NCBI GenBank assembly: GCA_035717485.1
Contig: DASTIQ010000283.1
Span: 2,846 to 66,845, forward strand
Origin: Thermoanaerobaculia bacterium
GTDB taxonomy: Bacteria; Acidobacteriota; Thermoanaerobaculia; UBA5066; DATFVB01
Reading direction: 5' to 3'
DNA length: 64,000 nucleotides
The notes beneath the pieces were generated by a model that was not told where the DNA came from, searched no databases, and worked only from the letters and a program-made list of their open reading frames with translations. The position numbers and the translations under genes are program-made. Shown in pieces: positions 1 through 64,000 of this stretch. Positions within the stretch are counted from its first letter, which is position 1. Each line of letters opens with the position of its first letter.

Positions 1-1
1 C

Positions 2-133
2 TTCAAGGTCTACCCGGGCGCGGGACACGGATTCGCGTCCAACCCCGATCCGAAGGTCTACCGGCCGGAGGCGGCCCGCGACGCCGACGCGCGGACGGAC
101 GCGTTCCTCGCGAAGGAGTTGAAGAAGGGCTAG
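2..133 (+). CDS. 3' end of a dienelactone-hydrolase-family (alpha/beta hydrolase) protein; partial, runs off the left edge
   Basis: Frame 2 reads ...FKVYPGAGHGFASNPDPKVYRPEAARDADARTDAFLAKELKKG then TAG. YPGAGHGF is the typical C-terminal His region of dienelactone hydrolases. No start in the window, so it is absent from the ORF track. Confidence 0.5.
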   Translation, partial: FKVYPGAGHGFASNPDPKVYRPEAARDADARTDAFLAKELKKG

Positions 134-300
134 CGTCCGAGGTCCCCGGCCACGCGCGGAAGGGGCGGAAGGGAGGGCGGCCTTTGCCCGCTCGCCCGCG
201 ATGGAGCGTGACGCGCCGGGGAGCGCGGGCTCGCCGTCCGGGAGATCCTTCGCTTCGCTCGGGATAAGCCCTGGCACTCACGGTCGTGAGTGCTCCGGGC

Positions 301-567
301 TCACTTGTTCTTGTACCAGTCGGCGTTGATCTGCTGGAAGTGCTTCCACTTCTCGGGGATCGTCTCTTCGGTGAAGATCGCCGTGACCGGGCACGCGGGT
401 TCGCAGTTGCCGCACTGGATGCACGTATCGGGGTCGATGTAGAGCATCTCGGCGGCTTCGAAGCCGCTTTCGTCCTTGCGCGGATGAATGCAGTCGACCG
501 GGCACACGTCGACGCAGGCGGTGTCCTTCGTCCCGATGCACGGCTCGGCGATGATGTACATTCCCAT
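301..567 (-). CDS. fdxA: 7Fe ferredoxin (FdxA-type, [3Fe-4S][4Fe-4S])
   Basis: 88 aa, MGMYIIAEPCIGTKDTACVDVCPVDCI...CIQCGNCEPACPVTAIF, the classic Azotobacter-type 7Fe ferredoxin cysteine pattern. GGAGGA ribosome-binding site about 8 nt upstream. It is the C-terminal part of track ORF 301..1083; the start was chosen at the first Met with a ribosome-binding site. Confidence 0.85.
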   Translation of the reverse strand: MGMYIIAEPCIGTKDTACVDVCPVDCIHPRKDESGFEAAEMLYIDPDTCIQCGNCEPACPVTAIFTEETIPEKWKHFQQINADWYKNK

Positions 568-626
568 CGAAAGTTTTCCTCCGGCGGGCGATTCTAGCAG
601 ATCGGATTCCTGAGCGACCGCGGCGA

Positions 627-1079
627 TCAGCGGGCCGCGCGTCCGATCGCCTTGCGCGAGATCCAGAGCGGCCCGATGAGAAGGTGGCGGAGGTTGCGCG
701 CGAAGGCCGGCCGGTTCTTCTCGAAAACGGCGTGGCCGACGAGCTGGAAAGCCCAGCCAGTCGCGAAAAGGGCGGCCGCGAGGAGCAGCGCCGGGCGCAC
801 GCCCGCCTCCGCGACCAGGAACCGGCCCGCGACGTCGCACGCGGCGGAGAACAGAAGGAAGACGGCGGCCGGGAGCGGGTCGACGGCGAACCCGGCGACC
901 GAGACGGCGGCGATCACGGGCTCCGCCGCGGTCATGCGGGAACCGAGAGGAACGGCCGTCAGAGCGAGGACGATCGAGAAGACGATCGAGGGAATCCCCA
1001 CCGAGTGGCAGAGGCGGTTTCCCGGGGTTCGGTGCGCCGACGCGTAGTCGTCGAAGAGCCGGGCGGCCCGGGAGGTCAC
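627..1079 (-). CDS. DUF962 (Mpo1-like) family membrane protein
   Basis: 150 aa. DYASAHRTPGNRLCHxVGIP... and VGHAVFEKNRPAF motifs with multiple TM helices. The start may be internal. Confidence 0.55.
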   Translation of the reverse strand: MTSRAARLFDDYASAHRTPGNRLCHSVGIPSIVFSIVLALTAVPLGSRMTAAEPVIAAVSVAGFAVDPLPAAVFLLFSAACDVAGRFLVAEAGVRPALLLAAALFATGWAFQLVGHAVFEKNRPAFARNLRHLLIGPLWISRKAIGRAAR

Positions 1080-1170
1080 CCAAAGATTCTACGCCACGGC
1101 CATCCGGTACGGCCCCGCGCAGCGACGGGGCGGTCGGGCCGCGTCCGAGAGCGCGGACGGTCGGCGCGGC

Positions 1171-1452
1171 TTACTTGAGAACGCCGACGGTCTGCGCGAC
1201 GTTCGGGCCGCCGGCCCGGGGCGTGAACCGCACGGTCACGCGGGCGCCCTGGGCGACGACGCCGTTGAACTTCGTCTCCTTCGTCCAGACCAGCGAAACC
1301 GTCTCTCCGGCCTCCGTCTTCACCGTGAAGGCATGGCTGGCGGCCGAATAGCTCTCGACGACCCCGGTGACGGAAACGGTCTTCTCCGCGGCGGAAGCGA
1401 CCGCGGCCGCGACGGCGATCGACATGACGAAAGCGACGGTGTTCTTCTTCAC
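1171..1452 (-). CDS. small secreted hypothetical protein (signal peptide plus ~70-aa beta-rich domain)
   Basis: GTG start preceded by GGGGAGAA. Signal peptide MKKNTVAFVMSIAVAAAVASA. Paralogous in pattern to CDS 48478..48765. Confidence 0.5.
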   Translation of the reverse strand: MKKNTVAFVMSIAVAAAVASAAEKTVSVTGVVESYSAASHAFTVKTEAGETVSLVWTKETKFNGVVAQGARVTVRFTPRAGGPNVAQTVGVLK

Positions 1453-1584
1453 GACATTTCTCCCCACGCCGTAACGCGCGACGCCCGGCCGAAATTCCGA
1501 TCGCGCGGCCGGGGCGCGACGCTTGACACGATCCCGGCGCGCTCTTACCATTCGTCGTTTTTATACCTTGCCGGGGGAGGCAGC

Positions 1585-2259
1585 ATGACGAAGCGCTGGT
1601 CTGAAACGGATCTCCGGTTCCTCCGCGACAACGCCGACAAGATGGACGTCCAGTCTCTCGCCGACCGGCTCGAGGCGCGGGTCGAGGAAGTGGAGGCGAA
1701 GATCGAGAAGCTCGGTCTCCGCCCGGCCGAAAACGCGTCCAACGGAAAGACGCCCGCGTCGTTTCGCGAGATGTTCAAACACTCGGAGGCGGCCCGCAAG
1801 GAATACGAGAAGGGCGCGGCGGCTCTCCAGAAGAAGAAGTACGAGGAAGCGGAAAAGCACTTCCGCGCGCTCCTCGACGGGTTCGGCGACGAGCGCGAGC
1901 TCGCCGACCGCGCGCGGCTCTACCTCGCGGTCTGCCAGCGGCGCACGAAGACCGCCGCGCGCCCGGCCGGCGACGCGGAGGACGTCTACTACGCGGCGCT
2001 CGTCGAGAAGAACCGGAAGAACTTCCAGGGGGCGATCGAGCAGCTGAAGAAGTCTTCGCGCAAGAACGGCGACGGCAAGGTGCCGTACCTCCTCGCGTGC
2101 TGCTACGCGCAGTTGAACGAGGCCGAGAGCGCCCTCGAGGCCCTCGAGCAGGCGATCACGGAAGACGAGGGGAGCCGCGCCCTCGCCCGGCGGGATCCCG
2201 ATTTCGAGCCGCTGCGGGGCAGCGCTCATTTCCAGAAGCTGACCGCGGCGACGGCGTAG
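1585..2259 (+). CDS. TPR-repeat protein
   Basis: ATG at 1585 preceded by GGGGGAGG. Helical TPR-like repeats (LYLAVCQRR..., YYAALVEKN..., LLACCYAQLNEAESALEALEQAI). Lies immediately upstream of glmU. Confidence 0.6.
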   Translation: MTKRWSETDLRFLRDNADKMDVQSLADRLEARVEEVEAKIEKLGLRPAENASNGKTPASFREMFKHSEAARKEYEKGAAALQKKKYEEAEKHFRALLDGFGDERELADRARLYLAVCQRRTKTAARPAGDAEDVYYAALVEKNRKNFQGAIEQLKKSSRKNGDGKVPYLLACCYAQLNEAESALEALEQAITEDEGSRALARRDPDFEPLRGSAHFQKLTAATA

Positions 2260-2313
2260 CCGCAAGAAGAGCTCCTGAAGAAACCCCCGGCTCCGCCCGT
2301 CCCTGCCCCGTCG

Positions 2314-3633
2314 GTGATCGTCATGGCCGCCGGCGCGGGAACCCGGATGAACTCCGACCTCCCGAAGGTGCTCCACCGAGTCGCCGGACGCCCGATGCTC
2401 GAGGCGGTCCTCGACGAAGCGGAGAAGCTGGATCCCCGGGGGATCGTCGTCGTCGCCGGGCACGGCCGCGAGCGGGTCGCGGCGGTCGTCGCCGGCCGGC
2501 CGCGCGTGCGCATCGCGATCCAGGATCCGCCCCGGGGAACCGGCGACGCCGTCGCGCGCGCGCTCCCCCTCCTCGAGGAATCCCGCGGCCCCGTTCTCGT
2601 GCTCTCCGGCGACACTCCCCTCATCACCGCGGATTCGCTGCGCCTCCTGCTCGATCATTTCCGAAAGACGCGCGCGGCCGCGGCGCTCTTTTCCGCCCGT
2701 CCCGACGAACCGGGCTCGCTCGGCCGGATCGTGCGGCGCGGCGGCCGGTTCGCCGCGATCGTCGAAGTGCGCGACGCGACGGCCGCGCAGAAGAAGATCC
2801 GCGAGATCAACGCCGGGATCTACTGTTTCGACCGCGCGGCCCTGGCCCGCGGACTGCGCGACATCCGCGACGACAACGCGGCGGGGGAGTACTACCTGAC
2901 GGACGCGGTCACCGCGCTGGTTCGCGCGAAGGCGGCCGTCGAAGCGATCGAGATCCCGGATCCCCGCGAGGCGATGGGCGTCAACTCGCGCCGGGAGCTC
3001 GCGTTCGCCGACGCGGTGGAGCGCCGCCGCGGCGCCGAGCGGCTGATCGACCAGGGAGCGACGCTGCTCGATCCGGAGTCGACCCTGGTCGGGCCTTACG
3101 TTTCCGCCGCCCGCGACGTCGTGATCCATCCGTTCGTGGTGCTCGAAGGGCGGACGCGTCTCGCCGAAGGGTGCGAGATCAAGTCGTTCTGCGACGTGAA
3201 CGATTCGGTCGTCGGCCCGCGCACGACGGTCGGCCCCTTCGCGCGGCTGCGGCCCGGCACCGTCCTCGAGGAGGACGTCCGGGTCGGGAACTTCGTCGAG
3301 ACGAAGAAGGCGCACCTGAAGAAGGGGGCGAAGGCGTCCCATCTTTCGTATCTCGGGGACACCGAGGTCGGGGAGGACGCGAACATCGGCGCGGGCACGA
3401 TCACCTGCAATTACGACGGCGAGAAGAAGCATTTCACCCGCATCGGCCGCGGGGCCTTCATCGGAAGCGACACGCAGCTCGTCGCGCCGGTCGAGATCGG
3501 CGACGGCGCCTACGTGGGCGCCGGATCGACGATCACCAAGAGCGTGCCGCCGGGGGCGCTCGCGATCTCCCGGGAAGCGCAGCGGAACATCGAGGGATGG
3601 GCGGCGGCGCGCCGGAAGAAGAACGGAAAATAA
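2314..3633 (+). CDS. glmU: bifunctional UDP-N-acetylglucosamine pyrophosphorylase / glucosamine-1-phosphate N-acetyltransferase
   Basis: 439 aa with GTG start. N-terminal MAAGAGTRM nucleotidyltransferase motif and C-terminal left-handed hexapeptide repeats. Directly upstream of glmS. Confidence 0.9.
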   Translation: MIVMAAGAGTRMNSDLPKVLHRVAGRPMLEAVLDEAEKLDPRGIVVVAGHGRERVAAVVAGRPRVRIAIQDPPRGTGDAVARALPLLEESRGPVLVLSGDTPLITADSLRLLLDHFRKTRAAAALFSARPDEPGSLGRIVRRGGRFAAIVEVRDATAAQKKIREINAGIYCFDRAALARGLRDIRDDNAAGEYYLTDAVTALVRAKAAVEAIEIPDPREAMGVNSRRELAFADAVERRRGAERLIDQGATLLDPESTLVGPYVSAARDVVIHPFVVLEGRTRLAEGCEIKSFCDVNDSVVGPRTTVGPFARLRPGTVLEEDVRVGNFVETKKAHLKKGAKASHLSYLGDTEVGEDANIGAGTITCNYDGEKKHFTRIGRGAFIGSDTQLVAPVEIGDGAYVGAGSTITKSVPPGALAISREAQRNIEGWAAARRKKNGK

Positions 3634-3833
3634 CCGGCGGCGCGTCGTTTCCGCCGCGGCTCCGCGCTCTTTTCGCCGCGGTCGCCTTTCGTTCGCCGGG
3701 CTTTTCGGGAACAATGGAGACGGCATTCTTTTTGCGACGGGAGAGCGCGAAAGATGCCGGAATCGACCGGGACCATACCGATGCAGGACATGATTCGCCG
3801 CCGCGGCGGCGGGTAACGGAGCGACTAAAGACC

Positions 3834-5660
3834 ATGTGCGGGATCGTCGGTTATGTCGGCGGGCGGGAAGCCGCGCCCGTCCTGCTCGACGGGCTTCGGC
3901 GGCTCGAGTACCGGGGCTACGATTCCGCCGGCATCGCGGTCCTCGAGCAGGGGAAGTTTTTCATCGCCCGCGCCGAAGGGAAGCTCGGCGCTCTCGTCGA
4001 CAAGCTGAACGGGAACATGCCTCCCGGCACGACCGGGATCGGCCATACGCGGTGGGCCACCCACGGAAAGCCGGTCGAGCGCAACGCCCATCCGCACCTC
4101 TCCGGGAACCGCCGGATCGCGGTGATCCACAACGGGATCATCGAGAACTTCGCCTCGCGCAAGGCTCTCCTGAAATCCGAGGGACAGGTGTTCCTCTCCG
4201 ACACGGACACGGAGGTCTTCGCCCACGAGGTGGAGCGCTGCTATCGGGGAGACCTGTTCGCCGCCGTTCGGGAGGCGAGACAGACCCTCGTCGGGGCCTA
4301 CGCGGTCGTCGTTTCGTCGGTCGACGAGCCCGGCGTCCTGGTCGCGGCGCGATCCGGCCCTCCGATCGTCCTCGGGGTGGGAGAGGGGGAGAATTTCGTC
4401 GCCTCCGACGCGACGGCGGTCCTGCCCTGGACGCGGCGCGTGATCTTCCTCGAAGACGGCGACGTCGCCCGCGTCGACGCGGCGTCGATCCGGATCACGG
4501 ACGCGGACGGAAACGAAGCGGAGCGGCCCGTCCGGCAGCTCGCCTGGGACGCGGTTTCCGCCGAGAAGTCCGGGTATCTCCACTTCATGGCGAAGGAGAT
4601 CCACGAGCAGCCCGTCGCGGTCGCGGAGAGCATGGGAGGGAAGGTCTCGCTCGAGACGGGCGCGCTCGAGTTCGACGACCCGCTTCTCTCCCCCGCGCGC
4701 GCGTCGCGGATCGATCGCGTCCTGCTCCTCGCCTGCGGTACCTCGTGGCACGCGAGCCTCGTCGGAAAGTTCCTGATCGAGCGCATGGCGCGCATTCCGG
4801 TCGAGGTCGACTACGGGAGCGAGTTCCGGTACCGGGCGCCCGTCGTCTCCGAGGCGACGCTCGCGATCGGCGTCTCCCAGTCGGGCGAGACGGCGGACAC
4901 GGTCGCGGCGCTCCAGGAAGCGCGGCGGCAGGGTGCCTCGCTCGGCGCGATCGTGAACGTTCCCGGCTCCCAGATCGCCCGGATGGCCGAGGCGGTGTGG
5001 CCGACGCACGCCGGACCCGAGATCGGCGTCGCGTCGACGAAGGCGTTCACGACGCAGCTGCTCGTGTTCTTCCTGATCGCCGCGCGCCTCCGCGAGGTCC
5101 GGGGAATCCGCGCCGGGCTGACCGCGGAGGAGACGGAGGCCCTCGCCCAGCTTCCCGGACTGATGGAAAAGACGATCCGCAAGGAGCCGCAGCTCGAAAC
5201 GCTCGCGAGGAAGCTGTCGCATTTCCGCGATTTCCTCTATCTCGGCCGGGGTACCCACTACCCGATCGCGCTCGAAGGGGCGCTGAAGCTGAAGGAGATC
5301 TCCTACATTCATGCGGAGGGCTACCCGGCGGGCGAGATGAAGCACGGCCCGATCGCGCTGATCTCGGAGGAGATGCCGGTCGTCGTGCTCGCTCCGCGCG
5401 ACGGGTGGCGCGAAAAGACGCTCTCGAACCTTCGCGAGGTGAAGTCCCGCGACGCGCGCGCGATCGTGGTCACGACGCACGTGGACGGAGAGATCGAGGA
5501 GCTCGCCGACGACGTCATCGAGATCCCCGAGACGATTCCGGAGCTCCAGCCGATCATTTCCGTCATTCCGCTCCAGCTCTTCGCGTATCACGTCGCCGTG
5601 ATCCTCGGCTGCGACGTCGACCAGCCGCGGAACCTCGCAAAAAGCGTGACTGTGGAATAG
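3834..5660 (+). CDS. glmS: glutamine--fructose-6-phosphate aminotransferase (isomerizing)
   Basis: 608 aa starting MCGIVGY (N-terminal nucleophile Cys), with Gn-AT class II and two SIS domains. The ATG at 3834 is in frame within long track ORF 2097..5660; the upstream Arg-rich part is shadow. Confidence 0.92.
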   Translation: MCGIVGYVGGREAAPVLLDGLRRLEYRGYDSAGIAVLEQGKFFIARAEGKLGALVDKLNGNMPPGTTGIGHTRWATHGKPVERNAHPHLSGNRRIAVIHNGIIENFASRKALLKSEGQVFLSDTDTEVFAHEVERCYRGDLFAAVREARQTLVGAYAVVVSSVDEPGVLVAARSGPPIVLGVGEGENFVASDATAVLPWTRRVIFLEDGDVARVDAASIRITDADGNEAERPVRQLAWDAVSAEKSGYLHFMAKEIHEQPVAVAESMGGKVSLETGALEFDDPLLSPARASRIDRVLLLACGTSWHASLVGKFLIERMARIPVEVDYGSEFRYRAPVVSEATLAIGVSQSGETADTVAALQEARRQGASLGAIVNVPGSQIARMAEAVWPTHAGPEIGVASTKAFTTQLLVFFLIAARLREVRGIRAGLTAEETEALAQLPGLMEKTIRKEPQLETLARKLSHFRDFLYLGRGTHYPIALEGALKLKEISYIHAEGYPAGEMKHGPIALISEEMPVVVLAPRDGWREKTLSNLREVKSRDARAIVVTTHVDGEIEELADDVIEIPETIPELQPIISVIPLQLFAYHVAVILGCDVDQPRNLAKSVTVE

Positions 5661-5802
5661 AGCGGTCGACGCTCTGCCGGAGCTTGCAGCGGAGCTGGGC
5701 TCCTGCCTCACGGGCGAGTCGAGGCGAACGCTCTCGCGCCGCCTGCCTCGCCCGCGACGGCGCGGTCTGCGGTTCTTGGGAATCCGGCCGCTCTCGTGAA
5801 TA

Positions 5803-8028
5803 ATGCCCCCCTTCATGGACGCTGACCCTCTCCTCCAGGACCTCAACCCGGAGCAGCGCGAAGCGGTGCTCGCGGGGGAGGGCCCGATGCTCGTCCTCGC
5901 CGGCGCGGGCTCGGGGAAGACGCGCGTCGTGACGCGCCGTCTCGCCCGGCTCGTGCGCGAGGGCGCGGACGCGCGCCGGATCGTCGCCGTGACCTTCACG
6001 AACAAGGCCGCCGAAGAGATGCGCGAGCGGGTCGCGGCCCTCGTCGGCCGCCGGCTGCCGTCGTTCGTCGGAACGTTCCATTCCTGGGGCCTGCGGTTCC
6101 TGCGGCGGACCGGCGGCGCCGAGGGGCGGACCGCGAGCTTCTCCATCGCGGACACCGCGGACCAGGTCGCGCTCGTGCGGGAGTCGATGGAAGAGCTCGG
6201 CCTCTCCGAGCAGACGTTCACTCCCGGCGCGGTGCACGCGCGGATCTCGGACGCGAAATCGTCCGCCCGCTCCGCCGAGAGATTCGCGGCCGAAGAGGGC
6301 GATTTCGCGGGCACGCGCATCGCCGGGGTGTTCGCCCGGTACGAGAAGAAGCTCCGAGCCGCGAACGCGTTCGATTTCGACGATCTGATCGCCGTTCCGG
6401 TCCGGGCGCTGCGGGAATCGGACGCTCTCCGGGACCGGGAGCGCTCGGCGATCGAGCATCTTCTCGTCGACGAATACCAGGACACGAACGCCGCGCAGGA
6501 CGCGCTGATCAAGCTCCTCGGCGAGAAGGCCCGCTCGCTCTGCGCCGTCGGAGACGAGGACCAGTCGATCTATGCGTGGCGGGGTGCGCGCGTCGAGCAC
6601 ATCCTGCGCTTCGAGCAGGATTTCCCCGGCGCGCGGATCGTCGCCCTCACCCGGAACTACCGCTCGACGGCGACGATCCTGGACGCGGCCGCCGCCGTCG
6701 TCTCGCACAACCGCCGGCGCCGCCCGAAGAAGCTCGTCTCGGAGGCGGGGCCGGGCCAGCCCGTCGAGGTGCGAGCCTTCCGCGACGATCGCGTGGAGGC
6801 GGAGGCGGTCGTCTCCGAGATCCGGCGCGCCGAAAGGCCGCTCTCCGAGTTCGCCGTCCTCTTCCGCGTCAACGCGCAGTCCCGCTCGTTCGAGGACGAG
6901 CTGATGAGGCAGAACGTGCCCTACGTCGTCATCGGCGGGATGAAGTTCTACGAGCGGGCGGAGGTCAAGGACGCGGTCGCCTACTACCGGCTCGCTCTCG
7001 ACCCCGCGGACGACCTGGCGTTTCGCCGGGTCGTCAACGTGCCGGCGCGGGGAATCGGCGGCGTCACCGTCGAGCGGCTCGCCGCATCGGCGCGCGAGCG
7101 CGGCATCTCGCTCTTCGAGGCGTCCGCCGACGTGCCCGGCGTCACGGAGCGCGCGCGGATCGCCCTCGACCGGTTTCGCGGGGTCGTGGAAGCCGGTCGG
7201 GCGAGGGCGGGGGAGCTCTCTCCGTCGGCGCTCCTCGAGTTCCTCCTGGAGACCTCCGGGTACCGGGCGCTCTACGCGGCCTCTTCCGAACGGGAGGACG
7301 TCGCCCGGCGCGAGAACCTGGTCGAGCTGGTTTCGGCGGCCCGGGAGTACGAGCGCCGGGAAGGGGAGGGCGCGACGGTGCGCGGATTTCTCGACGCCGT
7401 GTCCCTCGCGACGGACGCGGACGCCCCGAGGCCCTCGGGCGCCGTCACCCTCATGACGCTGCACTCGGCCAAGGGCCTGGAGTTCTCGGACGTCTACGTC
7501 GCCGGCCTCGAGGAGGGCTTCCTGCCGCACGTGCAGAGCGCGGGCTCCGAGGACGAGATCGAGGAGGAGCGCCGGCTGCTCTACGTCGGGATGACCCGGG
7601 CACGCCGGCGCCTGACGCTCACGCTCGCCCGACAGAGGATGCTGTACGGCGAGACGCGGCCGCGGCAGGAATCCCGCTTCGCCGCGGAGCTTCCGCCGTC
7701 GGTCACCCGGATCGAGGACGCGGCAGGGGTGCCGACGCTCTTCTCGCGAGACGAGGACGACGATCGCGATTTCCGCTGGGAGAAGACCGAGCGCGTCCGT
7801 CTCCCGCTTCGCCGGCCGCCCCCGGTCACCGTCGCGCGACGCCGGGCGCCCGTCCCGGGCGCGCTTTCCGGCTTCTCGCGCGGGGCCCGGGTCCGGCACC
7901 CGACGTACGGGTCCGGCGTCGTCCTCCAGCAGGAAGGGTCGGGAGACGAGGCGAGGCTGACCGTCTTCTTCGACCGCGCCGGGAAGAAGAAGTTCGTCGC
8001 GAAGTTCGCCAACCTGACGCCGGCGTAG
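5803..8028 (+). CDS. UvrD/PcrA/Rep-family ATP-dependent DNA helicase
   Basis: 741 aa. Walker A GAGSGKTRV. Motifs TFTNKAA, LVDEYQDTN, GDEDQSIYAWRGA, LTRNYRS, LHSAKGLEF, YVGMTRAR. C-terminal Tudor-like tail. Confidence 0.9.
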   Translation: MPPFMDADPLLQDLNPEQREAVLAGEGPMLVLAGAGSGKTRVVTRRLARLVREGADARRIVAVTFTNKAAEEMRERVAALVGRRLPSFVGTFHSWGLRFLRRTGGAEGRTASFSIADTADQVALVRESMEELGLSEQTFTPGAVHARISDAKSSARSAERFAAEEGDFAGTRIAGVFARYEKKLRAANAFDFDDLIAVPVRALRESDALRDRERSAIEHLLVDEYQDTNAAQDALIKLLGEKARSLCAVGDEDQSIYAWRGARVEHILRFEQDFPGARIVALTRNYRSTATILDAAAAVVSHNRRRRPKKLVSEAGPGQPVEVRAFRDDRVEAEAVVSEIRRAERPLSEFAVLFRVNAQSRSFEDELMRQNVPYVVIGGMKFYERAEVKDAVAYYRLALDPADDLAFRRVVNVPARGIGGVTVERLAASARERGISLFEASADVPGVTERARIALDRFRGVVEAGRARAGELSPSALLEFLLETSGYRALYAASSEREDVARRENLVELVSAAREYERREGEGATVRGFLDAVSLATDADAPRPSGAVTLMTLHSAKGLEFSDVYVAGLEEGFLPHVQSAGSEDEIEEERRLLYVGMTRARRRLTLTLARQRMLYGETRPRQESRFAAELPPSVTRIEDAAGVPTLFSRDEDDDRDFRWEKTERVRLPLRRPPPVTVARRRAPVPGALSGFSRGARVRHPTYGSGVVLQQEGSGDEARLTVFFDRAGKKKFVAKFANLTPA

Positions 8029-8073
8029 GTCGCGCCGGCCGGCGGGCGATCCGCGCGAGCGGGGACGGACGGA

Positions 8074-8808
8074 CTAGAACTTCGCCACGAGAGCGATCGA
8101 GGTGATCGTGTCGGTCTTGCCGAACCCGGGCACCGGCTCGTTCAGGTACGCGAGGTTGTGCGAGGCTTTCAACGAGAAAACCTTGTTGATCGCCACACTC
8201 ACCGAGAACGTGTTCGCGATCCGCCAGTCGCTCGAATCCTTGAAGCTGTCGACGTACGAGAATTCTTCCGAGATGTCCGTCGTCGACGAAACCTTCCACT
8301 TGTAGAGGAAGCCCGCCTGTCCGGTCCCGAACGACTTGTCCTCGCCGACGACGCGCCTTTCTCTCGTGTAGCCGGCGCCGGCTTGCAATTTCAGCTCCTG
8401 CGCCGGGGTCTTGACGACCGAGTACGCCGCGCCTCCCAGCGTGGAGAGGCGCTGCTCGATGCCCGCGAACTCGTTCTTGAAATAGTCGTCCTGCACGAAG
8501 AGCTCGAATCGCGGGGTGAAGTTGCGGGCGGCGCGCAACTCGCCGGCAATCGTCTTGGCCGTCGTCACGCCATCCGTCTTCCCCTGGACGAACGCTCCCT
8601 TGGCGAGCCCGTTCCAGACGTCCTTCTTGAAATCGATCTCGAGTCCCGCGCCGACCGTCTGGACGTTCGTGTTTCCGGTCGTCCCCACGTACGACGCTTC
8701 GGCCTTCCCCGACCAGACCGGCGGGGGGCCGGCAGGCGGTTCCTCGGCGAAGGCGGCACCGGCGGCCAGGAGAACGACGATGGCGAGCACACCCGATCGG
8801 ATCTTCAT
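8074..8808 (-). CDS. DUF481-family outer-membrane beta-barrel protein
   Basis: 244 aa with signal peptide MKIRSGVLAIVVLLAAGAAFA, alternating amphipathic strands and a C-terminal Phe. GGAGGAAA ribosome-binding site. GC is lower than the neighbours. Confidence 0.7.
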   Translation of the reverse strand: MKIRSGVLAIVVLLAAGAAFAEEPPAGPPPVWSGKAEASYVGTTGNTNVQTVGAGLEIDFKKDVWNGLAKGAFVQGKTDGVTTAKTIAGELRAARNFTPRFELFVQDDYFKNEFAGIEQRLSTLGGAAYSVVKTPAQELKLQAGAGYTRERRVVGEDKSFGTGQAGFLYKWKVSSTTDISEEFSYVDSFKDSSDWRIANTFSVSVAINKVFSLKASHNLAYLNEPVPGFGKTDTITSIALVAKF

Positions 8809-8845
8809 GCGGTTTCCTCCCCGTCAGGTCCCCGAATTCACGAAT

Positions 8846-8860
8846 GATGCCGGCGGCATC
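8846..8860. terminator. hairpin downstream of the first mscL
   Basis: GATGCC-GGC-GGCATC, about 20 nt after the mscL stop. Confidence 0.3.
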
Positions 8861-8878
8861 GGGAATCCGCCGGAGAGA

Positions 8879-9286
8879 TCACGCGGGCTGCGGCTGGGCG
8901 CACGCCTTGCAGCGCCGCGCGTCCTTCGGAATCACTTCCCGGCACTCGGGGCATTCCTTCGTCGTCGGCTGACCCGGTTTCGGGAGGAACGCCTTCGTGA
9001 TCATGTACACGACGAAAGCGATGATGATGAAGTCGACCATTCGGCCGATCAGGTCGCCGTACGCGATCGCGTTCTCGGTGACCTTCCCCCCGGCGTCCGT
9101 GGCCCGCGAAAGGACGATCTTCGCGTTTCGCCAGTCGCCGGCCGGCAGCAGCAGTCCGATGATCGGATTGAGGACGTCGTCGGCGATGGCCGCGACCACC
9201 TTGCCGATTCCGGCGCCGATGATGACGCCGATGGCCAGGGCGATCGCGTTCTGCTTGAGGAGGAACTCCTTGAATTCCTTGATCAT
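8879..9286 (-). CDS. mscL: large-conductance mechanosensitive channel with a C-terminal CxxC-x10-CxxC zinc-ribbon tail
   Basis: 135 aa. MIKEFKEFLLKQNAIALAIGVIIGAGIGKVV...NPIIGLL is the canonical MscL TM1 and loop. The tail KECPECREVIPKDARRCKACAQ has four Cys. It is the last 135 aa of track ORF 8879..9673. Confidence 0.88.
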   Translation of the reverse strand: MIKEFKEFLLKQNAIALAIGVIIGAGIGKVVAAIADDVLNPIIGLLLPAGDWRNAKIVLSRATDAGGKVTENAIAYGDLIGRMVDFIIIAFVVYMITKAFLPKPGQPTTKECPECREVIPKDARRCKACAQPQPA

Positions 9287-9458
9287 CTCGATCCCCTTTC
9301 TCTTTTCGTGCACCCGAGGGCGAGCCAATTTGCGGGGATGGACCAGATCGAACGCTCTCGAGGCCACCGGGAACTTCCAGTGTCGCGGGCCGGTGGAAGT
9401 ATACGATTGACGTCCCGGCGGTCGCGACTGGCTGACCGCCTCCCGAAAGGAGTCCGGC

Positions 9459-9680
9459 ATGGGAATCATGGACAAGATCAAGGAAGAAGCCCGGGAACTG
9501 GCGGAGAAAGGGAAGGAACTCGCGGTGGCCCAGGGGCGGGAGCTCCTCGCGGAGGGCAAGCAGACGCTCGCCACGAAGGCGGAAGAGCTCAAGAACCAGG
9601 CCGGCCAGAAGGTCGCCGGCATGGTGGACGAACAGAAGAAGAAGCTGGCCGAAAAGCTGCCGGCCGGGTTCAAGAAGTGA
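9459..9680 (+). CDS. small hydrophilic K/E-rich coiled-coil protein (LEA/CsbD-like stress-protein candidate)
   Basis: 73 aa. AAAGGAG ribosome-binding site 7 nt upstream. Divergent from the first mscL. Confidence 0.6.
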   Translation: MGIMDKIKEEARELAEKGKELAVAQGRELLAEGKQTLATKAEELKNQAGQKVAGMVDEQKKKLAEKLPAGFKK

Positions 9681-9684
9681 GAGC

Positions 9685-10791
9685 GTGATGCGAACGACGA
9701 GACTGGGAACGATCCTGTTCGCGGCCTGGGCCGCGATCCTGCTGGCCGGGCCGCCTCCCGCCGACGCCAGGGCGAAAGCGAAGGAGCCGGCGAAGGCGGC
9801 GTCGACTGCGGCGGTCGACATCAACTCGGCGTCCCAGAAGGAACTGGAGGCCCTCCCCGGCATCGGCGCCGCGACGGCGAAGAAGATCGTCGCGGGACGG
9901 CCGTACGCGTCGGTCGCGGACCTCTCGCGCGCGGGAGTTTCCGCGAAGACGATCGAAAAACTGACCCCGCTCGTCACGGTCGGCGGCGCATCGGCCACGC
10001 CGAAGAAATCGTCCGCCCCCGCGAGCCCTTCGGCCCGGGGAAGAGAGGCCGCTCCGGCGGTTTCGGGGGCGATCGATCTGAACACGGCGTCCGCGAAGGA
10101 GCTCGAGGCGCTGCCCGGCGTCGGCTCCGCGACGGCGAAGAAGATCATCGCCGGGAGGCCGTACTCCTCGGTGGAGGATCTCGCGCGGGCGGGACTCTCC
10201 GAGAAGACGATCCAGAAGGTCACGCCTCTCGTCAAGGTCGACGCCGCCGCGAGGCCGATGAATACATCCGCCGCCCCGAAATTCCCTGCCGGCAAGGCGG
10301 CTGCCCCGACGACCGGCGGCCGGGTGGACGTCAACACCGGTTCGCAGAAGGAGCTCGAGGCGCTTCCCGGCGTCGGCCCGGCGACCGCGAAGAAGATCAT
10401 CGCCGGCCGGCCGTATGCGTCCGTTCAGGACCTGTCGCGCGCGGGGATCTCCGCGAAGACGATCGAAAAGATCTCTCCGCTCGTCACGGCCGGGGCCGCG
10501 GCACCGGGAGCGAGCTCCGGGGGAGCCGGGGCCGCGGCCGCCCCTTCGCCGGCTCCGGCCGCGCCGCGCCGCGCGGGCGCTCCGGCGACGGCGGCTCCCG
10601 CCCCCGTGCCTTCCGCGCAGGCGCAGACCCCTCCGTCCCCGGGAATGGTGTGGGTCAACACCGCGACGAAGGTCTACCACCGCGAGGGCGATCCCTGGTA
10701 CGGGAAGACGAAGGAAGGGAAGTTCATGAACGAGGCGGACGCCATCAAGGCGGGATATCGGGCGTCCAAGCAGGGCATGCCGAAGAAATAG
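9685..10791 (+). CDS. secreted protein with three tandem ComEA-like helix-hairpin-helix modules and a C-terminal W/Y/G-rich module
   Basis: 368 aa with a signal peptide. Three copies of ...N[ST]AS.KELEALPG[IV]G.ATAKKI[IV]AGRPY.SV.DL.RAG[VIL]S.KTI.K.TPLV... and a C-terminus GMVWVNTATKVYHREGDPWYGKTKEGKFMNEADAIKAGYRASK. Confidence 0.75.
   Translation: MMRTTRLGTILFAAWAAILLAGPPPADARAKAKEPAKAASTAAVDINSASQKELEALPGIGAATAKKIVAGRPYASVADLSRAGVSAKTIEKLTPLVTVGGASATPKKSSAPASPSARGREAAPAVSGAIDLNTASAKELEALPGVGSATAKKIIAGRPYSSVEDLARAGLSEKTIQKVTPLVKVDAAARPMNTSAAPKFPAGKAAAPTTGGRVDVNTGSQKELEALPGVGPATAKKIIAGRPYASVQDLSRAGISAKTIEKISPLVTAGAAAPGASSGGAGAAAAPSPAPAAPRRAGAPATAAPAPVPSAQAQTPPSPGMVWVNTATKVYHREGDPWYGKTKEGKFMNEADAIKAGYRASKQGMPKK
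9811..10488 (+). repeat. three tandem ~258-bp intragenic repeats encoding the HhH modules
   Basis: The repeat units at aa 43-98, 129-185 and 213-268 of CDS 9685..10791 are about 80% identical at the DNA level. Confidence 0.7.
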
Positions 10792-10912
10792 CCCGGCGTC
10801 GCAGCGGTCGCGCGGCCCGCCCCTGGCCGGATGCGAGGAGTCAATAATACACGATCTCGGCTCCCCGGGGCCGATGGGCGCGCGCCGCTGAACGCCTCGT
10901 TCTGACGAATGT

Positions 10913-10940
10913 CCGGCGCGGCCAGGAATCGCCGCGCCGG
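10913..10940. terminator. GC hairpin between convergent genes
   Basis: CCGGCGCGGC-caggaatc-GCCGCGCCGG, a 10-bp stem immediately after the second mscL stop. No U-tract. Confidence 0.3.
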
Positions 10941-10946
10941 CTCATC

Positions 10947-11363
10947 TCACGCCGCCTGCGGCTGGCCGCAGGCCTTGCAGCGGCGGGCGCCGGCCGGGAT
11001 GATTTCCTCGCATTCCAGGCAGGTCTTCGTCGTGATCTTCGAGGACGCCCTCGGGATGAACGCCTTCGCGATCAGGAAGACGACGATCCCGATGATGAAG
11101 AAGTCGATCGCCCGTCCGAGCAGGTCGCCGTAAGCGATCGCGTTCTCGGTCATCTTTCCGGTGCCGTCCACCGCGCGCGAAAGCACGATCTTCGCGCTCC
11201 GCCAGTCGCCCGCCGGAAGCAGGAGTCCGGCGATCGGGTTGATGACGTCGTCGGCGATCGCCGAGACGACCTTGCCGATCGCGGCGCCGATGATGACGCC
11301 GATCGCGAGCGCGAGGGCGTTCTGCTTGAGCAGGAACTGCTTGAACTCGGTCCAGAGGTTCAT
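10947..11363 (-). CDS. mscL: large-conductance mechanosensitive channel paralog with a C-terminal CxxC-x10-CxxC zinc-ribbon tail
   Basis: 138 aa. MNLWTEFKQFLLKQNALALAIGVIIGAAIGKVV...; tail KTCLECEEIIPAGARRCKACGQ. GGGAGGAG ribosome-binding site. Confidence 0.88.
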   Translation of the reverse strand: MNLWTEFKQFLLKQNALALAIGVIIGAAIGKVVSAIADDVINPIAGLLLPAGDWRSAKIVLSRAVDGTGKMTENAIAYGDLLGRAIDFFIIGIVVFLIAKAFIPRASSKITTKTCLECEEIIPAGARRCKACGQPQAA

Positions 11364-11381
11364 GTTCTCCTCCCGGGCCGA

Positions 11382-14276
<2,895 letters not shown>

Positions 14277-14420
14277 CGATTCTTAGCCTATCGCAACGAT
14301 CCCGATTCCCAGGATTCGAATGCATCAGCGGCGCGGGGCGGCGGAAGGTCCGGTAGAATTCCGACCGATTTCCCCGAAGAGCAACGGACGCCCGCGCGAA
14401 GCGGGCACGCAGGAGGAAGG

Positions 14421-17400
14421 ATGAGACGGATGGCGGCGGCGCTCTGGTTGATGGCGGCGGTGATGGTCGCGCCCGGGCACGCCGGGACGACCGCCGCGGA
14501 ATCCCCGGGCTCCTCCGAGCCGTCCTCGGAGCCGAAGCGCGCGTTTCCCGAGGAGGCGAAGAAGACGACTTCGGCGCAGCCTTCGGAAGAGGAGGAGAAA
14601 CCGACTCCCGAGGGGCTGGAGGCTGAAAAGAAGGCCGGCCCCTTCGCGGGACTCAAGTTCCGTTTCATCGGGCCTCCGGGCAACCGCGTCAGCGCCGTCG
14701 TCGGCGTGCCGGGCGATCCGAACGTCTATTACGCGGGCGCGGCTTCCGGCGGCGTGTGGAAGTCGATCGACGGCGGAAACGAGTGGAAGCCGGTCTTCGA
14801 CAAGGAAGACGCCCAGTCGATCGGCGCGATCGCGATCGCCCCTTCGGATCCGAACGTCGTCTGGGTCGGGACCGGAGAGACCTTCATCCGCAGCAACGTC
14901 TCGATCGGGGACGGCGTCTACAAGTCGACCGACGCGGGGAAGACCTGGAAGCACATGGGCCTGGAGAAAACGGGACGGATCGGCCGCGTGATCGTCGATC
15001 CGCGGGATCCCGACACCGTCTTCGTCGCGGCCCTCGGGACCTGCTACGGTCCGCAGCCCGAGCGCGGCGTGTATCGCACGACCAACGGCGGGAAGAGCTG
15101 GGAGCGGGTGCTCTTCGTCGACGAGAACACCGGCGCGTCCGACCTCGCGATGGACCCGAAGAACCCGAGGGTCCTCTTCGCGGGAACCTGGCAGATCGAC
15201 ATCAAGACCTGGGGGAGGAAGAGCGGCGGCCCCGGGTCGGGAGTCTGGGTCTCGCGCGACGGCGGAACGACGTGGAAGCGCATCAAAGAGCACGGCCTTC
15301 CCGATCCCCCCCTGGGCAAGATCGCGGTCGGGATCGGGACGAACGATCCGGACCGCGTCTACGCGCTGATCGAGACGGGGGACAAGGGGTCTCTCTGGCG
15401 CTCGGACGACGGAGGAAATGCCTGGCGCCTCGTCAATCGCAGCCGTCTCCTGAACGAGCGCCCGCACTACTACACGCGGATGCTGGTCATGCCGGACAAC
15501 GCGAACGAGGTCTATTTCCCGTCGAATTCGATGGGCGTGACCTACGACGGCGGGGAGACCGCCGACCAGGTCGACTGGGCCGGCGACAACCACGACATGT
15601 GGGCCGATCCGAAGGACCCGAGCCGGATGATGATCGGGAGCGACATCGGGGTCGTGATCTCCACGACGCGCGGAAAGAAATGGAACTGGACGCGCCTCCC
15701 GATCGCGCAGATGTACCACGTCGCGACCGACAGCCGGATCCCGTACCAGGTGTACGGACAGATGCAGGACGGCGGGTCGATGCGCGGCCCGAGCCGCAAC
15801 CCGGGAGGCGACGGCATTCCCCCCGCCCTCTGGACGACGACCGCCGGCTGCGAGACCGGGTGGAACACGCCCGACCCGGTGGATCCGGACGTGGTGTGGG
15901 GCGGGTGCTACGCGGGAGTCGTCGAGCGCTACGACGGCAAGACGCGGATGAGCCGGTCGGTGTCGGTCTGGCCGGAGCGCACGATGGGCGCCAACGCGGG
16001 CGAGGTGAAGCTGCGGATGAACTGGACCTTCCCGATCGCCATCTCGCCGCACGATCACAACACCGTCTACGTCGGGAGCCAGTACGTCCACGAGACGACC
16101 GACGGCGGCGAGCACTGGAAGACGATCTCTCCCGATCTCACGACGAATGACCCGTCGATGATGGGAGACTCGGGCGGCCTCACGGTCGACAATCTTTCCG
16201 TCGAGTACGCCGGCGTCGTGTTCTCGATCGCGGAGTCGCCGCTCTCGAAGGGGGAGATCTGGGCCGGGACGAACGACGGCGTCGTCCAGGTGACGCGGGA
16301 CGGAGGCGGGCACTGGTCCAACGTCACCCCTCCGAAGGCGATGCTCCCGCCGAAGGGGACCGTCGGTTCCGTCGAACCGTCCTCCCACGAGAAGGGAACC
16401 TGTTACGTCTCGGTCGATCTCCACCAGGTCGACGACCGGAATCCGTTCGTGTTCAAGACGGCCGACTGGGGGAAGACGTGGAAGGCGGTCGCCGGCGACC
16501 TGCCGAAGAGCCCGCTCTCGTACGTCCATGTCGTGCGCGAGGACCCCTTCCGGAAAGGAATGCTCTACGCCGGCACCGAGAACGGCCTCTGGGTCTCGTT
16601 CGACGACGGCGCGCGCTGGCGGCCGCTCCAGGGGAAGCTCCCGCATGCGCCGGTGTCCTGGCTGACGGTCGAGCCCAGATTCCACGATCTCGTCGTCGCG
16701 ACCTACGGACGGGGATTCTGGATCCTCGACGACGTCACCGCGCTCGAGCGATGGGTCGAGCCGAAGGGAGATGCGCCGGTGGTTCTCTTCCCGTCCGTCC
16801 CGGCGTACCGATTTCGTGCCGTTTCCCAGCCCGCGTACGCGCCGGTGGGCGCCGCTCACGGCAAGAACGGTCCGGACGGCGCCTTCATCACGTACTGGAT
16901 GAAGAAGGAAGTTCCGAAACCGAAGAAGAAGGACGAGGGCGAGGACGAGATCCCGGAGAAGGAGAAGCCGCCGCTCGTCAAGATCCGGATCTACGACGCG
17001 GCGGGGAACAAGGTGCGGTCGCTCCGCGGATCGAACGAGAAGGGTTTCAACCGCGTGGACTGGGATCTCCGGTACGACCCGTTCCGGGAAGTGAGGCTCC
17101 GCGCGACGCCGCCCGGGAATCGGCACGTGTGGGAGGAGAAACGGTTCGTCGGGAAGGACCGGCGCCCGGTCCTCTATTACGGGATCGAGGACGCGACGCA
17201 GGGTCCGCTCGTGCCGCCGGGGACGTACACGGTCAAGCTCGACGTCGACGGGCGGGAGTACTCGACGCCGGTCGAGGTCCGGAAGGATCCGAACTCGGGG
17301 GGAACCGCGGCGGACGTCGAGGAGGGCACGAAGTTCTCGCTCGCGATCTATCGGGACACGAACGCCGCCGCCGGGATGATCAACCAGCTCGAATGGGGCC

Positions 17401-17846
17401 GGCTCGAAGCGGAGAGATTCCGCAAGATGGTCCGCGCCGAGAACGGGGATGCGGCGCTCGTCGACGCCGCCGACGCGCTCGGAAAGAAGATGCGCGCGGT
17501 CGAGGCGGAGCTGCTGCAGCCGACCATCGCGGAAGAGGACCAGAAGTCGTTCCGCGGTCCGCTCGGCCTGTATCTGAAGTTCATCTGGCTCAACGCCGAG
17601 GCGGCGACCGGCGCCGCCGACGTTTCCGGGAACGCCGATCTCGGGCCGACGCAGCCCGAACGCGACGTCTTCGCGCTTCTCGACGGCCGCCTGAACGACG
17701 CGAGGAAGGAGTTCGAGGAAGTGTTTTCGGCCGACGTCCCGGCATTCAACCGCGCCATGGAAGCGAAGGGATTCGGCGCGATCGTTCCCGTCAAGGAGGT
17801 CCTTCCGGAGTTTCCGCCGGCGAAGGAAAAGAAAGAGGACGAGTAG
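14421..17846 (+). CDS. secreted sortilin/Vps10-type BNR (Asp-box) repeat beta-propeller protein
   Basis: 1141 aa. ATG preceded by AGGAGG. Signal peptide MRRMAAALWLMAAVMVAPGHA. Many Asp-box motifs (SxDxGxTW: STDAGKTW, TTNGGKSW, SRDGGTTW, TTDGGEHW, TRDGGGHW, KTADWGKTW). It is the in-frame C-terminal part of track ORF 12078..17846, whose N-terminal 780 aa are acnA antisense shadow. Confidence 0.8.
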   Translation: MRRMAAALWLMAAVMVAPGHAGTTAAESPGSSEPSSEPKRAFPEEAKKTTSAQPSEEEEKPTPEGLEAEKKAGPFAGLKFRFIGPPGNRVSAVVGVPGDPNVYYAGAASGGVWKSIDGGNEWKPVFDKEDAQSIGAIAIAPSDPNVVWVGTGETFIRSNVSIGDGVYKSTDAGKTWKHMGLEKTGRIGRVIVDPRDPDTVFVAALGTCYGPQPERGVYRTTNGGKSWERVLFVDENTGASDLAMDPKNPRVLFAGTWQIDIKTWGRKSGGPGSGVWVSRDGGTTWKRIKEHGLPDPPLGKIAVGIGTNDPDRVYALIETGDKGSLWRSDDGGNAWRLVNRSRLLNERPHYYTRMLVMPDNANEVYFPSNSMGVTYDGGETADQVDWAGDNHDMWADPKDPSRMMIGSDIGVVISTTRGKKWNWTRLPIAQMYHVATDSRIPYQVYGQMQDGGSMRGPSRNPGGDGIPPALWTTTAGCETGWNTPDPVDPDVVWGGCYAGVVERYDGKTRMSRSVSVWPERTMGANAGEVKLRMNWTFPIAISPHDHNTVYVGSQYVHETTDGGEHWKTISPDLTTNDPSMMGDSGGLTVDNLSVEYAGVVFSIAESPLSKGEIWAGTNDGVVQVTRDGGGHWSNVTPPKAMLPPKGTVGSVEPSSHEKGTCYVSVDLHQVDDRNPFVFKTADWGKTWKAVAGDLPKSPLSYVHVVREDPFRKGMLYAGTENGLWVSFDDGARWRPLQGKLPHAPVSWLTVEPRFHDLVVATYGRGFWILDDVTALERWVEPKGDAPVVLFPSVPAYRFRAVSQPAYAPVGAAHGKNGPDGAFITYWMKKEVPKPKKKDEGEDEIPEKEKPPLVKIRIYDAAGNKVRSLRGSNEKGFNRVDWDLRYDPFREVRLRATPPGNRHVWEEKRFVGKDRRPVLYYGIEDATQGPLVPPGTYTVKLDVDGREYSTPVEVRKDPNSGGTAADVEEGTKFSLAIYRDTNAAAGMINQLEWGRLEAERFRKMVRAENGDAALVDAADALGKKMRAVEAELLQPTIAEEDQKSFRGPLGLYLKFIWLNAEAATGAADVSGNADLGPTQPERDVFALLDGRLNDARKEFEEVFSADVPAFNRAMEAKGFGAIVPVKEVLPEFPPAKEKKEDE

Positions 17847-17855
17847 GGACTCCGC

Positions 17856-18956
17856 CTAACGCCGCAGCGCGAGCGCTCCCGCCGCCGACAGGGCGAGCGC
17901 GAGAACAGCGAGTCCGGTCCCGCCGACGGCGGGAACGGTCGGACGGGTTTCCACCCGGATCGTCAGCGCGAGGTCTCCCGAGCAGCCGAGGGCATCCGTC
18001 GCGGTGATCGTCACCGGAAAGGTCCCGATCGCGTTCGGCGTGCCGGAGAGGACGCCGGTCGAAGAATCCAGAGAAAGGCCGGGGAGCGCTCCGGTCTCCG
18101 AGAACGTGAGCGGGGGCGTCGCGCCGGATGCCGAGAACGTGACCGGTGCGATCGCCGTTCCGGGGACGACCGCGATCGGATTTCCCGCGGACGACGAGAC
18201 GGCGAGGGGCGTCGAGGTCCCGGTCAGCGAGAAGCTTCCGTTGAACGCCGGCGCCGGGTTCCCGCCGACGATGTCGGTCCCGATCCGGAGCCAGTCGGGA
18301 GCGAGGTTCTCGTTCCGGATCCACGTCTGGAGGTCCGGCGTGAACGACGCGACCGGATGCGCCGCCGACAGCCAGAAGAAATCGCCGGTGTTCAGCCGAA
18401 CCTGAGGGACGAAGAAATAGTGTCCCGCCGGCAGGCCGATCCCCGGCGAGAACGCGACGTCGAACTCGACCTCCGTGCCCGTCACCGGGCCTTCGCCCCC
18501 GGTCGTCTGGTTCGGAGACTTGTTGATGCCGTTCAATACCGAATTGGAGGCGGTGTAATTCGTAAGCAAAACGGTCGTCGTGAAGGTCAGCCCGGCCGCG
18601 GCGCTGTCGCGCGACGCGAAGGCCGCATCGGACGGGGAGTTCGCGCGTGTCGGGACGGAGGGCGTCCGGATCGAATCGGAATCCTGGGGGAAAACGCGGT
18701 AGATCTCCACGACGACCTCCTCGGCGGTGGCGTCGGCCGGAAGGAGCCCCGTGAACGTCGCGCTCTCGATCGTGGTCGCGCAGGGAACGAGGAAGTCGTC
18801 TGCCGCTTCGATCTCGATCCCGCCCGCCAGGGAGGGGCGCGACGCGGCGGCCATTCTCCCGTCCGGCGCCCCCGTGTCGATGAGGACCGATGAGCTCCAC
18901 GCCGTGGCACAGATGAGGACCGAAAGGATCGCGGCGATCGGGGCCGGTCGTTTCAT
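17856..18956 (-). CDS. secreted protein with a cadherin-like (putative-Ig) domain and a C-terminal PEP-CTERM-like sorting tail
   Basis: 366 aa from MKRPAPIAAILSVLICATA, with a GAGGAG ribosome-binding site. ...ALPGLSLDSSTGVLSGTPNAIGTFPVTITATD is a dystroglycan-type Ig-like domain. The C-terminus PTVPAVGGTGLAVLALALSAAGALALRR is a hydrophobic helix plus RR. Confidence 0.65.
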   Translation of the reverse strand: MKRPAPIAAILSVLICATAWSSSVLIDTGAPDGRMAAASRPSLAGGIEIEAADDFLVPCATTIESATFTGLLPADATAEEVVVEIYRVFPQDSDSIRTPSVPTRANSPSDAAFASRDSAAAGLTFTTTVLLTNYTASNSVLNGINKSPNQTTGGEGPVTGTEVEFDVAFSPGIGLPAGHYFFVPQVRLNTGDFFWLSAAHPVASFTPDLQTWIRNENLAPDWLRIGTDIVGGNPAPAFNGSFSLTGTSTPLAVSSSAGNPIAVVPGTAIAPVTFSASGATPPLTFSETGALPGLSLDSSTGVLSGTPNAIGTFPVTITATDALGCSGDLALTIRVETRPTVPAVGGTGLAVLALALSAAGALALRR

Positions 18957-19038
18957 GTTCTTCTCCTCTCGCGCCGAGGCCGTGAGTTCCCCCGGATTGT
19001 CGGCCGCGGCCCGGCGAGAGTCAACGTCCCGCGGGTAT

Positions 19039-19085
19039 TTGACCGGTCTTCGCGGATGACGGAAAATGCCTGTTTGGCCTGACAC
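19039..19085 (+). promoter_or_regulatory. candidate sigma70-like promoter (TTGACC-17-GAAAAT) with a LexA-like palindrome CTGT-N8-ACAC immediately downstream
   Basis: TTGACC at 19039-19044, GAAAAT at 19062-19067, CTGTttggcctgACAC at 19070-19085. The uvrA ATG is at 19100. Confidence 0.3.
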
Positions 19086-19099
19086 GGCCAGGGAGTTCC

Positions 19100-21952
19100 A
19101 TGGGCGCACCCAAAGGACCGCGGGAACCGATCTCGATCGTCGGCGCGCGGACCCACAATCTGAAGAACATTTCGGTCGAGATCGCGCAGGGGAGTCTCAC
19201 GGTCGTCACCGGGGTCTCCGGTTCCGGAAAGTCCTCGCTCGCGTTCGACACGCTCTACGCCGAAGGACAGCGGCGCTACGCGGAATCGATGTCCACCTAT
19301 GCGCGCCAGTTCCTCGAGCGGCTCGACCGTCCCGACGTCGACTCGATCGAGCCGGTGCCGCCCGCGATCGCGCTCGAGCAGAAGAACGGCGTCACGAACG
19401 CGCGGTCGACCGTCGGGACGCAGACCGAGATCGCCGACTCGATGCGGCTCCTCTTCGCTCACGGGGGCGAGACGGTCTGCCCGGACGACGGCGCGGCCGC
19501 GAAACGCGGGGGGATCGATTTCGCCGCCGCGGCGCTGCGGTCTCTCCCCGATCGAACCCGGGTGACGCTGGTGGCTCCGGTCGCCGCCGGCGAAACCGCC
19601 GGCGACGTCGAAGCGATCCTGCCCGAGCTCCGGCGCGCCGGCTTCTTTCGGGCGCTCTCACCGGCCGGCGAGGTCGTCGAGCTCCCGGCGGAGCCGGACG
19701 GGATCGCCGCCCTCCGCGAAGAGGGGGGCGTGCTGCCGGTCGTCGTCGGGCGGTTCGCGATCTCGCCCGAGAACGGGCCGGAGATCGAGAACGCGGTGGC
19801 GGCGGCGTTCGCGATGGCGGGGACGCTCCGGGCGCGAATCCACCGTCCGGACGGAATCGAGACGAAGACCTTCCGGAGGGGCCTCTTCTGCCCGGAGTGC
19901 GGCCGGGAGTTCCGGGAGCCGACGCCCGCGCTCTTCGCGTTCAATTCGCCTCTCGGGGCCTGCGCGGCGTGCCAGGGATTCGGCCGGGTGATCGGCATCG
20001 ATTGGGACAAGGTGATCCCGAACCGCGACCTGACCCTCGACGAGCGCCCGGTCGCGCCGTGGAACACCCCCGCGTACGAGTCGGCCTACGACGAGCTCTT
20101 CCGCGCCGGCCGCAAGATCGGGCTTCGCCGGCACGTGCCGTTCTCGTCGCTCTCCGCGGCCGAGCGGGCGCTCGTCGAAAAGGGGAACGCGAAGTTCTAC
20201 GGGATCTCCGGTTTCTTCGAATGGCTGGAGACGAAGCGCTACAAGGTGCACGTCCGCGTCCTCCTCTCCCGCTACCGGGCGTACACGCGCTGTGCCGCCT
20301 GCGGCGGCGGCCGCCTCGTGCCGGAAGCGGCCTGGGTGCGATTCCGCGGGAAGACGATGGCCGAGTTGAACGAGATGCCGGTCGGCGAGCTCGCCGCCTG
20401 GTTCGACCGCGTCGAGCTCTCGGCGCGCGAGCGGGAATCGCTCTCCTCGATCTTCGGCGAGATCCGTTCGCGCCTGCGGTACCTGAACGAAGTGGGCCTC
20501 GATTACCTCACGCTCTCCCGGGCGGCGCGGACGCTGTCGGGAGGGGAGGCGCAGCGGATCGGTCTCGCCTGCGCGCTCGGGGGCGCGCTCACGAACACGC
20601 TCTACGTCCTCGACGAGCCGACGATCGGCCTGCACGCCCGCGACACGGGGCTGCTCCTGTCGATCCTCCGGAAGCTCGCCGACCGGGGAAACACCGTCGT
20701 CGTCGTCGAACACGATCCCGACGTCATCGCGGCGGCCGATCGGGTGATCGATCTGGGCCCGGAAGCGGGCGCCCGGGGCGGACAGCTCCTGTTCTCCGGA
20801 ACTCCCGCGGCGCTCCGCCGCGTCGCCCAGAACCGGACGGCCGCCGCGCTCCGGCGCCGCGAACGCGCGGCGCCGGCGGCGGGCAACGTCGTCCCCTTCC
20901 GCCGCGGACACGACCGGGCGATCACGATCGTCGGCGCGCGCGAGCACAACCTGAAGAACCTCACCGTGCGCCTCCCGCTCGGCCGACTCGTTTCCGTGAG
21001 CGGCGTCTCCGGATCGGGGAAGTCGACCCTCCTGCGCGACTGCTTCTTCCACGTCTACCAGCGGCGGGTCAAGGGAGTGGCGGCGGTCGAGATCGGCGCG
21101 GTCGACGAGATCCGCGGGCTGGATCACGTCTCCGACGTGCTCTTCGTGGACCAGTCGCCGCTCGGACGCTCGGCGCGCTCGAACCCCGTCACCTACACGA
21201 AGGCGTACGACGAGATCCGCCACGCGTTCGCGGCGACCGGGCGCGCGCGGGCGAACCGCGTGACGCCGCGCGATTTCTCCTTCAACACTCCGGGGGGCCG
21301 GTGCGAGGCGTGCCAGGGGACGGGCGTGACGACGATCGACATGCAGTTCCTGGCCGACGTCGTCGTGACGTGCGACCGGTGCGACGGCCGGCGCTTCAGC
21401 CCGAAGGTCCTCGCGATACGATACCGCGGCAAGAACATCGATGACGTGCTCCGCATGACGGTCGCCGAGGCGTCGGCCTTCTTCGCCGATCTGCCCAAGG
21501 TCACCCGCCGGCTCTCGCCGCTGGCGGAAGTCGGCCTCGCGTATCTCCCGCTCGGGCAGCCCACGTCGACGCTCTCGGGGGGCGAGGCGCAGCGCCTGAA
21601 GCTCGCGTCGTTCCTCGAAGAGAAGAGCTCCCCGCGCGGCAACCTCTTCCTGTTCGACGAGCCGACGACCGGGCTCCATTCCGGAGACGTCGACGTGCTC
21701 CTCGCGACGTTCCGGAAACTGATCGCGCGCGGGCACTCGGTCGTCGCGATCGAGCACCACCTCGACTTCATCGCCGCCTCCGACTGGGTGATCGACCTCG
21801 GGCCCGGCGGCGGCGACCGGGGGGGAGAGATGGTCGCCGAAGGGACGCCGGGCGAGATCGCCCGCTCTCCCCTCAGCGAGACGGGCCGCCATCTCGCCGG
21901 CAGGGCTCCCGCCGAGCGGACGGGCCCGAACGCGCGGCGGGTCCCCCGCTGA
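19100..21952 (+). CDS. uvrA: excinuclease ABC subunit A
   Basis: 950 aa. [11 protein letters not shown], two ABC ATPase modules (GVSGSGKSS ... LSGGEAQR ... GVSGSGKST ... [12 protein letters not shown]), and Zn modules CPDDG...CPECG and CAACQGFG. Confidence 0.92.
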
Positions 21953-22917
21953 TGGCGCTGGCGCGGAGCCAGGGGTGGTCGTACGTGCTGCGCCACGCGG
22001 CGCGCGAGATCCCGGTTTCGGACGGGGACGTCGTCCTGGGGCGCAGCCACAGCGCGGGGGTCCGGGTCGACGAGGAGACGGTCTCTCGCTCTCACGCGCT
22101 CCTGACGCTCCGCGAAGGGCGGGCGGTGATCCGGGATCTCGGCTCTTCGAACGGGCTCTTCGTCGCCGGCCGGCGTGTCGCCGGACAGGCCGCCGTTTCC
22201 GACGGCGACACGATCGGGCTCGGAAGCGCGACGCTGACGTTCACCGTGATCCCGCCTCCCGACGTGGAGGCGAGGACGGCGATGATCGCGACGCTCCCGG
22301 GCGCGGCCCCCCGTCCCACCGAGACCGCCACGCGGTTCTTTCCCGTCGGCGCGGCGGCGGCGGAGGCCGCGCCGGCCGTTCCCGCCGAACGGCCGCGCCG
22401 GCGCCCTCGCTCGCTCGACGACTTCGTCATGCACGAGGAGGGGGACGAGCCGCCCGAGATGGAGGCGCGCATCGAGGCGTTCGAGCCGGCGCCGCTCGGC
22501 GCGAGGATCGCGTCGGCGGCCGCCGACCTCCTGTTGTCGGCGGCGATCGCTTTCGTGTGCTCGGTCCCCGCGCTGATCGCGATCCTCACCCACGGCGCCC
22601 TGCGCGAGCGGGCCGGTTCCGGGCTCGCGTTCTGGGCGCTCGTCGGCTTCTGCGGAGCGGCTGCGGCCGGCGCGATCATCGTGTATTACCTGAGCGGCTG
22701 GTGCGGCCGCGGCGCCACCCTCGGGCAGCGCTCCGCGGGCGTTCGCCTCGTCTCCGTGGACGGCGGGCTCGTCGGGGGCGGGCGCGCGTTTCTCCGCCTC
22801 GCGATCCTGGTTCTCTACCTGGCGACCGCCGGCCTGCTCGCTTTGACGGTCGTGTTCGATCGGGAGCATCGCGGGCTGGCGGACAGAGTTTCGAAGTCGC
22901 GCGTCGTCGCGGCCTGA
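21952..22917 (+). CDS. FHA-domain / RDD-family membrane protein, translationally coupled to uvrA
   Basis: 321 aa. The N-terminal FHA fold is VLGRSHSAGVRVDEETVSRSHALLTLREGRAVIRDLGSSNGLFVAGRRV...TIGLGSATLTF. The C-terminal RDD-type multi-TM domain is ARIASAAADLLLSAAIAF...LSGWCGRGATLGQRSAGVRLVSVDGG. Its ATG overlaps the uvrA TGA (TGATG). Confidence 0.75.
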   Translation: MALARSQGWSYVLRHAAREIPVSDGDVVLGRSHSAGVRVDEETVSRSHALLTLREGRAVIRDLGSSNGLFVAGRRVAGQAAVSDGDTIGLGSATLTFTVIPPPDVEARTAMIATLPGAAPRPTETATRFFPVGAAAAEAAPAVPAERPRRRPRSLDDFVMHEEGDEPPEMEARIEAFEPAPLGARIASAAADLLLSAAIAFVCSVPALIAILTHGALRERAGSGLAFWALVGFCGAAAAGAIIVYYLSGWCGRGATLGQRSAGVRLVSVDGGLVGGGRAFLRLAILVLYLATAGLLALTVVFDREHRGLADRVSKSRVVAA

Positions 22918-23012
22918 AATTCCGACGCGTCGATCGGCGGTCATCCGCGACGGCGGCGCCACGTCCGTTTCAGGATGCGCTCGCCGCCGCCGGGCTCTCC
23001 GCCCGTCGGCGC

Positions 23013-23975
23013 TCAGCCCGCGGCGGCGGTCGCCGGGGCGGTCCCCGTGGCGAGTTCCCGGAAATACTCGATCGTCTTCGCGAGGCCTTCCTCGAGGGGG
23101 ACGCGGGGCGCCCAGCCGAGGACGCGGCGGGCTTTCGCGATGTCCGGCTGCCGGACCTTCGGGTCGTCGGTCGGGAGCGGCTGGAACACGATCGGCGACG
23201 CCGTCCCGGTGAGACGCCGGATCACCTTCGCGAATTCGAGCACGGTCATCTCCGCGGGGTTCCCGATGTTCGTCGGGTCGGGCTCGCCGGACATCAGCAG
23301 ACGGTAGATCCCGTCGATCAGGTCGTCGACGTAGCAGAACGACCGCGTCTGCGACCCGTCGCCGAAGACGGTCATCGGCTCGCCGGCGATCGCCTGTCCG
23401 ATCAGAGCCGGAACGACGCGGCCGTCCTTGGGCCGCATTCGCGGGCCGTACGTGTTGAAGATGCGGACGATCCGGGTGTCGACGCCGTGGCTCCGGCGAT
23501 AGGCCATCGTGAGCGCCTCGGCGAAACGCTTCGCCTCGTCGTAGACGCCGCGGGGCCCGATCGGATTGACGTTGCCCCAGTAGGTCTCCGGCTGGGGGTG
23601 CACGAGCGGGTCGCCGTAGACCTCGGACGTGGAGGCGAGGAGGAACCGCGCCTTCTTTTCCTTCGCGAGACCGAGCGCTTTGTGGGTTCCGAGCGCCCCC
23701 ACCTTCATCGTCTGGATCGGCAGCTCGAGGTAGTCGATCGGGGAGGCGGGGGAGGCGAAGTGCAGGACCGCGTCGAGCTTCCCGTCCACGTAGATGTAGT
23801 TCGTGACGTCGTGATGGATGAACGTGAAGTCCCGGCGTCCGATCAGGTGCGCGATGTTCCGCGTGTTCCCCGTGATGAGGTTGTCCATCGCGGTGACCTC
23901 GTGCCCCTCGCGCAGGAGCCGGTCGCACAGATGGCTGCCGAGGAACCCGGCTCCGCCGGTGACCAGAATCCGCAT
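23013..23975 (-). CDS. uxs: UDP-glucuronate decarboxylase (UDP-xylose synthase)
   Basis: 320 aa starting [21 protein letters not shown], with YDEAKR catalytic YxxxK; extended SDR. The upstream track Met at 24032 lacks support. Confidence 0.85.
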
Positions 23976-24140
23976 CCTCCGTCCTTTCAGGCTGTCCCCG
24001 CGGTTTCCGCGGTTCGTCCGGAAGAATAGCAAAAACCCTTCATCGGGAACGGCCGGGCGCGGGTCGCGGCCGGCGGAGGATTCCAGAGCCGGATCCCGGG
24101 ACGCCCTCTTCGAAACCCGGGCTTCCGTCCGCGGCGACTC

Positions 24141-25439
24141 TCAGCCTCTTCCCACTCCCGAATACACCCACCCGAGCTCCCGCACTTCCTCCGGTTCGTA
24201 GACGTTCCGGAGATCGACGAGGACGCGGGCGCGCATCGCCTTCTCGAGCTTTCCGAAGTCGAGCGCGCGGAACTCGTTCCATTCGGTGACGAGGACGAGC
24301 GCGTCGCATCCCGCGGCGCAGTCGTAGGCGTCGCGCCCGTAGACGACGTCCGAGAGAACTTTCTTCGCGTTCTCGACCGCCGCGGGGTCGAACGCCCGGA
24401 CGTGCGCCCCCCGTTCCTGGAGGTCCCGGATGATCCGGAGCGCCGCGGACTCCCGGATGTCGTCGGTCGCCGGCTTGAACGAGATCCCGAGGACGCCGAC
24501 GGTCTTGCCCGCGAGCGGTCCCGCCGCCGCCTCGATCTTCTCGATCATCCGCGCCTTCGTCTTCTCGTTGGCGGTGATCGCGGCCTCGATGATCTCGAAG
24601 CGGGCGCCGAATTTCCGGGCGAGGTCCGCCACCGCATGCGTGTCCTTCGGGAAACAGGAGCCGCCGAAGCCCGGACCGGGATGGAGGAATTTCGGGCCGA
24701 TCCGCTTGTCGAGGCCCATCCCGCGCGCGACCGCGTGGACGTCGGCGCCGACGAGCTCGCACAGGGACGCGATCTCGTTGATGAACGAGATCTTCACCGA
24801 GAGGAATCCGTTGGACGCGTACTTGATCATCTCCGCCGACTCGACGTCGGTGACGATGATGGGCGTCTCGAGGAGATACAGCGGCGAGTAGATCTCCTTC
24901 ATGATCGCGACCGGCCGCTGGTCGCGGGTGCCGATCACGACGCGGTCCGGGCGGAGGAAGTCGGCGACCGCGGAGCCTTCCCGGAGGAACTCCGGGTTGG
25001 ACACGACGGAGAACTCGTGCTCGCCGTTCCTCCCCTTCAGGATCTCTTCGATCATCTTCCCGGTTCCGGTGGGAACCGTGGACTTGGTGACGACGACCTT
25101 GTAGCCGTTGGCATGGTCCGCGATCGATTCGGCGACCTGCCGCACGTACGAGAGATCCGCGGATCCGTCGGGGAGCGGCGGGGTCCCGACCGCGATGAAG
25201 ATCGCGAGCGAGTTCTCGACGGCGCCCTTGAGATCGGTCGAGAACGAGAGCCGGCCGGCCCGTTCGTTCTTCATGACGAGCTCTTCGAGGCCCGGTTCGT
25301 AGATCGGGATCTCGCCGCGCTGGAGCGCCTGGATCTTCGCCTCGTCCACGTCGACGCAGATCACGTTCATCCCGAAATCGGCGAGACAGGTGCCCGTGAC
25401 GAGGCCGACGTAACCGGTGCCGACCATGCAGATGTTCAT
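24141..25439 (-). CDS. ugd: UDP-glucose 6-dehydrogenase
   Basis: 432 aa. [20 protein letters not shown] Rossmann fold; catalytic Cys in GGSCFPKD. Confidence 0.9.
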
Positions 25440-25458
25440 CGTGCTCTCCGCAAGACCT

Positions 25459-26406
25459 TCAGGCGTGCCGTCGGCGCCACGCCACGTAGCGGGCGAGGCC
25501 CTCCGCGATCGGCACCTTCGGGGAAAAGCCCAGGAGTCGGCGCGCCTTGTCGACGTCGGCGTACGTCGCCGGGACGTCGCCCGGCTGGTCGGGCAGACGC
25601 CGGAGGAGCGCCCGGCGTCCGGTCGCGCGCTCCAGCAGCTCGACGAGCTCGGCGAGCGAGATCGGGTGGGCGCCGCCGAGGTTGACGATCTCGAATCCCC
25701 GGCAGCGCTCGATCGCCGCCTCGACGCCGTCCAGGATGTCGTCGATGTAGGTGTAGTCGCGGCGGGAGGAGCCGTCGCCGAAGAACGGGATCTCGCGGCC
25801 CTGTTCGAGCGCTTCCGTGAACTTCGCGATCGCCATCTCGGGGCGCTGCCGCGGCCCGTAGACGGTGAAGAACCTCAGGCAGAACGCGTCGAGCCCCTCG
25901 AGATGGTGGAAGTTGAACGCGAGGAGCTCGCCGCTGCGCTTCGTCGTCGCATAGGGGGAGACCCGGCGCGCGATCGGGTCTTCCTCGGAGAAGGGGAGCT
26001 TCGAGTTCACGCCGTACACCGACGACGAGGACGCGAACACGAATCGGGGCTTTCCGAACCGCGCGGCGGCTTCGAAGAGATGGATGCTCGCGACGCAGTT
26101 GACCTCCTCGTAGAGCACGGGATCCTGGATCGAGGGCCGGACGCCCGCGCGTGCGGCCAGGTGGACGACGGCGTCGAATTCCCCCTCCCGGAAGAGCGAA
26201 AAGACGAGCTCGCGGTCGCGGATGTCGCCCTCGACGAGCCGGTACCCCGGCCGGCCGAGCGCGGGCGCCACGTTGGCCCGCTTCAGCGCGGGGTCGTAGT
26301 AATCGTTGAAATCGTCGATCACGGTCACGCGATCGCCGGAGGCGAGGCGCCGGTCGACGAGCTGCGAGCCGATGAAGCCGGCGCCTCCGGTGACGAGGAT
26401 CTTCAC
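25459..26406 (-). CDS. NAD-dependent nucleotide-sugar epimerase (likely UDP-glucuronate 4-epimerase, given the ugd neighbour)
   Basis: 315 aa. [23 protein letters not shown] (YxxxK); extended SDR. Confidence 0.75.
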   Translation of the reverse strand: MKILVTGGAGFIGSQLVDRRLASGDRVTVIDDFNDYYDPALKRANVAPALGRPGYRLVEGDIRDRELVFSLFREGEFDAVVHLAARAGVRPSIQDPVLYEEVNCVASIHLFEAAARFGKPRFVFASSSSVYGVNSKLPFSEEDPIARRVSPYATTKRSGELLAFNFHHLEGLDAFCLRFFTVYGPRQRPEMAIAKFTEALEQGREIPFFGDGSSRRDYTYIDDILDGVEAAIERCRGFEIVNLGGAHPISLAELVELLERATGRRALLRRLPDQPGDVPATYADVDKARRLLGFSPKVPIAEGLARYVAWRRRHA

Positions 26407-27602
26407 GGGGGCGGCGGCTCGGAAGTGGAGGATCCCGCCTTCGCCTTCGCGGACTCGCGCTCGTATCGCTTCTCGATCCCCTTCTTCTGGCGGTCCCGGA
26501 CCAGCCAGCGAAGGAGCTTCGACTCGTCGACGCCGACGACGATGTCGTTGGCGGCGTCGTAGAGGGCGGGGTCGTTGATGAGCTTTCCGATCGACCCGTC
26601 GCCCTGGTCGAGCTTTTCGGAGATCGAGTCGAGGTGCATCGTGAGGTTCGTCAGGTGCCGCCGGAAGTCCGCGGCGAATGCTTCGTCGTGGAGGAGAACC
26701 GGAAGGAGGCCCTTGCCGCGGTCGAGGTCCGAGGAGGCGCGCGCGAGGGAGACCCCCGCCGCCGAAAGATTGTCGATCAGCCCGTAGACCTTCTTCTTTC
26801 CCTCGGGGTCGGCCATGAGCGCCGGAAGCGCGCCCTTGCCGTTCTGCAGGTCGTCGGCGATCACGCCGAAGGCGCGCGAGGCGGAGCCGATCGCGTTCTG
26901 GAGCGCTTTGCCCGTCTCCCGCCCGTAGCGCTCGTCCGCGAGGAGTTTTCCGGCGAAGGAACGGCCGGAGTTGATCTTCTCGAGCGTCGCCGAGAGCTGG
27001 TGGAGCGTCTGGTTGAGGTTCGTCCCGATGCTCCTGCCCTCGTCCGAGTTGCTCGTGAGCTCGCCGAGGAGGCCCTGGCCCTTCTCGGTCCTTCCCAGGA
27101 TGACCTTGAGCGACCGGGCGATTTCGGTGAGGTCCCCGAGGAGGCCTTCGCCGCCGGCGAGGAGCTTCTCGATCCCCGCTTCCCTCGCCGGGGGGATCTC
27201 CCCGCCCGGCGCGATCTCGGCCGCTTCCGAAGAGCCGCCGATCAGCTCGATGTACTTGTCGCCGAGGAGCCCGATCGTCTTGATCGAAGCGGTGGTGTCG
27301 GTGCGGATGCGCGAGGCCATCCGGCGCTCGATCGATACCGTGACCGTGACGGTGCTGTCTCCGGGTTTTTCGGAGAGCGCGACCTCCGTGACGTTTCCGA
27401 CCGTCACGCCCGAGAGCCGCACCGCATTTCCGGTCGTCAGGCCCGCGGCCGACTGGAAATGGATCCGGTAGTCCACCTTCCGCGTGAAGAGGCTCGCCCG
27501 CTGCCCGACCATGAAGATGCCGATCGCGAACGCGACGAGCGCGACGAAGACGACGAGGCCCACCCGGAACCGCCGGCGGACGATCTCGCCCGGCGCCGTC
27601 AT
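26403..27602 (-). CDS. mlaD: MlaD (MCE-domain) substrate-binding protein of the Mla phospholipid ABC transporter
   Basis: 399 aa. N-terminal TM, MCE domain (FQSAAGLTTGNAVRLSGVTVGNVTEV) and a long helical C-terminus. Overlaps the epimerase start. Confidence 0.8.
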   Translation of the reverse strand: MTAPGEIVRRRFRVGLVVFVALVAFAIGIFMVGQRASLFTRKVDYRIHFQSAAGLTTGNAVRLSGVTVGNVTEVALSEKPGDSTVTVTVSIERRMASRIRTDTTASIKTIGLLGDKYIELIGGSSEAAEIAPGGEIPPAREAGIEKLLAGGEGLLGDLTEIARSLKVILGRTEKGQGLLGELTSNSDEGRSIGTNLNQTLHQLSATLEKINSGRSFAGKLLADERYGRETGKALQNAIGSASRAFGVIADDLQNGKGALPALMADPEGKKKVYGLIDNLSAAGVSLARASSDLDRGKGLLPVLLHDEAFAADFRRHLTNLTMHLDSISEKLDQGDGSIGKLINDPALYDAANDIVVGVDESKLLRWLVRDRQKKGIEKRYERESAKAKAGSSTSEPPPP

Positions 27603-28435
27603 GCGGGCTCTCCCCGGCCGGTCGAACGCGCGGCCGACGCGGCGATCGCGGCGGTCTCGGTGCCCGCCGGAAATCCCTGCGACCGGAAGAAGTCGGAGAG
27701 GATCGGATGCCCGCCCTGCGCGGCCTCGGCGAACGTGCCGACGAATTCGAACGTGCCGCCGTGGAGGAACGCGACGCGGTCCGAGATCACGCGCGCGGAG
27801 ACGATGTCGTGGGTCACGACGACGAACGTCGCCTTGAGGCGCTCGTTGAGATCGTCGATCAGCTCGTTGATCTTCTCGGAATTGATCGGGTCGAGGCCGG
27901 TCGTCGGCTCGTCGAAGAGGATGATCTCGGGGTCGAGCGCGATCGACCGCGCGAGCGCTACGCGCTTGCGCATCCCGCCGGAGAGCTCCGACGGCATCTT
28001 CTTCTGGGTGCCGGGAAGACCGACCATCGCGAGCTTGTCGGCGACCCGGTCCTTGATCTCCTTCGGCGTCATCTCGGTGTGCTCGCGCATCGGGAACGCG
28101 ACGTTGTCGAGGACGTTCATGGAATCGAAGAGCGCGCCTCCCTGGAAGAGCATCGACACGCGCAGGCGAACCTCGACGAGCTCTTCTTCCGAGAGGGGGA
28201 CGATGTCGCGGCCGCAGACGAACACCTGGCCGGAGTCCGGTTTCGTGAGCCCGTTGATGTGGCGCAGGAGCACGCTCTTCCCCGTTCCGGACGGACCGAG
28301 GATGACCATGGTCTCTCCGCTCAGGACGGTCAGCGAAGCGCCGGCGAGGACCGCCCGGCCCTCGTAGGTCTTCCGCACCGAGACGAGGTCCACGGCGGAT
28401 CCGGGCGCGGGATGCGGAGCGGCGTCGTTCGTCAC
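27599..28435 (-). CDS. mlaF: Mla ABC transporter ATP-binding protein
   Basis: About 278 aa. Walker A GPSGTGKS, signature LSGGMRKRVALAR, Walker [12 protein letters not shown]. The GTG start overlaps the mlaE stop (GTGA). Track ORF 27599..29389 extends upstream as shadow through mlaE. Confidence 0.8.
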   Translation of the reverse strand: MTNDAAPHPAPGSAVDLVSVRKTYEGRAVLAGASLTVLSGETMVILGPSGTGKSVLLRHINGLTKPDSGQVFVCGRDIVPLSEEELVEVRLRVSMLFQGGALFDSMNVLDNVAFPMREHTEMTPKEIKDRVADKLAMVGLPGTQKKMPSELSGGMRKRVALARSIALDPEIILFDEPTTGLDPINSEKINELIDDLNERLKATFVVVTHDIVSARVISDRVAFLHGGTFEFVGTFAEAAQGGHPILSDFFRSQGFPAGTETAAIAASAARSTGRGEPA

Positions 28436-29253
28436 AGCGCGAGGAACAGCTTCGTCAGGAAGAAGTCGGAGACGAGGATCGAGATCGAAGCCGCGACCAC
28501 GGTGCGCGTCGTCGAGGTCCCGACCGACGCCGCGCCGCCGCGCACGTTCAGGCCGTTGTAGCACCCGATCAGGGCGATCTCCGTCGCGAAGAAGAAGGAC
28601 TTCCCGAGGCCGCTCGCGATGTCGGAGATCCGGAGCTGGTTCCAGATGCTGTTGAAGTAGAAGGACGCGGTGATCGAGAGCTCGGTCACGGCGATCAGGA
28701 GCCCGCCCAGGATCCCGAGGAGGTCGGCGAGCGCCGTGAGGATCGGCAGCATGAAGAAGACGGCGATCAGCCGCGGCGTGACGAGGCGCTTGATCGGGTT
28801 GACGGCCATCGCGCGGAGCGCGTCGACCTGTTCCGTGACGGTCATCGAGCCGATCTCGGCCGTGATGCCGGCGCCGACGCGTCCCCCGACCATCAGGGCG
28901 GTCAGGACCGGCCCGAGCTCCCGCACGAGCGAGAGGGAGACGACCCGGCCGATGAAGAGCTTTCCGCCGAAGGCGGCGAGCGAATAGGCGGTCTGCAGCG
29001 CGAGCACCATTCCGGTGAAGAGCGCCGTGACGTTCGTGATGCCGAGCGACTTCACGCCGCTCTCGTCCATCTGGTGCACGATCTCCTGAGCGTAGAACGG
29101 CTTGCGGAACGCCCCGGCGACGGCCTGGAAGGTCATCTCCGCGATCCCGCCGAGATAGTCGAGCGCCCCCGACCCGCGCCGCCCGAACGCGTCGACGAAC
29201 CGCAGCCACCGGAGGTTGCGATAGAAAACGGTGGTTTCGCTCGGCGCCGTCAT
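28432..29253 (-). CDS. mlaE: Mla ABC transporter permease
   Basis: 273 aa MlaE/YrbE-family permease, multi-TM. Confidence 0.8.
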   Translation of the reverse strand: MTAPSETTVFYRNLRWLRFVDAFGRRGSGALDYLGGIAEMTFQAVAGAFRKPFYAQEIVHQMDESGVKSLGITNVTALFTGMVLALQTAYSLAAFGGKLFIGRVVSLSLVRELGPVLTALMVGGRVGAGITAEIGSMTVTEQVDALRAMAVNPIKRLVTPRLIAVFFMLPILTALADLLGILGGLLIAVTELSITASFYFNSIWNQLRISDIASGLGKSFFFATEIALIGCYNGLNVRGGAASVGTSTTRTVVAASISILVSDFFLTKLFLAL

Positions 29254-29276
29254 CGGCAGGCGATCGTATCAAATGC

Positions 29277-30038
29277 ATGCGCCGCGCTAAGATCCGGCGC
29301 GTGCGGTTCCTCCGCTCGCTCGGGGCCTGGATCGTGATCGTCGTCGCGACGCTGGCCTTCGGGATTCCTTCGATCTTCGCCGCGTTCATTCCTCCCCGAG
29401 GCGACTGGTTCCTTCCGTTCGCCCGGGGGTGGGCGAGAACCGTCCTGAAGGCGACGGGCGTTTCCTGGCGAACGGAGGGCGCCGACCGGGCGGAACCCCT
29501 CCCGGGGTGTCTCTATTTCGCCAATCACGAGTCGCTCTTCGACATCTTCGTGCTGCTCGCGGCGCTTCCCGGCCGCCTCCGCTTCCTCGCGAAGAAGAGC
29601 CTTTTCTCGATTCCGGTGCTCGGCTGGTCGATGGCGGCCGCGGGGTTCGTGGCGATCGATCGCGAGGACCGCCGCCGCGCGGCGGAGTCGCTCGACGTCG
29701 CCGCGCGCCGGATCCGCGCCGGCATGCGCGTCATCGTCTTTCCCGAACAGACGCGCACCCGCACCGGGGAGCTGCTCCCGTTCAAGAAGGGGGGCGTACT
29801 CCTGGCGCTCAAGACCGGCGCGCCGATCGTTCCGGTCGGAATCGGCGGGACCTTCGCGATCCAGCAGCGCGGCGGCTTCCGGCTCGCGCCCGGCCCGGTC
29901 GCGGTCGTGATCGGGGAGCCGATCGCCGTCGACGGGAGGCCTCTCTCCGACCGGAACGCGCTGCTCGAGGAATGCCGCGGCGCGATCGAAACCCTGAGGC
30001 AGCGCGCCCGGGCTCTCGCCGGCGCGCCATCGGCCTAG
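29277..30038 (+). CDS. plsC: 1-acyl-sn-glycerol-3-phosphate acyltransferase
   Basis: 253 aa. NHESLFD (HxxxxD) and FPEQTRTRTGELLPFKKG motifs. Divergent from mlaE with only a short spacer; the true start may be the GTG at about 29301. Confidence 0.8.
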   Translation: MRRAKIRRVRFLRSLGAWIVIVVATLAFGIPSIFAAFIPPRGDWFLPFARGWARTVLKATGVSWRTEGADRAEPLPGCLYFANHESLFDIFVLLAALPGRLRFLAKKSLFSIPVLGWSMAAAGFVAIDREDRRRAAESLDVAARRIRAGMRVIVFPEQTRTRTGELLPFKKGGVLLALKTGAPIVPVGIGGTFAIQQRGGFRLAPGPVAVVIGEPIAVDGRPLSDRNALLEECRGAIETLRQRARALAGAPSA

Positions 30039-30089
30039 TCTCGCGTTCTCCGAAAGCCGCTATCATCGAGTTTTCGCGAGGAGGCCGCG

Positions 30090-31160
30090 TTGACGTCCGC
30101 CGAGGTCGATGAGAAGCAGGTCCTGGAGGCTCTCCGGACCGTGAAGTTCCCCGGGCTCTCCCGGGACATCGTGTCGTTCGGATTCGTGAAGGATCTCGCG
30201 GTCGGGGGCGGGAACGTCTCGCTCCGCCTCGAGATCACGACCGAGTCCCCCCGCGTCGCCGAGGAGATCAAGCGCGACGCGACCGAGAAGCTCCGGTCGC
30301 TCCCGGGCGTCCAGGCGGTGACGATCGCGCTCGACGCGCGCGCCCCCGGGATGGCCGCCCCGGCGGGGGCGCGGCCGGCGCCGATCCCGTCCGGCGAGCT
30401 CCTGAAGGACGTCCGCTTCAAGGTCGCGGTCGCGTCCGGAAAGGGAGGCGTGGGGAAGTCGACGGTCACCGCGAACCTCGCGCTCGCGCTCACCCGGCTC
30501 GGCTATCGCGTCGGTCTCATGGATTCCGACATCTACGGGCCGTCGCAGCAGATGATGATGGGGATCACCCAGAAGCCGTACGTCAACGAGGAGGACAAGA
30601 TCGTCCCGATCGAGAGCCACGGGGTGAAGGTGATCTCCCTCGGGTTCCTGATGGACGTCGATCAGCCCGTGATCTGGCGCGGCCCCATGGTGATGAAGGC
30701 CGTCGAGCAGTTCCTGCAGGACGTGGCATGGGGAAAGCTCGACTTCCTGCTCGTCGACCTCCCGCCGGGAACCGGAGACGCGCAGCTGACGCTGACGCAG
30801 AAGATCCAGCTCTCGGGCGCCGTGATCGTGACGACGCCGCAGGAGGTGTCGCTGATCGACGCGCGGAAGGGTCTCGCGATGTTCGAGAAGGTCAACGTCC
30901 CGCTCCTCGGGATCGTCGAGAACATGAGCTACTACGAGTGTCCCTCCTGCGGACACCGCGACGAGATCTTCAAGCACGGGGGGGGCAGACGGACCGCGGA
31001 GAAGCTCGGCGTTCCCTTCCTCGGCGAGATCCCGATCGACCCCAAGATCGTCGCCGGGGGAGACGCGGGCACGCCGATCGTCGTCGCGGAGCCGAAGTCC
31101 CGCGCGACCGAGGCGTACATGGCCCTGGCGGACAACATCGCGCGAACCCTGGCGGGGTGA
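30090..31160 (+). CDS. apbC: Mrp/ApbC/NBP35-family Fe-S cluster carrier ATPase
   Basis: 356 aa. TTG start with a GAGGAGG ribosome-binding site. N-terminal DUF59-like domain, P-loop VASGKGGVGKST, CPSCGHRDEIF. Confidence 0.85.
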   Translation: MTSAEVDEKQVLEALRTVKFPGLSRDIVSFGFVKDLAVGGGNVSLRLEITTESPRVAEEIKRDATEKLRSLPGVQAVTIALDARAPGMAAPAGARPAPIPSGELLKDVRFKVAVASGKGGVGKSTVTANLALALTRLGYRVGLMDSDIYGPSQQMMMGITQKPYVNEEDKIVPIESHGVKVISLGFLMDVDQPVIWRGPMVMKAVEQFLQDVAWGKLDFLLVDLPPGTGDAQLTLTQKIQLSGAVIVTTPQEVSLIDARKGLAMFEKVNVPLLGIVENMSYYECPSCGHRDEIFKHGGGRRTAEKLGVPFLGEIPIDPKIVAGGDAGTPIVVAEPKSRATEAYMALADNIARTLAG

Positions 31161-31241
31161 GGCGGCGATCCGCACGGATTCCCCGGGGAAGGACGGGCGC
31201 GGGCGGCCGCGGGAGAGTTCGGCCCGGTTTAGACTGGATCG

Positions 31242-31715
31242 ATGGTCGACGCCGGCGATCTCCAGCAGCGCCTCCTCCTGAGACTCGCCGGAGGAATTTC
31301 CCCGGAAGACCTCTCCGCGTGGGCTCGGGGCGTGATCGCGTTCGACGCGGCGGAGGGACCGGCCCTCTTCGCCGGCGACGACGAGATCCTGCGGGACGTC
31401 CTGAAGCGTTGCGCCATCGCCGCGGAGGAGGGATTCGAGATGGGGGGCGAGGAGATCCGGCGCCTCTTGCGGAGGGTCGCGTATTCGGCGCCCGGTCTCG
31501 AGCCGCGGGGGCGCCGCGAGGGGCCGTTTCTCGTGGCGATGCGGGCGCGGATGGTCCCCGCTCGCGCGTACCCTCTCGTGGGCAACTGCGCCCGCTGCGG
31601 CGCGGCGGTCCGCGTTTCGGAAAAGAGCCTTTCGAAAGCGCTCCGATCCCGGGGAGTCCTCGCGTGCGTCTGGTGCGCTCGATCGCTTCCGGGAACCGTC
31701 GTCGAAGCGATCTGA
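31242..31715 (+). CDS. hypothetical protein with a C-terminal CxxC-x22-CxxC zinc-ribbon
   Basis: 157 aa. High GC3 supports coding; no obvious ribosome-binding site. ...GNCARCG...ACVWCARS. Confidence 0.45.
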   Translation: MVDAGDLQQRLLLRLAGGISPEDLSAWARGVIAFDAAEGPALFAGDDEILRDVLKRCAIAAEEGFEMGGEEIRRLLRRVAYSAPGLEPRGRREGPFLVAMRARMVPARAYPLVGNCARCGAAVRVSEKSLSKALRSRGVLACVWCARSLPGTVVEAI

Positions 31716-31794
31716 GCCCGGCCGTTTCCGCTCGCGCGTTCCGGATCGGTTCTCACCCGTTCCCGTCTGCCGTCGCCCGTCGCGGAATCGCCGA

Positions 31795-32205
31795 TCACGG
31801 GCCCGAAGCGGTCGCGACGTAGACCATCATTGCGGCCGTCAGAGCGACGAGAAGAACGGTCACCCCGGCGACCAGCCAGCGATCGGCCGAAACGACCCCT
31901 CTCTCGATCGCGCGGTTGACGGCGTGGTACCTCCAGGCCGCGAGGACGGCGAGCAGCGCTCCGAAAAGCATCATGCTTTCGCCCATGGGGAGGGAGGTGT
32001 TCCAGCGCGAGGAGACGAAACGCCGGGAGAGCTGCTGGCCGAGCTCGCGGAGCCACAACGAGAAGCGCGCCACGAGAAACCCCAGGCTGATGACGGCGAT
32101 GCTCGTGCGTATCCAGGCGAGGAAGGTCCGTTCGTTGGAGAGGTATTCCACCGCCCTCTTTTCCGGCGGCGGCCCGGGAACTTTCGTGGACGACGGCTCG
32201 GGCAT
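31795..32205 (-). CDS. DUF202 (YidH-like) membrane protein
   Basis: 136 aa. NERTFLAWIRTSIAVISLGF motif plus TM helices. Confidence 0.65.
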   Translation of the reverse strand: MPEPSSTKVPGPPPEKRAVEYLSNERTFLAWIRTSIAVISLGFLVARFSLWLRELGQQLSRRFVSSRWNTSLPMGESMMLFGALLAVLAAWRYHAVNRAIERGVVSADRWLVAGVTVLLVALTAAMMVYVATASGP

Positions 32206-32313
32206 GGCCGGAAAAAATGCAAGCCGGGAGCCATTCCGGCGATCTTCCGGGGTACGGGTCTTGCTCCTTTTCGGGGAAGCCCTCGCTCGGCCGCGCGGGC
32301 GAGGAGGTTATCG

Positions 32314-32853
32314 ATGGCGAAACGCGACGGGAGATGGGTGGATGCGTCGGAGTTCCGGCCGGATCCCGCGGTCATGGACCACGATCCGGAAGAGGCGATG
32401 CGCGAGGGAATGAGCACCGACGCGGCGGGAGTCGACGCTTCGGAGACCGAGGCCTCGACCGGCGACTCCGAGGGAGCTTTCGTCGGGATCGCGGCGGGGG
32501 CCGCGACCGGTCTCGGGATCGATCGCGGAGAAGCCGTCGGCGCGGGCGGACTCGCAGCGGGCGAGGATCTGGATCCGGTCGCGGAGGGCGACTACTGGCG
32601 GGAGAACTACCGGCGGCGTCCGTATTACCGGGCGGAAAAACCGTACGAGCACATCGAGCCCGGGTACCGCTTCGGATGGGAGGAGGCCGCCGGCCTCGAG
32701 TTCCGGGACCGGCGGTTCGAAGACGTGGAAACCGAGCTCGCCCGCCGCTGGGAGGCGCGCCGTCCGCCGGAGGAGCCGGGCTGGGTCGACGTCCGGGAAG
32801 CGGTCCGCGATTCCTTCCACCGCGTCCGCGACTCGCGACGGGGATCCCGATGA
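32314..32853 (+). CDS. hypothetical acidic protein with a Tyr/Trp/Arg-rich motif
   Basis: 179 aa from MAKRDGRW, with a GAGGAGG ribosome-binding site 6 nt upstream. Contains YWRENYRRRPYYRAEKPYEHIEPGYRFGWEE. In-frame part of track ORF 31924..32853. Confidence 0.6.
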   Translation: MAKRDGRWVDASEFRPDPAVMDHDPEEAMREGMSTDAAGVDASETEASTGDSEGAFVGIAAGAATGLGIDRGEAVGAGGLAAGEDLDPVAEGDYWRENYRRRPYYRAEKPYEHIEPGYRFGWEEAAGLEFRDRRFEDVETELARRWEARRPPEEPGWVDVREAVRDSFHRVRDSRRGSR

Positions 32854-32984
32854 GAAGAATGCCGTCACGCCGAAACCCGTCGAGGCGGTTGGCGCGATTC
32901 TCGCATCGATTCCACCCGGGTTGATGAGGGAGAGGCCGGTTGACGGAGGCGCGTCGGCCGGCCTCTCGGTTTTTTCGACCCCCC

Positions 32985-33953
32985 TCAGTCCCTTCCGGTC
33001 GGCACGTCCCACGATTCCCCGAATCCGAGAGCGCGAAACGGCGGCGCGCCGGCGCTTGCCGCCAGCGCGTCGTGGAGCTCGTGCAACGGCTCTTCCTCGC
33101 CGTCGTCGGCGAGCTCGAACGTCCCGAAATGGACTCCGATCGCGGCCCTCGCGCCGAGGTCCTGCGCGGCGCGAACCGCCTCGGCGGGGGAGATGTGCAT
33201 CGGCTGCATGAACCAGCGCGGCCGGTAGGCGCCGATCGGAAGGACCGCCAGGGCGATCCGGTGAAAGCGCGCGCCGATCTCGGCGAAATGCGGCCCGTAA
33301 CCGGAGTCGCCGGCGAAATACGCGCTCCCCGCTTCGTTCGACACCACGAAGCCGGCCCAGAGAGTCCGGTCGCGGAGCAAGGTCCGGCCGGAAAAGTGGC
33401 GAGCGGGAACCGCGGTCACGCGCAGCCCCGGCGCGGGATCGGCGGACTCCCACCAGTCGAGCTCGGCGGCGCGGCGGGCGCCGAGGGCGGCGAGACGCCT
33501 CCCGTTGCCCCGTCCAGTCGCGAAAAAGGCGCTCGGATGCGCCTGCGCGATGCGCCGGACGGTCGGGAAATCGAAATGGTCGTAGTGGTCGTGCGAGACG
33601 AGCACCAGATCGAGCGGGGGAAGGTCCTCGAAGCGGACCCCGGGCGGCCGGTGTCGCCGCGGGCCCGCGAATCGAACCGGCGAGACGCGCTCCGACCAGA
33701 CGGGATCCGTCAGAACGTTGACGCCGGCCCCCTGGAGGAGGACGGTCGCGTGATTGACGAACGTCGCGCGCCAGCGGGGCGCCACGACGCGGTCCTCCGG
33801 CGGCGCGGCGGGAGGCGCGTCCGTCCACGGCTTCCAGCGCCCGCGGCGGCGGGTCAGCATCCATTTCAGAAAATTCGGAAAAGCCGCGCGGTGGCGGGCA
33901 TCCGCGCCGGGGCTCGGGTTCGAATACCGTCGTCCGTCGAAGGGCGCCCCCAT
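32985..33953 (-). CDS. MBL-fold metallo-hydrolase (NAPE-PLD/Zn-dependent hydrolase-like)
   Basis: 322 aa with the SHDHYDH metal-binding motif. Confidence 0.75.
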   Translation of the reverse strand: MGAPFDGRRYSNPSPGADARHRAAFPNFLKWMLTRRRGRWKPWTDAPPAAPPEDRVVAPRWRATFVNHATVLLQGAGVNVLTDPVWSERVSPVRFAGPRRHRPPGVRFEDLPPLDLVLVSHDHYDHFDFPTVRRIAQAHPSAFFATGRGNGRRLAALGARRAAELDWWESADPAPGLRVTAVPARHFSGRTLLRDRTLWAGFVVSNEAGSAYFAGDSGYGPHFAEIGARFHRIALAVLPIGAYRPRWFMQPMHISPAEAVRAAQDLGARAAIGVHFGTFELADDGEEEPLHELHDALAASAGAPPFRALGFGESWDVPTGRD

Positions 33954-34013
33954 CGCGCCGAGTATCGCACCCGACGTTCGCCGGCCGATTTCTTGCTACC
34001 CTGAAGCCCGCTC

Positions 34014-34631
34014 GTGAAGAAACTGATCGCCGCGTTTTTCTCGATTCCCGTCGGATGGTGTGTCGCGGCCGTGTTCCTCCTCACGGGCGCCGAATCCGCG
34101 CTCCTCATCGGGTTCCTCGTGCCGGGCGAAGTGGCGGCGATCCTCGGGGGCGTCATCGCTTCGCATGGACGCGTTCCGCTCGCGGCCGCTCTCGCGGCCG
34201 CGGTCGCGGGCGCCTGGTGCGGCGACTCGGCCGGCTATTTCCTCGGCCGGAATGCGCGTTTCTTCGAACGCCGGCGCCGGGACCGGAACTGGAGCCGGGC
34301 GCGCACCTTCCTGAAGAAGGGCGGCATCGCCGTCCTGGTCGGGAGGTTCACCCCGTTTCTGCGCACGATCATGCCGGCCGCCGCGGGCGCCGCGAAGATG
34401 CCGTACGAGCGGTTCCTGCCGTGGAACCTGGCCGGGGGACTCCTCTGGGGTTCCCTTTCGACTCTCCTCGGCTACTGGGGAGGGCGCAACGCCGAGAAAG
34501 TCGTTCATCGCGCGGGCCTCGCCGGCCTCGGCCTGCTCGTCGTCGCTCTCGCGATCCTCGCCTTCCTCTGGATGCGCTTCCGCAGGGGCCCATCCCCGCG
34601 CCCGCGCCCGTCGGCCCGCCGCGCCCGCTGA
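34014..34631 (+). CDS. DedA/VTT-family membrane protein
   Basis: 205 aa. Start GTG; GFLVPGEVAAILGGVIA...GRFTPFLRTIMPAAAG. Confidence 0.75.
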   Translation: MKKLIAAFFSIPVGWCVAAVFLLTGAESALLIGFLVPGEVAAILGGVIASHGRVPLAAALAAAVAGAWCGDSAGYFLGRNARFFERRRRDRNWSRARTFLKKGGIAVLVGRFTPFLRTIMPAAAGAAKMPYERFLPWNLAGGLLWGSLSTLLGYWGGRNAEKVVHRAGLAGLGLLVVALAILAFLWMRFRRGPSPRPRPSARRAR

Positions 34632-34827
34632 CCGGGCGTCGGCTCGCGGATTGCAGGCGCCGGGATCTTTCCGGAACGTGAAATCGGGAGGTGAGAGGCG
34701 CCCGGAGGAAGACCGCGGGGGCGTCGCCCCCGCCAGCGCCCCTCGCGCGGAGCGGCTCGACCCGTGTTCCCGCAAACCCGTGTATTGTTGGAAGAAGGCT
34801 CGCCGGCACGAGGCGCGACGGGCGGGA

Positions 34828-35070
34828 CTATGAGCTCCCGTCTCCCTGTTCCCTCCCCGTCAGGAGCGTGCAGCAGTCGCGCGGCTGGTCGCGCATGCCG
34901 TCGCCGAAGATCTCGAGGATCTGGACGTGGACGACGTAGTCCGCCGCGGGGTCGTGCCGGAACACGCCGTTTCTTCCGCAGCGCGGGCACGATTCCACGA
35001 CGCCGTCCTCGACATCGCGCCCCGCGGCCATTCCGGTGAAGTCCTCCAGGGTGATGGTGGGGTGCCTCAT
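34828..35070 (-). CDS. small hypothetical Cys-containing protein
   Basis: 80 aa from MRHPTITLEDF with a GGAGG ribosome-binding site 5 nt upstream. Contains CPRCG and DCC. High GC3. C-terminal part of track ORF 34828..35181. Confidence 0.45.
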   Translation of the reverse strand: MRHPTITLEDFTGMAAGRDVEDGVVESCPRCGRNGVFRHDPAADYVVHVQILEIFGDGMRDQPRDCCTLLTGREQGDGSS

Positions 35071-35183
35071 GCGCGCCTCCGAAAGAACGCGACTGCAATT
35101 CGCGAGCCCGCGCTTCTCCCCGGGAAATCTCGTTCTTTCGGTGGAACGGTTGTTGCAAAGCGTTCGCCCGGAGGGAACCACGA

Positions 35184-35630
35184 ATGGCCGACACGATGAC
35201 CGGCACGGCGGTCGAGCAAATGAATTCTCTGCTTCGCGGCGAAATCTCCGCGGCCGAGACCTACCGGATCGCGATCGACAAGGTGGAGGGCGACCGGGCG
35301 ACCGAGCTCGCCAGTCTCCGCGAGATCTCCCGCGAGCACGGCGAACATGCCCAGAAGCTGCGCGAGGAGATCCGGCGAATGGGCGGCGAGGCCGACGATT
35401 CCTCCGGCGCGTGGGGCGCCTGGGCGAAGACGGTGCAGGGCGTCTCTTCCCTGTTCGGCGACGCGTCCGCGCTCAAGGCGTTGAAGGAAGGGGAGGAGCA
35501 TGGGCTCAAGGACTACCAGGACGCGCTCGAGGACGTGGACGCATCGTGCCGGCAGCTGATCGCCGAGACGATGGTTCCGGCGCAGCAGCGGCACATCGAC
35601 ATCCTCGACGCGATGATCGACCGCGCGTGA
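35184..35630 (+). CDS. DUF2383 / PA2169-family four-helix-bundle protein
   Basis: 148 aa. NSLLRGEISAAETYRIAI...HGEHAQKLREEIRRMGG...EHGLKDYQDAL. Confidence 0.7.
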   Translation: MADTMTGTAVEQMNSLLRGEISAAETYRIAIDKVEGDRATELASLREISREHGEHAQKLREEIRRMGGEADDSSGAWGAWAKTVQGVSSLFGDASALKALKEGEEHGLKDYQDALEDVDASCRQLIAETMVPAQQRHIDILDAMIDRA

Positions 35631-35634
35631 CCCC

Positions 35635-36102
35635 ATGAAGACGAGAGAGCCGCGCGCCGCCATCTCCACCTCGGGAATCGACGACACCGTGCGCCAGCTG
35701 CGTTCCCTTCTCGCCGCCGAATCGGCCGCCGTGAACCTGTACCGGACGGCGAGTCGCGACGTCAACGACGCCGTCCTCGGGCGGCGCTTGACCGCGATCG
35801 CGGAACGGCACGCCACCCAGGCCGCCGAGCTCCGCCGCCAGATCGCTCGCCTCTGCGGCGACGCCGGAACCTCGGCGCCCCCCGCGGATTCGTGGTCGAA
35901 ACTGTCGGACGTGACCGGCTCGATCGCGAACGGCCCTTCCGGGTGGATGAGCCTCCGCGAGCGGGAACGCATGGGCCTGAAGAGCTATCGCGAGGCGCTC
36001 GACCGCGTGGACCGATTCGCGCGGGAGGCGTTCTTCGGCTCTCTGATTCCGGCGCAGCTTCGGAACGTCTGTGCCTGGAACGAACGATCGCCCGAACCCT
36101 GA
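35635..36102 (+). CDS. DUF2383 / PA2169-family four-helix-bundle protein (tandem paralog)
   Basis: 155 aa. LRSLLAAESAAVNLYRTAS...HATQAAELRRQIARLCG...GLKSYREAL. Same architecture as the gene immediately upstream. Confidence 0.7.
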   Translation: MKTREPRAAISTSGIDDTVRQLRSLLAAESAAVNLYRTASRDVNDAVLGRRLTAIAERHATQAAELRRQIARLCGDAGTSAPPADSWSKLSDVTGSIANGPSGWMSLRERERMGLKSYREALDRVDRFAREAFFGSLIPAQLRNVCAWNERSPEP

Positions 36103-36197
36103 CGAAGCGGGGCGAGCGCCCGTTCTCGCCGTCGGCCCTCGCAACGCGCGCCGCCCCCGAGCGCTGATGTATATTCCTCCGCCGTAAGGAGGGATCC

Positions 36198-36836
36198 ATG
36201 AAGTTTCGCAACGGTGTTTCGCTCGCGATCGCGCTGCTCGTCGGCGCCGGGGTCGCGGCGGCCCAGGATCAGCGCAAACCCTTGAGCCCCCGAGGCCAGA
36301 CGGCCACCCAGGTGGGCGGGAAATGGACGACCGACGCGCAGGGCGAGTCCCGCTATTCCGACGGCAAATGGATCGAGGTGGACTACGGCCGGCCGATCCT
36401 CCGCGGGCGTTCGGACGTCTTCGGCTCCGGGGCCGACTACGGCAAGAAGGTGAACGCCGGAGCGCCCGTCTGGCGGCTCGGCGCGAACCAGACGACGAAG
36501 CTCACGACCGAAGTGCCTCTGACGATCGGCGGCAAGACGCTCGCCCCCGGGACCTACGACCTCTTCGTCGAGCTGAAGGAAGGCGGATGGACGCTCATCG
36601 CCTCGACCCAGCCGACCCAGGCGAAGTACGACCCGAAGGACAAGACGGCGATCTGGGGCTCGTACGGCTACGATCCGAAATTCGACGTGGCGCGCGCGCC
36701 GATGACGGTCGCCAAGATCAAGCACTCCGTCGATCAGCTGACGATCGCGTTCGTCGACATGACCGACGCCGGCGGCAAGCTGGCGGTCGCGTGGGGCGAT
36801 ACGTCCGCGATGGCGGACTTCACGGTCGGCAAGTAG
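36198..36836 (+). CDS. DUF2911 periplasmic protein
   Basis: 212 aa with a signal peptide. SPRGQTATQVGG...IEVDYGRP...GGKTLAPGTYDLFV. AAGGAGG ribosome-binding site. Confidence 0.7.
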   Translation: MKFRNGVSLAIALLVGAGVAAAQDQRKPLSPRGQTATQVGGKWTTDAQGESRYSDGKWIEVDYGRPILRGRSDVFGSGADYGKKVNAGAPVWRLGANQTTKLTTEVPLTIGGKTLAPGTYDLFVELKEGGWTLIASTQPTQAKYDPKDKTAIWGSYGYDPKFDVARAPMTVAKIKHSVDQLTIAFVDMTDAGGKLAVAWGDTSAMADFTVGK

Positions 36837-36863
36837 CCCGGTTCCCCGTCGAGACACGAATCC

Positions 36864-36890
36864 GGCGGAGCTTCGGCTCCGCCTTTTTCT
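36864..36890 (+). terminator. rho-independent terminator
   Basis: GGCGGAGC-TTCG-GCTCCGCC followed by TTTTT, 28 nt after the stop of the DUF2911 gene. Confidence 0.7.
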
Positions 36891-37001
36891 TGCCGTCGAG
36901 AATCCCGTCGCCCGGCGGGATTCACGCGAAGGGCTCTCGTTCGAAGTCGACGCCGACGCGCGGCGAGAGACGGCCGCACCGCTCGACGCGTCGCGGAGCC
37001 G

Positions 37002-38336
37002 CTAGAGCTGGGAGCGGAAGGGCTGGAGCGCCCACTCGGACATCCGCTGCCCGAGCGATCGATGTTTCCACTCCGACAACGTGTAGGGGCGCGCCCGGGC
37101 GAGATCCCTCTCGAACATCTCCTCGAGGCGCGCGGCCGTTTCCCGATCGTCCGTGACGAGGTTGTCCTCTTCGTTCAGGCGAAACGACCTGTTGTCGAAA
37201 TTGGCGGAGCCGAGCGTGGCGAACAGCCCGTCGACGACCATGGACTTCTGGTGGAACATCGTGCCGCCGTATTCCCAGATGCCGACGCCGCCCGCGAGGA
37301 GGTCTCCGAAGGCCGCGCGGCCGGCGGTCTTGGTCGCCGGAACGTCGTTCACTTTCCCGGGGACGAGGATGCGGACGCGAACCCCCCGACGCCGCGCGGC
37401 GACCATGAGCGCGACGGCGTCGGAATCGGGCAGGAAATAGGAATTCGCGATGTCGATCGTCCTTTCGGACGATGCGAGGGCGACCGAGTAGAGTCTCTGG
37501 ACGTCGGCTCCGGCATACCGCGCGGAGGACGAGACGATCTCGGCGGCGACCGGCCCCGCCGCGTCGATGCGCGGGAAGAGCGCTTCGCCCGCGAGCGTCT
37601 CGCCGGTCGCCTCCGACCAGTTCTCCTGGAACGCCGCCTGGAGCTCCGTCACGACGGGTCCCTCGAGGCGCACCTGGGTGTCGCGCCAGTGCTCCCGGGA
37701 GTCGGCGTCGCCCAGCCATTCGTCGACGAAGCCGACGCTGCCGGTGAATCCGACGCGCCCATCGACGACGAGGATCCGGCGGTGCGTGCGGTGATCGATC
37801 GCGCCCCGGCTCCACGGCTTCTTTCGGTGGAAGAAGGCCACGTGGCAGCCGGCGCGCTGCATCGCCTCCACGTCGGAGGAGTTCAGCCGGCGCGCCGGGG
37901 ATCCGACCGCGTCGAGCAGCACGCGAACCGTCACGCCGTGAGAGGCGCGTTCCGCGAGCGCGTCGCGGAAGCTCGAACCGACCCGGCCGGACCAGAAGAT
38001 GTACGCCTCGAACGTGATCGTGGAGCGGGCGGCGCGGATCGCCTCGAGCATGGACGGGAAGATCCGGTCGCCGTTTTCGAGGAAATCCACGCGGTTACCC
38101 GCCGTCAACGCGGGCACCAGGAGGGCCGAGGGGACGAAGGTGGGGGCGGAGACGCCGAAGCCGTGAACGACCCGGAAGTTCGGATCCCGCGGCGCGCGCA
38201 GCCGGTAGAGCGCGGAGGCGAGCAGGACGCCGGCGACGATGGAGCCGGTGACGAGGGCGGCGGACGCGCCGCGGGTCCGCGGGCGAGCACGGGACGACGG
38301 GCGTGCGGCGCCCGGAGGCTTCGGGCGGGCGCTCAT
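37002..38336 (-). CDS. cls: cardiolipin synthase (PLD superfamily, two HKD-type motifs)
   Basis: 444 aa. N-terminal TM helices. Motif 1 reads HRTHRRILVVDGRVGFTGS (HxR rather than HxK); motif 2 reads HQKSMVVDGLFATLGSANFDNRS. The ATG overlaps the ubiB stop (ATGA). C-terminal part of track ORF 37002..40016. Confidence 0.85.
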   Translation of the reverse strand: MSARPKPPGAARPSSRARPRTRGASAALVTGSIVAGVLLASALYRLRAPRDPNFRVVHGFGVSAPTFVPSALLVPALTAGNRVDFLENGDRIFPSMLEAIRAARSTITFEAYIFWSGRVGSSFRDALAERASHGVTVRVLLDAVGSPARRLNSSDVEAMQRAGCHVAFFHRKKPWSRGAIDHRTHRRILVVDGRVGFTGSVGFVDEWLGDADSREHWRDTQVRLEGPVVTELQAAFQENWSEATGETLAGEALFPRIDAAGPVAAEIVSSSARYAGADVQRLYSVALASSERTIDIANSYFLPDSDAVALMVAARRRGVRVRILVPGKVNDVPATKTAGRAAFGDLLAGGVGIWEYGGTMFHQKSMVVDGLFATLGSANFDNRSFRLNEEDNLVTDDRETAARLEEMFERDLARARPYTLSEWKHRSLGQRMSEWALQPFRSQL

Positions 38337-40000
38337 CCGCGCCGGCGGTCGGGGTCGCGCCGCGTGGCGTCGCCGAACACGATGCTCGCGGCCAGAGCGA
38401 CGCCGCCCGCCGCCGCCCCGAGGAAGAAGACCATCGCGAGGCCCGGATAACCGAGGATCTGGAAGCGGGTCGGCACGTGCATCAGGAGCGCGGCCCCGAC
38501 GATCAGCGAAGCGAGGACGAGGCCGAGGGCGATCCGGTTGGCGATCTTGTGAAGTCCCTCGATCAGGAGGTGCTCGTCGATCGCATCGACCTTGAGACGC
38601 AGGCCGTTCTCCGCCGCGAGATCGAGGATCTTTCCGGCCCGCTCCGGGAGCTTGCCGACGAAGTCTTTCGCCTCGAGAAGCGTCGCGAACACGTTGCCGG
38701 GCCGTGCCTCCTGGCGCATGCGCCGGGACATGAGCTCGGCGCTGTAGCGGCGGATCGAGGCGTTCGGATCGAAGTCGGGCGCGAGGGTGCGGCCGACGAG
38801 ATCGAGGTGGAGGAGGGTCTTTCCCACGGTCGACAGCTCGGGCGGAAGCGCCATGCCGGTTTCCGCGGAGAGCCGGCTGATCTCGAGCAGCACGCGACCC
38901 ATCTGCAGGTCGCCGACGGTCGAGCCCGCGTACCGCTGGACGAGCTCCGCGATCGCGCGGCGGAAATCGTCCGGACGCGCATCCTCGGAGGGCCGGGCGA
39001 TCCCGACGACCGCTTCCGCGGCGCGCTCTCCGTGGCCTTCGCTCGCGGCGAGGAGGAAGCGCAGGAGGCGGTCGCGGACCTCGCTCGACAGCCGTCCGAC
39101 CATTCCGAGATCGACGAGCGCCAGGCGATGGTCCGAGGTGAGGAGGACGTTGCCGGGATGGGGATCGGCGTGAAAGAGGCCGTCGAGCAGCACCTGCTTC
39201 AGGTACCCCCGGAAGAGTTCGTCGGCCAGACGCTCCGTGTCGACGTCGATCAGCACGACCGGATGGAGGCCGGTGATCTTGGTTCCCTCGACGTACTCCA
39301 TCGTCAGCACGCGCCGGGACGTGTAGTCGTCGTACGGGCGGGGAATCACGAGGAGCGGAAAATCGGCGAGCTCCGCCCCGATCGCCTTGAGGTTGTTCGC
39401 CTCCTGGAGGTAGTCGAGCTCCGTCGCGAGCACCTTCCGGAATTCCGCGACCATGTCCCGGTAGGCGTGGTCGCGGCCGCCGCGGACGTGCCGGTCGACG
39501 AGGTCGGCGATCTCCTCGAACGCCTCGCCGTCCTCCTCGATGCGGCTTTCGATATCGGGGCGCTGGACCTTCACGGCAACCGGACGTCCGTCGCGGAGCG
39601 CCGCCCGATAGACTTGTCCGAGCGATGCCGCGGCGATCGGCGTGGGATCGAACGCGGAGAACGCCTTCGAGAGGCGGACGCCGAGTTCTTCCTCGATGAT
39701 CGTCTTCGCGCGTTCGAAGGGGAACGGCTCGACGTCGTCCTGCAGCCGGCTGAGGGCATCGAGGTAAGTCGACGGGAGCAGGTCGGCCCGGGTGGAGAGG
39801 ATCTGCCCGAGCTTGATGTAGGCGGGGCCGAGCTCTTCGAGATCGCGCGCCAGCTCTTTCGCGGGTGCCTCGGCGCCCGCCGCCGGGGGAGGCGCGTCCG
39901 CGTCGAGGCTGCGCGCGATGTCGCCACGACCGTATTTCCACAGGAGCGTGGCGATGTCCTTGTATCGAGACACGTGTTTCGGCTTCAGCGAAAGGGCCAT
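38333..40000 (-). CDS. ubiB: UbiB/ABC1-family atypical kinase (ubiquinone biosynthesis regulator)
   Basis: 555 aa from MALSLKPKHVSRYKDIATLLWKYG...LGPAYIKLGQILSTRADLLP...; C-terminal TM helices. In-frame part of track ORF 38333..42757. Confidence 0.85.
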   Translation of the reverse strand: MALSLKPKHVSRYKDIATLLWKYGRGDIARSLDADAPPPAAGAEAPAKELARDLEELGPAYIKLGQILSTRADLLPSTYLDALSRLQDDVEPFPFERAKTIIEEELGVRLSKAFSAFDPTPIAAASLGQVYRAALRDGRPVAVKVQRPDIESRIEEDGEAFEEIADLVDRHVRGGRDHAYRDMVAEFRKVLATELDYLQEANNLKAIGAELADFPLLVIPRPYDDYTSRRVLTMEYVEGTKITGLHPVVLIDVDTERLADELFRGYLKQVLLDGLFHADPHPGNVLLTSDHRLALVDLGMVGRLSSEVRDRLLRFLLAASEGHGERAAEAVVGIARPSEDARPDDFRRAIAELVQRYAGSTVGDLQMGRVLLEISRLSAETGMALPPELSTVGKTLLHLDLVGRTLAPDFDPNASIRRYSAELMSRRMRQEARPGNVFATLLEAKDFVGKLPERAGKILDLAAENGLRLKVDAIDEHLLIEGLHKIANRIALGLVLASLIVGAALLMHVPTRFQILGYPGLAMVFFLGAAAGGVALAASIVFGDATRRDPDRRRG

Positions 40001-40056
40001 GCCGGAAGAAATGCAAGGACCGGGCCGGGTGGCCGAAGAGGCCAGTTTCGAGGCGG

Positions 40057-41370
40057 TCAGCCGTTCGGCGGGCGATCCGTCCCGCCGGCGTCCGCCTCGC
40101 GCCCCGTGATCAGCCGCGCGCCGCGCTGCCACGTGAGGTAGGCCCACGCCCACTCGAACATGACCAGGAGCCGGTTCCGGAATCCGATCAGGAAGAAGAT
40201 GTGGATCCCGAGCCAGGCCGCCCACGCGAAGAACCCCGAGATCTTCCACCCGCGGATGTCCGCCACGGCCGCGCTCCTGCCGATCGTGGCCAGCGTCCCC
40301 TTGTCGACATAGTGGAACGGGATCGTCGGCCTTCCGGCGATCCGGCGGCGGATCGAGCGGGCCGCGTGGCGCCCCTCCTGCATGGCCGCGGGAGCGAGGC
40401 CGGGAACGGGGCGGCCCTCCTGCTCGACCGCGGCGAGGTCTCCCGCAACGAAGATCTCGGGGTGCCCCGGAACGGAGAGGTCGGGCTCGACCCGGACGCG
40501 TCCCTGCCGGTCGAGCGGAACGCCGAGCGATCTTCCGAGCGGCGAGGCGGCGACTCCGGCGGCCCAGAGCGCGGTGCGAGCGCCGATCCGCTCCGTTCCG
40601 AGCCAGACGGCCTCCTCGTCGATCTTCGTCACGCGGGCTCCCGTGCGGATCGTCACCCCGAGGGATTCCAGCTGCCGCGCCGCCTTCGCCGAGAGCTCGG
40701 GCGGAAAACCGGGAAGGACGCGCTCCGCGGCCTCGACGAGGACGACGGCGGCCTGCGCCGGGTCGATGTCGCGGAAGTCGCGAACGAGCGAGTGGCGGGC
40801 GATTTCCGAGAGCGCCCCGGCGAGCTCGACGCCGGTCGGACCTCCTCCGACGACGACGAACGTGAGGAGCTCCCGGCGGGCGGCGGCATTCGTCTCCCAC
40901 TCCGCGCGCTCGAACGCCAGGAGGACGCGCCGCCGGATTTCGAGCGCATCGTCCACCGTCTTCAACCCCGGCGCGTGGGGACGCCATTCGTCGTGGCCGA
41001 AGTACGAGTCTCCCGCTCCCGACGCCACGATCAGGAAGTCGTAGCCGAGATCGCGCCCGTCGACGCGGAGCCTGCGGCCGGAGGGATCGATCGACGTCAC
41101 TTCGCCGAGAAGGACCGTCGTGTTCTTCCGGGCGCGCACGACGCTCCGGATCGGCGCGGCGATGTCGCTCGGGTTCAACGCGGCGGTCGCGACCTGGTAG
41201 AGGAGCGGCTGGAAGAGATGGTGGTTCCGGCGATCGACGATCGTGAGCCGCACGGGAGCGGCCGCGAGCTCCCGCGCCGCCGCGAGTCCCGCGAATCCTC
41301 CACCGATCAGCACGACGTGCGGGCGGGCGGAATCCGCGGGGGCGCGGCCGGACACGGTCGACGACGTCAC
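40057..41370 (-). CDS. ndh: type II NADH dehydrogenase (NDH-2)
   Basis: About 437 aa. HVVLIGGGFAGL and VVGGGPTGVELAG dinucleotide folds; C-terminal amphipathic membrane anchor. GTG start chosen (the upstream ATG would overlap the divergent gene), so the start is uncertain. Confidence 0.8.
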   Translation of the reverse strand: MTSSTVSGRAPADSARPHVVLIGGGFAGLAAARELAAAPVRLTIVDRRNHHLFQPLLYQVATAALNPSDIAAPIRSVVRARKNTTVLLGEVTSIDPSGRRLRVDGRDLGYDFLIVASGAGDSYFGHDEWRPHAPGLKTVDDALEIRRRVLLAFERAEWETNAAARRELLTFVVVGGGPTGVELAGALSEIARHSLVRDFRDIDPAQAAVVLVEAAERVLPGFPPELSAKAARQLESLGVTIRTGARVTKIDEEAVWLGTERIGARTALWAAGVAASPLGRSLGVPLDRQGRVRVEPDLSVPGHPEIFVAGDLAAVEQEGRPVPGLAPAAMQEGRHAARSIRRRIAGRPTIPFHYVDKGTLATIGRSAAVADIRGWKISGFFAWAAWLGIHIFFLIGFRNRLLVMFEWAWAYLTWQRGARLITGREADAGGTDRPPNG

Positions 41371-41425
41371 GGCGGCAGAATATCGCCGTCGCGCGATACA
41401 CTCTCCGGGTTCGGAAGGAGGCGGC

Positions 41426-42445
41426 ATGCGCGGCGCGCGTCTTCTCGTTCTCACCCTGGTCGCCGGGCTCCTGTCCGCGGCGACGCCGGCGGCTCCCGGA
41501 GGGAAGGCGATCCCGCTTCCCGAAGGCTCGGGCGGCATCGGCCTCGACGACATGGGATGGGCGCCTTCGCTCTCCCGCATCGTCGTTCCGGCGGGGCGGA
41601 CGGGCCGCATCGACCTGATCGATCCCGCCGGGGGCCCGATGATCGAGATCGGCGGGTTCCGCGTGTCGGCGGCCGGGGCCGGCCACGGCGAGGGGACCAC
41701 GTCCGCCTCCGAGGGAGCCGGCCTGCTGTTCGCGACCGACCGGACCGCGGGCGAGGTCGTCGCCGTCGACGAGAAGGAACGGAAGATCGTCTCGCGCGCG
41801 AAGCTCGCCGGAGGACCCGACTACGTGCGCTGGGTCGAGGCCACCCACGAGATCTGGGTGACCGAACCCGACGGCGAGAAGATCGAGATCTTCCGGCTCG
41901 GCTCCGGCTTCCCGCCCACCATCGAGCACGTCGGTTTCGTTTCCGTTCCCGGCGGTCCGGAGTCGCTCGCGATCGACGGAGCGCGGGGAAGGGCGTACGC
42001 GAATCTCTGGAAGGCGGAAACCGTGGCGATCGACCTGAAAGCGCGGAGCGTCGCCGCGCGGTGGAAGAACGGCTGCGGCGGCGCCCGCGGCCTCGCCCTC
42101 GATCGCCGGCGCGGGTTCCTCTTCGCCGCGTGCACCGAGGGGCGCGTCGTCTCCCTCGACGTCGAAAACGGAAAGACCCTGTCGTCGGTCGCCGCGCCGA
42201 ACGGCATCGACATCATCGACTACAACTCCGCGCTCGGCCATCTCTACGTCCCGGGAGCCAAGGACGCGCAGCTCGCGGTCGTTTCGGTCTCGAAGTCGGG
42301 AGAGCTCGCGGCTCTCGGGCGTTTCCCGACGGCCCCGCGCGCGCATTGCGTGGCGTCCGAGCCGGGCGGCGGGATCTACGTCTGCGACCCGCCGCACGGC
42401 GCCGTCATCGTCCTCCGGGACACGTTCCCGGGAGGAACGCCGTAA
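41426..42445 (+). CDS. secreted YVTN/NHL-like beta-propeller repeat protein
   Basis: 339 aa. GGAAGGAGG ribosome-binding site. Signal peptide MRGARLLVLTLVAGLLSAA. Confidence 0.65.
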   Translation: MRGARLLVLTLVAGLLSAATPAAPGGKAIPLPEGSGGIGLDDMGWAPSLSRIVVPAGRTGRIDLIDPAGGPMIEIGGFRVSAAGAGHGEGTTSASEGAGLLFATDRTAGEVVAVDEKERKIVSRAKLAGGPDYVRWVEATHEIWVTEPDGEKIEIFRLGSGFPPTIEHVGFVSVPGGPESLAIDGARGRAYANLWKAETVAIDLKARSVAARWKNGCGGARGLALDRRRGFLFAACTEGRVVSLDVENGKTLSSVAAPNGIDIIDYNSALGHLYVPGAKDAQLAVVSVSKSGELAALGRFPTAPRAHCVASEPGGGIYVCDPPHGAVIVLRDTFPGGTP

Positions 42446-42494
42446 CGGCGCGCCCCTCTGGCGCGCCGCGTGCAGGCGCGCCCGTTCGAACGCG

Positions 42495-43736
42495 ATGATG
42501 CCGCTCCTGTGCGCCCTGCTCCTCGCCGCGGCTTCTCCCGCGCCCCTGACGCTCGACGACGCGATCCGGCTCGCGCACGAGGCCAACGCGAAGCTCCCCC
42601 AGGCCGCTCTGGAGCGGGACTCCGCCGAGGAGAAGATCCGGGAGGCGCGGGCGGAACGGTGGATGAAGGTCGCGATCGACGGAGATTTCCTGTACGCCCC
42701 GCCGGGCGGATACGACCCGGTCGTGACGAACGCCGGCGAGGCCCGCCTGCAGCTCACGGCGAAGCAACCGCTCCTCGACGGCGGCGCCCGCCGGGCGGCG
42801 ATCTCGAAGGCGGGCGCGGACCGGGACGCGGCGACCGCCCGCTACCGGGTGGCCGAGAAGGATCTCGACGTCGAGGTGACGAGCCGGTTCGCCGAGCTCG
42901 TCGAGGCGGGCGACGAAGCGGAGGCGCGCCGCGGCGGGATCGAAAGGCTGAGTCGATACCGGACGACGCTCGAGAGCCGGAAGGCGTCGGGGCAGGGCGT
43001 CGCCGCGGACCTGCTCAAGACCGACGTCCGGCTCGCGTCGGACGAGGCGGACGCCATCGACGCCGACGCGCGCGCGGAGGAAGCGCGAACGGAGCTGAAC
43101 GTGCTCATGGGCCGCGCTCCGGAGGCGCCGCTGACGGTGGTCGCTCCGCCGATTCCGGCGGCCGCTCCCGCCGCGTCCGGGCCGCCGCCCGCATCGCCCG
43201 AAGTCCGCGAGGCCTAGGCGCTCGCGCGCGGCGCCGACGCCGACGTCGTCGCCGCGGAGGCCGAGCGCAAGCCCCATCTCTTCGCGTCGGCGGACGCCGG
43301 ATGGTGGGGCTCCGACACGACGCGCTGGTCGATCGAGCGCTGGCGTCAGGACGCGGGCTTCTCGCTCGGAATGCAGGTGTCCTGGCTCCTCTGGGATTTC
43401 GGGGCCTCGGACGCGCGGATCGCTCGCGCGCGAATCGAGGGACGCCGGGCGCGGCTCGAAATCCTCGCGCGGGAACGCGAAGCCGCGCTCCAGCGGGCGA
43501 AGGCCCGGGCGACGGCCGAGGCCCTTCGCCGGCAGATCGACGTGCTCACGCGGGCGGCGCCGGCCGCGCGCGATTCGTGGCTGGAAGCCGAAAGCCGATA
43601 CCGCGGGGGCGCCGCGTCCGCGCTCGAGGTGATCGACGCGTACGCGGCGGCGATCGACGCCTCGATCAAGCTCGCGCAGGCGGAGTCCCGCCTGCGGATC
43701 GCGGAGGCGCTCGAGAAACGATGGGAGACGCCATGA
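42495..43736 (+). pseudogene. TolC/CzcC-like outer-membrane efflux factor interrupted by an in-frame TAG at 43215-43217
   Basis: Track ORFs 42495..43217 and 43371..43736 are in the same frame. The read-through product is 413 codons, a normal OMF length, with both alpha/beta repeats. The operon order is OMF-MFP-RND. Confidence 0.55.
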
Positions 43737-44716
43737 CCTTCCGAGCGCGCCTTTCGACGCTCCTCCTGGCGGCGATCCTCGCGTCCGGGTGCGGCGGGAG
43801 CGCGACGGACCCGAAGAAGGAGCAGTCCTCCGCCCCCGGGCCGGCGACGCCCGTCCGCGTCGCTCCGGTCGAGAAAGCGACGCTCGCCGAGATCGTCTCC
43901 GCTCCCGGCAAGATCACCGCGATGTCGCAGGAGAAGGTCCGCGCCCCGTTTGCCGGCACGCTCGTCGAGTTCACCGTCACGGACGGCGACCGCGTGCGCC
44001 GCGGCCAGATCGTGGGGAGCGTGGTCGCGCGGGACAGCGAAGCGGCGCTCGCGGGAGCCCGCGAGATGGAGCGGGAGGCGAAGTCCGACGCCGAGCGGCG
44101 TGACGCCGCCCGCGCCGTCGAGCTCGCGCGGCGGAACCTCGTCCGGGCGCCTCTGGCCGTCGCGTCCGACGGGATCGTGGTCTCTCACGCCGCGAGCGCT
44201 GGCGACCGGGTTTCCGAGGACGAGGAGATCCTGTCGATCGCCGAGACGAAGTCTCTCGTGGTCCTCGCGGACGTCCCGCAGGCGCAACTCCCGAAGATCC
44301 GCGCCGGCGAGGCGGTGCAGATCGAGATCCCCGGGCGTCCGCCGGCCGGCGGGAGAGTGCACGGCATCCTCGCGGAATCCGGCCCTTCGGATCTGACGGC
44401 GCCGGTACGCATCGATCTCGACGCCGCGCCGGGAATGGCCGTCGGCCTGTTCGCGACCGCGCGGATCACGGTCGCCGAGCGGCGCGACGTCCCGTCCGTG
44501 CCGGACGCCGCCGTCGTCCGGGACGACGTGACCGGAGCGTCGCGCGTCGCCGTCGCGGGAGCCGACGGGAAGGCGCACTGGATCGCCGTGACGCCCGGGA
44601 TCGCGCAGAACGGCCGTACGGAGATCGCCGCCCCCCCGCTCGATCCCGCGATTCGCGTGATCGTCTCGGGGCAGGCGGGTCTCCCCGAGGGCACTCCGGT
44701 GGCGCCGTCGCGATGA
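43733..44716 (+). CDS. RND efflux membrane-fusion (periplasmic adaptor) lipoprotein
   Basis: 327 aa. Lipobox ILASGC; HlyD/AcrA-type beta-barrel and lipoyl motifs. Start overlaps the OMF stop; stop overlaps the RND start (ATGA). Confidence 0.8.
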   Translation: MTFRARLSTLLLAAILASGCGGSATDPKKEQSSAPGPATPVRVAPVEKATLAEIVSAPGKITAMSQEKVRAPFAGTLVEFTVTDGDRVRRGQIVGSVVARDSEAALAGAREMEREAKSDAERRDAARAVELARRNLVRAPLAVASDGIVVSHAASAGDRVSEDEEILSIAETKSLVVLADVPQAQLPKIRAGEAVQIEIPGRPPAGGRVHGILAESGPSDLTAPVRIDLDAAPGMAVGLFATARITVAERRDVPSVPDAAVVRDDVTGASRVAVAGADGKAHWIAVTPGIAQNGRTEIAAPPLDPAIRVIVSGQAGLPEGTPVAPSR

Positions 44717-47700
44717 GCCTCGCGCGACTGGCGCGGGACCGGGGCGCGGCCGTCTTCCTCGTCGTCGCCGTTCTCGTGGCGGGCGGGGTCTTCGAGGCGT
44801 TGCGCTCGCCGGCCTCGATCTTTCCGGCGGTCACGTTCCCGATCGTCAAGGTCATCGCGGACGTCGGCGAGGAGCCCGCTTCGCGGATGATGCCGACGTC
44901 GACGCGCCCCCTCGAGGAGGCGGTCCTCCGCGTTCCCGGCGTGCGCCGGGTCCTCTCGGCGACGTCGCGCGGCTCGACCGAGATGAGCGCGGAGTTCTCG
45001 TGGGGAACCGACATGCGGCAGGCGCTCCAGCGCGTGCAGGCGGAGGTCGAGCGCATCCGCCCCGACCTGCCTCCGGACGCCAAGGTCGACGTCGAATGGA
45101 TGAGCACGTCGATCTTTCCGATCCTCGGCTACGCCCTCACGTCCGACACGGAGTCGCAGGCGTCGCTCTGGGAGCTCGCCGAATACACGCTGAAGCCCGC
45201 CCTCATCCGGATTCCGGGCGTGGCGCAGGTGCAGATCCAGGGCGGCCGCCGGCGCGAGTTCCAGGTCCGTCTGGATCCGGCGGCCCTCGCGGGAAGGAGG
45301 CTCTCGGCGCGCGACGTCGTCGACGCGATCCGGAAGAACAACGACGTCGAATCGGCCGGCCTGCTCGAGTCGAACCACGAGCTGTATCTCTCCCTCGTCG
45401 ACGGCCGCGCACGGGGCATCGACGAACTCGCCGCGCTGCCGGTTCCGCTCCCCGGCGAAGGCGTGCCGGCGCGGCTTTCGGACCTCGGGACCGTCGCCTC
45501 CGGCGACGCCTTCTCGCCGGTCCGGACGACCGCCGACGGCCGGCCCGCCGTTCTCGTCAACATCGTCCAGCAGCCCTCGGCGAACACCGTCGCGATCGCG
45601 CGCGGCGTGTCCGACCTCCTCCGCCGGGAGCCGGGATTGATCCCGAGGGGAGTCCGCTGGACCAATTTCTACGATCAGGCCGCGTTCGTCTCGGGGTCGG
45701 TCGGCGGCGCCCGGGACGCGATCCTGATCGGCGTCGGACTCGCGGTGCTGGTCCTCTTCTTCTTCCTGCGGGACTGGCGCCTCACCGCGATCGCCGCGGC
45801 GACGATCCCGGTCTGCGTCGCGATCGTCCTGCTCGGACTCGCGGCGGCCGGTCAGACGATCAACCTCATGACCCTCGGCGGCATCGCGGCGGCGATCGGC
45901 CTCATCGCCGACGACGCGATCGTCGTCGTCGAGGACATCCAGCACGGCGCCCACGCGTCGGGCGGCGAGCTCGCCGAGGACCTCGGGATCTCGCGCTTTC
46001 TCCCTCCGCTCCTCGGCTCGAGCCTTTCGACGGTGGTCATCTTCCTGCCGTTCGTCCTCGTCACGGGGGTCACGGGGGCGTTCTTCCGGCCGCTCGCCCT
46101 GACGATGGCGATGGCGCTCGGCGTGTCCTTCCTCCTGTCGGCGGTCGCCGTCCCCGCGGCCGTCAAGGCGCTGGGCGCGACGAAAGGGCGGGGCAAGCCT
46201 CCCGCGGAGGAGGGCATGCCGCGCCTCCGGCGCCTCGTCTCCGCCTTCGTCCGCCGGCCGGTTCTCGCGCTCGCCGCGTTCGTCGTCCTGATGGCGAGCG
46301 CATACGTCCTCTGGCGCGTGATCGGAACCGACTTCCTTCCGGAGATGGACGAGGGTTCGATCATCCTCGACTACTGGACGCCGCCCGGAACGTCGCTCAC
46401 CGACACCGATCAGATGCTCGACGCGGCCGAGAAGATCATCCGCGCAACGCCCGACGTCGACGCCTACTCGCGGCGCACGGGAACGCAGCTCGGTTTCTTC
46501 ATCACCGAACCGAACCGGGGCGATTACGTGATCAAGCTGAAGCCGAAGAAGCACCGCCGCGACGTCGACGACGTCATCGACGACCTCCGCGGCAAGATCG
46601 CTTCCGCCGAGCCGGCGATCCACACCGATTTCGGGCAGCTCCTGGAAGACAACATCGGGGATCTCACGGGCGGCGTGCCGCAGCCGATCGACGTGAAGAT
46701 CTTCGGCTCGGACCCGGCTCTCCTCGAGCAGAAGGCGCGCCAGGCGGCGAAGATCATCGGCGGCGTGCACGGCGTCGAGGACGTCTTCGACGGGATCACG
46801 ATCGCCGGCCCGGCGCTCTCGATCCGTCCCCACGCCGGCGTCCTCGCCCGCAGCGGGATGACGACCGACGACCTGCACGCGGCTGTCGAGCCCGCCCTCA
46901 CGGGGACCCTCGCCGGCGACCTCCCGATCGGGGAGCGCGTCTATCCGGTCCGCGTCTTCACGCGGCGGAACGGCCCGATCACCGGTATCTCGGTGAAGAC
47001 CGGCTCCGGAGCGGTCGTGCCGCTGTCCGACCTCGCGTCGATCGAAACCGGGCCTCCGGAAGCGGAGATCGACCGCGAGAACCTGAAGAGCTATTTCGGA
47101 GTGACGGCGCGGCTGGCGGGGCGCAGCCTGGGAGACGCCGTCGGGGAGATCCGGAACAAGCTGGGGTCGCAGCTGGCGCTCGGGCCGGGAATGACGCTCG
47201 CCTACGGCGGCCAGTACGAGCAGCAGCAGTCGTCCTTCAAGTCGCTCGTCGGGGTCCTCCTCGGGGGACTCCTCCTCGTCGCCGTCGTGCTCCTCTTCGA
47301 ATTCGGGGACTGGCGAGCGCCGCTCCTGACCGGACTCGTTTCCCTGTCGGTGCTCGCGGGCGTCTTCGCCCTCCTGCTCGCGACGGGAATGACGCTGAAC
47401 ATCTCGAGCTTCGTCGGGGCGATCATGATGGTCGGCATCGTCGGGGAGAAGTCGGTCTTCTTCATCCACGACGCACGCGAGGAGCTGCGGCGGGGGTACG
47501 CGAAGGAGGAGGCGTGGGCGCGGGCGGCCGAGCGGCGGTTCCGGGCCGTCGCGATGACGACGCTCGCCACCGTCTTCGCCCTGCTGCCGCTCGCGCTCGC
47601 GTGGGGCGCCGGCGCCCAGCTGCAGCAGCCGCTCGCGATCGCGGTGATCGGCGGGTTCATCTTCTCGGGGCTCGTCGTCCTGCTGATCCTGCCCGCCCTC

Positions 47701-47739
47701 TATTCGTGGCTCGACCCGAAAGGGCGACTGGGGCGGTGA
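44713..47739 (+). CDS. RND efflux permease (CzcA/CusA-like by operon order; HME versus HAE1 not resolved)
   Basis: 1008 aa with 12-TM AcrB/CzcA architecture. Confidence 0.85.
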   Translation: MSLARLARDRGAAVFLVVAVLVAGGVFEALRSPASIFPAVTFPIVKVIADVGEEPASRMMPTSTRPLEEAVLRVPGVRRVLSATSRGSTEMSAEFSWGTDMRQALQRVQAEVERIRPDLPPDAKVDVEWMSTSIFPILGYALTSDTESQASLWELAEYTLKPALIRIPGVAQVQIQGGRRREFQVRLDPAALAGRRLSARDVVDAIRKNNDVESAGLLESNHELYLSLVDGRARGIDELAALPVPLPGEGVPARLSDLGTVASGDAFSPVRTTADGRPAVLVNIVQQPSANTVAIARGVSDLLRREPGLIPRGVRWTNFYDQAAFVSGSVGGARDAILIGVGLAVLVLFFFLRDWRLTAIAAATIPVCVAIVLLGLAAAGQTINLMTLGGIAAAIGLIADDAIVVVEDIQHGAHASGGELAEDLGISRFLPPLLGSSLSTVVIFLPFVLVTGVTGAFFRPLALTMAMALGVSFLLSAVAVPAAVKALGATKGRGKPPAEEGMPRLRRLVSAFVRRPVLALAAFVVLMASAYVLWRVIGTDFLPEMDEGSIILDYWTPPGTSLTDTDQMLDAAEKIIRATPDVDAYSRRTGTQLGFFITEPNRGDYVIKLKPKKHRRDVDDVIDDLRGKIASAEPAIHTDFGQLLEDNIGDLTGGVPQPIDVKIFGSDPALLEQKARQAAKIIGGVHGVEDVFDGITIAGPALSIRPHAGVLARSGMTTDDLHAAVEPALTGTLAGDLPIGERVYPVRVFTRRNGPITGISVKTGSGAVVPLSDLASIETGPPEAEIDRENLKSYFGVTARLAGRSLGDAVGEIRNKLGSQLALGPGMTLAYGGQYEQQQSSFKSLVGVLLGGLLLVAVVLLFEFGDWRAPLLTGLVSLSVLAGVFALLLATGMTLNISSFVGAIMMVGIVGEKSVFFIHDAREELRRGYAKEEAWARAAERRFRAVAMTTLATVFALLPLALAWGAGAQLQQPLAIAVIGGFIFSGLVVLLILPALYSWLDPKGRLGR

Positions 47740-47894
47740 TCCGAGCCGCCGGACGGGCCCGCCGGGCCCGCCGGCGGCTCGACGGGCGCCTCCGGTCCGG
47801 CCCCGCCGAGCCCGGCTTCCGGGGGCGCCCGACCGCGTGGGCGACGTGCTTCGGGGCTCGGATCTTGCTTCTCCGGGGAGTGGAGGGAGTCGCC

Positions 47895-48440
47895 ATGAGT
47901 ACGAATATCCGTATCGTCCTGGCTCTGGTCACGGCCGCGGCCGCGTTGCCGCTTCTGGGGTCGCCCCCGCCGCCCTCGCCGCGGAGCGGGGAGCCGGCAA
48001 AGACGGCCCGGCCTGCCGGCATACCGACCCGGGCACATCCGCTCGACGTCAATACCGCGTCGGAGGCCGAGCTCGCGGCGCTGCCCGGGGTCGGAACCGA
48101 GGGCGCGCGGCGGATCGTCGACGCGCGGCCGTTCGCATCCGTCGCCGAGCTCTCGCGGACCGGACTCTCGAAAGAGACGCTCGAACGGATCGGGCCGCTC
48201 GTGAAGGTGACGGGCGCCGGAGGGCCGTCGACTCCGATGGGGGCGGCGGACCGGCCGATGAACCCCGCCCCGCCGCCGAGGGCCGTCGTTCCTCCGCACC
48301 GGGGCATGGTGTGGGGAGATCCGGACTCGCGCACGTATCGGCTCTCGAGCGACCCCGCCTCCGGGAGGACGGAACATGGCCGCTGGATGACGGAGAGCGA
48401 GGCGATCCAGGCGGGGTACCGAAAGTCCGGGAAGGAGTGA
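47895..48440 (+). CDS. secreted single-HhH (ComEA-like) protein with the same C-terminal W/Y/G-rich module as CDS 9685..10791
   Basis: 181 aa. GGAGGGAG ribosome-binding site and signal peptide. LDVNTASEAELAALPGVGTEGARRIVDARPFASVAELSRTGLSKETLERIGPLVKV; C-terminus GMVWGDPDSRTYRLSSDPASGRTEHGRWMTESEAIQAGYRKS. Confidence 0.7.
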   Translation: MSTNIRIVLALVTAAAALPLLGSPPPPSPRSGEPAKTARPAGIPTRAHPLDVNTASEAELAALPGVGTEGARRIVDARPFASVAELSRTGLSKETLERIGPLVKVTGAGGPSTPMGAADRPMNPAPPPRAVVPPHRGMVWGDPDSRTYRLSSDPASGRTEHGRWMTESEAIQAGYRKSGKE

Positions 48441-48445
48441 CGAAA

Positions 48446-48467
48446 GGGGCCGCGATCCCGCGGCCCC
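48446..48467. terminator. bidirectional intrinsic terminator
   Basis: GGGGCCGCG-atcc-CGCGGCCCC followed by TTATTTCTT on the plus strand; sits between convergent stops at 48440 and 48478. Confidence 0.5.
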
Positions 48468-48477
48468 CGGAGACTCC

Positions 48478-48765
48478 TTATTTCTTGGCGCCCTTCTTCG
48501 CGGCGGGCTTGACCTCGACGCTCGTCGCGGTCATCCGGTACTCGATCGTCACTTTGTCGCCGACCTTCACGTCGGCGGGCATCTTCGTCGAGCCGTCGCG
48601 CGCGATCTCCCAGCGATCCTTCCCCTTCTGGACGGTGATCATCGTCGGGCTCACCTCGAGCACGGGACCCGTGACCTGGTAGGTCTTCGCCGTCTCCGCC
48701 GAGGCGGCGAGCGGGAAGAGCGAGGCGACCGAGACGGCGGCGGCGAGGAGCAGCTTCGATTTCAT
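48478..48765 (-). CDS. small secreted hypothetical protein (paralogous in pattern to CDS 1171..1452)
   Basis: 95 aa. AAAGGAGAA ribosome-binding site. Signal peptide MKSKLLLAAAVSVASLFPLAASA, then TYQVTGPVLEV...KVGDKVTIEY...VEV. Confidence 0.6.
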   Translation of the reverse strand: MKSKLLLAAAVSVASLFPLAASAETAKTYQVTGPVLEVSPTMITVQKGKDRWEIARDGSTKMPADVKVGDKVTIEYRMTATSVEVKPAAKKGAKK

Positions 48766-48886
48766 GGGTTCTCCTTTCGTCCGCGATTCTACGTCCAGGC
48801 GCCCCTTTCCGCGGATTCGTCCGGCCGGGGTACGCTCTCTCCGACGAGGTGCGCCCGCCGGCCGGAACTCCGCAGCCGGCCGGGAT

Positions 48887-51817
48887 ATGCTTCTCGGCGC
48901 CGCCGACGTGAGACCTCCCACGAGAAACCGCACGCGCCCGAGTCCGGTCGACGCCCGCGGTCTCGCCGAAGCGCTTCGCCGGAGCGTCCGCGGCGACGTC
49001 CGCTTCGACGCCGGCTCGCGCGCCCTCTACGCGACCGACGCGTCCAACTACCGCCAGGTGCCGATCGGCGTCGTGGTGCCTCTCGATGCGGAGGACGTCA
49101 TGGCGGCGCTCGCCGCGGCGCGCGCGTTCGGCGCGCCGGTGCTTTCCCGGGGAGGCGGGACGAGCCTCGCGGGCCAGTGCTGCAACGTCGCGGTGGTCCT
49201 CGACTTCTCCCGCCATCTCGACCGCGTGCTCGAGGTCGATCCCCGCCGCCGGCTCGCCCGCGTCCAGCCGGGATGCGTGCTCGACACGCTGCGCGACGCG
49301 GCGGCGCCCCACGGGCTGACGTTCGGCCCCGATCCCGCCACCCACGCGTACAACACGCTCGGGGGAATGATCGGAAACGATTCGTGCGGCGTGCACTCGG
49401 TGATGGCCGCGTTCGAAGGAGACGGCGGAACGACCGCGGCCAACATCGAGTCGCTCGAGGTCGCGACGTACGGGGGCGAACGCCTGCGCGTGGGGCGGAC
49501 GACCGACGCGGAGCTCGCGGCGATCGTGGCCGCCGGAGGACCGCGCGGCGCGATCTACGCGGCGCTCCGCGATCTCCGCGACCGCTACGCGGACGAGATC
49601 CGCGCCCGTTATCCTCGGATCCCGCGGCGCATCTCGGGTTTCAACCTGCCGCAGCTCCTTCCGGAGAACGGTTTCCACGTCGCGCGGGCGCTCGTGGGAT
49701 CCGAAGGCACGTGCGTGACGGTGCTCGAGGCGACCGCGAACCTCGTTCCGGCGCCCCCCGCCCGATCCCTCGTCGTGCTCGGCTTCGAGGACGTCTTCGC
49801 CGCGGCCGACGCGGTTCCGTCGATCATGGCGCATCGGCCGATCGGCCTCGAGGGAGTCGACGACCGGCTCGTCGCGGACATGGCGGCGATCGGCCTGCAC
49901 CGCGACGCTCTCGGGCTGCTTCCGCGCGGCCGCGGCTTCCTGCTCGTCGAGTTCGGCGGAGCGACCCGCGCCGAGTCGGACGCGAGGGCCGCGGCGCTCG
50001 CCGCGGCGATGGCCGGGGCGACGGCCGGCCACCGGCTCTTCGCGGACGCGGACGACGAACGGCGCCTCTGGCTCGTGCGCGAATCGGGGCTCGGCGCGAC
50101 CGCGCACGTTCCCGGAAAGTCGCTCACGTGGGAGGGATGGGAGGACTCGGCCGTTCCGCCGGAGAGGCTCGGGGCCTACCTTCGCGACCTGCGGAGGCTC
50201 CTCGACGAACACGGCTACCGCGGCGACTTCTACGGCCATTTCGGAGAGGGATGCGTCCACACGCGGATCGACTTCGATCTCGAATCGCCGGCCGGCGTCG
50301 ACCGGTTCCGGCGATTCCTCGCGGACGCCGCGCGGCTGGTCGTGTCCTTCGGCGGATCGCTCTCGGGTGAGCACGGCGACGGGCAGTCGCGCGCCGAGCT
50401 GCTCCCCCTGATGTTCGGCGAGCGGCTCGTGACCGCCTTCCGCGAGTTCAAGGCGATCTGGGACCCCGACGGAAGGATGAACCCGGGAAAGGTCGTCGAC
50501 GCTCACGGCGCGACCGAGAACCTGCGGCTGGCCGGCGGTCCGCTCGCGGCGCCCTCGCCGACCGCGTTCCGATACCCGGAGGACGGAGGGAGCTTTCCCC
50601 GCGCCATGCTGCGATGCGTCGGCGTGGGGGCCTGCCGCCGCACCGAGGGCGGAACGATGTGCCCGAGCTTCATGGTGACCCGGGAGGAGAAGCATTCGAC
50701 GCGCGGCCGGGCGCGCCTCCTCTTCGAGATGCTGAAGGGGGAGGCGCTCACCGCGGGATGGAGGAGCCGGGAAGTGCGCGAGGCGCTCGACCTCTGCCTT
50801 TCCTGCAAGGCGTGCAAGAGCGAGTGTCCCGTCCAGGTCGACATGGCGACGTACAAGGCCGAGTTCCTCTCGCACCATTACGCGCGGCGCCTTCGTCCGC
50901 GGGCCGCCTGGTCGATGGGTCTCTTTCCCTGGATCGCGCGGGCGGCGTCGATGGCGCCCGGCGCGGCGAATTTCCTCACGCATGCGCCGCTCCTCTCGGG
51001 CGTCGCGAAGTTCGCGGCGGGCATCGCGCCCGAACGGGAGGTGCCGCGCTTCGCGCCGAAAACCTTCGTCTCGGAGTTCCGGCGGGAGGGGGAAGACGCG
51101 CGCGGCGTCCCGGTCCTCCTCTTTCCCGACACCTTCACGAATCACCTGGAGCCGCGAATCGCTCACGCGGCGGTGTCGGTCCTTCGGCGCGCCGGGTTCC
51201 GCGTCGAGATTCCGCCGCGGCCGCTCTGCTGCGGCCGGCCGCTCTACGATTTCGGCATGCTGGATCTCGCGCGCCGGCAGCTGCGGACGATCCTCTCCGC
51301 GCTCGCCCCCGCCCTCGCCGCGGGGACGCCGGTCGTCGTGCTCGAGCCGGGCTGCGCCTCGGTGTTCCGCGACGAGCTGCGGAGCCTGTTTCCCGACGAC
51401 GGCGCCGCGCGGCGGCTCTCGGAGACGACCTTTCTCCTCTCGGAGTTCCTCGCGCGGGCTCCCGGTTACCGGCCGCCGACGCTCCGGGGGCGCGCTCTCG
51501 TGCAGCCGCACTGCCATCATCGCGCGGCGACCGGATTCGCGGAAGAGCGGACCCTGCTCGAGGCGGCCGGGCTCTCGGTCGACGTGCCGGACGCCGGCTG
51601 CTGCGGCATGGCCGGAGCGTTCGGGTTCGAGCGCGGCGAGCGTCATCGGGTCTCCGTCGCCGTCGGCGAGCGGGCTCTCCTTCCGATCGTCCGCGCGGCG
51701 TCGCCCGACACTCTCGTCCTGGCCGACGGGTTTTCCTGCCGCGAGCAGATCGCGCAGGGGACCGGGCGCCGGCCGAAGCACCTCGCGGAGGTCCTCGGGC
51801 CGGGAGAGCCGGCATGA
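48887..51817 (+). CDS. YdiJ-like FAD-binding / Fe-S (CCG-domain) oxidoreductase (D-2-hydroxyacid dehydrogenase family)
   Basis: About 976 aa. FAD-binding PCMH domain (GGGTSLAGQ), 4Fe-4S motif CLSCKACKSECP, two CCG motifs (LCCGRPL, GCCGMAG). The start at MLLGAAD is uncertain; the track ORF begins at 48764. Confidence 0.8.
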   Translation: MLLGAADVRPPTRNRTRPSPVDARGLAEALRRSVRGDVRFDAGSRALYATDASNYRQVPIGVVVPLDAEDVMAALAAARAFGAPVLSRGGGTSLAGQCCNVAVVLDFSRHLDRVLEVDPRRRLARVQPGCVLDTLRDAAAPHGLTFGPDPATHAYNTLGGMIGNDSCGVHSVMAAFEGDGGTTAANIESLEVATYGGERLRVGRTTDAELAAIVAAGGPRGAIYAALRDLRDRYADEIRARYPRIPRRISGFNLPQLLPENGFHVARALVGSEGTCVTVLEATANLVPAPPARSLVVLGFEDVFAAADAVPSIMAHRPIGLEGVDDRLVADMAAIGLHRDALGLLPRGRGFLLVEFGGATRAESDARAAALAAAMAGATAGHRLFADADDERRLWLVRESGLGATAHVPGKSLTWEGWEDSAVPPERLGAYLRDLRRLLDEHGYRGDFYGHFGEGCVHTRIDFDLESPAGVDRFRRFLADAARLVVSFGGSLSGEHGDGQSRAELLPLMFGERLVTAFREFKAIWDPDGRMNPGKVVDAHGATENLRLAGGPLAAPSPTAFRYPEDGGSFPRAMLRCVGVGACRRTEGGTMCPSFMVTREEKHSTRGRARLLFEMLKGEALTAGWRSREVREALDLCLSCKACKSECPVQVDMATYKAEFLSHHYARRLRPRAAWSMGLFPWIARAASMAPGAANFLTHAPLLSGVAKFAAGIAPEREVPRFAPKTFVSEFRREGEDARGVPVLLFPDTFTNHLEPRIAHAAVSVLRRAGFRVEIPPRPLCCGRPLYDFGMLDLARRQLRTILSALAPALAAGTPVVVLEPGCASVFRDELRSLFPDDGAARRLSETTFLLSEFLARAPGYRPPTLRGRALVQPHCHHRAATGFAEERTLLEAAGLSVDVPDAGCCGMAGAFGFERGERHRVSVAVGERALLPIVRAASPDTLVLADGFSCREQIAQGTGRRPKHLAEVLGPGEPA

Positions 51818-53100
51818 AGCCGCTTTCCCCGGAGGATCTCGACCGGCTCCAGCGCGACGCGTTCGGGTATTTCGCGCGGCACACCCATCCCCAAACGGGG
51901 CTCGTCGCCGATTGCACGCGTCCGGGAGCGCCCTCGAGCATCGCGGCGTGCGGACTCGGTCTCTCCGCCTACCCGATCGCGGTCGAGCGCGGCTACGTCT
52001 CGCGAGCCGTGGCGGCGGAGCGCGCCGCGCGGATGCTCGCCTTCTTCGCGAACGGGAAACAGGGGGAGGGGGAGGAAGCGATCGGAAACCGAGGGTTCTT
52101 CTACCACTTCCTCGACATGGCGAGCGGCCGCCGCGTGTGGGGCTGCGAGGTCTCGACCATCGACAGCTCCTACGTGTTCGCCGGCGCGCTCGCGGCCGCC
52201 CGGTATTTCGACGGCTCCGGCCCGGTCGAGCGTTCGGTGCGCGACGGCGCGGACGCGATCTACCGGCGAGCCGACTGGGAGTGGGCGAGAAACGGCGGAG
52301 CGACGGTGACGCACGGATGGACGCCGGAGCGGGGATTCATCCCGTACCGGTGGGAAGGGTACAGCGAAGCGCTGGTCCTGTACGCTCTCGCGCTCGGGTC
52401 ACCCACGCATCCGGTGCCGCCCGAGAGCTACGAGGCGTGGACGAAGACCTACTGGTGGAGGAACGTCTACGGGATCGACTATCTCCACGCGGGGCCTCTC
52501 TTCATCCACCAGCTTTCGCACGTCTGGGTCGATTTTCGCGGGATCCAGGACGCGTTCATGCGCGAGAAGGAATGCGACTATTTCGAGAACAGCCGCCGCG
52601 CGACGCACGTCCAGCAGCAGTACGCGATCCGGAACCCGCTGAAGTTCCGCGAATACGGGGAACACTGCTGGGGCGTGACGGCCTCGGAGGGACCCGGCCC
52701 CGCCGTCTTCGAGATCGACGGAGTGAAGCGGCGTTTCTTCAGCTATCTCGCCCGGGGAGCCCCGGACGGACCCGACGACGGGACCATCGGTCCCTGGGGC
52801 GCCGTCGCGTCGCTTCCGTTCGCGCCGGAGATCGTCCTGCCCACGATTCGCCACCTGATGAAGCTCGGCGTCGGTTCGACGAGCCCGTACGGCGTCGAGG
52901 CGACGTTCAACCCGACGTTCCCCGATTCGGGGCGCCGAAGCGGCTGGCTCTCTCCCTACAACTTCGGGCTGAACGACGGGCCGATCGTGCTGATGATCGA
53001 AAACTACCGGACCGGTCTGCTCTGGAAGCTGATGCGGGAATGCGAACCGATCGTGCGGGGGCTGAAGGCCGCGGGGTTCCGCAACGGTTGGCTTTCTTAG
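51814..53100 (+). CDS. glucoamylase-like six-hairpin (GH144/DUF3131-type) protein, translationally coupled to the ydiJ-like gene
   Basis: 428 aa. ATGA overlap with the upstream stop; no signal peptide. In-frame part of track ORF 50614..53100. Confidence 0.6.
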   Translation: MKPLSPEDLDRLQRDAFGYFARHTHPQTGLVADCTRPGAPSSIAACGLGLSAYPIAVERGYVSRAVAAERAARMLAFFANGKQGEGEEAIGNRGFFYHFLDMASGRRVWGCEVSTIDSSYVFAGALAAARYFDGSGPVERSVRDGADAIYRRADWEWARNGGATVTHGWTPERGFIPYRWEGYSEALVLYALALGSPTHPVPPESYEAWTKTYWWRNVYGIDYLHAGPLFIHQLSHVWVDFRGIQDAFMREKECDYFENSRRATHVQQQYAIRNPLKFREYGEHCWGVTASEGPGPAVFEIDGVKRRFFSYLARGAPDGPDDGTIGPWGAVASLPFAPEIVLPTIRHLMKLGVGSTSPYGVEATFNPTFPDSGRRSGWLSPYNFGLNDGPIVLMIENYRTGLLWKLMRECEPIVRGLKAAGFRNGWLS

Positions 53101-53159
53101 GCGGGCGCGGCGACGTAAAGAGCCGGCCGGGCGCGTGCCGCTCCGTCGGACAGGGCGGG

Positions 53160-53483
53160 CTAATCCGTGTCCGCGTCGAAGACCTCGACGCCGATCTTCC
53201 GGGTCGGGTGGGCGGCGGCCTTCGCCGTCGCCGAAGACCAGTAATCCCGCTCGCGTCGGGCCTGGGCGACCGCCAGGTCCCACGCGGCCTTCGGAGTCTT
53301 GCCGGACGCCTCGCGGGCGTGCTTCTCGGAATCGTCGAGATGTCGCCTCCAGGCGTTGTAGGCGGCCTGGTGGACGGCGCTCCAGCGCGCGGTTCGCTTG
53401 AGCTCCTCGCGAAACTCATCCAGGGCCTTCCGGGTCCGGTGCGTCAGTTCTGTCAATGCTTTAGTTCGGGGCGACCCAGCCAT
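53160..53483 (-). CDS. small helical hypothetical protein
   Basis: About 107 aa from MAGSPRTKALTELTHRTRKALDEFREELKR...; no clear ribosome-binding site; start uncertain. Confidence 0.4.
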   Translation of the reverse strand: MAGSPRTKALTELTHRTRKALDEFREELKRTARWSAVHQAAYNAWRRHLDDSEKHAREASGKTPKAAWDLAVAQARRERDYWSSATAKAAAHPTRKIGVEVFDADTD

Positions 53484-53581
53484 GACCGGATTGTAAGCCA
53501 ATCGGGTAGTAGCGAAACTATGGCTATAGGTAGTGGTGGTACCATTGTTGCATTGTGAGCCTGCCCGAAGGGGAGGAACCA

Positions 53582-56500
53582 ATGCAGACGAATTCGGGCG
53601 CCTACCGGACCCTGGCGATCGGGTTGCTCGCCGCGATTCTGGCGACGACCGCCGCTTTCGCGGGATCGCCATCCTCGGGCACGCTTTCTCCGACCGTCAC
53701 GACGCTGACCTATACCGGGGGACCATTCGACTACGACAACGACTCGGCCCCGATCGGGGGCGTCACGCCGACGTGTGCCGACCCGGCACTTCCTTGCGAT
53801 TCTTATGCGCTGAAGGTGTCGATTCCGGCGACCGACGGAACGTCCTACGTCGTGACCGTCTCGATCGGCTGGGCCGACGCCTCGTCCGACTTCGACATGA
53901 CGGTTCTCGACGCGAACGGAAACGAAGTGGCGCAATCGGCCTCTGCCGCGGACCCGGAGGTCGTGAGCTTCTCCGCGATTCCGCGGGTCGATACGGACTA
54001 CACCGTCCTCGTCGTCCCCTACGCGGTCAACCACGGCGCCGGCGGCGACACGTTCACGGGAACGATCACGCTCACCGTCAATTCGACGCCTCCGCCGCTT
54101 CCCTCCCCGCCGCCGGTTCCGGGCGTTCCCCGGTATCAGACCTACACGCCCGCCTCCGGGAGCGGCCTCGGTCTGAGCGCCGGCGAGCCGTCGATCGGCG
54201 CCGACTGGAAGACCGGGAAGTTCATGTTCCAGTCCGACGTGCAGACTCTGCGCGTGGGGTTCGATCGCTCCTGTCCCTCCTTTGCGAAATCGCTCTGGGA
54301 GAACAAGTCCTCTCCGACGTCGCAGGAGGATTCCGATCCGATCCTCTTCACCGATCCCCGGACCGGCCGCACCTGGGAGGGAATGCTGCTCCTCCTGACC
54401 GGTCGAAACGAGGGCGCGTTCTCCGACGACGACGGAGATCTCTGGATTCCGAGCCAGGGGAGCGCGATCGACTCCGGGATCGATCACGAGACGATCGGCG
54501 GGGGGCCCTTCGCCCCGCCCCTAACCCGGGACCCGAACGGCGCCGCCTATCCGGATGCCGTGTATTACTGCTCCCAGGACCTCGAAACCGCGATGTGCGC
54601 GGTCTCGGCCGACGGCGGCGCGACGTTCGGGCCGGCCGTTCCGATCTACACCTTCGAGGACTGCATCGGGATCCACGGGCACGTGAAGGTCGCTCCGGAC
54701 GGAACGGTCTACGTGCCCAACCGCAGCTGCAACGCCCCTCAGGCGGCCGTCTATTCGACCGACAACGGCGCGACGTGGACGGTCTCTCCCGTGCCCGACA
54801 GCACCAGCGGCGATTCCGATCCTTCGATCGGGATCGGCGCGAACGGAACGATCTACTTCGCCTACCAGGCCGGCAACGGCCACTCGATGATCGCCGTCGG
54901 ACATCGCACCGCTTCCGGCATCACGTGGTCGCCGAGCCAGGACGTGGGAGCCTCCTTCGCGATCCGGAACACCGCCTTCCCGGCCGTCATCGCCGGCGAC
55001 GACGATCGCGCCGCCGATGCCTTTCTCGGGACCCCCGCCGCCGGAGACTTCCAGAGCCAGAGCTTCCGCGGCATCTGGCACCTCTACGTCGCGCACACTT
55101 ACGACGGCGGACAGACGTGGACGACCGTCGACGCGACCCCCGACGATCCCGTCCAGCGGGGCTGCATCTGGCTCGGGGGCGGCGCGGTGACCTGCCGCAA
55201 CCTCCTCGACTTCAACGACGCGACGGTCGATCGGGAAGGACGCGTCGCCGTCGCCTATGCCGACGGCTGCACGGGGCCTTGCGTCGACGCGCCGTTCTCC
55301 GCGACGGGGAATGCCTTCACGGCGCTCGCGTCGATCGCGATCCAGTCGGGCGGCAGGCGCCTGTTCCACCAGTTCGATCCCGCCGAGCCCGTCGCTCCCG
55401 GGAATCCGGCCGTGACCGCGACGCGGGACGCTTCCGGCGTTCACGTCGAATGGACCGAGCCCGACAGCGGCGGATCGCCGATCACCGGGTACAAGCTGTA
55501 TCGCCGGGCCGACGGCCAGTCGCAGCCGACGCTCCTCGCGACGACGACGGCGCAGAGATATCTCGATCGGGCCGCGACGCCCGGCGTGAACTACTTCTAC
55601 AGCGTCGCGACCGACAACTCGGTCGGAGAGAGCTCCTCCTGCGGTCTCGCCGCCAGCGAGGTCGGCGTGACCGACGTCGTCGGCTCGCCGTGCGCGCTTC
55701 CGGGCGTCCGCGTCGTCGCGGATGCGAGCGGCGACCAGACGGGCGCGCCGGCGAACGCCGACGTCGACATCCAGTCGGTCTCGGTCGCCGAGCCGTACGA
55801 TTCCTCGGGCGCGGAGAACCTCGTCTTCACGATGAAGGTCGCCGATCTCTCGACGCTCGTTCCGGGCCGGGCCTGGCGGATCGTCTGGAACTATCCCGCT
55901 CCGCCGCCGATCCCGAACTTCCCCTTCGACGGGATCTACTACGTCGGCATGAACACGGACGACACGGGCGCCGTGAGCTTCGAGTACGGCACGGTGAGCC
56001 TCGGGACGATCGGACTCGTTCTCGCCAACCCGGTTCCGAACCCGATCGGACCGGTCGACGGGAAGTACTTCGCCGACGGCACGATCCGGATCACCGTTCC
56101 GCGAATGCAGGTCGGGGATCCGAATCCGGGCGACCTGCTCGGCGGGCTCTACGGACGGGTCTTCCCGTACGACAGCGCTCAGAAGAACTTCCGTTCGACG
56201 ACGGCGCTCGATTCCACCCCCCTCGGGACGTATGCCGTCGTCGGCAACGGCGCGTGCGCTCCGAAGGTCACGACCACCTGCCTGGAGGACGACGACGCGC
56301 GGATCGCGTATTCGAACGGATGGCACCTCGAGCAGGCCTCGGGCGCGTCGGCCGGGCACTACCGGCTCCACCTCGGCAGCAACCCGAACGACGGCGTGAG
56401 CCTGACGTTCCAGGTTCCGTCCGGGCAGACGGGAACACTGGCCTACTCCTACGCAACGAGCACGAAAGGAGGCTCGGCGCTCGTGTACGTGGACGGCATC

Positions 56501-56983
56501 GCGAAGGGAACGGTGAGCTTCGCCGGACCGCAGGGCGACGTGCGGAGCCCGCAGTTCGGCGCGTCGCTCACCTTCGACGGACTCGCCGCCGGGACGCACA
56601 CGTTCGAGCTCCGCTCGATCAACGGGGCCGCGTACGTCGACGGTTTCTGTCTCGCCTCCGCTTCTTCGTCGGCGCAGCCGGCGGCCGGTCCGGGATCGAC
56701 GACGAATGCGACCGGAACGATCTCGGCGGCCCAGCAGCTGATCAGCACGGTATCTCTTCCGGCGAAGACGACGGCGGTCGCTCTGGCGGCCGACGCGTCC
56801 GCTCCGATCCAGCTCGTCCTCATGAGCTCGACCGGGACCGTGCTCGCGACGGCGTCGAACACCTCGGGTCCCGCCGTGATCGAGGCTCCCGCCTCGGCGG
56901 GGACGTATCTCGTCAAGACCGTGAACGTCAGCGCCGGCCCGGTCACCGTCTGGACCGCGACGACCCCGTACGTGTCCCGGTAG
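53582..56983 (+). CDS. large secreted BNR/Asp-box (sialidase-like beta-propeller) protein with an FN3 domain and C-terminal beta-sandwich domains
   Basis: 1133 aa. GGGGAGGAA ribosome-binding site and signal peptide. Asp-boxes VSADGGATFG, YSTDNGATWT, HTYDGGQTWT. FN3 domain ...VHVEWTEPDSGGSPITGYKLYRR...NYFYSVATDN. Confidence 0.8.
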   Translation: MQTNSGAYRTLAIGLLAAILATTAAFAGSPSSGTLSPTVTTLTYTGGPFDYDNDSAPIGGVTPTCADPALPCDSYALKVSIPATDGTSYVVTVSIGWADASSDFDMTVLDANGNEVAQSASAADPEVVSFSAIPRVDTDYTVLVVPYAVNHGAGGDTFTGTITLTVNSTPPPLPSPPPVPGVPRYQTYTPASGSGLGLSAGEPSIGADWKTGKFMFQSDVQTLRVGFDRSCPSFAKSLWENKSSPTSQEDSDPILFTDPRTGRTWEGMLLLLTGRNEGAFSDDDGDLWIPSQGSAIDSGIDHETIGGGPFAPPLTRDPNGAAYPDAVYYCSQDLETAMCAVSADGGATFGPAVPIYTFEDCIGIHGHVKVAPDGTVYVPNRSCNAPQAAVYSTDNGATWTVSPVPDSTSGDSDPSIGIGANGTIYFAYQAGNGHSMIAVGHRTASGITWSPSQDVGASFAIRNTAFPAVIAGDDDRAADAFLGTPAAGDFQSQSFRGIWHLYVAHTYDGGQTWTTVDATPDDPVQRGCIWLGGGAVTCRNLLDFNDATVDREGRVAVAYADGCTGPCVDAPFSATGNAFTALASIAIQSGGRRLFHQFDPAEPVAPGNPAVTATRDASGVHVEWTEPDSGGSPITGYKLYRRADGQSQPTLLATTTAQRYLDRAATPGVNYFYSVATDNSVGESSSCGLAASEVGVTDVVGSPCALPGVRVVADASGDQTGAPANADVDIQSVSVAEPYDSSGAENLVFTMKVADLSTLVPGRAWRIVWNYPAPPPIPNFPFDGIYYVGMNTDDTGAVSFEYGTVSLGTIGLVLANPVPNPIGPVDGKYFADGTIRITVPRMQVGDPNPGDLLGGLYGRVFPYDSAQKNFRSTTALDSTPLGTYAVVGNGACAPKVTTTCLEDDDARIAYSNGWHLEQASGASAGHYRLHLGSNPNDGVSLTFQVPSGQTGTLAYSYATSTKGGSALVYVDGIAKGTVSFAGPQGDVRSPQFGASLTFDGLAAGTHTFELRSINGAAYVDGFCLASASSSAQPAAGPGSTTNATGTISAAQQLISTVSLPAKTTAVALAADASAPIQLVLMSSTGTVLATASNTSGPAVIEAPASAGTYLVKTVNVSAGPVTVWTATTPYVSR

Positions 56984-57003
56984 TCGCTGGATTTTCGATT
57001 CGC

Positions 57004-57027
57004 GGGCGCCGCCGGCGTGCGGCGCCC
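57004..57027 (+). terminator. GC hairpin terminator
   Basis: GGGCGCCGC-cggcgt-GCGGCGCCC followed by GCCTTTCCC, 20 nt after the stop. Confidence 0.45.
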
Positions 57028-57078
57028 GCCTTTCCCGCCGCCCGGTGCGCCGCGCGGCGGCTTCGAGGGAGGGGGACC

Positions 57079-57651
57079 ATGCAGCTGTCCGTCTTCGCGG
57101 TCGTGCTCGCCGCGGCCGCGCCGCCGACTGCTCCCGGGGCGTGCTCCCTCGTCGATCGGGACGTGGTCGCCGCCGCGCAGGGAACGAGAGTCGTCTCGAC
57201 CAAGGAGAGCCGCGCGAAGGGCCCCCGGGTGGATCGGCGCGCCTGCTATTACCAGGCCGATCCGCTGGCCCGCTCCGTGAGCCTCGAGTGGACGTCCGAC
57301 TCCGCGCCGGGCGGCGCCCGGGCGCGGTGGCAGGAGACGTTCCACGGCGAAGGAGGTCGCGAGAGAGGAAAAGAGCGGGGGGAAGAGGAGCGCCCGAAGA
57401 CGCCCCCGGCGCCCGTTCCGGGAGTCGGAGACGAGGCGTTCTGGGTCGGCAATCCCGCGAGCGGGGCGCTCTATGCGCTCGCCGGGAGCTCGTTCGTCCG
57501 CGTGAGCGTCGGCGGCCCGGGCACGCCCGACGAGAAGCGCGAACGCGCGCGGAAGATCGCGCTCCGCGCGGTCGCGGCGATCCCGGACGCCGAGCGGGGC
57601 ACGAAGGAGCCCTCCCGGCCCGATCATGCGTCTCCGCACGATTTGAGGTAG
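57079..57651 (+). CDS. secreted or lipoprotein hypothetical
   Basis: 190 aa. GGGAGGGGGA ribosome-binding site. N-terminus MQLSVFAVVLAAAAPPTAPGAC; charged low-complexity middle. Confidence 0.55.
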   Translation: MQLSVFAVVLAAAAPPTAPGACSLVDRDVVAAAQGTRVVSTKESRAKGPRVDRRACYYQADPLARSVSLEWTSDSAPGGARARWQETFHGEGGRERGKERGEEERPKTPPAPVPGVGDEAFWVGNPASGALYALAGSSFVRVSVGGPGTPDEKRERARKIALRAVAAIPDAERGTKEPSRPDHASPHDLR

Positions 57652-57663
57652 CGTCGCGGCGCG

Positions 57664-58641
57664 ATGAACGCGCCCGTTCCGAAAACCGCGGTGCCCGGAG
57701 CGCCGCGCGCCGCCGCGTTCGTCGCCGCCGCGGCCGCGCTCGTCTTCTGCCTGACGCCCTGGGCCTCTCCTCCGCTGGCCCTGGCGCTCGGCGGCGTGCT
57801 CGCGTTGACGCTCGAGAACCCCCTCCCGGCGGCGTCGCGCACGGCGGCTCGATCCCTCCTGCAGATCTCGGTCGTTCTCCTCGGTTTCAGCATGGACCTG
57901 CCGACGGTCCTGCGCGCGGGCGCGAGCGGGATGATTTTCGCGGCGGCGACGATCGCCGCGACGATGGGACTCGGCCTTCTCGTGCGTCGCCTGCTCGCGG
58001 TCGATCGCACGACGTCCCTCCTCGTCTCGGCGGGAACCGCCATCTGCGGCGGCTCGGCGATCGCGGCGGTCGGGTCGGTGATCGGCGCGGCCGAGAGCGA
58101 GATGAGCGTCGCGATCGGGACGGTCTTCCTCCTGAACGGCGCGGCGCTCTACCTCTTTCCGCCGCTCGGACATCTCCTGCACCTCACGCAACAGCAGTTC
58201 GGAACGTGGGCGGGGGTGGCGATCCACGACATCTCTTCGGTCGTCGGCGCGAGCTCCGTGTACGGCCTCGCGGCGCTCCAGCGCGCGACCGCGGTCAAGC
58301 TCTCGCGCGCGCTGTGGATCGTGCCGCTGACGATGGCGGCCGCGGCATTCCACCGGCGGCGCGACCCGGGCGCCCGACGGGCGCGAGTTCCGATACCGTG
58401 GTTCATCGGCCTCTTCGTCGCGGCGTCGCTCGTGCGGAGCTTCTCCGCGCCGATTGCCGCCGCGAGCCCGAAGATCGCCTCGGTCGCGCGGATCGGAATG
58501 ACGGTGACCCTCTTCCTGATCGGTGCCGGGCTGTCGAGGCGCGCCCTTCGGGCGGTGGGGTGGCGGACGCTCGTGCAGGGGATCCTTCTCTGGATCGCGA
58601 TCGCGGCCGGCTCGCTCCTCGTCGTGATGCGGAGCGTCTGA
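57664..58641 (+). CDS. YeiH/UPF0324-family putative sulfate exporter membrane protein
   Basis: 325 aa, multi-TM. Confidence 0.7.
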   Translation: MNAPVPKTAVPGAPRAAAFVAAAAALVFCLTPWASPPLALALGGVLALTLENPLPAASRTAARSLLQISVVLLGFSMDLPTVLRAGASGMIFAAATIAATMGLGLLVRRLLAVDRTTSLLVSAGTAICGGSAIAAVGSVIGAAESEMSVAIGTVFLLNGAALYLFPPLGHLLHLTQQQFGTWAGVAIHDISSVVGASSVYGLAALQRATAVKLSRALWIVPLTMAAAAFHRRRDPGARRARVPIPWFIGLFVAASLVRSFSAPIAAASPKIASVARIGMTVTLFLIGAGLSRRALRAVGWRTLVQGILLWIAIAAGSLLVVMRSV

Positions 58642-58654
58642 AGGCGACCCGCGC

Positions 58655-60388
58655 CTACGAAGAGATCTTCGAAAGTCGCTGCAGGAACCGCTCCGGCGGT
58701 TCGAAACCGACGAGACGCGTCCCCGGGATTTCCCGCCCCTGCGCGTCCAGGAAGATGACCGTCGGCATCCCCTGGACGTTGAACTTGGTCGACAGCGCGA
58801 TCGCTTCGGGCGAGTCCTGCCGCGTCATGTCGGCCTTGAAGAGGGCCGTTCCCGCGAGCGCCCGCCGCACCCGGGGGTCGGCGAAGGTCTCGTCCTCGAG
58901 CTCGTGGCACGGCGCGCACCAATCGGCGGAGAAGTCGATCATCGCCGGACGCGTCGCCTGAGCGATCCGCGAAGCATCGTAGGGGACGAACGGAAGGGGC
59001 TGACCCCCCTGAGGGCGCGCGAAGAACGCGGCCGCGCCGAGGAAGACGATCGCCGCGCTGCCCACGGCCGCCCTTGCCATGGGCGGGGCCTTGGAGCGAA
59101 GCGCGGAGAACAGGAGATAGAGGGCTCCCAGGCCGAGCACGGCGGGAACGGCCCACCGGCGCGCCGCGTCCGGGAGGAGGAATCTTCCGAAATACGCGGC
59201 CATGGCGAGCAGCACGAATCCGAAGACCTTCTTGATCTCGACCATCCAGGCGCCGGCGCGAGGAAGCTTCGTGAGGGCGCCGGAGAAAGACGCGAGGAAG
59301 AGGTAGGGGAGGCCGAGCCCCACCGAGAGGACGAAGAACATGACGAAACCGAGAACCGGATCGCGCCGGGCCGCGACGAACGTGAGGAGGCCGAGAACGA
59401 ACGGGCCGAGGCAGGGCGCGGCGACGACTCCGACGAGGAGGCCCATCCCGAATGCGCCGCCGAAACCCTTCTTCGCGCCGGCGCGGTCCATCACGAAGCG
59501 CGGCGGATTGATGTCGTAGAGCCCGAACATCGAGAGCGACAGGCCGACGAAGACCAGTGCGATGCCGCCGAGCACCCAGGGGGACTGGAGCGCGGAGCCG
59601 AAGAGCTTCCCGGACAAGGCGGCGACGACGCCGAGCGTCGAGTACGTGAGGGCCATTCCGAGCACGTAGGTCGCGGCGAGGCCCACGGGCTTCCCGGTCT
59701 TTCCCCGCGATTGCCCCCCGAAGAAGCCGATCGTGATCGGGATGATCGGGTAGACGCAGGGCGTGAGATTCAGGGCGAGGCCGCCCAGGAACAGGACGAG
59801 GAATCCGACGAGCCAGCCGCGTCGGGAAAGCACCGCCCCGAAGTCTCCGGCCGCGGCCGTGCCGGACCCGGCGCCGGGACCGGCGTCGGTGGCCGCGGCG
59901 GCGGCGCCGGAGCCTCCCGAGACCGCGACCTCGGCGTGGAACGGGACGCTCGCGGGAGCGAGGCACTGCTGGTCGTTGCACGGCTGGAAGGCGAGAGAGC
60001 CCTGGATGGAGTGCGCTCCGGCCGCGACGGACCGCGGCGCGGTCCCGCTCGCGGTGATCGAGAACTTTCCCGCGTAGACCGCGAGCGGCTTCTCCGAGAA
60101 CGAGAACTTGACCGTCTGCGCCGCGGGGTAGATGAAATCCGAGAACGTCAGGCCGGCGGCGTCCGTGACCTTCGCTTCCGTCGGAATCAGGTAGTCCTCC
60201 GACGGCTTGTGGGCGTTGACGTGCCATCCCGGCGCGAGCTCCGCGTCGATCTTCAGCGTGATGGCGCCGCCGGGAGCGACGGCGGAGGGAGACGCCGACG
60301 CCGTCACCTTCAGGAGCGACGCCGACCGCTGCCCCCACCCGGAGGCCGGGACGAGCAGGAGAAGCGCCGCGAGGACCTTCTTCGTCAT
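58655..60388 (-). CDS. dsbD: thiol:disulfide interchange protein DsbD
   Basis: 577 aa with a signal peptide. N-terminal DsbD-alpha domain (CNDQQC), CcdA-like TM core (LTPCVYP, AAPCLGPF), C-terminal thioredoxin domain with WCAPC. Confidence 0.88.
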   Translation of the reverse strand: MTKKVLAALLLLVPASGWGQRSASLLKVTASASPSAVAPGGAITLKIDAELAPGWHVNAHKPSEDYLIPTEAKVTDAAGLTFSDFIYPAAQTVKFSFSEKPLAVYAGKFSITASGTAPRSVAAGAHSIQGSLAFQPCNDQQCLAPASVPFHAEVAVSGGSGAAAAATDAGPGAGSGTAAAGDFGAVLSRRGWLVGFLVLFLGGLALNLTPCVYPIIPITIGFFGGQSRGKTGKPVGLAATYVLGMALTYSTLGVVAALSGKLFGSALQSPWVLGGIALVFVGLSLSMFGLYDINPPRFVMDRAGAKKGFGGAFGMGLLVGVVAAPCLGPFVLGLLTFVAARRDPVLGFVMFFVLSVGLGLPYLFLASFSGALTKLPRAGAWMVEIKKVFGFVLLAMAAYFGRFLLPDAARRWAVPAVLGLGALYLLFSALRSKAPPMARAAVGSAAIVFLGAAAFFARPQGGQPLPFVPYDASRIAQATRPAMIDFSADWCAPCHELEDETFADPRVRRALAGTALFKADMTRQDSPEAIALSTKFNVQGMPTVIFLDAQGREIPGTRLVGFEPPERFLQRLSKISS

Positions 60389-61299
60389 CGCGGCGCCGGC
60401 CCCTCGGCGGGGATCGAGGTCAGCAGCTGTCGCGCGTTGTCGGCGAGCTTGCTCTCGGGATGTTCGCGAAGGAATGCGGAGATCGTCCTCCGCGCTTCCT
60501 CGCGGTGCCCCTCGGCGAGCTCGACCGCGCCGCGCGAGAGCTCGGCCTCCTCCCGCGCCGCCGGATTCCGGGAAGTCTTGAGGACCTCGTCGAGCGTCGC
60601 CCGCGCCTCGTCGAACCGTTTCATGCGGTACTGCGCCGTCGCCAGCGAGGTCAGCGCGATGTCGCGGGTCGCCGGATCCGCGGTCTTCGACCGGCCCGCC
60701 CGCTCGAGCCGCGGCGCCGCTTCCTCCGGGGCCATGCGGCGGAGCAGCTCCATGCCCAGGGCGAGCTCTTCCTTCGGATCATCGCGGAACTCCGGCTCGT
60801 GGATCATCTTCACGTGAAGCTTGTCCCATTCCGCCATCGAGCTGCGGACGTGACGGTAGAACTCGGTGGCGTTGTCGAACCCGTTGACGCGGAAGATGAG
60901 CACGCCCCCCGGAGAGAGGATCAGGACCGCGGGCGATTCGTTGATTCCGTAGCGCTCGGCGAGCGGCGCGGCTTCCGCGCTCCCGGGAGCGAGCCGCACG
61001 GGGACCATCCGGAGGAGCATCATCTCGAAATTCACCGCCGGGTAGAGGAGGCCCTGCATCCGGGCGCAGTTCCCGCACTTCTCCTCGGAGAATTCAACGT
61101 ACACGACCCGCCCTTCCCGATCGGCCTTCTCCCGCGCCTTCGCGAAGGTGTCTTCCCACTCCGCTTTTCCGGGACCGGAGGGAAGCCGTTCGGAGGTGGC
61201 CGGCGGGACCGGAGCGGACGACGGCGGAGCCTCGGTCGCGGCGGCCAGGCCCGCGGCGGCGAGGAGCAGGATGGCGGCGACGGTCGTCGATCGGATCAC
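60385..61299 (-). CDS. periplasmic thioredoxin-fold (CxxC) protein with a C-terminal TPR-like helical domain
   Basis: About 304 aa. GTG start preceded by GGAGGA. Signal peptide; CGNC in the thioredoxin-like N-domain. The stop overlaps the dsbD ATG (ATGA). Confidence 0.65.
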   Translation of the reverse strand: MIRSTTVAAILLLAAAGLAAATEAPPSSAPVPPATSERLPSGPGKAEWEDTFAKAREKADREGRVVYVEFSEEKCGNCARMQGLLYPAVNFEMMLLRMVPVRLAPGSAEAAPLAERYGINESPAVLILSPGGVLIFRVNGFDNATEFYRHVRSSMAEWDKLHVKMIHEPEFRDDPKEELALGMELLRRMAPEEAAPRLERAGRSKTADPATRDIALTSLATAQYRMKRFDEARATLDEVLKTSRNPAAREEAELSRGAVELAEGHREEARRTISAFLREHPESKLADNARQLLTSIPAEGPAPR

Positions 61300-61427
61300 G
61301 AAGTCCTCCGTGGCCCGGAGAACGCGGCGGCAATGGGCGGAATTCCCCATTCGCGAAGCATAGCGAAATCGCGACGGCTTCATTGACGCCGCAGGACCCC
61401 TCCTGCTATTTTCGCGTGCTCCGACCT

Positions 61428-61503
61428 GCCCAGGTAGCTCAGTCGGTAGAGCGAGGGACTGAAAATCCCTGCGTCGGCGGTTCAATTCCGTCCCTGGGCA
61501 CCA
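61428..61503 (+). tRNA. tRNA-Phe (anticodon GAA)
   Basis: GCCCAGGTAGCTCAGTCGGTAGAGCGAGGGACTGAAAATCCCTGCGTCGGCGGTTCAATTCCGTCCCTGGGCACCA. Full cloverleaf, anticodon loop CTGAAAA, encoded CCA; near-identical to bacterial tRNA-Phe. Confidence 0.95.
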
Positions 61504-61846
61504 TCCGCTAACCCAAGAGGAACGCGTCGGCTCGCGGCTCAGACCTCACCCGAGGTGATCAAATCGGCGTTTGCCACGAGTTCCCTCCTGAACACTCGAG
61601 AAGCCCGCCGAGCTCTCCTCTTCGGTCAAAGGAGCGTCAAACGCGAGGACGAGAGCATAGGGGGAGAGTGGCCTCGTGTTTTAGTTTGGCGTGCGGCGGC
61701 GCAGCTCGCTCGGCTTCGGTTGGAGCCGGTCCGAGCGGGAGCCTCGCGGTCCTCACCTACCTTCCCGCCACAACTCGGGCTTTCGAGAACAACGTCGTCC
61801 GGTGGGCAAGATGTCCTTCTCGCTGAATTCCCGACGGCGAAGAAAG

Positions 61847-62737
61847 TCAACGATCCTGCCTCGTAAGGTCAGCCCCGAGAGATTTGACGGTCGCCTCGGC
61901 CCGCTTCGTGCCCGCGCGGACTGCTTCTGCCTGCAAGGCTTCCCCGTAATTCTTAGCGGTCTTCCGGAGGCGTTCCCTTCCCCCGCGATCGATGCGGCCG
62001 AGAAGCCGAAGAAGCCCGTCGAGGATCGTCAGCGGGTGGGGCGGACAACCGGGGATGTAGAGATCGACCTGAATGTCCGCCGGGACCCCGCCGTGTGAGG
62101 CCGCCGCGCCGGCGAACGGGCCGCCACTGATCGCGCAGGCCCCAACCGCAATCACGATCTTCGGCTCAGGAACCGCCGCGTAAGTCTCTCGAAGTGCGTA
62201 CTCCATGTTGGTCGTCACGGGACCCGTGACGACGATGCCGTCGGCATGGCGCGGCGAGGCTACGAATTGGATTCCGAAACGGCTGAGGTCGAAGACCACG
62301 TTGCTCATCGCCGTCAGCTCCGCCGCGCAGCCGCTGCAATCTCCAGCCGAAACATGGCGAAGCTTCAAGGAACGGCCGAAGAGTCTTCGCATCTCCTCTT
62401 CAAGCGCGGTGGCGAGTCGTGCTTGCCTCCCGGAGACGACGAGGTCAGCACGGGAACGTGCGGCGAGGCGGTGGTCCGGCGTGTAGACGATCGCGCCCTC
62501 CGGGCACGCCTCCTGGCATACCGTGCAGAACAGGCAGGCCCCGAGGTCGATGCGAAGCGGATCTGTCGCGATCGCCAGAGTCGGACACGCGTCCGCGCAG
62601 GCGCGGCAAGCTTCCCGGCACCTCGATTCGTCTAGGACCGGGCGACCGCGAAAGCGCGCGGGCAGCTGCCCCGACTCGTTGGGGAATCTCGTCGTCCGGT
62701 GCCCCTGCCGCACGCGCGCTTTCAGCAGGTCAAGCAT
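61847..62737 (-). CDS. fusion of a 2x[4Fe-4S] ferredoxin (HycF/NuoI-like) and a group-4 hydrogenase small subunit (HycG/NuoB-like)
   Basis: 296 aa. N-terminal CREACRACADACP and CLFCTVCQEACP. C-terminal NuoB-fold with hydrogenase-type cluster ligands DCSGC...GACAISGG...PGCPP. Confidence 0.8.
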   Translation of the reverse strand: MLDLLKARVRQGHRTTRFPNESGQLPARFRGRPVLDESRCREACRACADACPTLAIATDPLRIDLGACLFCTVCQEACPEGAIVYTPDHRLAARSRADLVVSGRQARLATALEEEMRRLFGRSLKLRHVSAGDCSGCAAELTAMSNVVFDLSRFGIQFVASPRHADGIVVTGPVTTNMEYALRETYAAVPEPKIVIAVGACAISGGPFAGAAASHGGVPADIQVDLYIPGCPPHPLTILDGLLRLLGRIDRGGRERLRKTAKNYGEALQAEAVRAGTKRAEATVKSLGADLTRQDR

Positions 62738-62747
62738 CTTTGCCTCG

Positions 62748-64000
62748 TCATAGATCGTGGCCTGCGTAGGAGAGATTGAAGCTCTTGTTGCAGAGAGGGA
62801 AGTCCGAGATCTGATTGCCGCGCAGGGCCATCGTCAGCCCGAACCAATTATGAAAAGAGGGATCGACGATCTTGTAGCCGGCAAGCTGGCCATCTGCGGA
62901 GGTGACGGCCACGTGCACGATTTCGCCTCGCCAGCCCTCGACCATCGACACGGCGAGGCTCTCGGGCGCCAGGGAGCTCGGGGAACCGCCCGGACCCCCG
63001 CTGACATCCAGCCCGGGGATGTCCACGGACAGGGACTCCCGGGGAAGCTCGTTGATCTGCTCACGCAGGAACGTATTCGAACGCTGCGTCTCGAGCCAGC
63101 GAACGAGAGCACGCGCCATCACGTCCCCCGACTCGACGAGCGCCACCGGGATGTGAGCGAAACGGAAGATGCCGAACGGGTGGTCGCGCCGTACGTCTCG
63201 GTCGCAGCCGCTGGCGCGAGCGACCGGTCCGACCAGACCGAGCGCTTCCGCCACCTCGCGCGTCACGACTCCGGTGTGCTCGAACCGCGATCCCACGGTC
63301 GGCGAGTTGAACGTCACTTGTGCCGTGTCCCGAAGATCACGCTCCGCCTTAGCCAGGCGAGCGAGGAAACCCTCGCGCTGCTCCGCTGACAGCCCAAAGC
63401 GAATACCGCCCAGATTGACGAGTCCCCGCCCGAAGCGGTTGCCGGAGAGCTCCATCAGCAAGTTCAGGAACTCGCCTCGAAGCCGTCCAAACCAGGAAGC
63501 GCCGGCCAGATAACCAATGTCGTTGCAGAGCGCTCCCAGGTCGCCGACGTGGTTGGCAAGCCGCTCCAGCTCCAGCGCGATCCCCCGCACGGCTTGCGCG
63601 TAGAGCGGGAGCTCGACGCCTGCCAGCGCCTCGATAGCCGCGCAGTAAGCGAGCGCGTGGCCCACGGCCGTGTCTCCCGCGATCGACTCCGCGACCGCCA
63701 GGCGCCGGGCCGGCGACGACTTGAGAAGCAGGGCTTCCGCGCCCCGATGCTGGTAGCCGAGCTGAATCTCCAGGTGATGAACGGTCTCCCCGGAGCACTG
63801 GAAGCGGAAGTGCCCGGGCTCGATGATGCCCGCATGGACGGGACCGACGGCGACCTCGTGAATACCTGAGCCTTCGAGGCGGAAAAATGGATGTGCTGGC
63901 GAGCTCACGCCGTCGTTGCCCGGCCCCGCCTCGAGATCGGCATGTCGGCGCAGGGCTTTCAACCAGGGATGGCCGTCGGGGCAGATGCCGTGGTCTTCGA
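62748..64000 (-). CDS. group-4 [NiFe]-hydrogenase large-subunit homolog (HycE/NuoD-like) lacking Ni-binding cysteines; 5' part runs off the right edge
   Basis: GPVHAGIIEPGHFRF...LGYQHRG NuoD/HycE fold. AGDT replaces RxCGxC; the C-terminus is DFPLCNKSF rather than DPCxxC. The reading frame stays open to position 64000, so the true start is outside the window. Confidence 0.75.
   Translation of the reverse strand, partial: EDHGICPDGHPWLKALRRHADLEAGPGNDGVSSPAHPFFRLEGSGIHEVAVGPVHAGIIEPGHFRFQCSGETVHHLEIQLGYQHRGAEALLLKSSPARRLAVAESIAGDTAVGHALAYCAAIEALAGVELPLYAQAVRGIALELERLANHVGDLGALCNDIGYLAGASWFGRLRGEFLNLLMELSGNRFGRGLVNLGGIRFGLSAEQREGFLARLAKAERDLRDTAQVTFNSPTVGSRFEHTGVVTREVAEALGLVGPVARASGCDRDVRRDHPFGIFRFAHIPVALVESGDVMARALVRWLETQRSNTFLREQINELPRESLSVDIPGLDVSGGPGGSPSSLAPESLAVSMVEGWRGEIVHVAVTSADGQLAGYKIVDPSFHNWFGLTMALRGNQISDFPLCNKSFNLSYAGHDL

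Follow-up and report, generated by a model that had tools for sequence, protein, structure and literature searches.

An in-frame amber codon in the outer-membrane factor gene of an RND-type efflux operon from a Thermoanaerobaculia assembly, probably a recent loss-of-function allele

Outer-membrane factors (OMFs) of the TolC family (Pfam PF02321), such as TolC of E. coli, OprM, CzcC and CusC, form trimeric channels, and in the established TolC architecture each protomer needs both of its structural repeats to supply the β-strands and helices of the channel. The gene described here lies in a 64,000-nt stretch of DNA from a Thermoanaerobaculia metagenome-assembled genome, hereafter called the window. 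Like the members of this family, its product has two tandem OEP repeats, would be ~413 aa long if read through, and is encoded at the head of a tripartite OMF-MFP-RND efflux operon. Unlike them, it is cut by a TAG codon after residue 240 and has a very short leader without basic residues. Operons of the czcCBA/cusCBA (HME-RND) type have the same order of OMF, MFP and RND genes with overlapping stop and start codons, whereas the RND protein of the window misses the TIGR00914 cut-off and carries an AcrB-like Asp-Asp pair rather than the HME motif, which in TM4 reads DFGxxxDGAxxxVEN. A third point of comparison is provided by ordinary nonsense pseudogenes and null alleles, in which one substitution has introduced a stop too early in comparison with intact orthologs and the gene shows no further decay. 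The window gene shares these properties, including disruption at a sense codon that is conserved in intact orthologs, and nothing sets it apart from such alleles.

The ATG at 42495, the TAG at 43215-43217 and the TGA at 43734-43736 share one frame on the plus strand, and the gene (42495-43736) is thus read as 240 codons, the TAG and 172 codons, that is, 413 codon positions (Table 1). This frame count agrees with an earlier note, made from the letters alone, according to which a single TAG splits a 413-codon TolC-like ORF into two in-frame halves. The same note had proposed that the halves could be the two repeats of one OMF, and matches to the Pfam OEP profile (PF02321) were indeed found in the same frame on both sides of the TAG: residues 1-240 match profile positions 1-187 (E=2e-22) and the 172 residues past the TAG match positions 23-180 (E=4e-18), both exceeding the 22-bit cut-off. 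The second-half homology does not begin at residue 293, as had been supposed, residue 293 being merely the first in-frame ATG (43371); it resumes 4 residues after the TAG, at residue 245. Since the match to repeat 2 starts right after the TAG, the TAG lies within repeat 2 of a single OMF, about 20 residues from the start of that repeat. An uninterrupted frame of ~400-480 codons, missing in the window because of the TAG at codon 241, is present in all of the 29 aligned homologs. As these 29 full-length homologs align gap-free across the site, one of them at 98% identity, the assignment to one protein is far beyond chance, and, as judged from sequence, both sides of the TAG are OEP repeats of one TolC-type protein. 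The G+C content is 69% over the window and ~73% near the OMF locus.

Table 1. Coordinates of the efflux operon features in the window.
Feature	Position	Strand	Description
OMF N-terminal part	42495..43217	+	Leader (short, hydrophobic), OEP repeat 1, start of repeat 2 (~20 residues); ends at premature TAG
Premature amber TAG	43215..43217	+	Ancestral codon GAG (Glu), G>T at 43215, from homolog alignment and related contigs
OMF remainder	43218..43736	+	OEP repeat 2, 172 codons plus TGA; in frame, undamaged; untranslated if TAG terminates
MFP (periplasmic adaptor) gene	43721..44716	+	Intact; HlyD_3, HlyD_D23 (Pfam)
RND permease gene	44713..47739	+	Intact, 1008 aa; ACR_tran, E=5e-191; HET9795732.1; start overlaps MFP stop

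The closest uninterrupted relative in a database search, P0001, is 98% identical to the window OMF, and many other uninterrupted relatives of 412-418 aa were found. Against the NCBIfam models P0001 scores 92.5 bits for TIGR01844 (TolC; cut-off 225) and 59.3 bits for TIGR01845 (NodT; cut-off 210). These scores are far below the TolC and NodT cut-offs, which points to a divergent OMF clade of Acidobacteriota type whose family membership holds at the Pfam level only. The leader of the window OMF (42495-42545) is very short and without a basic residue (MMPLLCALLLAAASPAP); the short leader is kept in the closest relatives, and an upstream in-frame start is absent.

In the alignment of 29 homologs, the column occupied by the TAG is Glu in 18 of the 18 uninterrupted relatives at 71-98% identity (context …PEVxEA-E-AL…), and a stop at this column occurs in none of the 29. 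At this site the contig that encodes P0001, from a forest-soil metagenome (L001), has GAGGCC-GAG-GCGCTC, and the window has GAGGCC-TAG-GCGCTC. The two are ~98% identical in nucleotides, and within a 100-column block around the site they differ at the TAG alone. Three further contigs came from a pattern scan of JGI metagenomes in which any base was accepted at the mutated position, and all have GAG. The orthologous loci L005 and L006 also both have GAG, and the homologous codon is GAG in six of the six related contigs that were read (L001-L006). When the genomes collected in GTDB were scanned for the exact pattern with either allele accepted, there was no match, and the TAG allele was not found in any other public contig searched, being confined to this single assembly. 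The earlier note had expected CAG, TGG or TAC as the original codon, and it is GAG that the relatives show instead. GAG in every related contig, together with Glu in 18 of 18 relatives, argues for a single assembly-specific change: on these comparisons, the lesion is one G>T substitution at 43215, by which GAG (Glu-241) has become TAG.

The window and L001 differ at 25 codons, and these differences were polarised with three outgroups to approach the age of the change. Eleven changes fell on the window lineage: 7 synonymous, 3 conservative replacements (A104S, D281E and V324L, all at variable columns) and 1 nonsense. Past the TAG, the window lineage has four of these changes, 2 synonymous and 2 conservative. 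Comparison with relatives revealed neither a frameshift nor a second stop past the TAG, and all family-invariant OMF residues of the 29-homolog alignment are retained in the window. A dN/dS test for relaxed selection on the window lineage was dropped, 11 substitutions, 4 of them after the TAG, being too few. With the rest of the gene intact and the relatives carrying GAG, the stop must have arisen very recently or be an artefact, and the substitution counts match the expectation for a very recent or unreal stop.

We favour the reading that the TAG is real and marks a loss of function that arose very recently in the population behind this Thermoanaerobaculia assembly, with a probability of roughly 0.6. 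The TAG stands in frame, with an OEP repeat of the same protein on either side, and the OMF gene is otherwise undamaged with its invariant residues kept, which indicates that the event was recent; relaxed selection would be undetectable with the 4 lineage-specific substitutions past the TAG, which are too few. Furthermore, when all nine proteins of L005 were compared with the window by tblastn, a stop was encountered in the OMF only, and the eight other genes of the neighbourhood (PLD, UbiB, NDH2, propeller, MFP, RND, HhH and hyp95) match their orthologs without stop or frameshift. These ~11 kb of clean neighbouring conserved genes argue against an assembly that is generally error-ridden in this region. 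The same clean surroundings thus weigh on the main rival to the real allele, a sequencing, assembly or consensus artefact, in which case the organism would have GAG, the T at 43215 would be a miscalled base or a minority variant, and the OMF would be intact in vivo. An artefact would fit the one-base difference, the GAG in all relatives, the flawless remainder of a gene under apparent purifying selection, and the restriction of the TAG allele to one assembly, which is a third-party metagenome-assembled genome. Moreover, the change is a G>T, the typical signature of oxidative-damage artefacts. On the other hand, substitution errors are rare in a short-read consensus, and bacterial populations often carry real nonsense alleles. 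We regard an artefact as possible, although it is not the reading that we would choose, and it would take the reads to tell a consensus or base-calling error from the real allele.

The earlier note had offered three explanations for the TAG, and the first two, recent pseudogenisation and an assembly or sequencing error, are those that stand. The third, regulated read-through, is not supported, as the stop is not conserved and TAG terminates elsewhere in the window. More generally, programmed read-through or recoding of the TAG, by a suppressor tRNA, a pyrrolysine-type system or a reassigned codon, would yield a full-length OMF, and the undamaged in-frame state of both halves would be consistent with it; that state would follow just as well from a recent mutation or from an error. 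Orthologs should share a recoding signal, and the stop is kept in 0 of the 29 aligned homologs, and the six related contigs have a plain Glu codon. A GC3-based scan of the whole window also looked for in-frame stops with codon-position G+C of coding type to either side. Besides the OMF stop, it picked out three TAGs (2257, 30036 and 57649) and a TGA at 19658 (minus strand). According to Pfam matches and sequence, one of the three TAGs parts a TPR protein from a GlmU-like enzyme, one parts a PlsC-type acyltransferase from an Mrp/ApbC ATPase, which has its own GGAGG and TTG start, and one parts a protein of no recognised family from a PF03601 membrane protein. Genome-wide recoding of TAG was therefore rejected, within the limits of these 64 kb: the TAGs at 2257, 30036 and 57649 are ordinary boundaries between unrelated genes, and because they separate unrelated proteins, TAG does end translation in this genome.

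Other observations run in the same direction. Neither the G+C scan nor the neighbourhood tblastn gave another gene with an in-frame TAG inside a domain. The single tRNA of the 64-kb window is a tRNA-Phe, and a tRNA with a CUA anticodon was not found in it. The RNA around the TAG is not unusual in folding energy (z = -1.22 relative to shuffled controls), and the flanks of the TAG do not differ from those in L001, the relative with GAG. A full-text search of the literature for stop-codon reassignment in Acidobacteriota gave, judged by title and abstract, only a paper on ribosomal peptides. Taken with the lack of conservation, we consider read-through or recoding very unlikely. An even slighter chance is given to a TAG allele that is real and partly suppressed, for instance through mis-reading by a near-cognate Gln, Glu or Tyr tRNA or through a suppressor tRNA encoded elsewhere; in that event little full-length OMF would be made, and the TAG would act as a strain-specific attenuator of efflux-pump output.

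A further way to retain a channel would be a functional split OMF, with the halves made as separate polypeptides that assemble. OMF protomers are internally duplicated, each half being one structural repeat, which would suit such an arrangement. However, the first in-frame ATG, GTG or TTG past the TAG is the ATG at 43371 (ORF 43371-43736), which lies 51 codons downstream of the TAG and inside repeat 2, and with no start codon in between these 51 codons of repeat 2 would be lost. A protein begun at 43371 would lack a signal peptide, and this ATG is not preceded by a Shine-Dalgarno-like sequence, i.e. there is no obvious ribosome-binding site. In the alignment, the Met at 43371 occupies an ordinary internal position at which relatives have M, V, L or I, and no split relative is present. 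Thus the possibility, raised in the earlier note as one that would overturn its interpretation, that the downstream half is a separate complete protein does not hold, with a start 51 codons in and no signal peptide, and we find a functional split OMF scarcely credible.

If the real allele is accepted, its consequences can be outlined as follows. The G>T at 43215 would turn the conserved Glu-241 codon GAG into TAG, and translation would end after 240 residues. Given the TolC architecture, a 240-residue product limited to the first structural repeat would be expected to form no channel. About 500-516 nt from the TAG to the MFP start would be left untranslated. With ribosomes stopping at 43217 and the stretch before the MFP gene untranslated, the coupling of MFP and RND translation to the OMF frame would be lost, and the expression of both genes would probably be lowered, polarity being likely. 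Two Shine-Dalgarno-like motifs, GGAGG (43703-43707) and GGGAG (43723-43727), lie inside the 3′ end of the OMF gene and could still permit independent initiation of the MFP. The MFP-RND pair could presumably work only if an OMF encoded elsewhere in the genome substitutes. A tblastn search with an OMF found no second copy in the window. A candidate for a compensating second efflux system at 48764-51817 was rejected, the large ORF being a FAD-oxidase/Fe-S fusion and not an RND pump.

At most, then, the dedicated channel of one RND pump would have been lost in a single strain or population of this uncultured Thermoanaerobaculia bacterium from soil. The lesion is an ordinary single-base nonsense change or a miscall, with no special decoding mechanism; its biological weight is small, and its practical value concerns annotation. 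The source annotation has consecutive proteins HET9795730.1, HET9795731.1 (MFP) and HET9795732.1 (RND). The first of these, a 240-aa 'TolC family protein', is 100% identical to the N-terminal part of the OMF (P0031, encoded on a contig of 74,223 bp) and is deposited as a normal protein without a pseudogene flag, and the C-terminal half of the OMF has no matching protein there. HET9795730.1 is a truncated stub; its entry needs either a pseudogene flag or a check of the reads.

The MFP and RND genes downstream of the OMF are intact. The coupling proposed in the earlier note between the OMF and the downstream MFP and RND genes is borne out by the gene borders, as the RND start overlaps the MFP stop and the two candidate MFP starts, ATG 43721 (16-nt overlap) and ATG 43733 (ATGA overlap), both overlap the OMF end. 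The tblastn match of the MFP ortholog is full-length from 43721 and without stops. Upstream of ATG 43721, which was picked by the gene callers in L005 and L006, GGAGG is found at a distance of 13 nt; ATG 43733, the start of HET9795731.1 (327 aa), has GGGAG 5 nt upstream. The position of 43733 is CTG in L001 (2490-2510) and GTG in L002, that is, it is not conserved as an ATG start. The MFP has a lipoprotein-like leader (…LAAILASGCGG) and scores 91.7 bits against TIGR01730 (RND_mfp), for which the cut-off is 94.9. The RND protein is 91% identical to its L005 ortholog across residues 1-1008, with no stops (tblastn).

The designation of the operon as czcCBA-type, also made in the earlier note, is borne out by the gene order and fails for the RND protein. 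This protein reaches 447.2 bits against TIGR00914 (CusA/CzcA), short of the cut-off of 701.45, and 473 bits against the multidrug model NF033617, slightly higher and likewise under the cut-off. Its TM4 (around residues 395-412) reads GLIADDAIVVVED, with an Asp-Asp proton relay of the AcrB type, and the stretch …AIGLIADDAIVVVEDI… has the AcrB-like DD and does not match the HME signature. As the RND protein misses the CusA/CzcA cut-off and lacks the HME motif, the operon should not carry a czc heavy-metal label. With an AcrB-like DD and scores that reach the curated cut-off of neither the heavy-metal nor the multidrug subfamily, the RND protein appears to be part of an uncharacterised clade common in Acidobacteriota.

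The locus around the OMF is syntenic with L005 and L006 in the genes for PLD, UbiB, NDH2, the β-propeller, OMF, MFP, RND and the HhH protein. Directly upstream of the efflux operon in the window, L001, L005 and L006 is the β-propeller gene. Its product in the window (41426-42445, plus strand) is ~339 aa long, weakly matches a YncE-like 7-bladed model of NCBIfam (E=7e-8) without a hit in Pfam, and may be functionally linked to the pump. Long 'shadow' ORFs at 42470-44716 (plus), 38333-42757 (minus) and 37002-40016 (minus), of 748, 1474 and 1004 aa, respectively, were set aside as high-G+C artefacts. The 1004-aa ORF is a ~430-aa PLD gene extended upstream over the UbiB gene, which is in another frame. 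With shadow ORFs arising from the high G+C, ORF length alone proves no gene in this window. The 1372-aa ORF at 53533-57651 (plus) has coding-type codon-position G+C near its 3′ end and no Pfam hit at E<0.01, and is a large protein of unknown family. The HHH_3 protein comes after the RND gene in the relatives, its syntenic copy in the window being at 48000-48314 (plus), and three consecutive segments at 9814-10485 (plus) also resemble an HHH_3 (ComEA-like helix-hairpin-helix) protein.

Follow-up and report, generated by a model that had tools for sequence, protein, structure and literature searches.

The ehrL and ehrS Genes of a Thermoanaerobaculia Bacterium Probably Encode the Soluble Arm of a Ferredoxin-Linked, Ion-Translocating Complex That Is Neither a Hydrogenase nor Complex I

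Introduction

Descriptions of Ehr complexes go back to 2005, and genome papers mention them routinely. In the literature they are biochemically uncharacterised (PMC10284858, PMC10432482, 10.1101/765248). The six-subunit make-up known from Geobacter sulfurreducens (GSU0739-0745), Methylacidiphilum and Nitrospira (there 'hyfBCEFGI') is common to the orthologous loci considered here (PMC7894505, PMC6688271, PMC10284858), with a NuoL/HyfB-like EhrA, a NuoH-like EhrB, a HyfE-like EhrC, a second antiporter-like subunit EhrD, a Cys-less EhrL, and EhrS. Subfamily identity with the Geobacter and Nitrospira complexes is suggested by composition and motif loss rather than by direct alignment. The ferredoxin fusion, the sequence signature G-D-[ST] plus S-Y-x-G-x-D-L-stop, and the linked HTH-EIIA gene set out below are not mentioned in these papers on Ehr (PMC7894505, PMC6688271, PMC10284858).

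The best solved relative is E. coli hydrogenase-4/formate hydrogenlyase (Hyf, Hyc; 7z0s), with matches to HycE, HycG, and HycF at 6e-42, 3e-28, and 5e-13, respectively. Gene order, the NuoC-like N-terminal domain, the HyfB/C/E/F-type membrane subunits (in orthologs), the CxxC proximal cluster, and the Glu-Pro loop are all shared with this system. However, EhrL carries neither the NiFe ligands nor the C-terminal extension for HycI/HyfK-type processing, the equivalents of HycF and HycG form one polypeptide, EhrS, and the surroundings contain neither a HycB/FdhF partner nor hyp genes. Two antiporter-like subunits are encoded in the Ehr operon, compared with three in Hyf and one in Hyc.

Compared with the Q-module of complex I (NuoB, NuoCD, NuoI) and its ferredoxin-dependent 11-subunit relatives, the module is alike in fold (NuoCD, TM 0.73), in being Ni-free, in leading from two NuoI clusters and one NuoB cluster to a pocket at the NuoD/NuoB/NuoH interface, and in its antiporter-like pumping subunits. 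It differs in the absence of Tyr87 and His38 (T. thermophilus Nqo4 numbering), in a CxxC for the tandem CC, in having neither separate NuoA/J/K genes nor NuoEFG, and in scores far under the NuoD and NuoB equivalog cutoffs.

The Mbs/Mbx sulfane reductase of Thermococcales (6u8y) is likewise a hydrogenase-derived complex in which H2 chemistry has been exchanged for another acceptor, a precedent for repurposing the NiFe pocket. It is, however, much more distant (MbsL 1.6e-17, MbsJ 1.2e-20), and the membrane arm in the Ehr orthologs is Hyf-type. Mbs itself has an Mrp-type multi-subunit membrane arm, partly retained large-subunit Cys, and an incompletely ligated proximal cluster. Since EhrS retains the four proximal-cluster Cys, nothing indicates a catalytic cluster with open coordination, as in Mbs, for this module.

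Locus and Gene Layout

The window, meaning the whole 64,000-nucleotide stretch of DNA that was analysed, contains the following features at its right-hand end:

ehrL, 62748..64000, minus strand: large subunit; NuoC-like N-terminal domain fused to a HycE/NuoD-like domain
ehrL-ehrS spacer, 62738..62747, minus strand: 10 nt, cgaggcaaag, holding a GAGG Shine-Dalgarno-like element read from the sequence
ehrS, 61847..62737, minus strand: complete ORF, 296 aa; NuoI/HycF-type di-cluster ferredoxin domain plus HycG/MbhJ/NuoB-type small subunit
tRNA-Phe(GAA), 61428-61503, plus strand

The ehrL frame stays open from 62748 (stop codon 62748-62750) up to the end of the window, which holds 416 of its roughly 522 codons. 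EhrL is 97% identical to a full-length ortholog of 522 aa (P0001). The two genes are translationally adjacent within one operon, and the succession of ehrL, ferredoxin domain, and small-subunit domain mirrors hycE-F-G, as an earlier note on this DNA had pointed out, and also hyfG-H-I. That note also placed the module beside a tRNA-Phe gene and saw it continue past the window; both observations hold, ehrL being cut by the window end. The tRNA adjacency is nevertheless incidental, since none of the six nearest relatives shows it and the synteny shared with the 94%-identical locus ends 9 nt past the ehrS stop. No hyp domains were detected in a Pfam scan of the 20 large ORFs of the 64-kb window. 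An NDH-2 gene also lies inside the window. For comparison, 82 related loci were used; the orthologous operons were read in L001 (94% identical in DNA), L002, and 80 genome loci.

The Large Subunit and Its Lost NiFe Ligands

EhrL matches Pfam Complex1_49kDa at 6.4e-34. In HMMER searches, HycE of E. coli (7z0s_E, E = 6.2e-42) scores best among the solved relatives, its alignment covering residues 88-518 of the full-length ortholog, while MbhL (2.5e-38), Nqo4 (5e-28), and MbsL (1.6e-17) are also matched; together with those given for EhrS below, these E-values exclude chance resemblance. HycE is also the top Foldseek match of the AF2 model of P0001 (TM 0.74), with E. coli NuoCD at TM 0.73, so the claim that the large subunit keeps the NuoD/HycE fold is borne out. 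Model confidence is low (pLDDT below 50) at residues 122-189, 351-397, and 489-522, precisely the stretches forming the pocket, and no pocket geometry is therefore derivable from this model. The elements that bear on the active site are the following:

Hydrogenase-type beta1-beta2 loop GPVHAGIIEPGHF, 63807..63845, minus strand: from alignments to HycE, MbhL, and Nqo4
L1-motif equivalent ESIAGDTAVGH, 63657..63689, minus strand: AGDT at 63669-63680 instead of CGxC
DFPLCNKSF segment, 62778..62804, minus strand: just upstream of the L2 equivalent; aligns with HycE DAPLIIGSL
L2 (DPCxxCxxR) equivalent NLSYAGHDL, 62751..62777, minus strand: stop codon directly after; Cys3 replaced by Ser, Cys4 by Gly

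At the N-terminal ligand motif, the HMMER alignment sets EhrL 'ESIAGDTAVGHALAYC' opposite HycE 'DRVCGICGFAHSTAYT', with AGDT in place of CGIC, in agreement with the proposal that AGDT substitutes for RxCGxC. At the C-terminal motif, 'SDFPLCNKSFNLSYA' stands opposite 'SDAPLIIGSLDPCYS', a pairing that makes N-L-S-Y-A-G the equivalent of DPCxxC (DPCYSC in HycE). The earlier note was thus right that the latter motif is degenerate, as no ligand Cys is left, but not in naming DFPLCNKSF as the replacement; this candidate was rejected because it is conserved as DFPLINKSF in Cys-bearing NiFe-type relatives and aligns upstream of L2. A canonical RxCGxC...DPCxxC pair, which would have spoken for an ordinary hydrogenase, was sought after alignment in the window and in the missing N-terminus as supplied by P0001, and none was found. 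Judging from these alignments, all four [NiFe] cysteine ligands of EhrL are replaced. The protein ends in HDL-stop at the position of the mature C-terminus, with no extension for protease maturation. The loop GPVHAGIIEPGHF, identical or nearly so in 80 of the 82 loci, retains the Glu-Pro of group-4 hydrogenases; the complex I residue His38 is placed opposite its Ile, and Tyr87 of Nqo4 (2fug_4) opposite the Gly of AGDT.

The Fused Ferredoxin and Small Subunit

EhrS is divided as follows:

NuoI/HycF-like domain, aa 1-105, 62423..62737, minus strand: two [4Fe-4S] motifs
First [4Fe-4S] motif CREACRACADACP, 62582-62620, minus strand: CxxxCxxCxxxCP
Second [4Fe-4S] motif CLFCTVCQEACP, 62501-62536, minus strand
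Small-subunit domain, aa ~114-256, 61970..62398, minus strand: CSGC 62327-62338, GACAISG 62123-62143, PGCPP 62039-62053
C-terminal tail, 61850..61969, minus strand: 40 residues, charged and variable, not conserved among relatives

Over its whole length, the domain formed by residues 1-105 aligns with both HycF (4.6e-13) and NuoI (4.1e-13), and even the N-terminal YP..LP.RFRG segment specific to NuoI is matched; all eight Cys fall on ligand positions, with one extra residue inserted in the first motif; a HycF-like 2x[4Fe-4S] ferredoxin fused N-terminally to the small subunit, as had been claimed, is therefore present. The remainder matches Pfam Oxidored_q6 at 1.5e-30, and its best solved relatives are MbhJ (5.2e-31) and HycG (3e-28), with MbsJ at 1.2e-20. 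The segment 'GDCSGCAAE' lies opposite CNGC of MbhJ/HycG, where PSST/NuoB has CC ('ACCAVE'). The proximal [4Fe-4S] cluster Cys (C134-x2-C137, C201, and C231, numbered from the ATG at 62737) match the MbhJ/HycG ligands, which confirms the reading that the small subunit keeps every proximal-cluster ligand in the CxxC rather than the NuoB CC form and brings the Fe-S ligand Cys retained in EhrS to 12 of 12. The fusion is present in most of the 82 related loci, at many of which the EhrS ORFs span about 250-270 aa; the alignment with the L001 ortholog extends over no more than 266 aa.

The Operon in Orthologous Loci

Since the window ends inside ehrL, the membrane-subunit genes and the regulator were read in L001, L002, and the 80 genome loci, where their sequence reaches upstream. 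A fixed order is observed in the orthologs, with an HTH plus PTS-EIIA regulator gene followed by hyfB-, hycD-, hyfE-, and hyfF-like genes and then ehrL and ehrS; the genes upstream of ehrL are HyfB-like (637 bits), NuoH/HycD-like, HyfE-like (81 bits), and HyfF-like (340 bits). This gene set matches the published ehrABCDLS/hyfBCEFGI (PMC7894505, PMC6688271, 10.1101/144600). Among these Hyf-type neighbours nuoA, E, F, G, J, and K are absent, so the nuoA-N surroundings that would have marked ordinary complex I were looked for and hyfB/hycD/hyfE/hyfF-like genes were found instead. The charged residues for ion translocation are retained in the orthologous EhrA (TM5 Glu, TM7 Lys, TM8 Lys, and TM12 Glu) and EhrD (TM5 Glu, TM7 Lys, and TM12 Glu), as is the acidic TM5-6 loop in EhrB.

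The regulator gene (HTH_17 plus PTS_EIIA_2) stands directly upstream of ehrA in 39 of the 52 loci with enough flank and within the cluster in eight more, and its phospho-His motif G[DN]GIAIPH is conserved. This HTH plus PtsN-like EIIA protein, encoded directly upstream in most orthologous operons, probably controls expression. Beyond the operon no gene family, hyp included, recurs in the +/-10 kb flanks of the 82 loci, and no FDH, HycB-like, or NuoEFG-like gene is recurrent next to it in these loci from many phyla; the commonest non-operon neighbour family is a response regulator, in 7 of the 82 neighbourhoods. These results argue for a self-contained unit of seven genes to which no partner enzyme is dedicated. 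In L002, a PFOR gene lies directly downstream of the operon.

Family Spread and Signature

For this subfamily alone, 854 50%-identity clusters were counted at E<1e-30; it occurs in at least 578 species of many phyla, and its gene order is fixed over at least 10 phyla. A dN/dS of 0.12-0.20 demonstrates purifying selection, and 116 columns are invariant among 42 sequences. The CCCC pattern is missing in 239 of the 245 homologs covering both ligand motifs, and the six that have it form one clade at 36-41% identity. Ni-free members carry the signature G-D-[ST] plus S-Y-x-G-x-D-L-stop, found in over 90% of 119 divergent representatives. The position of the L1 Asp (AGDT) is Asp in 111 of the 119 Ni-free cluster representatives, whereas V or A is present in Cys-bearing relatives; on these alignments, the Asp of G-D-[ST] is a family-specific gain. 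In the L2 equivalent, Ser is kept in 110, Gly in 113, and the terminal Leu in 101 of the 119. Such strong conservation despite NiFe ligand loss marks the module as genuine and functional within an already known family.

Proposed Mechanism and Competing Explanations

It is considered probable that ehrL and ehrS are the soluble-arm genes at the 3' end of an ehrABCDLS operon whose product is ferredoxin-linked, ion-translocating, and neither a hydrogenase nor complex I. By its sequence, this complex would be built like E. coli hydrogenase-4/formate hydrogenlyase and like complex I minus the NADH module. The proposal of an Ehr-type module, hydrogenase-like and Ni-free, stands, as the NiFe ligands are gone and the orthologous operons match the published one.

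What we infer about the electron donor, the direction of flow, ion pumping, and the acceptor can be put as a single route. Electrons from a donor of low potential, which is most probably reduced ferredoxin in soluble form, would be taken up by the pair of [4Fe-4S] clusters in the NuoI/HycF-like part of EhrS, from where they would pass to the CxxC-type proximal [4Fe-4S] cluster on the same polypeptide and on to an acceptor in the remodelled EhrL pocket, at the interface with EhrS and the NuoH-like EhrB. In this pocket the four Ni-Fe cysteines have given way to a conserved Ala/Ser-Gly-Asp-Thr/Ser plus Ser-Tyr-x-Gly constellation, and the redox and protonation change there may drive H+ or Na+ translocation by the antiporter-like EhrA (HyfB-like) and EhrD (HyfF-like). 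A soluble donor is favoured because no partner-dehydrogenase family occurs in more than 7 of the 82 neighbourhoods and because PFOR is encoded downstream in L002. The acceptor may, with low confidence, be the membrane quinone pool, bound non-canonically. The NDH-2 gene in the window indicates that such a pool is available, whereas the missing Tyr87 and His38 and a proximal CxxC of the low-potential hydrogenase type, not the CC of cluster N2, disfavour quinone. Whatever their subfamily relation to EhrL and EhrS, other Ehr-type complexes have been reported in lineages said to be without quinone biosynthesis (PMC6349859).

Several other explanations have to be weighed against this one. The redox arm might be a docking site or electron relay for a separate dehydrogenase, e.g., formate dehydrogenase, the reaction then running from formate (or another substrate) to the acceptor. 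In formate hydrogenlyase HycF takes electrons from HycB-FdhF, and this FHL complex is the closest solved relative. In Geobacter, the subunits of Ehr reach their highest abundance on formate (PMC7894505), and an FDH-Ehr complex has been proposed for Margulisbacteria and Saganbacteria (PMC6349859). Nevertheless, such a relay is unlikely given a self-contained operon of seven genes beside which no FDH, HycB-like, or NuoEFG-like gene recurs. Operation might also be reversed, with the membrane potential driving quinol electrons uphill to ferredoxin and so giving low-potential reductant for biosynthesis. Reverse electron flow has been proposed for Ech-type and complex-I-like enzymes of some autotrophs and nitrifiers, and an architecture of this kind is, like Ech and complex I, established to be reversible in principle. 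The hydrogenase-type CxxC motif of the proximal cluster suits ferredoxin-level chemistry, and among the carriers of Ehr are aerobic nitrifiers and methanotrophs that require reduced ferredoxin without an obvious source (PMC10284858, PMC10432482, PMC6688271). However, sequence does not fix direction, the subfamily is hosted mostly by anaerobes or facultative anaerobes making reduced ferredoxin (with PFOR beside the operon in L002), and the quinone ligands are missing here as for the forward quinone reading; we would not expect the reverse direction to be the correct one. A cation/proton transporter serving pH or ion homeostasis, either gated by redox state or independent of it, in which the Fe-S arm is a sensor and no terminal substrate exists, would be in keeping with a former NiFe pocket of small polar and acidic residues without obvious cofactor ligands. 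PtsN controls K+ transport in E. coli, and a PtsN-like regulator is linked to the operon. The Methylacidiphilum authors filed ehrABCDLS under pH homeostasis (PMC6688271), but 12 Fe-S Cys, a Glu-Pro loop, and a NuoI-type entry domain under purifying selection across phyla fit electron throughput better, leaving a mere transporter decidedly doubtful.

Two further readings are very improbable. Decay of a group-4 [NiFe] hydrogenase into a relic without function would account for the loss of every catalytic cysteine, and a 2026 Geobacter paper calls Ehr 'nonfunctional' (PMC13194489); against this stand the low dN/dS, intact ORFs, the conserved replacement residues of the G-D-[ST] and S-Y-x-G-x-D-L-stop signature, a gene order fixed across phyla, and the detection of all Ehr subunits as proteins in Geobacter (PMC7894505). 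A genuine [NiFe] hydrogenase-4/FHL-2, or ordinary complex I nuoB/nuoCD, is what homolog annotations such as 'Ni,Fe-hydrogenase III large subunit', 'hydrogenase', and 'NADH-quinone oxidoreductase subunit C' would have it, yet the L1 and L2 cysteines as well as Tyr87 and His38 are absent, the small subunit has CxxC and not CC, and the neighbours at orthologous loci are Hyf-type. EhrL is rejected as NuoD by its scores of 176.6 bits against the cutoff of 360 for PRK06075 (the NuoD NCBIfam equivalog) and 136.5 against 459 for TIGR01962. EhrS was likewise rejected as NuoB, the best NuoB equivalog models giving 103-108 against cutoffs of 281-312; for PRK06411, a NuoB subfamily model, the score barely attains the cutoff (116.8 versus 116).

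Returning to the ferredoxin-linked, ion-translocating complex, a further idea may be offered, possible although we would sooner bet against it. The Ehr pocket could be a third catalytic solution of the complex-I/group-4-hydrogenase superfamily, different from the Ni-Fe site as well as from the Tyr/His quinone site, metal-free and made of the gained, nearly invariant G-D-[ST] Asp, Ser-Tyr-x-Gly, and the free C-terminal carboxylate, in which reduction of the proximal cluster, coupled to acceptor protonation (or proton loading alone), would drive pumping and the nitrogen-PTS would act as the switch via HTH-EIIA.

Significance

The ehrL/ehrS locus itself offers nothing categorically new, and its value comes from the family survey. 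Ehr complexes hold an evolutionary position between membrane hydrogenases and complex I and are very widespread, occurring in groups of ecological importance such as Acidobacteriota, Myxococcota, Planctomycetota, nitrifiers, methanotrophs, and gut Bacteroidales. The survey gives three handles on them, namely a sharp signature whose gained Asp separates Ni-free members from their Cys-bearing relatives, a seven-gene unit that is self-contained without a dedicated partner enzyme, and a conserved PtsN-like transcription-factor gene that hints at when the complex is expressed. Its results also run counter to the dead-hydrogenase status recently assumed for Ehr.

Gene layout and flanking sequence

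The last 2.15 kb of the window, which has a G+C content of 69%, consists of two closely spaced minus-strand genes, the large- and small-subunit genes (ehrL and ehrS) of an Ehr complex. The coordinates and gene layout reported for them in the earlier note proved right.

Features at the right end of the window
61847-62737, minus strand: ehrS, complete ORF of 296 codons
62748 to the window edge, minus strand: ehrL, open frame with 416 codons visible
ehrL stop to ehrS ATG, minus strand: spacer of 10 nt with GAGG, read from the sequence
61428-61503, strand opposite to ehrL and ehrS: tRNA-Phe(GAA)

Scans of 61300-64000 for terminators, promoters and Rfam families recognised no terminator 3′ of ehrS, their sole matches being the tRNA and, upstream of that gene, a promoter-like plus hairpin site. 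The contig of the closest full-length ortholog (L001) is 94% identical in DNA sequence over 61856-64000, with no other part of the window matched. Synteny stops 9 nt past the ehrS stop (window 61504-61856; L001 from 9926 onward). Past this break the window carries the tRNA-Phe and then thioredoxin and DsbD genes, and L001 carries small ORFs, MobA-like and XdhC genes, and molybdenum-hydroxylase genes. A tRNA near the ehr operon is lacking in all six closest relatives, so the adjacency is strain-specific, and tRNA-Phe was rejected as an integration landmark.

EhrL retains the fold and has lost the metal ligands

EhrL is 97% identical to P0001, a 522-aa protein from an NCBI metagenome assembly, which supplies the N-terminus absent from the window, a NuoC-like domain (PF00329). 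Against Pfam, EhrL matches Complex1_49kDa (6.4e-34), with a sub-threshold match to NiFeSe_Hases, and its scores against the NuoD equivalogs of NCBIfam, 176.6 and 136.5 bits, stay below the respective cutoffs of 360 and 459. No Ehr structure has been solved; the best sequence match in a search of the whole PDB is HycE of the E. coli formate hydrogenlyase (7z0s_E, 6.2e-42, residues 88-518), followed by MbhL (2.5e-38) and T. thermophilus Nqo4 (5e-28). An AlphaFold2 model of P0001 (pLDDT 70.9, pTM 0.76) likewise matched HycE first (TM 0.74; 25% identity in the structural alignment) and then the fused NuoCD of E. coli complex I (TM 0.73), and the HycE/NuoD fold of EhrL is thereby confirmed.

The helical core of this model is confident, and pLDDT falls below 50 at residues 122-189, 351-397 and 489-522 (about 62748-62846, 63123-63263 and 63747-63947 in the window). 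These are exactly the loops and C-terminus expected to line the former NiFe pocket and to contact EhrS and the NuoH/HycD-like subunit EhrB, and they rank among the most conserved segments in sequence.

In the HMMER alignment of the N-terminal ligand motif, EhrL ESIAGDTAVGHALAYC lies opposite HycE DRVCGICGFAHSTAYT, so that AGDT stands in place of CGIC, as the earlier note had read it. At the C-terminal motif EhrL SDFPLCNKSFNLSYA lies opposite HycE SDAPLIIGSLDPCYS, which makes N-L-S-Y-A-G, with H-D-L and the stop codon after it, the equivalent of DPCxxC. DFPLCNKSF, previously taken as the replacement, was wrongly assigned: it is a conserved stretch directly before NLSYAG and occurs as DFPLINKSF in relatives that possess the cysteines. 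This correction is one of detail, and the claim that no NiFe ligand is left holds, with 0 of 4 ligands remaining. The C-terminus of EhrL coincides with that of a processed hydrogenase large subunit, which leaves nothing for a maturation protease to cut. A hydrogenase-type beta1-beta2 loop is retained (GPVHAGIIEPGHF), and the quinone-headgroup residues of complex I are missing, Nqo4 Tyr87 lying opposite the Gly of AGDT and His38 opposite an Ile. A new Cys-based site was rejected as a universal feature: conservation of C174 and C509 reaches only about 60% of the divergent representatives, and that of C371 is confined to close relatives.

EhrS is a ferredoxin domain fused to a hydrogenase-type small subunit

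The fusion of a ferredoxin to the small subunit, proposed from the sequence alone, is borne out by alignment of both halves. Residues 1-105 of EhrS align full length with HycF (4.6e-13) and NuoI (4.1e-13), including the N-terminal YP..LP.RFRG segment that sets HycF/NuoI subunits apart from generic ferredoxins, and 8 of 8 Cys coincide with cluster ligands. Residues 114-251 align with MbhJ (5.2e-31) and HycG (3e-28). GDCSGCAAE sits on the CNGC of these proteins, where mitochondrial PSST has ACCAVE, and the third and fourth proximal-cluster ligands are present (GACAISG, PGCPP); the small subunit is thus of the CxxC and not the CC type, as had been stated, and the hycE-F-G-like gene order stands too. 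The first [4Fe-4S] motif (62582-62620) has the unusual form CxxxCxxCxxxCP, one residue more than in NuoI/HycF, a spacing shared by those related loci for which the motifs were read.

The operon and its distribution

The operon layout was reconstructed from L001, an exact-sequence look-up of EhrS having matched no recorded contig. Upstream of ehrL, this contig encodes Proton_antipo_M proteins of 479 and 660 aa, a NuoH-family protein, a 217-aa membrane protein and three HTH_17+PTS_EIIA_2 genes. L002, a 277-kb contig with an 81%-identical homolog, is arranged in the same way and has PFOR directly downstream. NCBIfam assigned the membrane proteins as hydrogenase-4 subunit B (637 bits), NuoH-like, HyfE (81 bits) and hydrogenase-4 subunit F (340 bits); the membrane genes in these orthologous loci are thus of the Hyf type. 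Published operons of this composition are ehrABCDLS of Geobacter sulfurreducens and Methylacidiphilum, and hyfBCEFGI of Nitrospira (PMC7894505, PMC6688271, 10.1101/144600).

In a scan with one genome per species, at least 578 species possess a relative. The best 80 of these fall in Thermoanaerobaculia, other Acidobacteriota, Myxococcota (including the cultured Anaeromyxobacter soli SG29), Eisenbacteria, Elusimicrobia, Planctomycetota, Verrucomicrobiota, Omnitrophota, Zixibacteria, Binatia and others. Wherever the fetched sequence extends far enough upstream, the order EhrA-EhrB-EhrC-EhrD-EhrL-EhrS is constant. One locus contains a second, convergent, partial ehr cluster (L007:13274-16366), and in several Elusimicrobia loci and in A. 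soli an additional ehrA copy precedes the HTH-EIIA gene (L024, L025, L027, L030; L062), resembling ehrA-1 and ehrA-2 of Geobacter.

Clustering of all non-operon ORFs from 82 loci revealed no recurring partner dehydrogenase or hyp genes. No family occurred in more than 7 loci, the top clusters being generic regulators, ABC ATPases, acyl-CoA ligases and alcohol dehydrogenases, and a dedicated formate dehydrogenase, CODH, NuoEFG or Hyp set was absent among the recurring neighbours. A Pfam scan of the 20 large window ORFs likewise found no hyp domains.

One companion of ehr is conserved, a protein in which an excisionase-type HTH (HTH_17) is fused to a PtsN-like PTS_EIIA_2 domain. Its gene lies outside the window (L001:947-2460, L002:3499-4981 and corresponding sites in the 80 further loci, L003-L082), directly 5′ of ehrA in 39 of the 52 loci with sufficient flank and inside the cluster in 8 more; close relatives have two or three copies. 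The phospho-His motif G[DN]GIAIPH is intact and conserved, and no published mention of a link between EIIA and Ehr was found in the literature.

Conservation and selection

When 1.84 billion cluster representatives were searched exhaustively with HMMER, 854 clusters matched at E<1e-30; their member names are uninformative or conflicting ('hydrogenase', 'NADH dehydrogenase subunit', 'hypothetical'). In a set of 119 divergent Ni-free representatives, conservation extends to the replacement residues, both at the N-terminal motif (Gly214 in 113, Asp215 in 111, Ser/Thr216 in 99) and at the C-terminus (Ser516 in 110, Tyr517 in 105, Gly519 in 113, Asp521 in 116, the terminal Leu in 101). Six Cys-bearing relatives, 36-41% identical, carry ERxCGxC...NKSFELCYSCxDR; in these, Val or Ala occupies the position of the Asp, and the last residue is Arg. 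A rough neighbour-joining tree of representatives groups all six in one clade; the midpoint root, which places this clade inside the Ni-free radiation, is not trusted, and neither single nor multiple loss is claimed.

The dN/dS values of the two window genes are 0.18 and 0.20 against L001 and 0.135 and 0.12 against L003. Charged residues for ion translocation are retained in EhrA (TM5 Glu, TM7 Lys, TM8 Lys, TM12 Glu) and EhrD (TM5 Glu, TM7 Lys, TM12 Glu), as is the acidic TM5-6 loop of EhrB. A 2026 paper on Geobacter evolution (PMC13194489) took Ehr as already 'nonfunctional' and its mutations as drift, a premise that is not compatible with the family-wide conservation and the dN/dS of 0.12-0.20.

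Other genes of the window

Several further window genes were annotated.

30039-31157, plus strand: Mrp/ApbC/NUBPL-type Fe-S carrier ATPase (ParA 2e-104 + FeS_assembly_P)
48683-51814, plus strand: 1044-aa fusion of an FAD-linked oxidase (FAD_binding_4 + FAD-oxidase_C) with 4Fe-4S dicluster and CCG domains
58655-60388, minus strand: DsbD (DsbD_N + DsbD_TM + thioredoxin)
about 60385-61300, minus strand: thioredoxin-like/TPR protein
12045-17843, plus strand: ORF of 1933 codons (stop to stop), sole match Sortilin/Vps10 (BNR-type) repeat
11385-14282, opposite strand: high-GC3 ORF of 966 codons

The eukaryotic homolog of the first ATPase inserts Fe-S clusters into complex I; the window gene is probably housekeeping. 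The 1044-aa fusion resembles a D-lactate/glycolate dehydrogenase-like enzyme and could supply electrons to the membrane electron-transport chain. The longest ORF of the thioredoxin-like/TPR gene overlaps tRNA-Phe, so its start must be further downstream, and one of the two ORFs that overlap on opposite strands must be spurious.

Possible mechanism

The complex combines two clusters of the NuoI type with one proximal cluster, a pocket where the large, small and NuoH-like subunits meet, and two antiporter-like pumps, which is the parts list for a redox-driven ion pump like Ech, Hyf or complex I. A hydrogenase, an ordinary complex I and a dead relic are all excluded by the features tested. Soluble reduced ferredoxin would be the most economical donor, since no partner enzyme recurs next to the operon and electrons would enter through a domain of the NuoI/HycF type. 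As acceptor, a quinone bound at a non-canonical site would rank first. The host has quinone, the window encoding a type-II NADH dehydrogenase (Pyr_redox_2 + NDH2_C; 40060-41820, minus strand) that shows a membrane quinone pool to exist, and the two pumping modules suggest a driving force beyond what proton reduction offers. The lack of the canonical Tyr/His ligands and a proximal cluster with the hydrogenase-type CxxC motif speak against a quinone. Live alternatives are reverse operation, in which the pmf would drive the reduction of ferredoxin, a role as docking site for a dehydrogenase encoded at another locus, and ion transport gated by redox state.

Place among known systems

Of the features that define the Ehr class, the locus shows all those readable within the window, and the one left over, the membrane partners, is found in its orthologs; its earlier recognition as a member of this already known, enigmatic class is therefore correct. 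The function of Ehr has been described as unknown (PMC6349859, PMC10284858, PMC10432482, 10.1101/765248, PMC7304191), and no functional or structural study of any Ehr was found in the literature. The identification itself will be no surprise to a specialist; useful leads on what Ehr does come from the sequence signature, from the self-contained nature of the operon and from its PtsN-like regulator.
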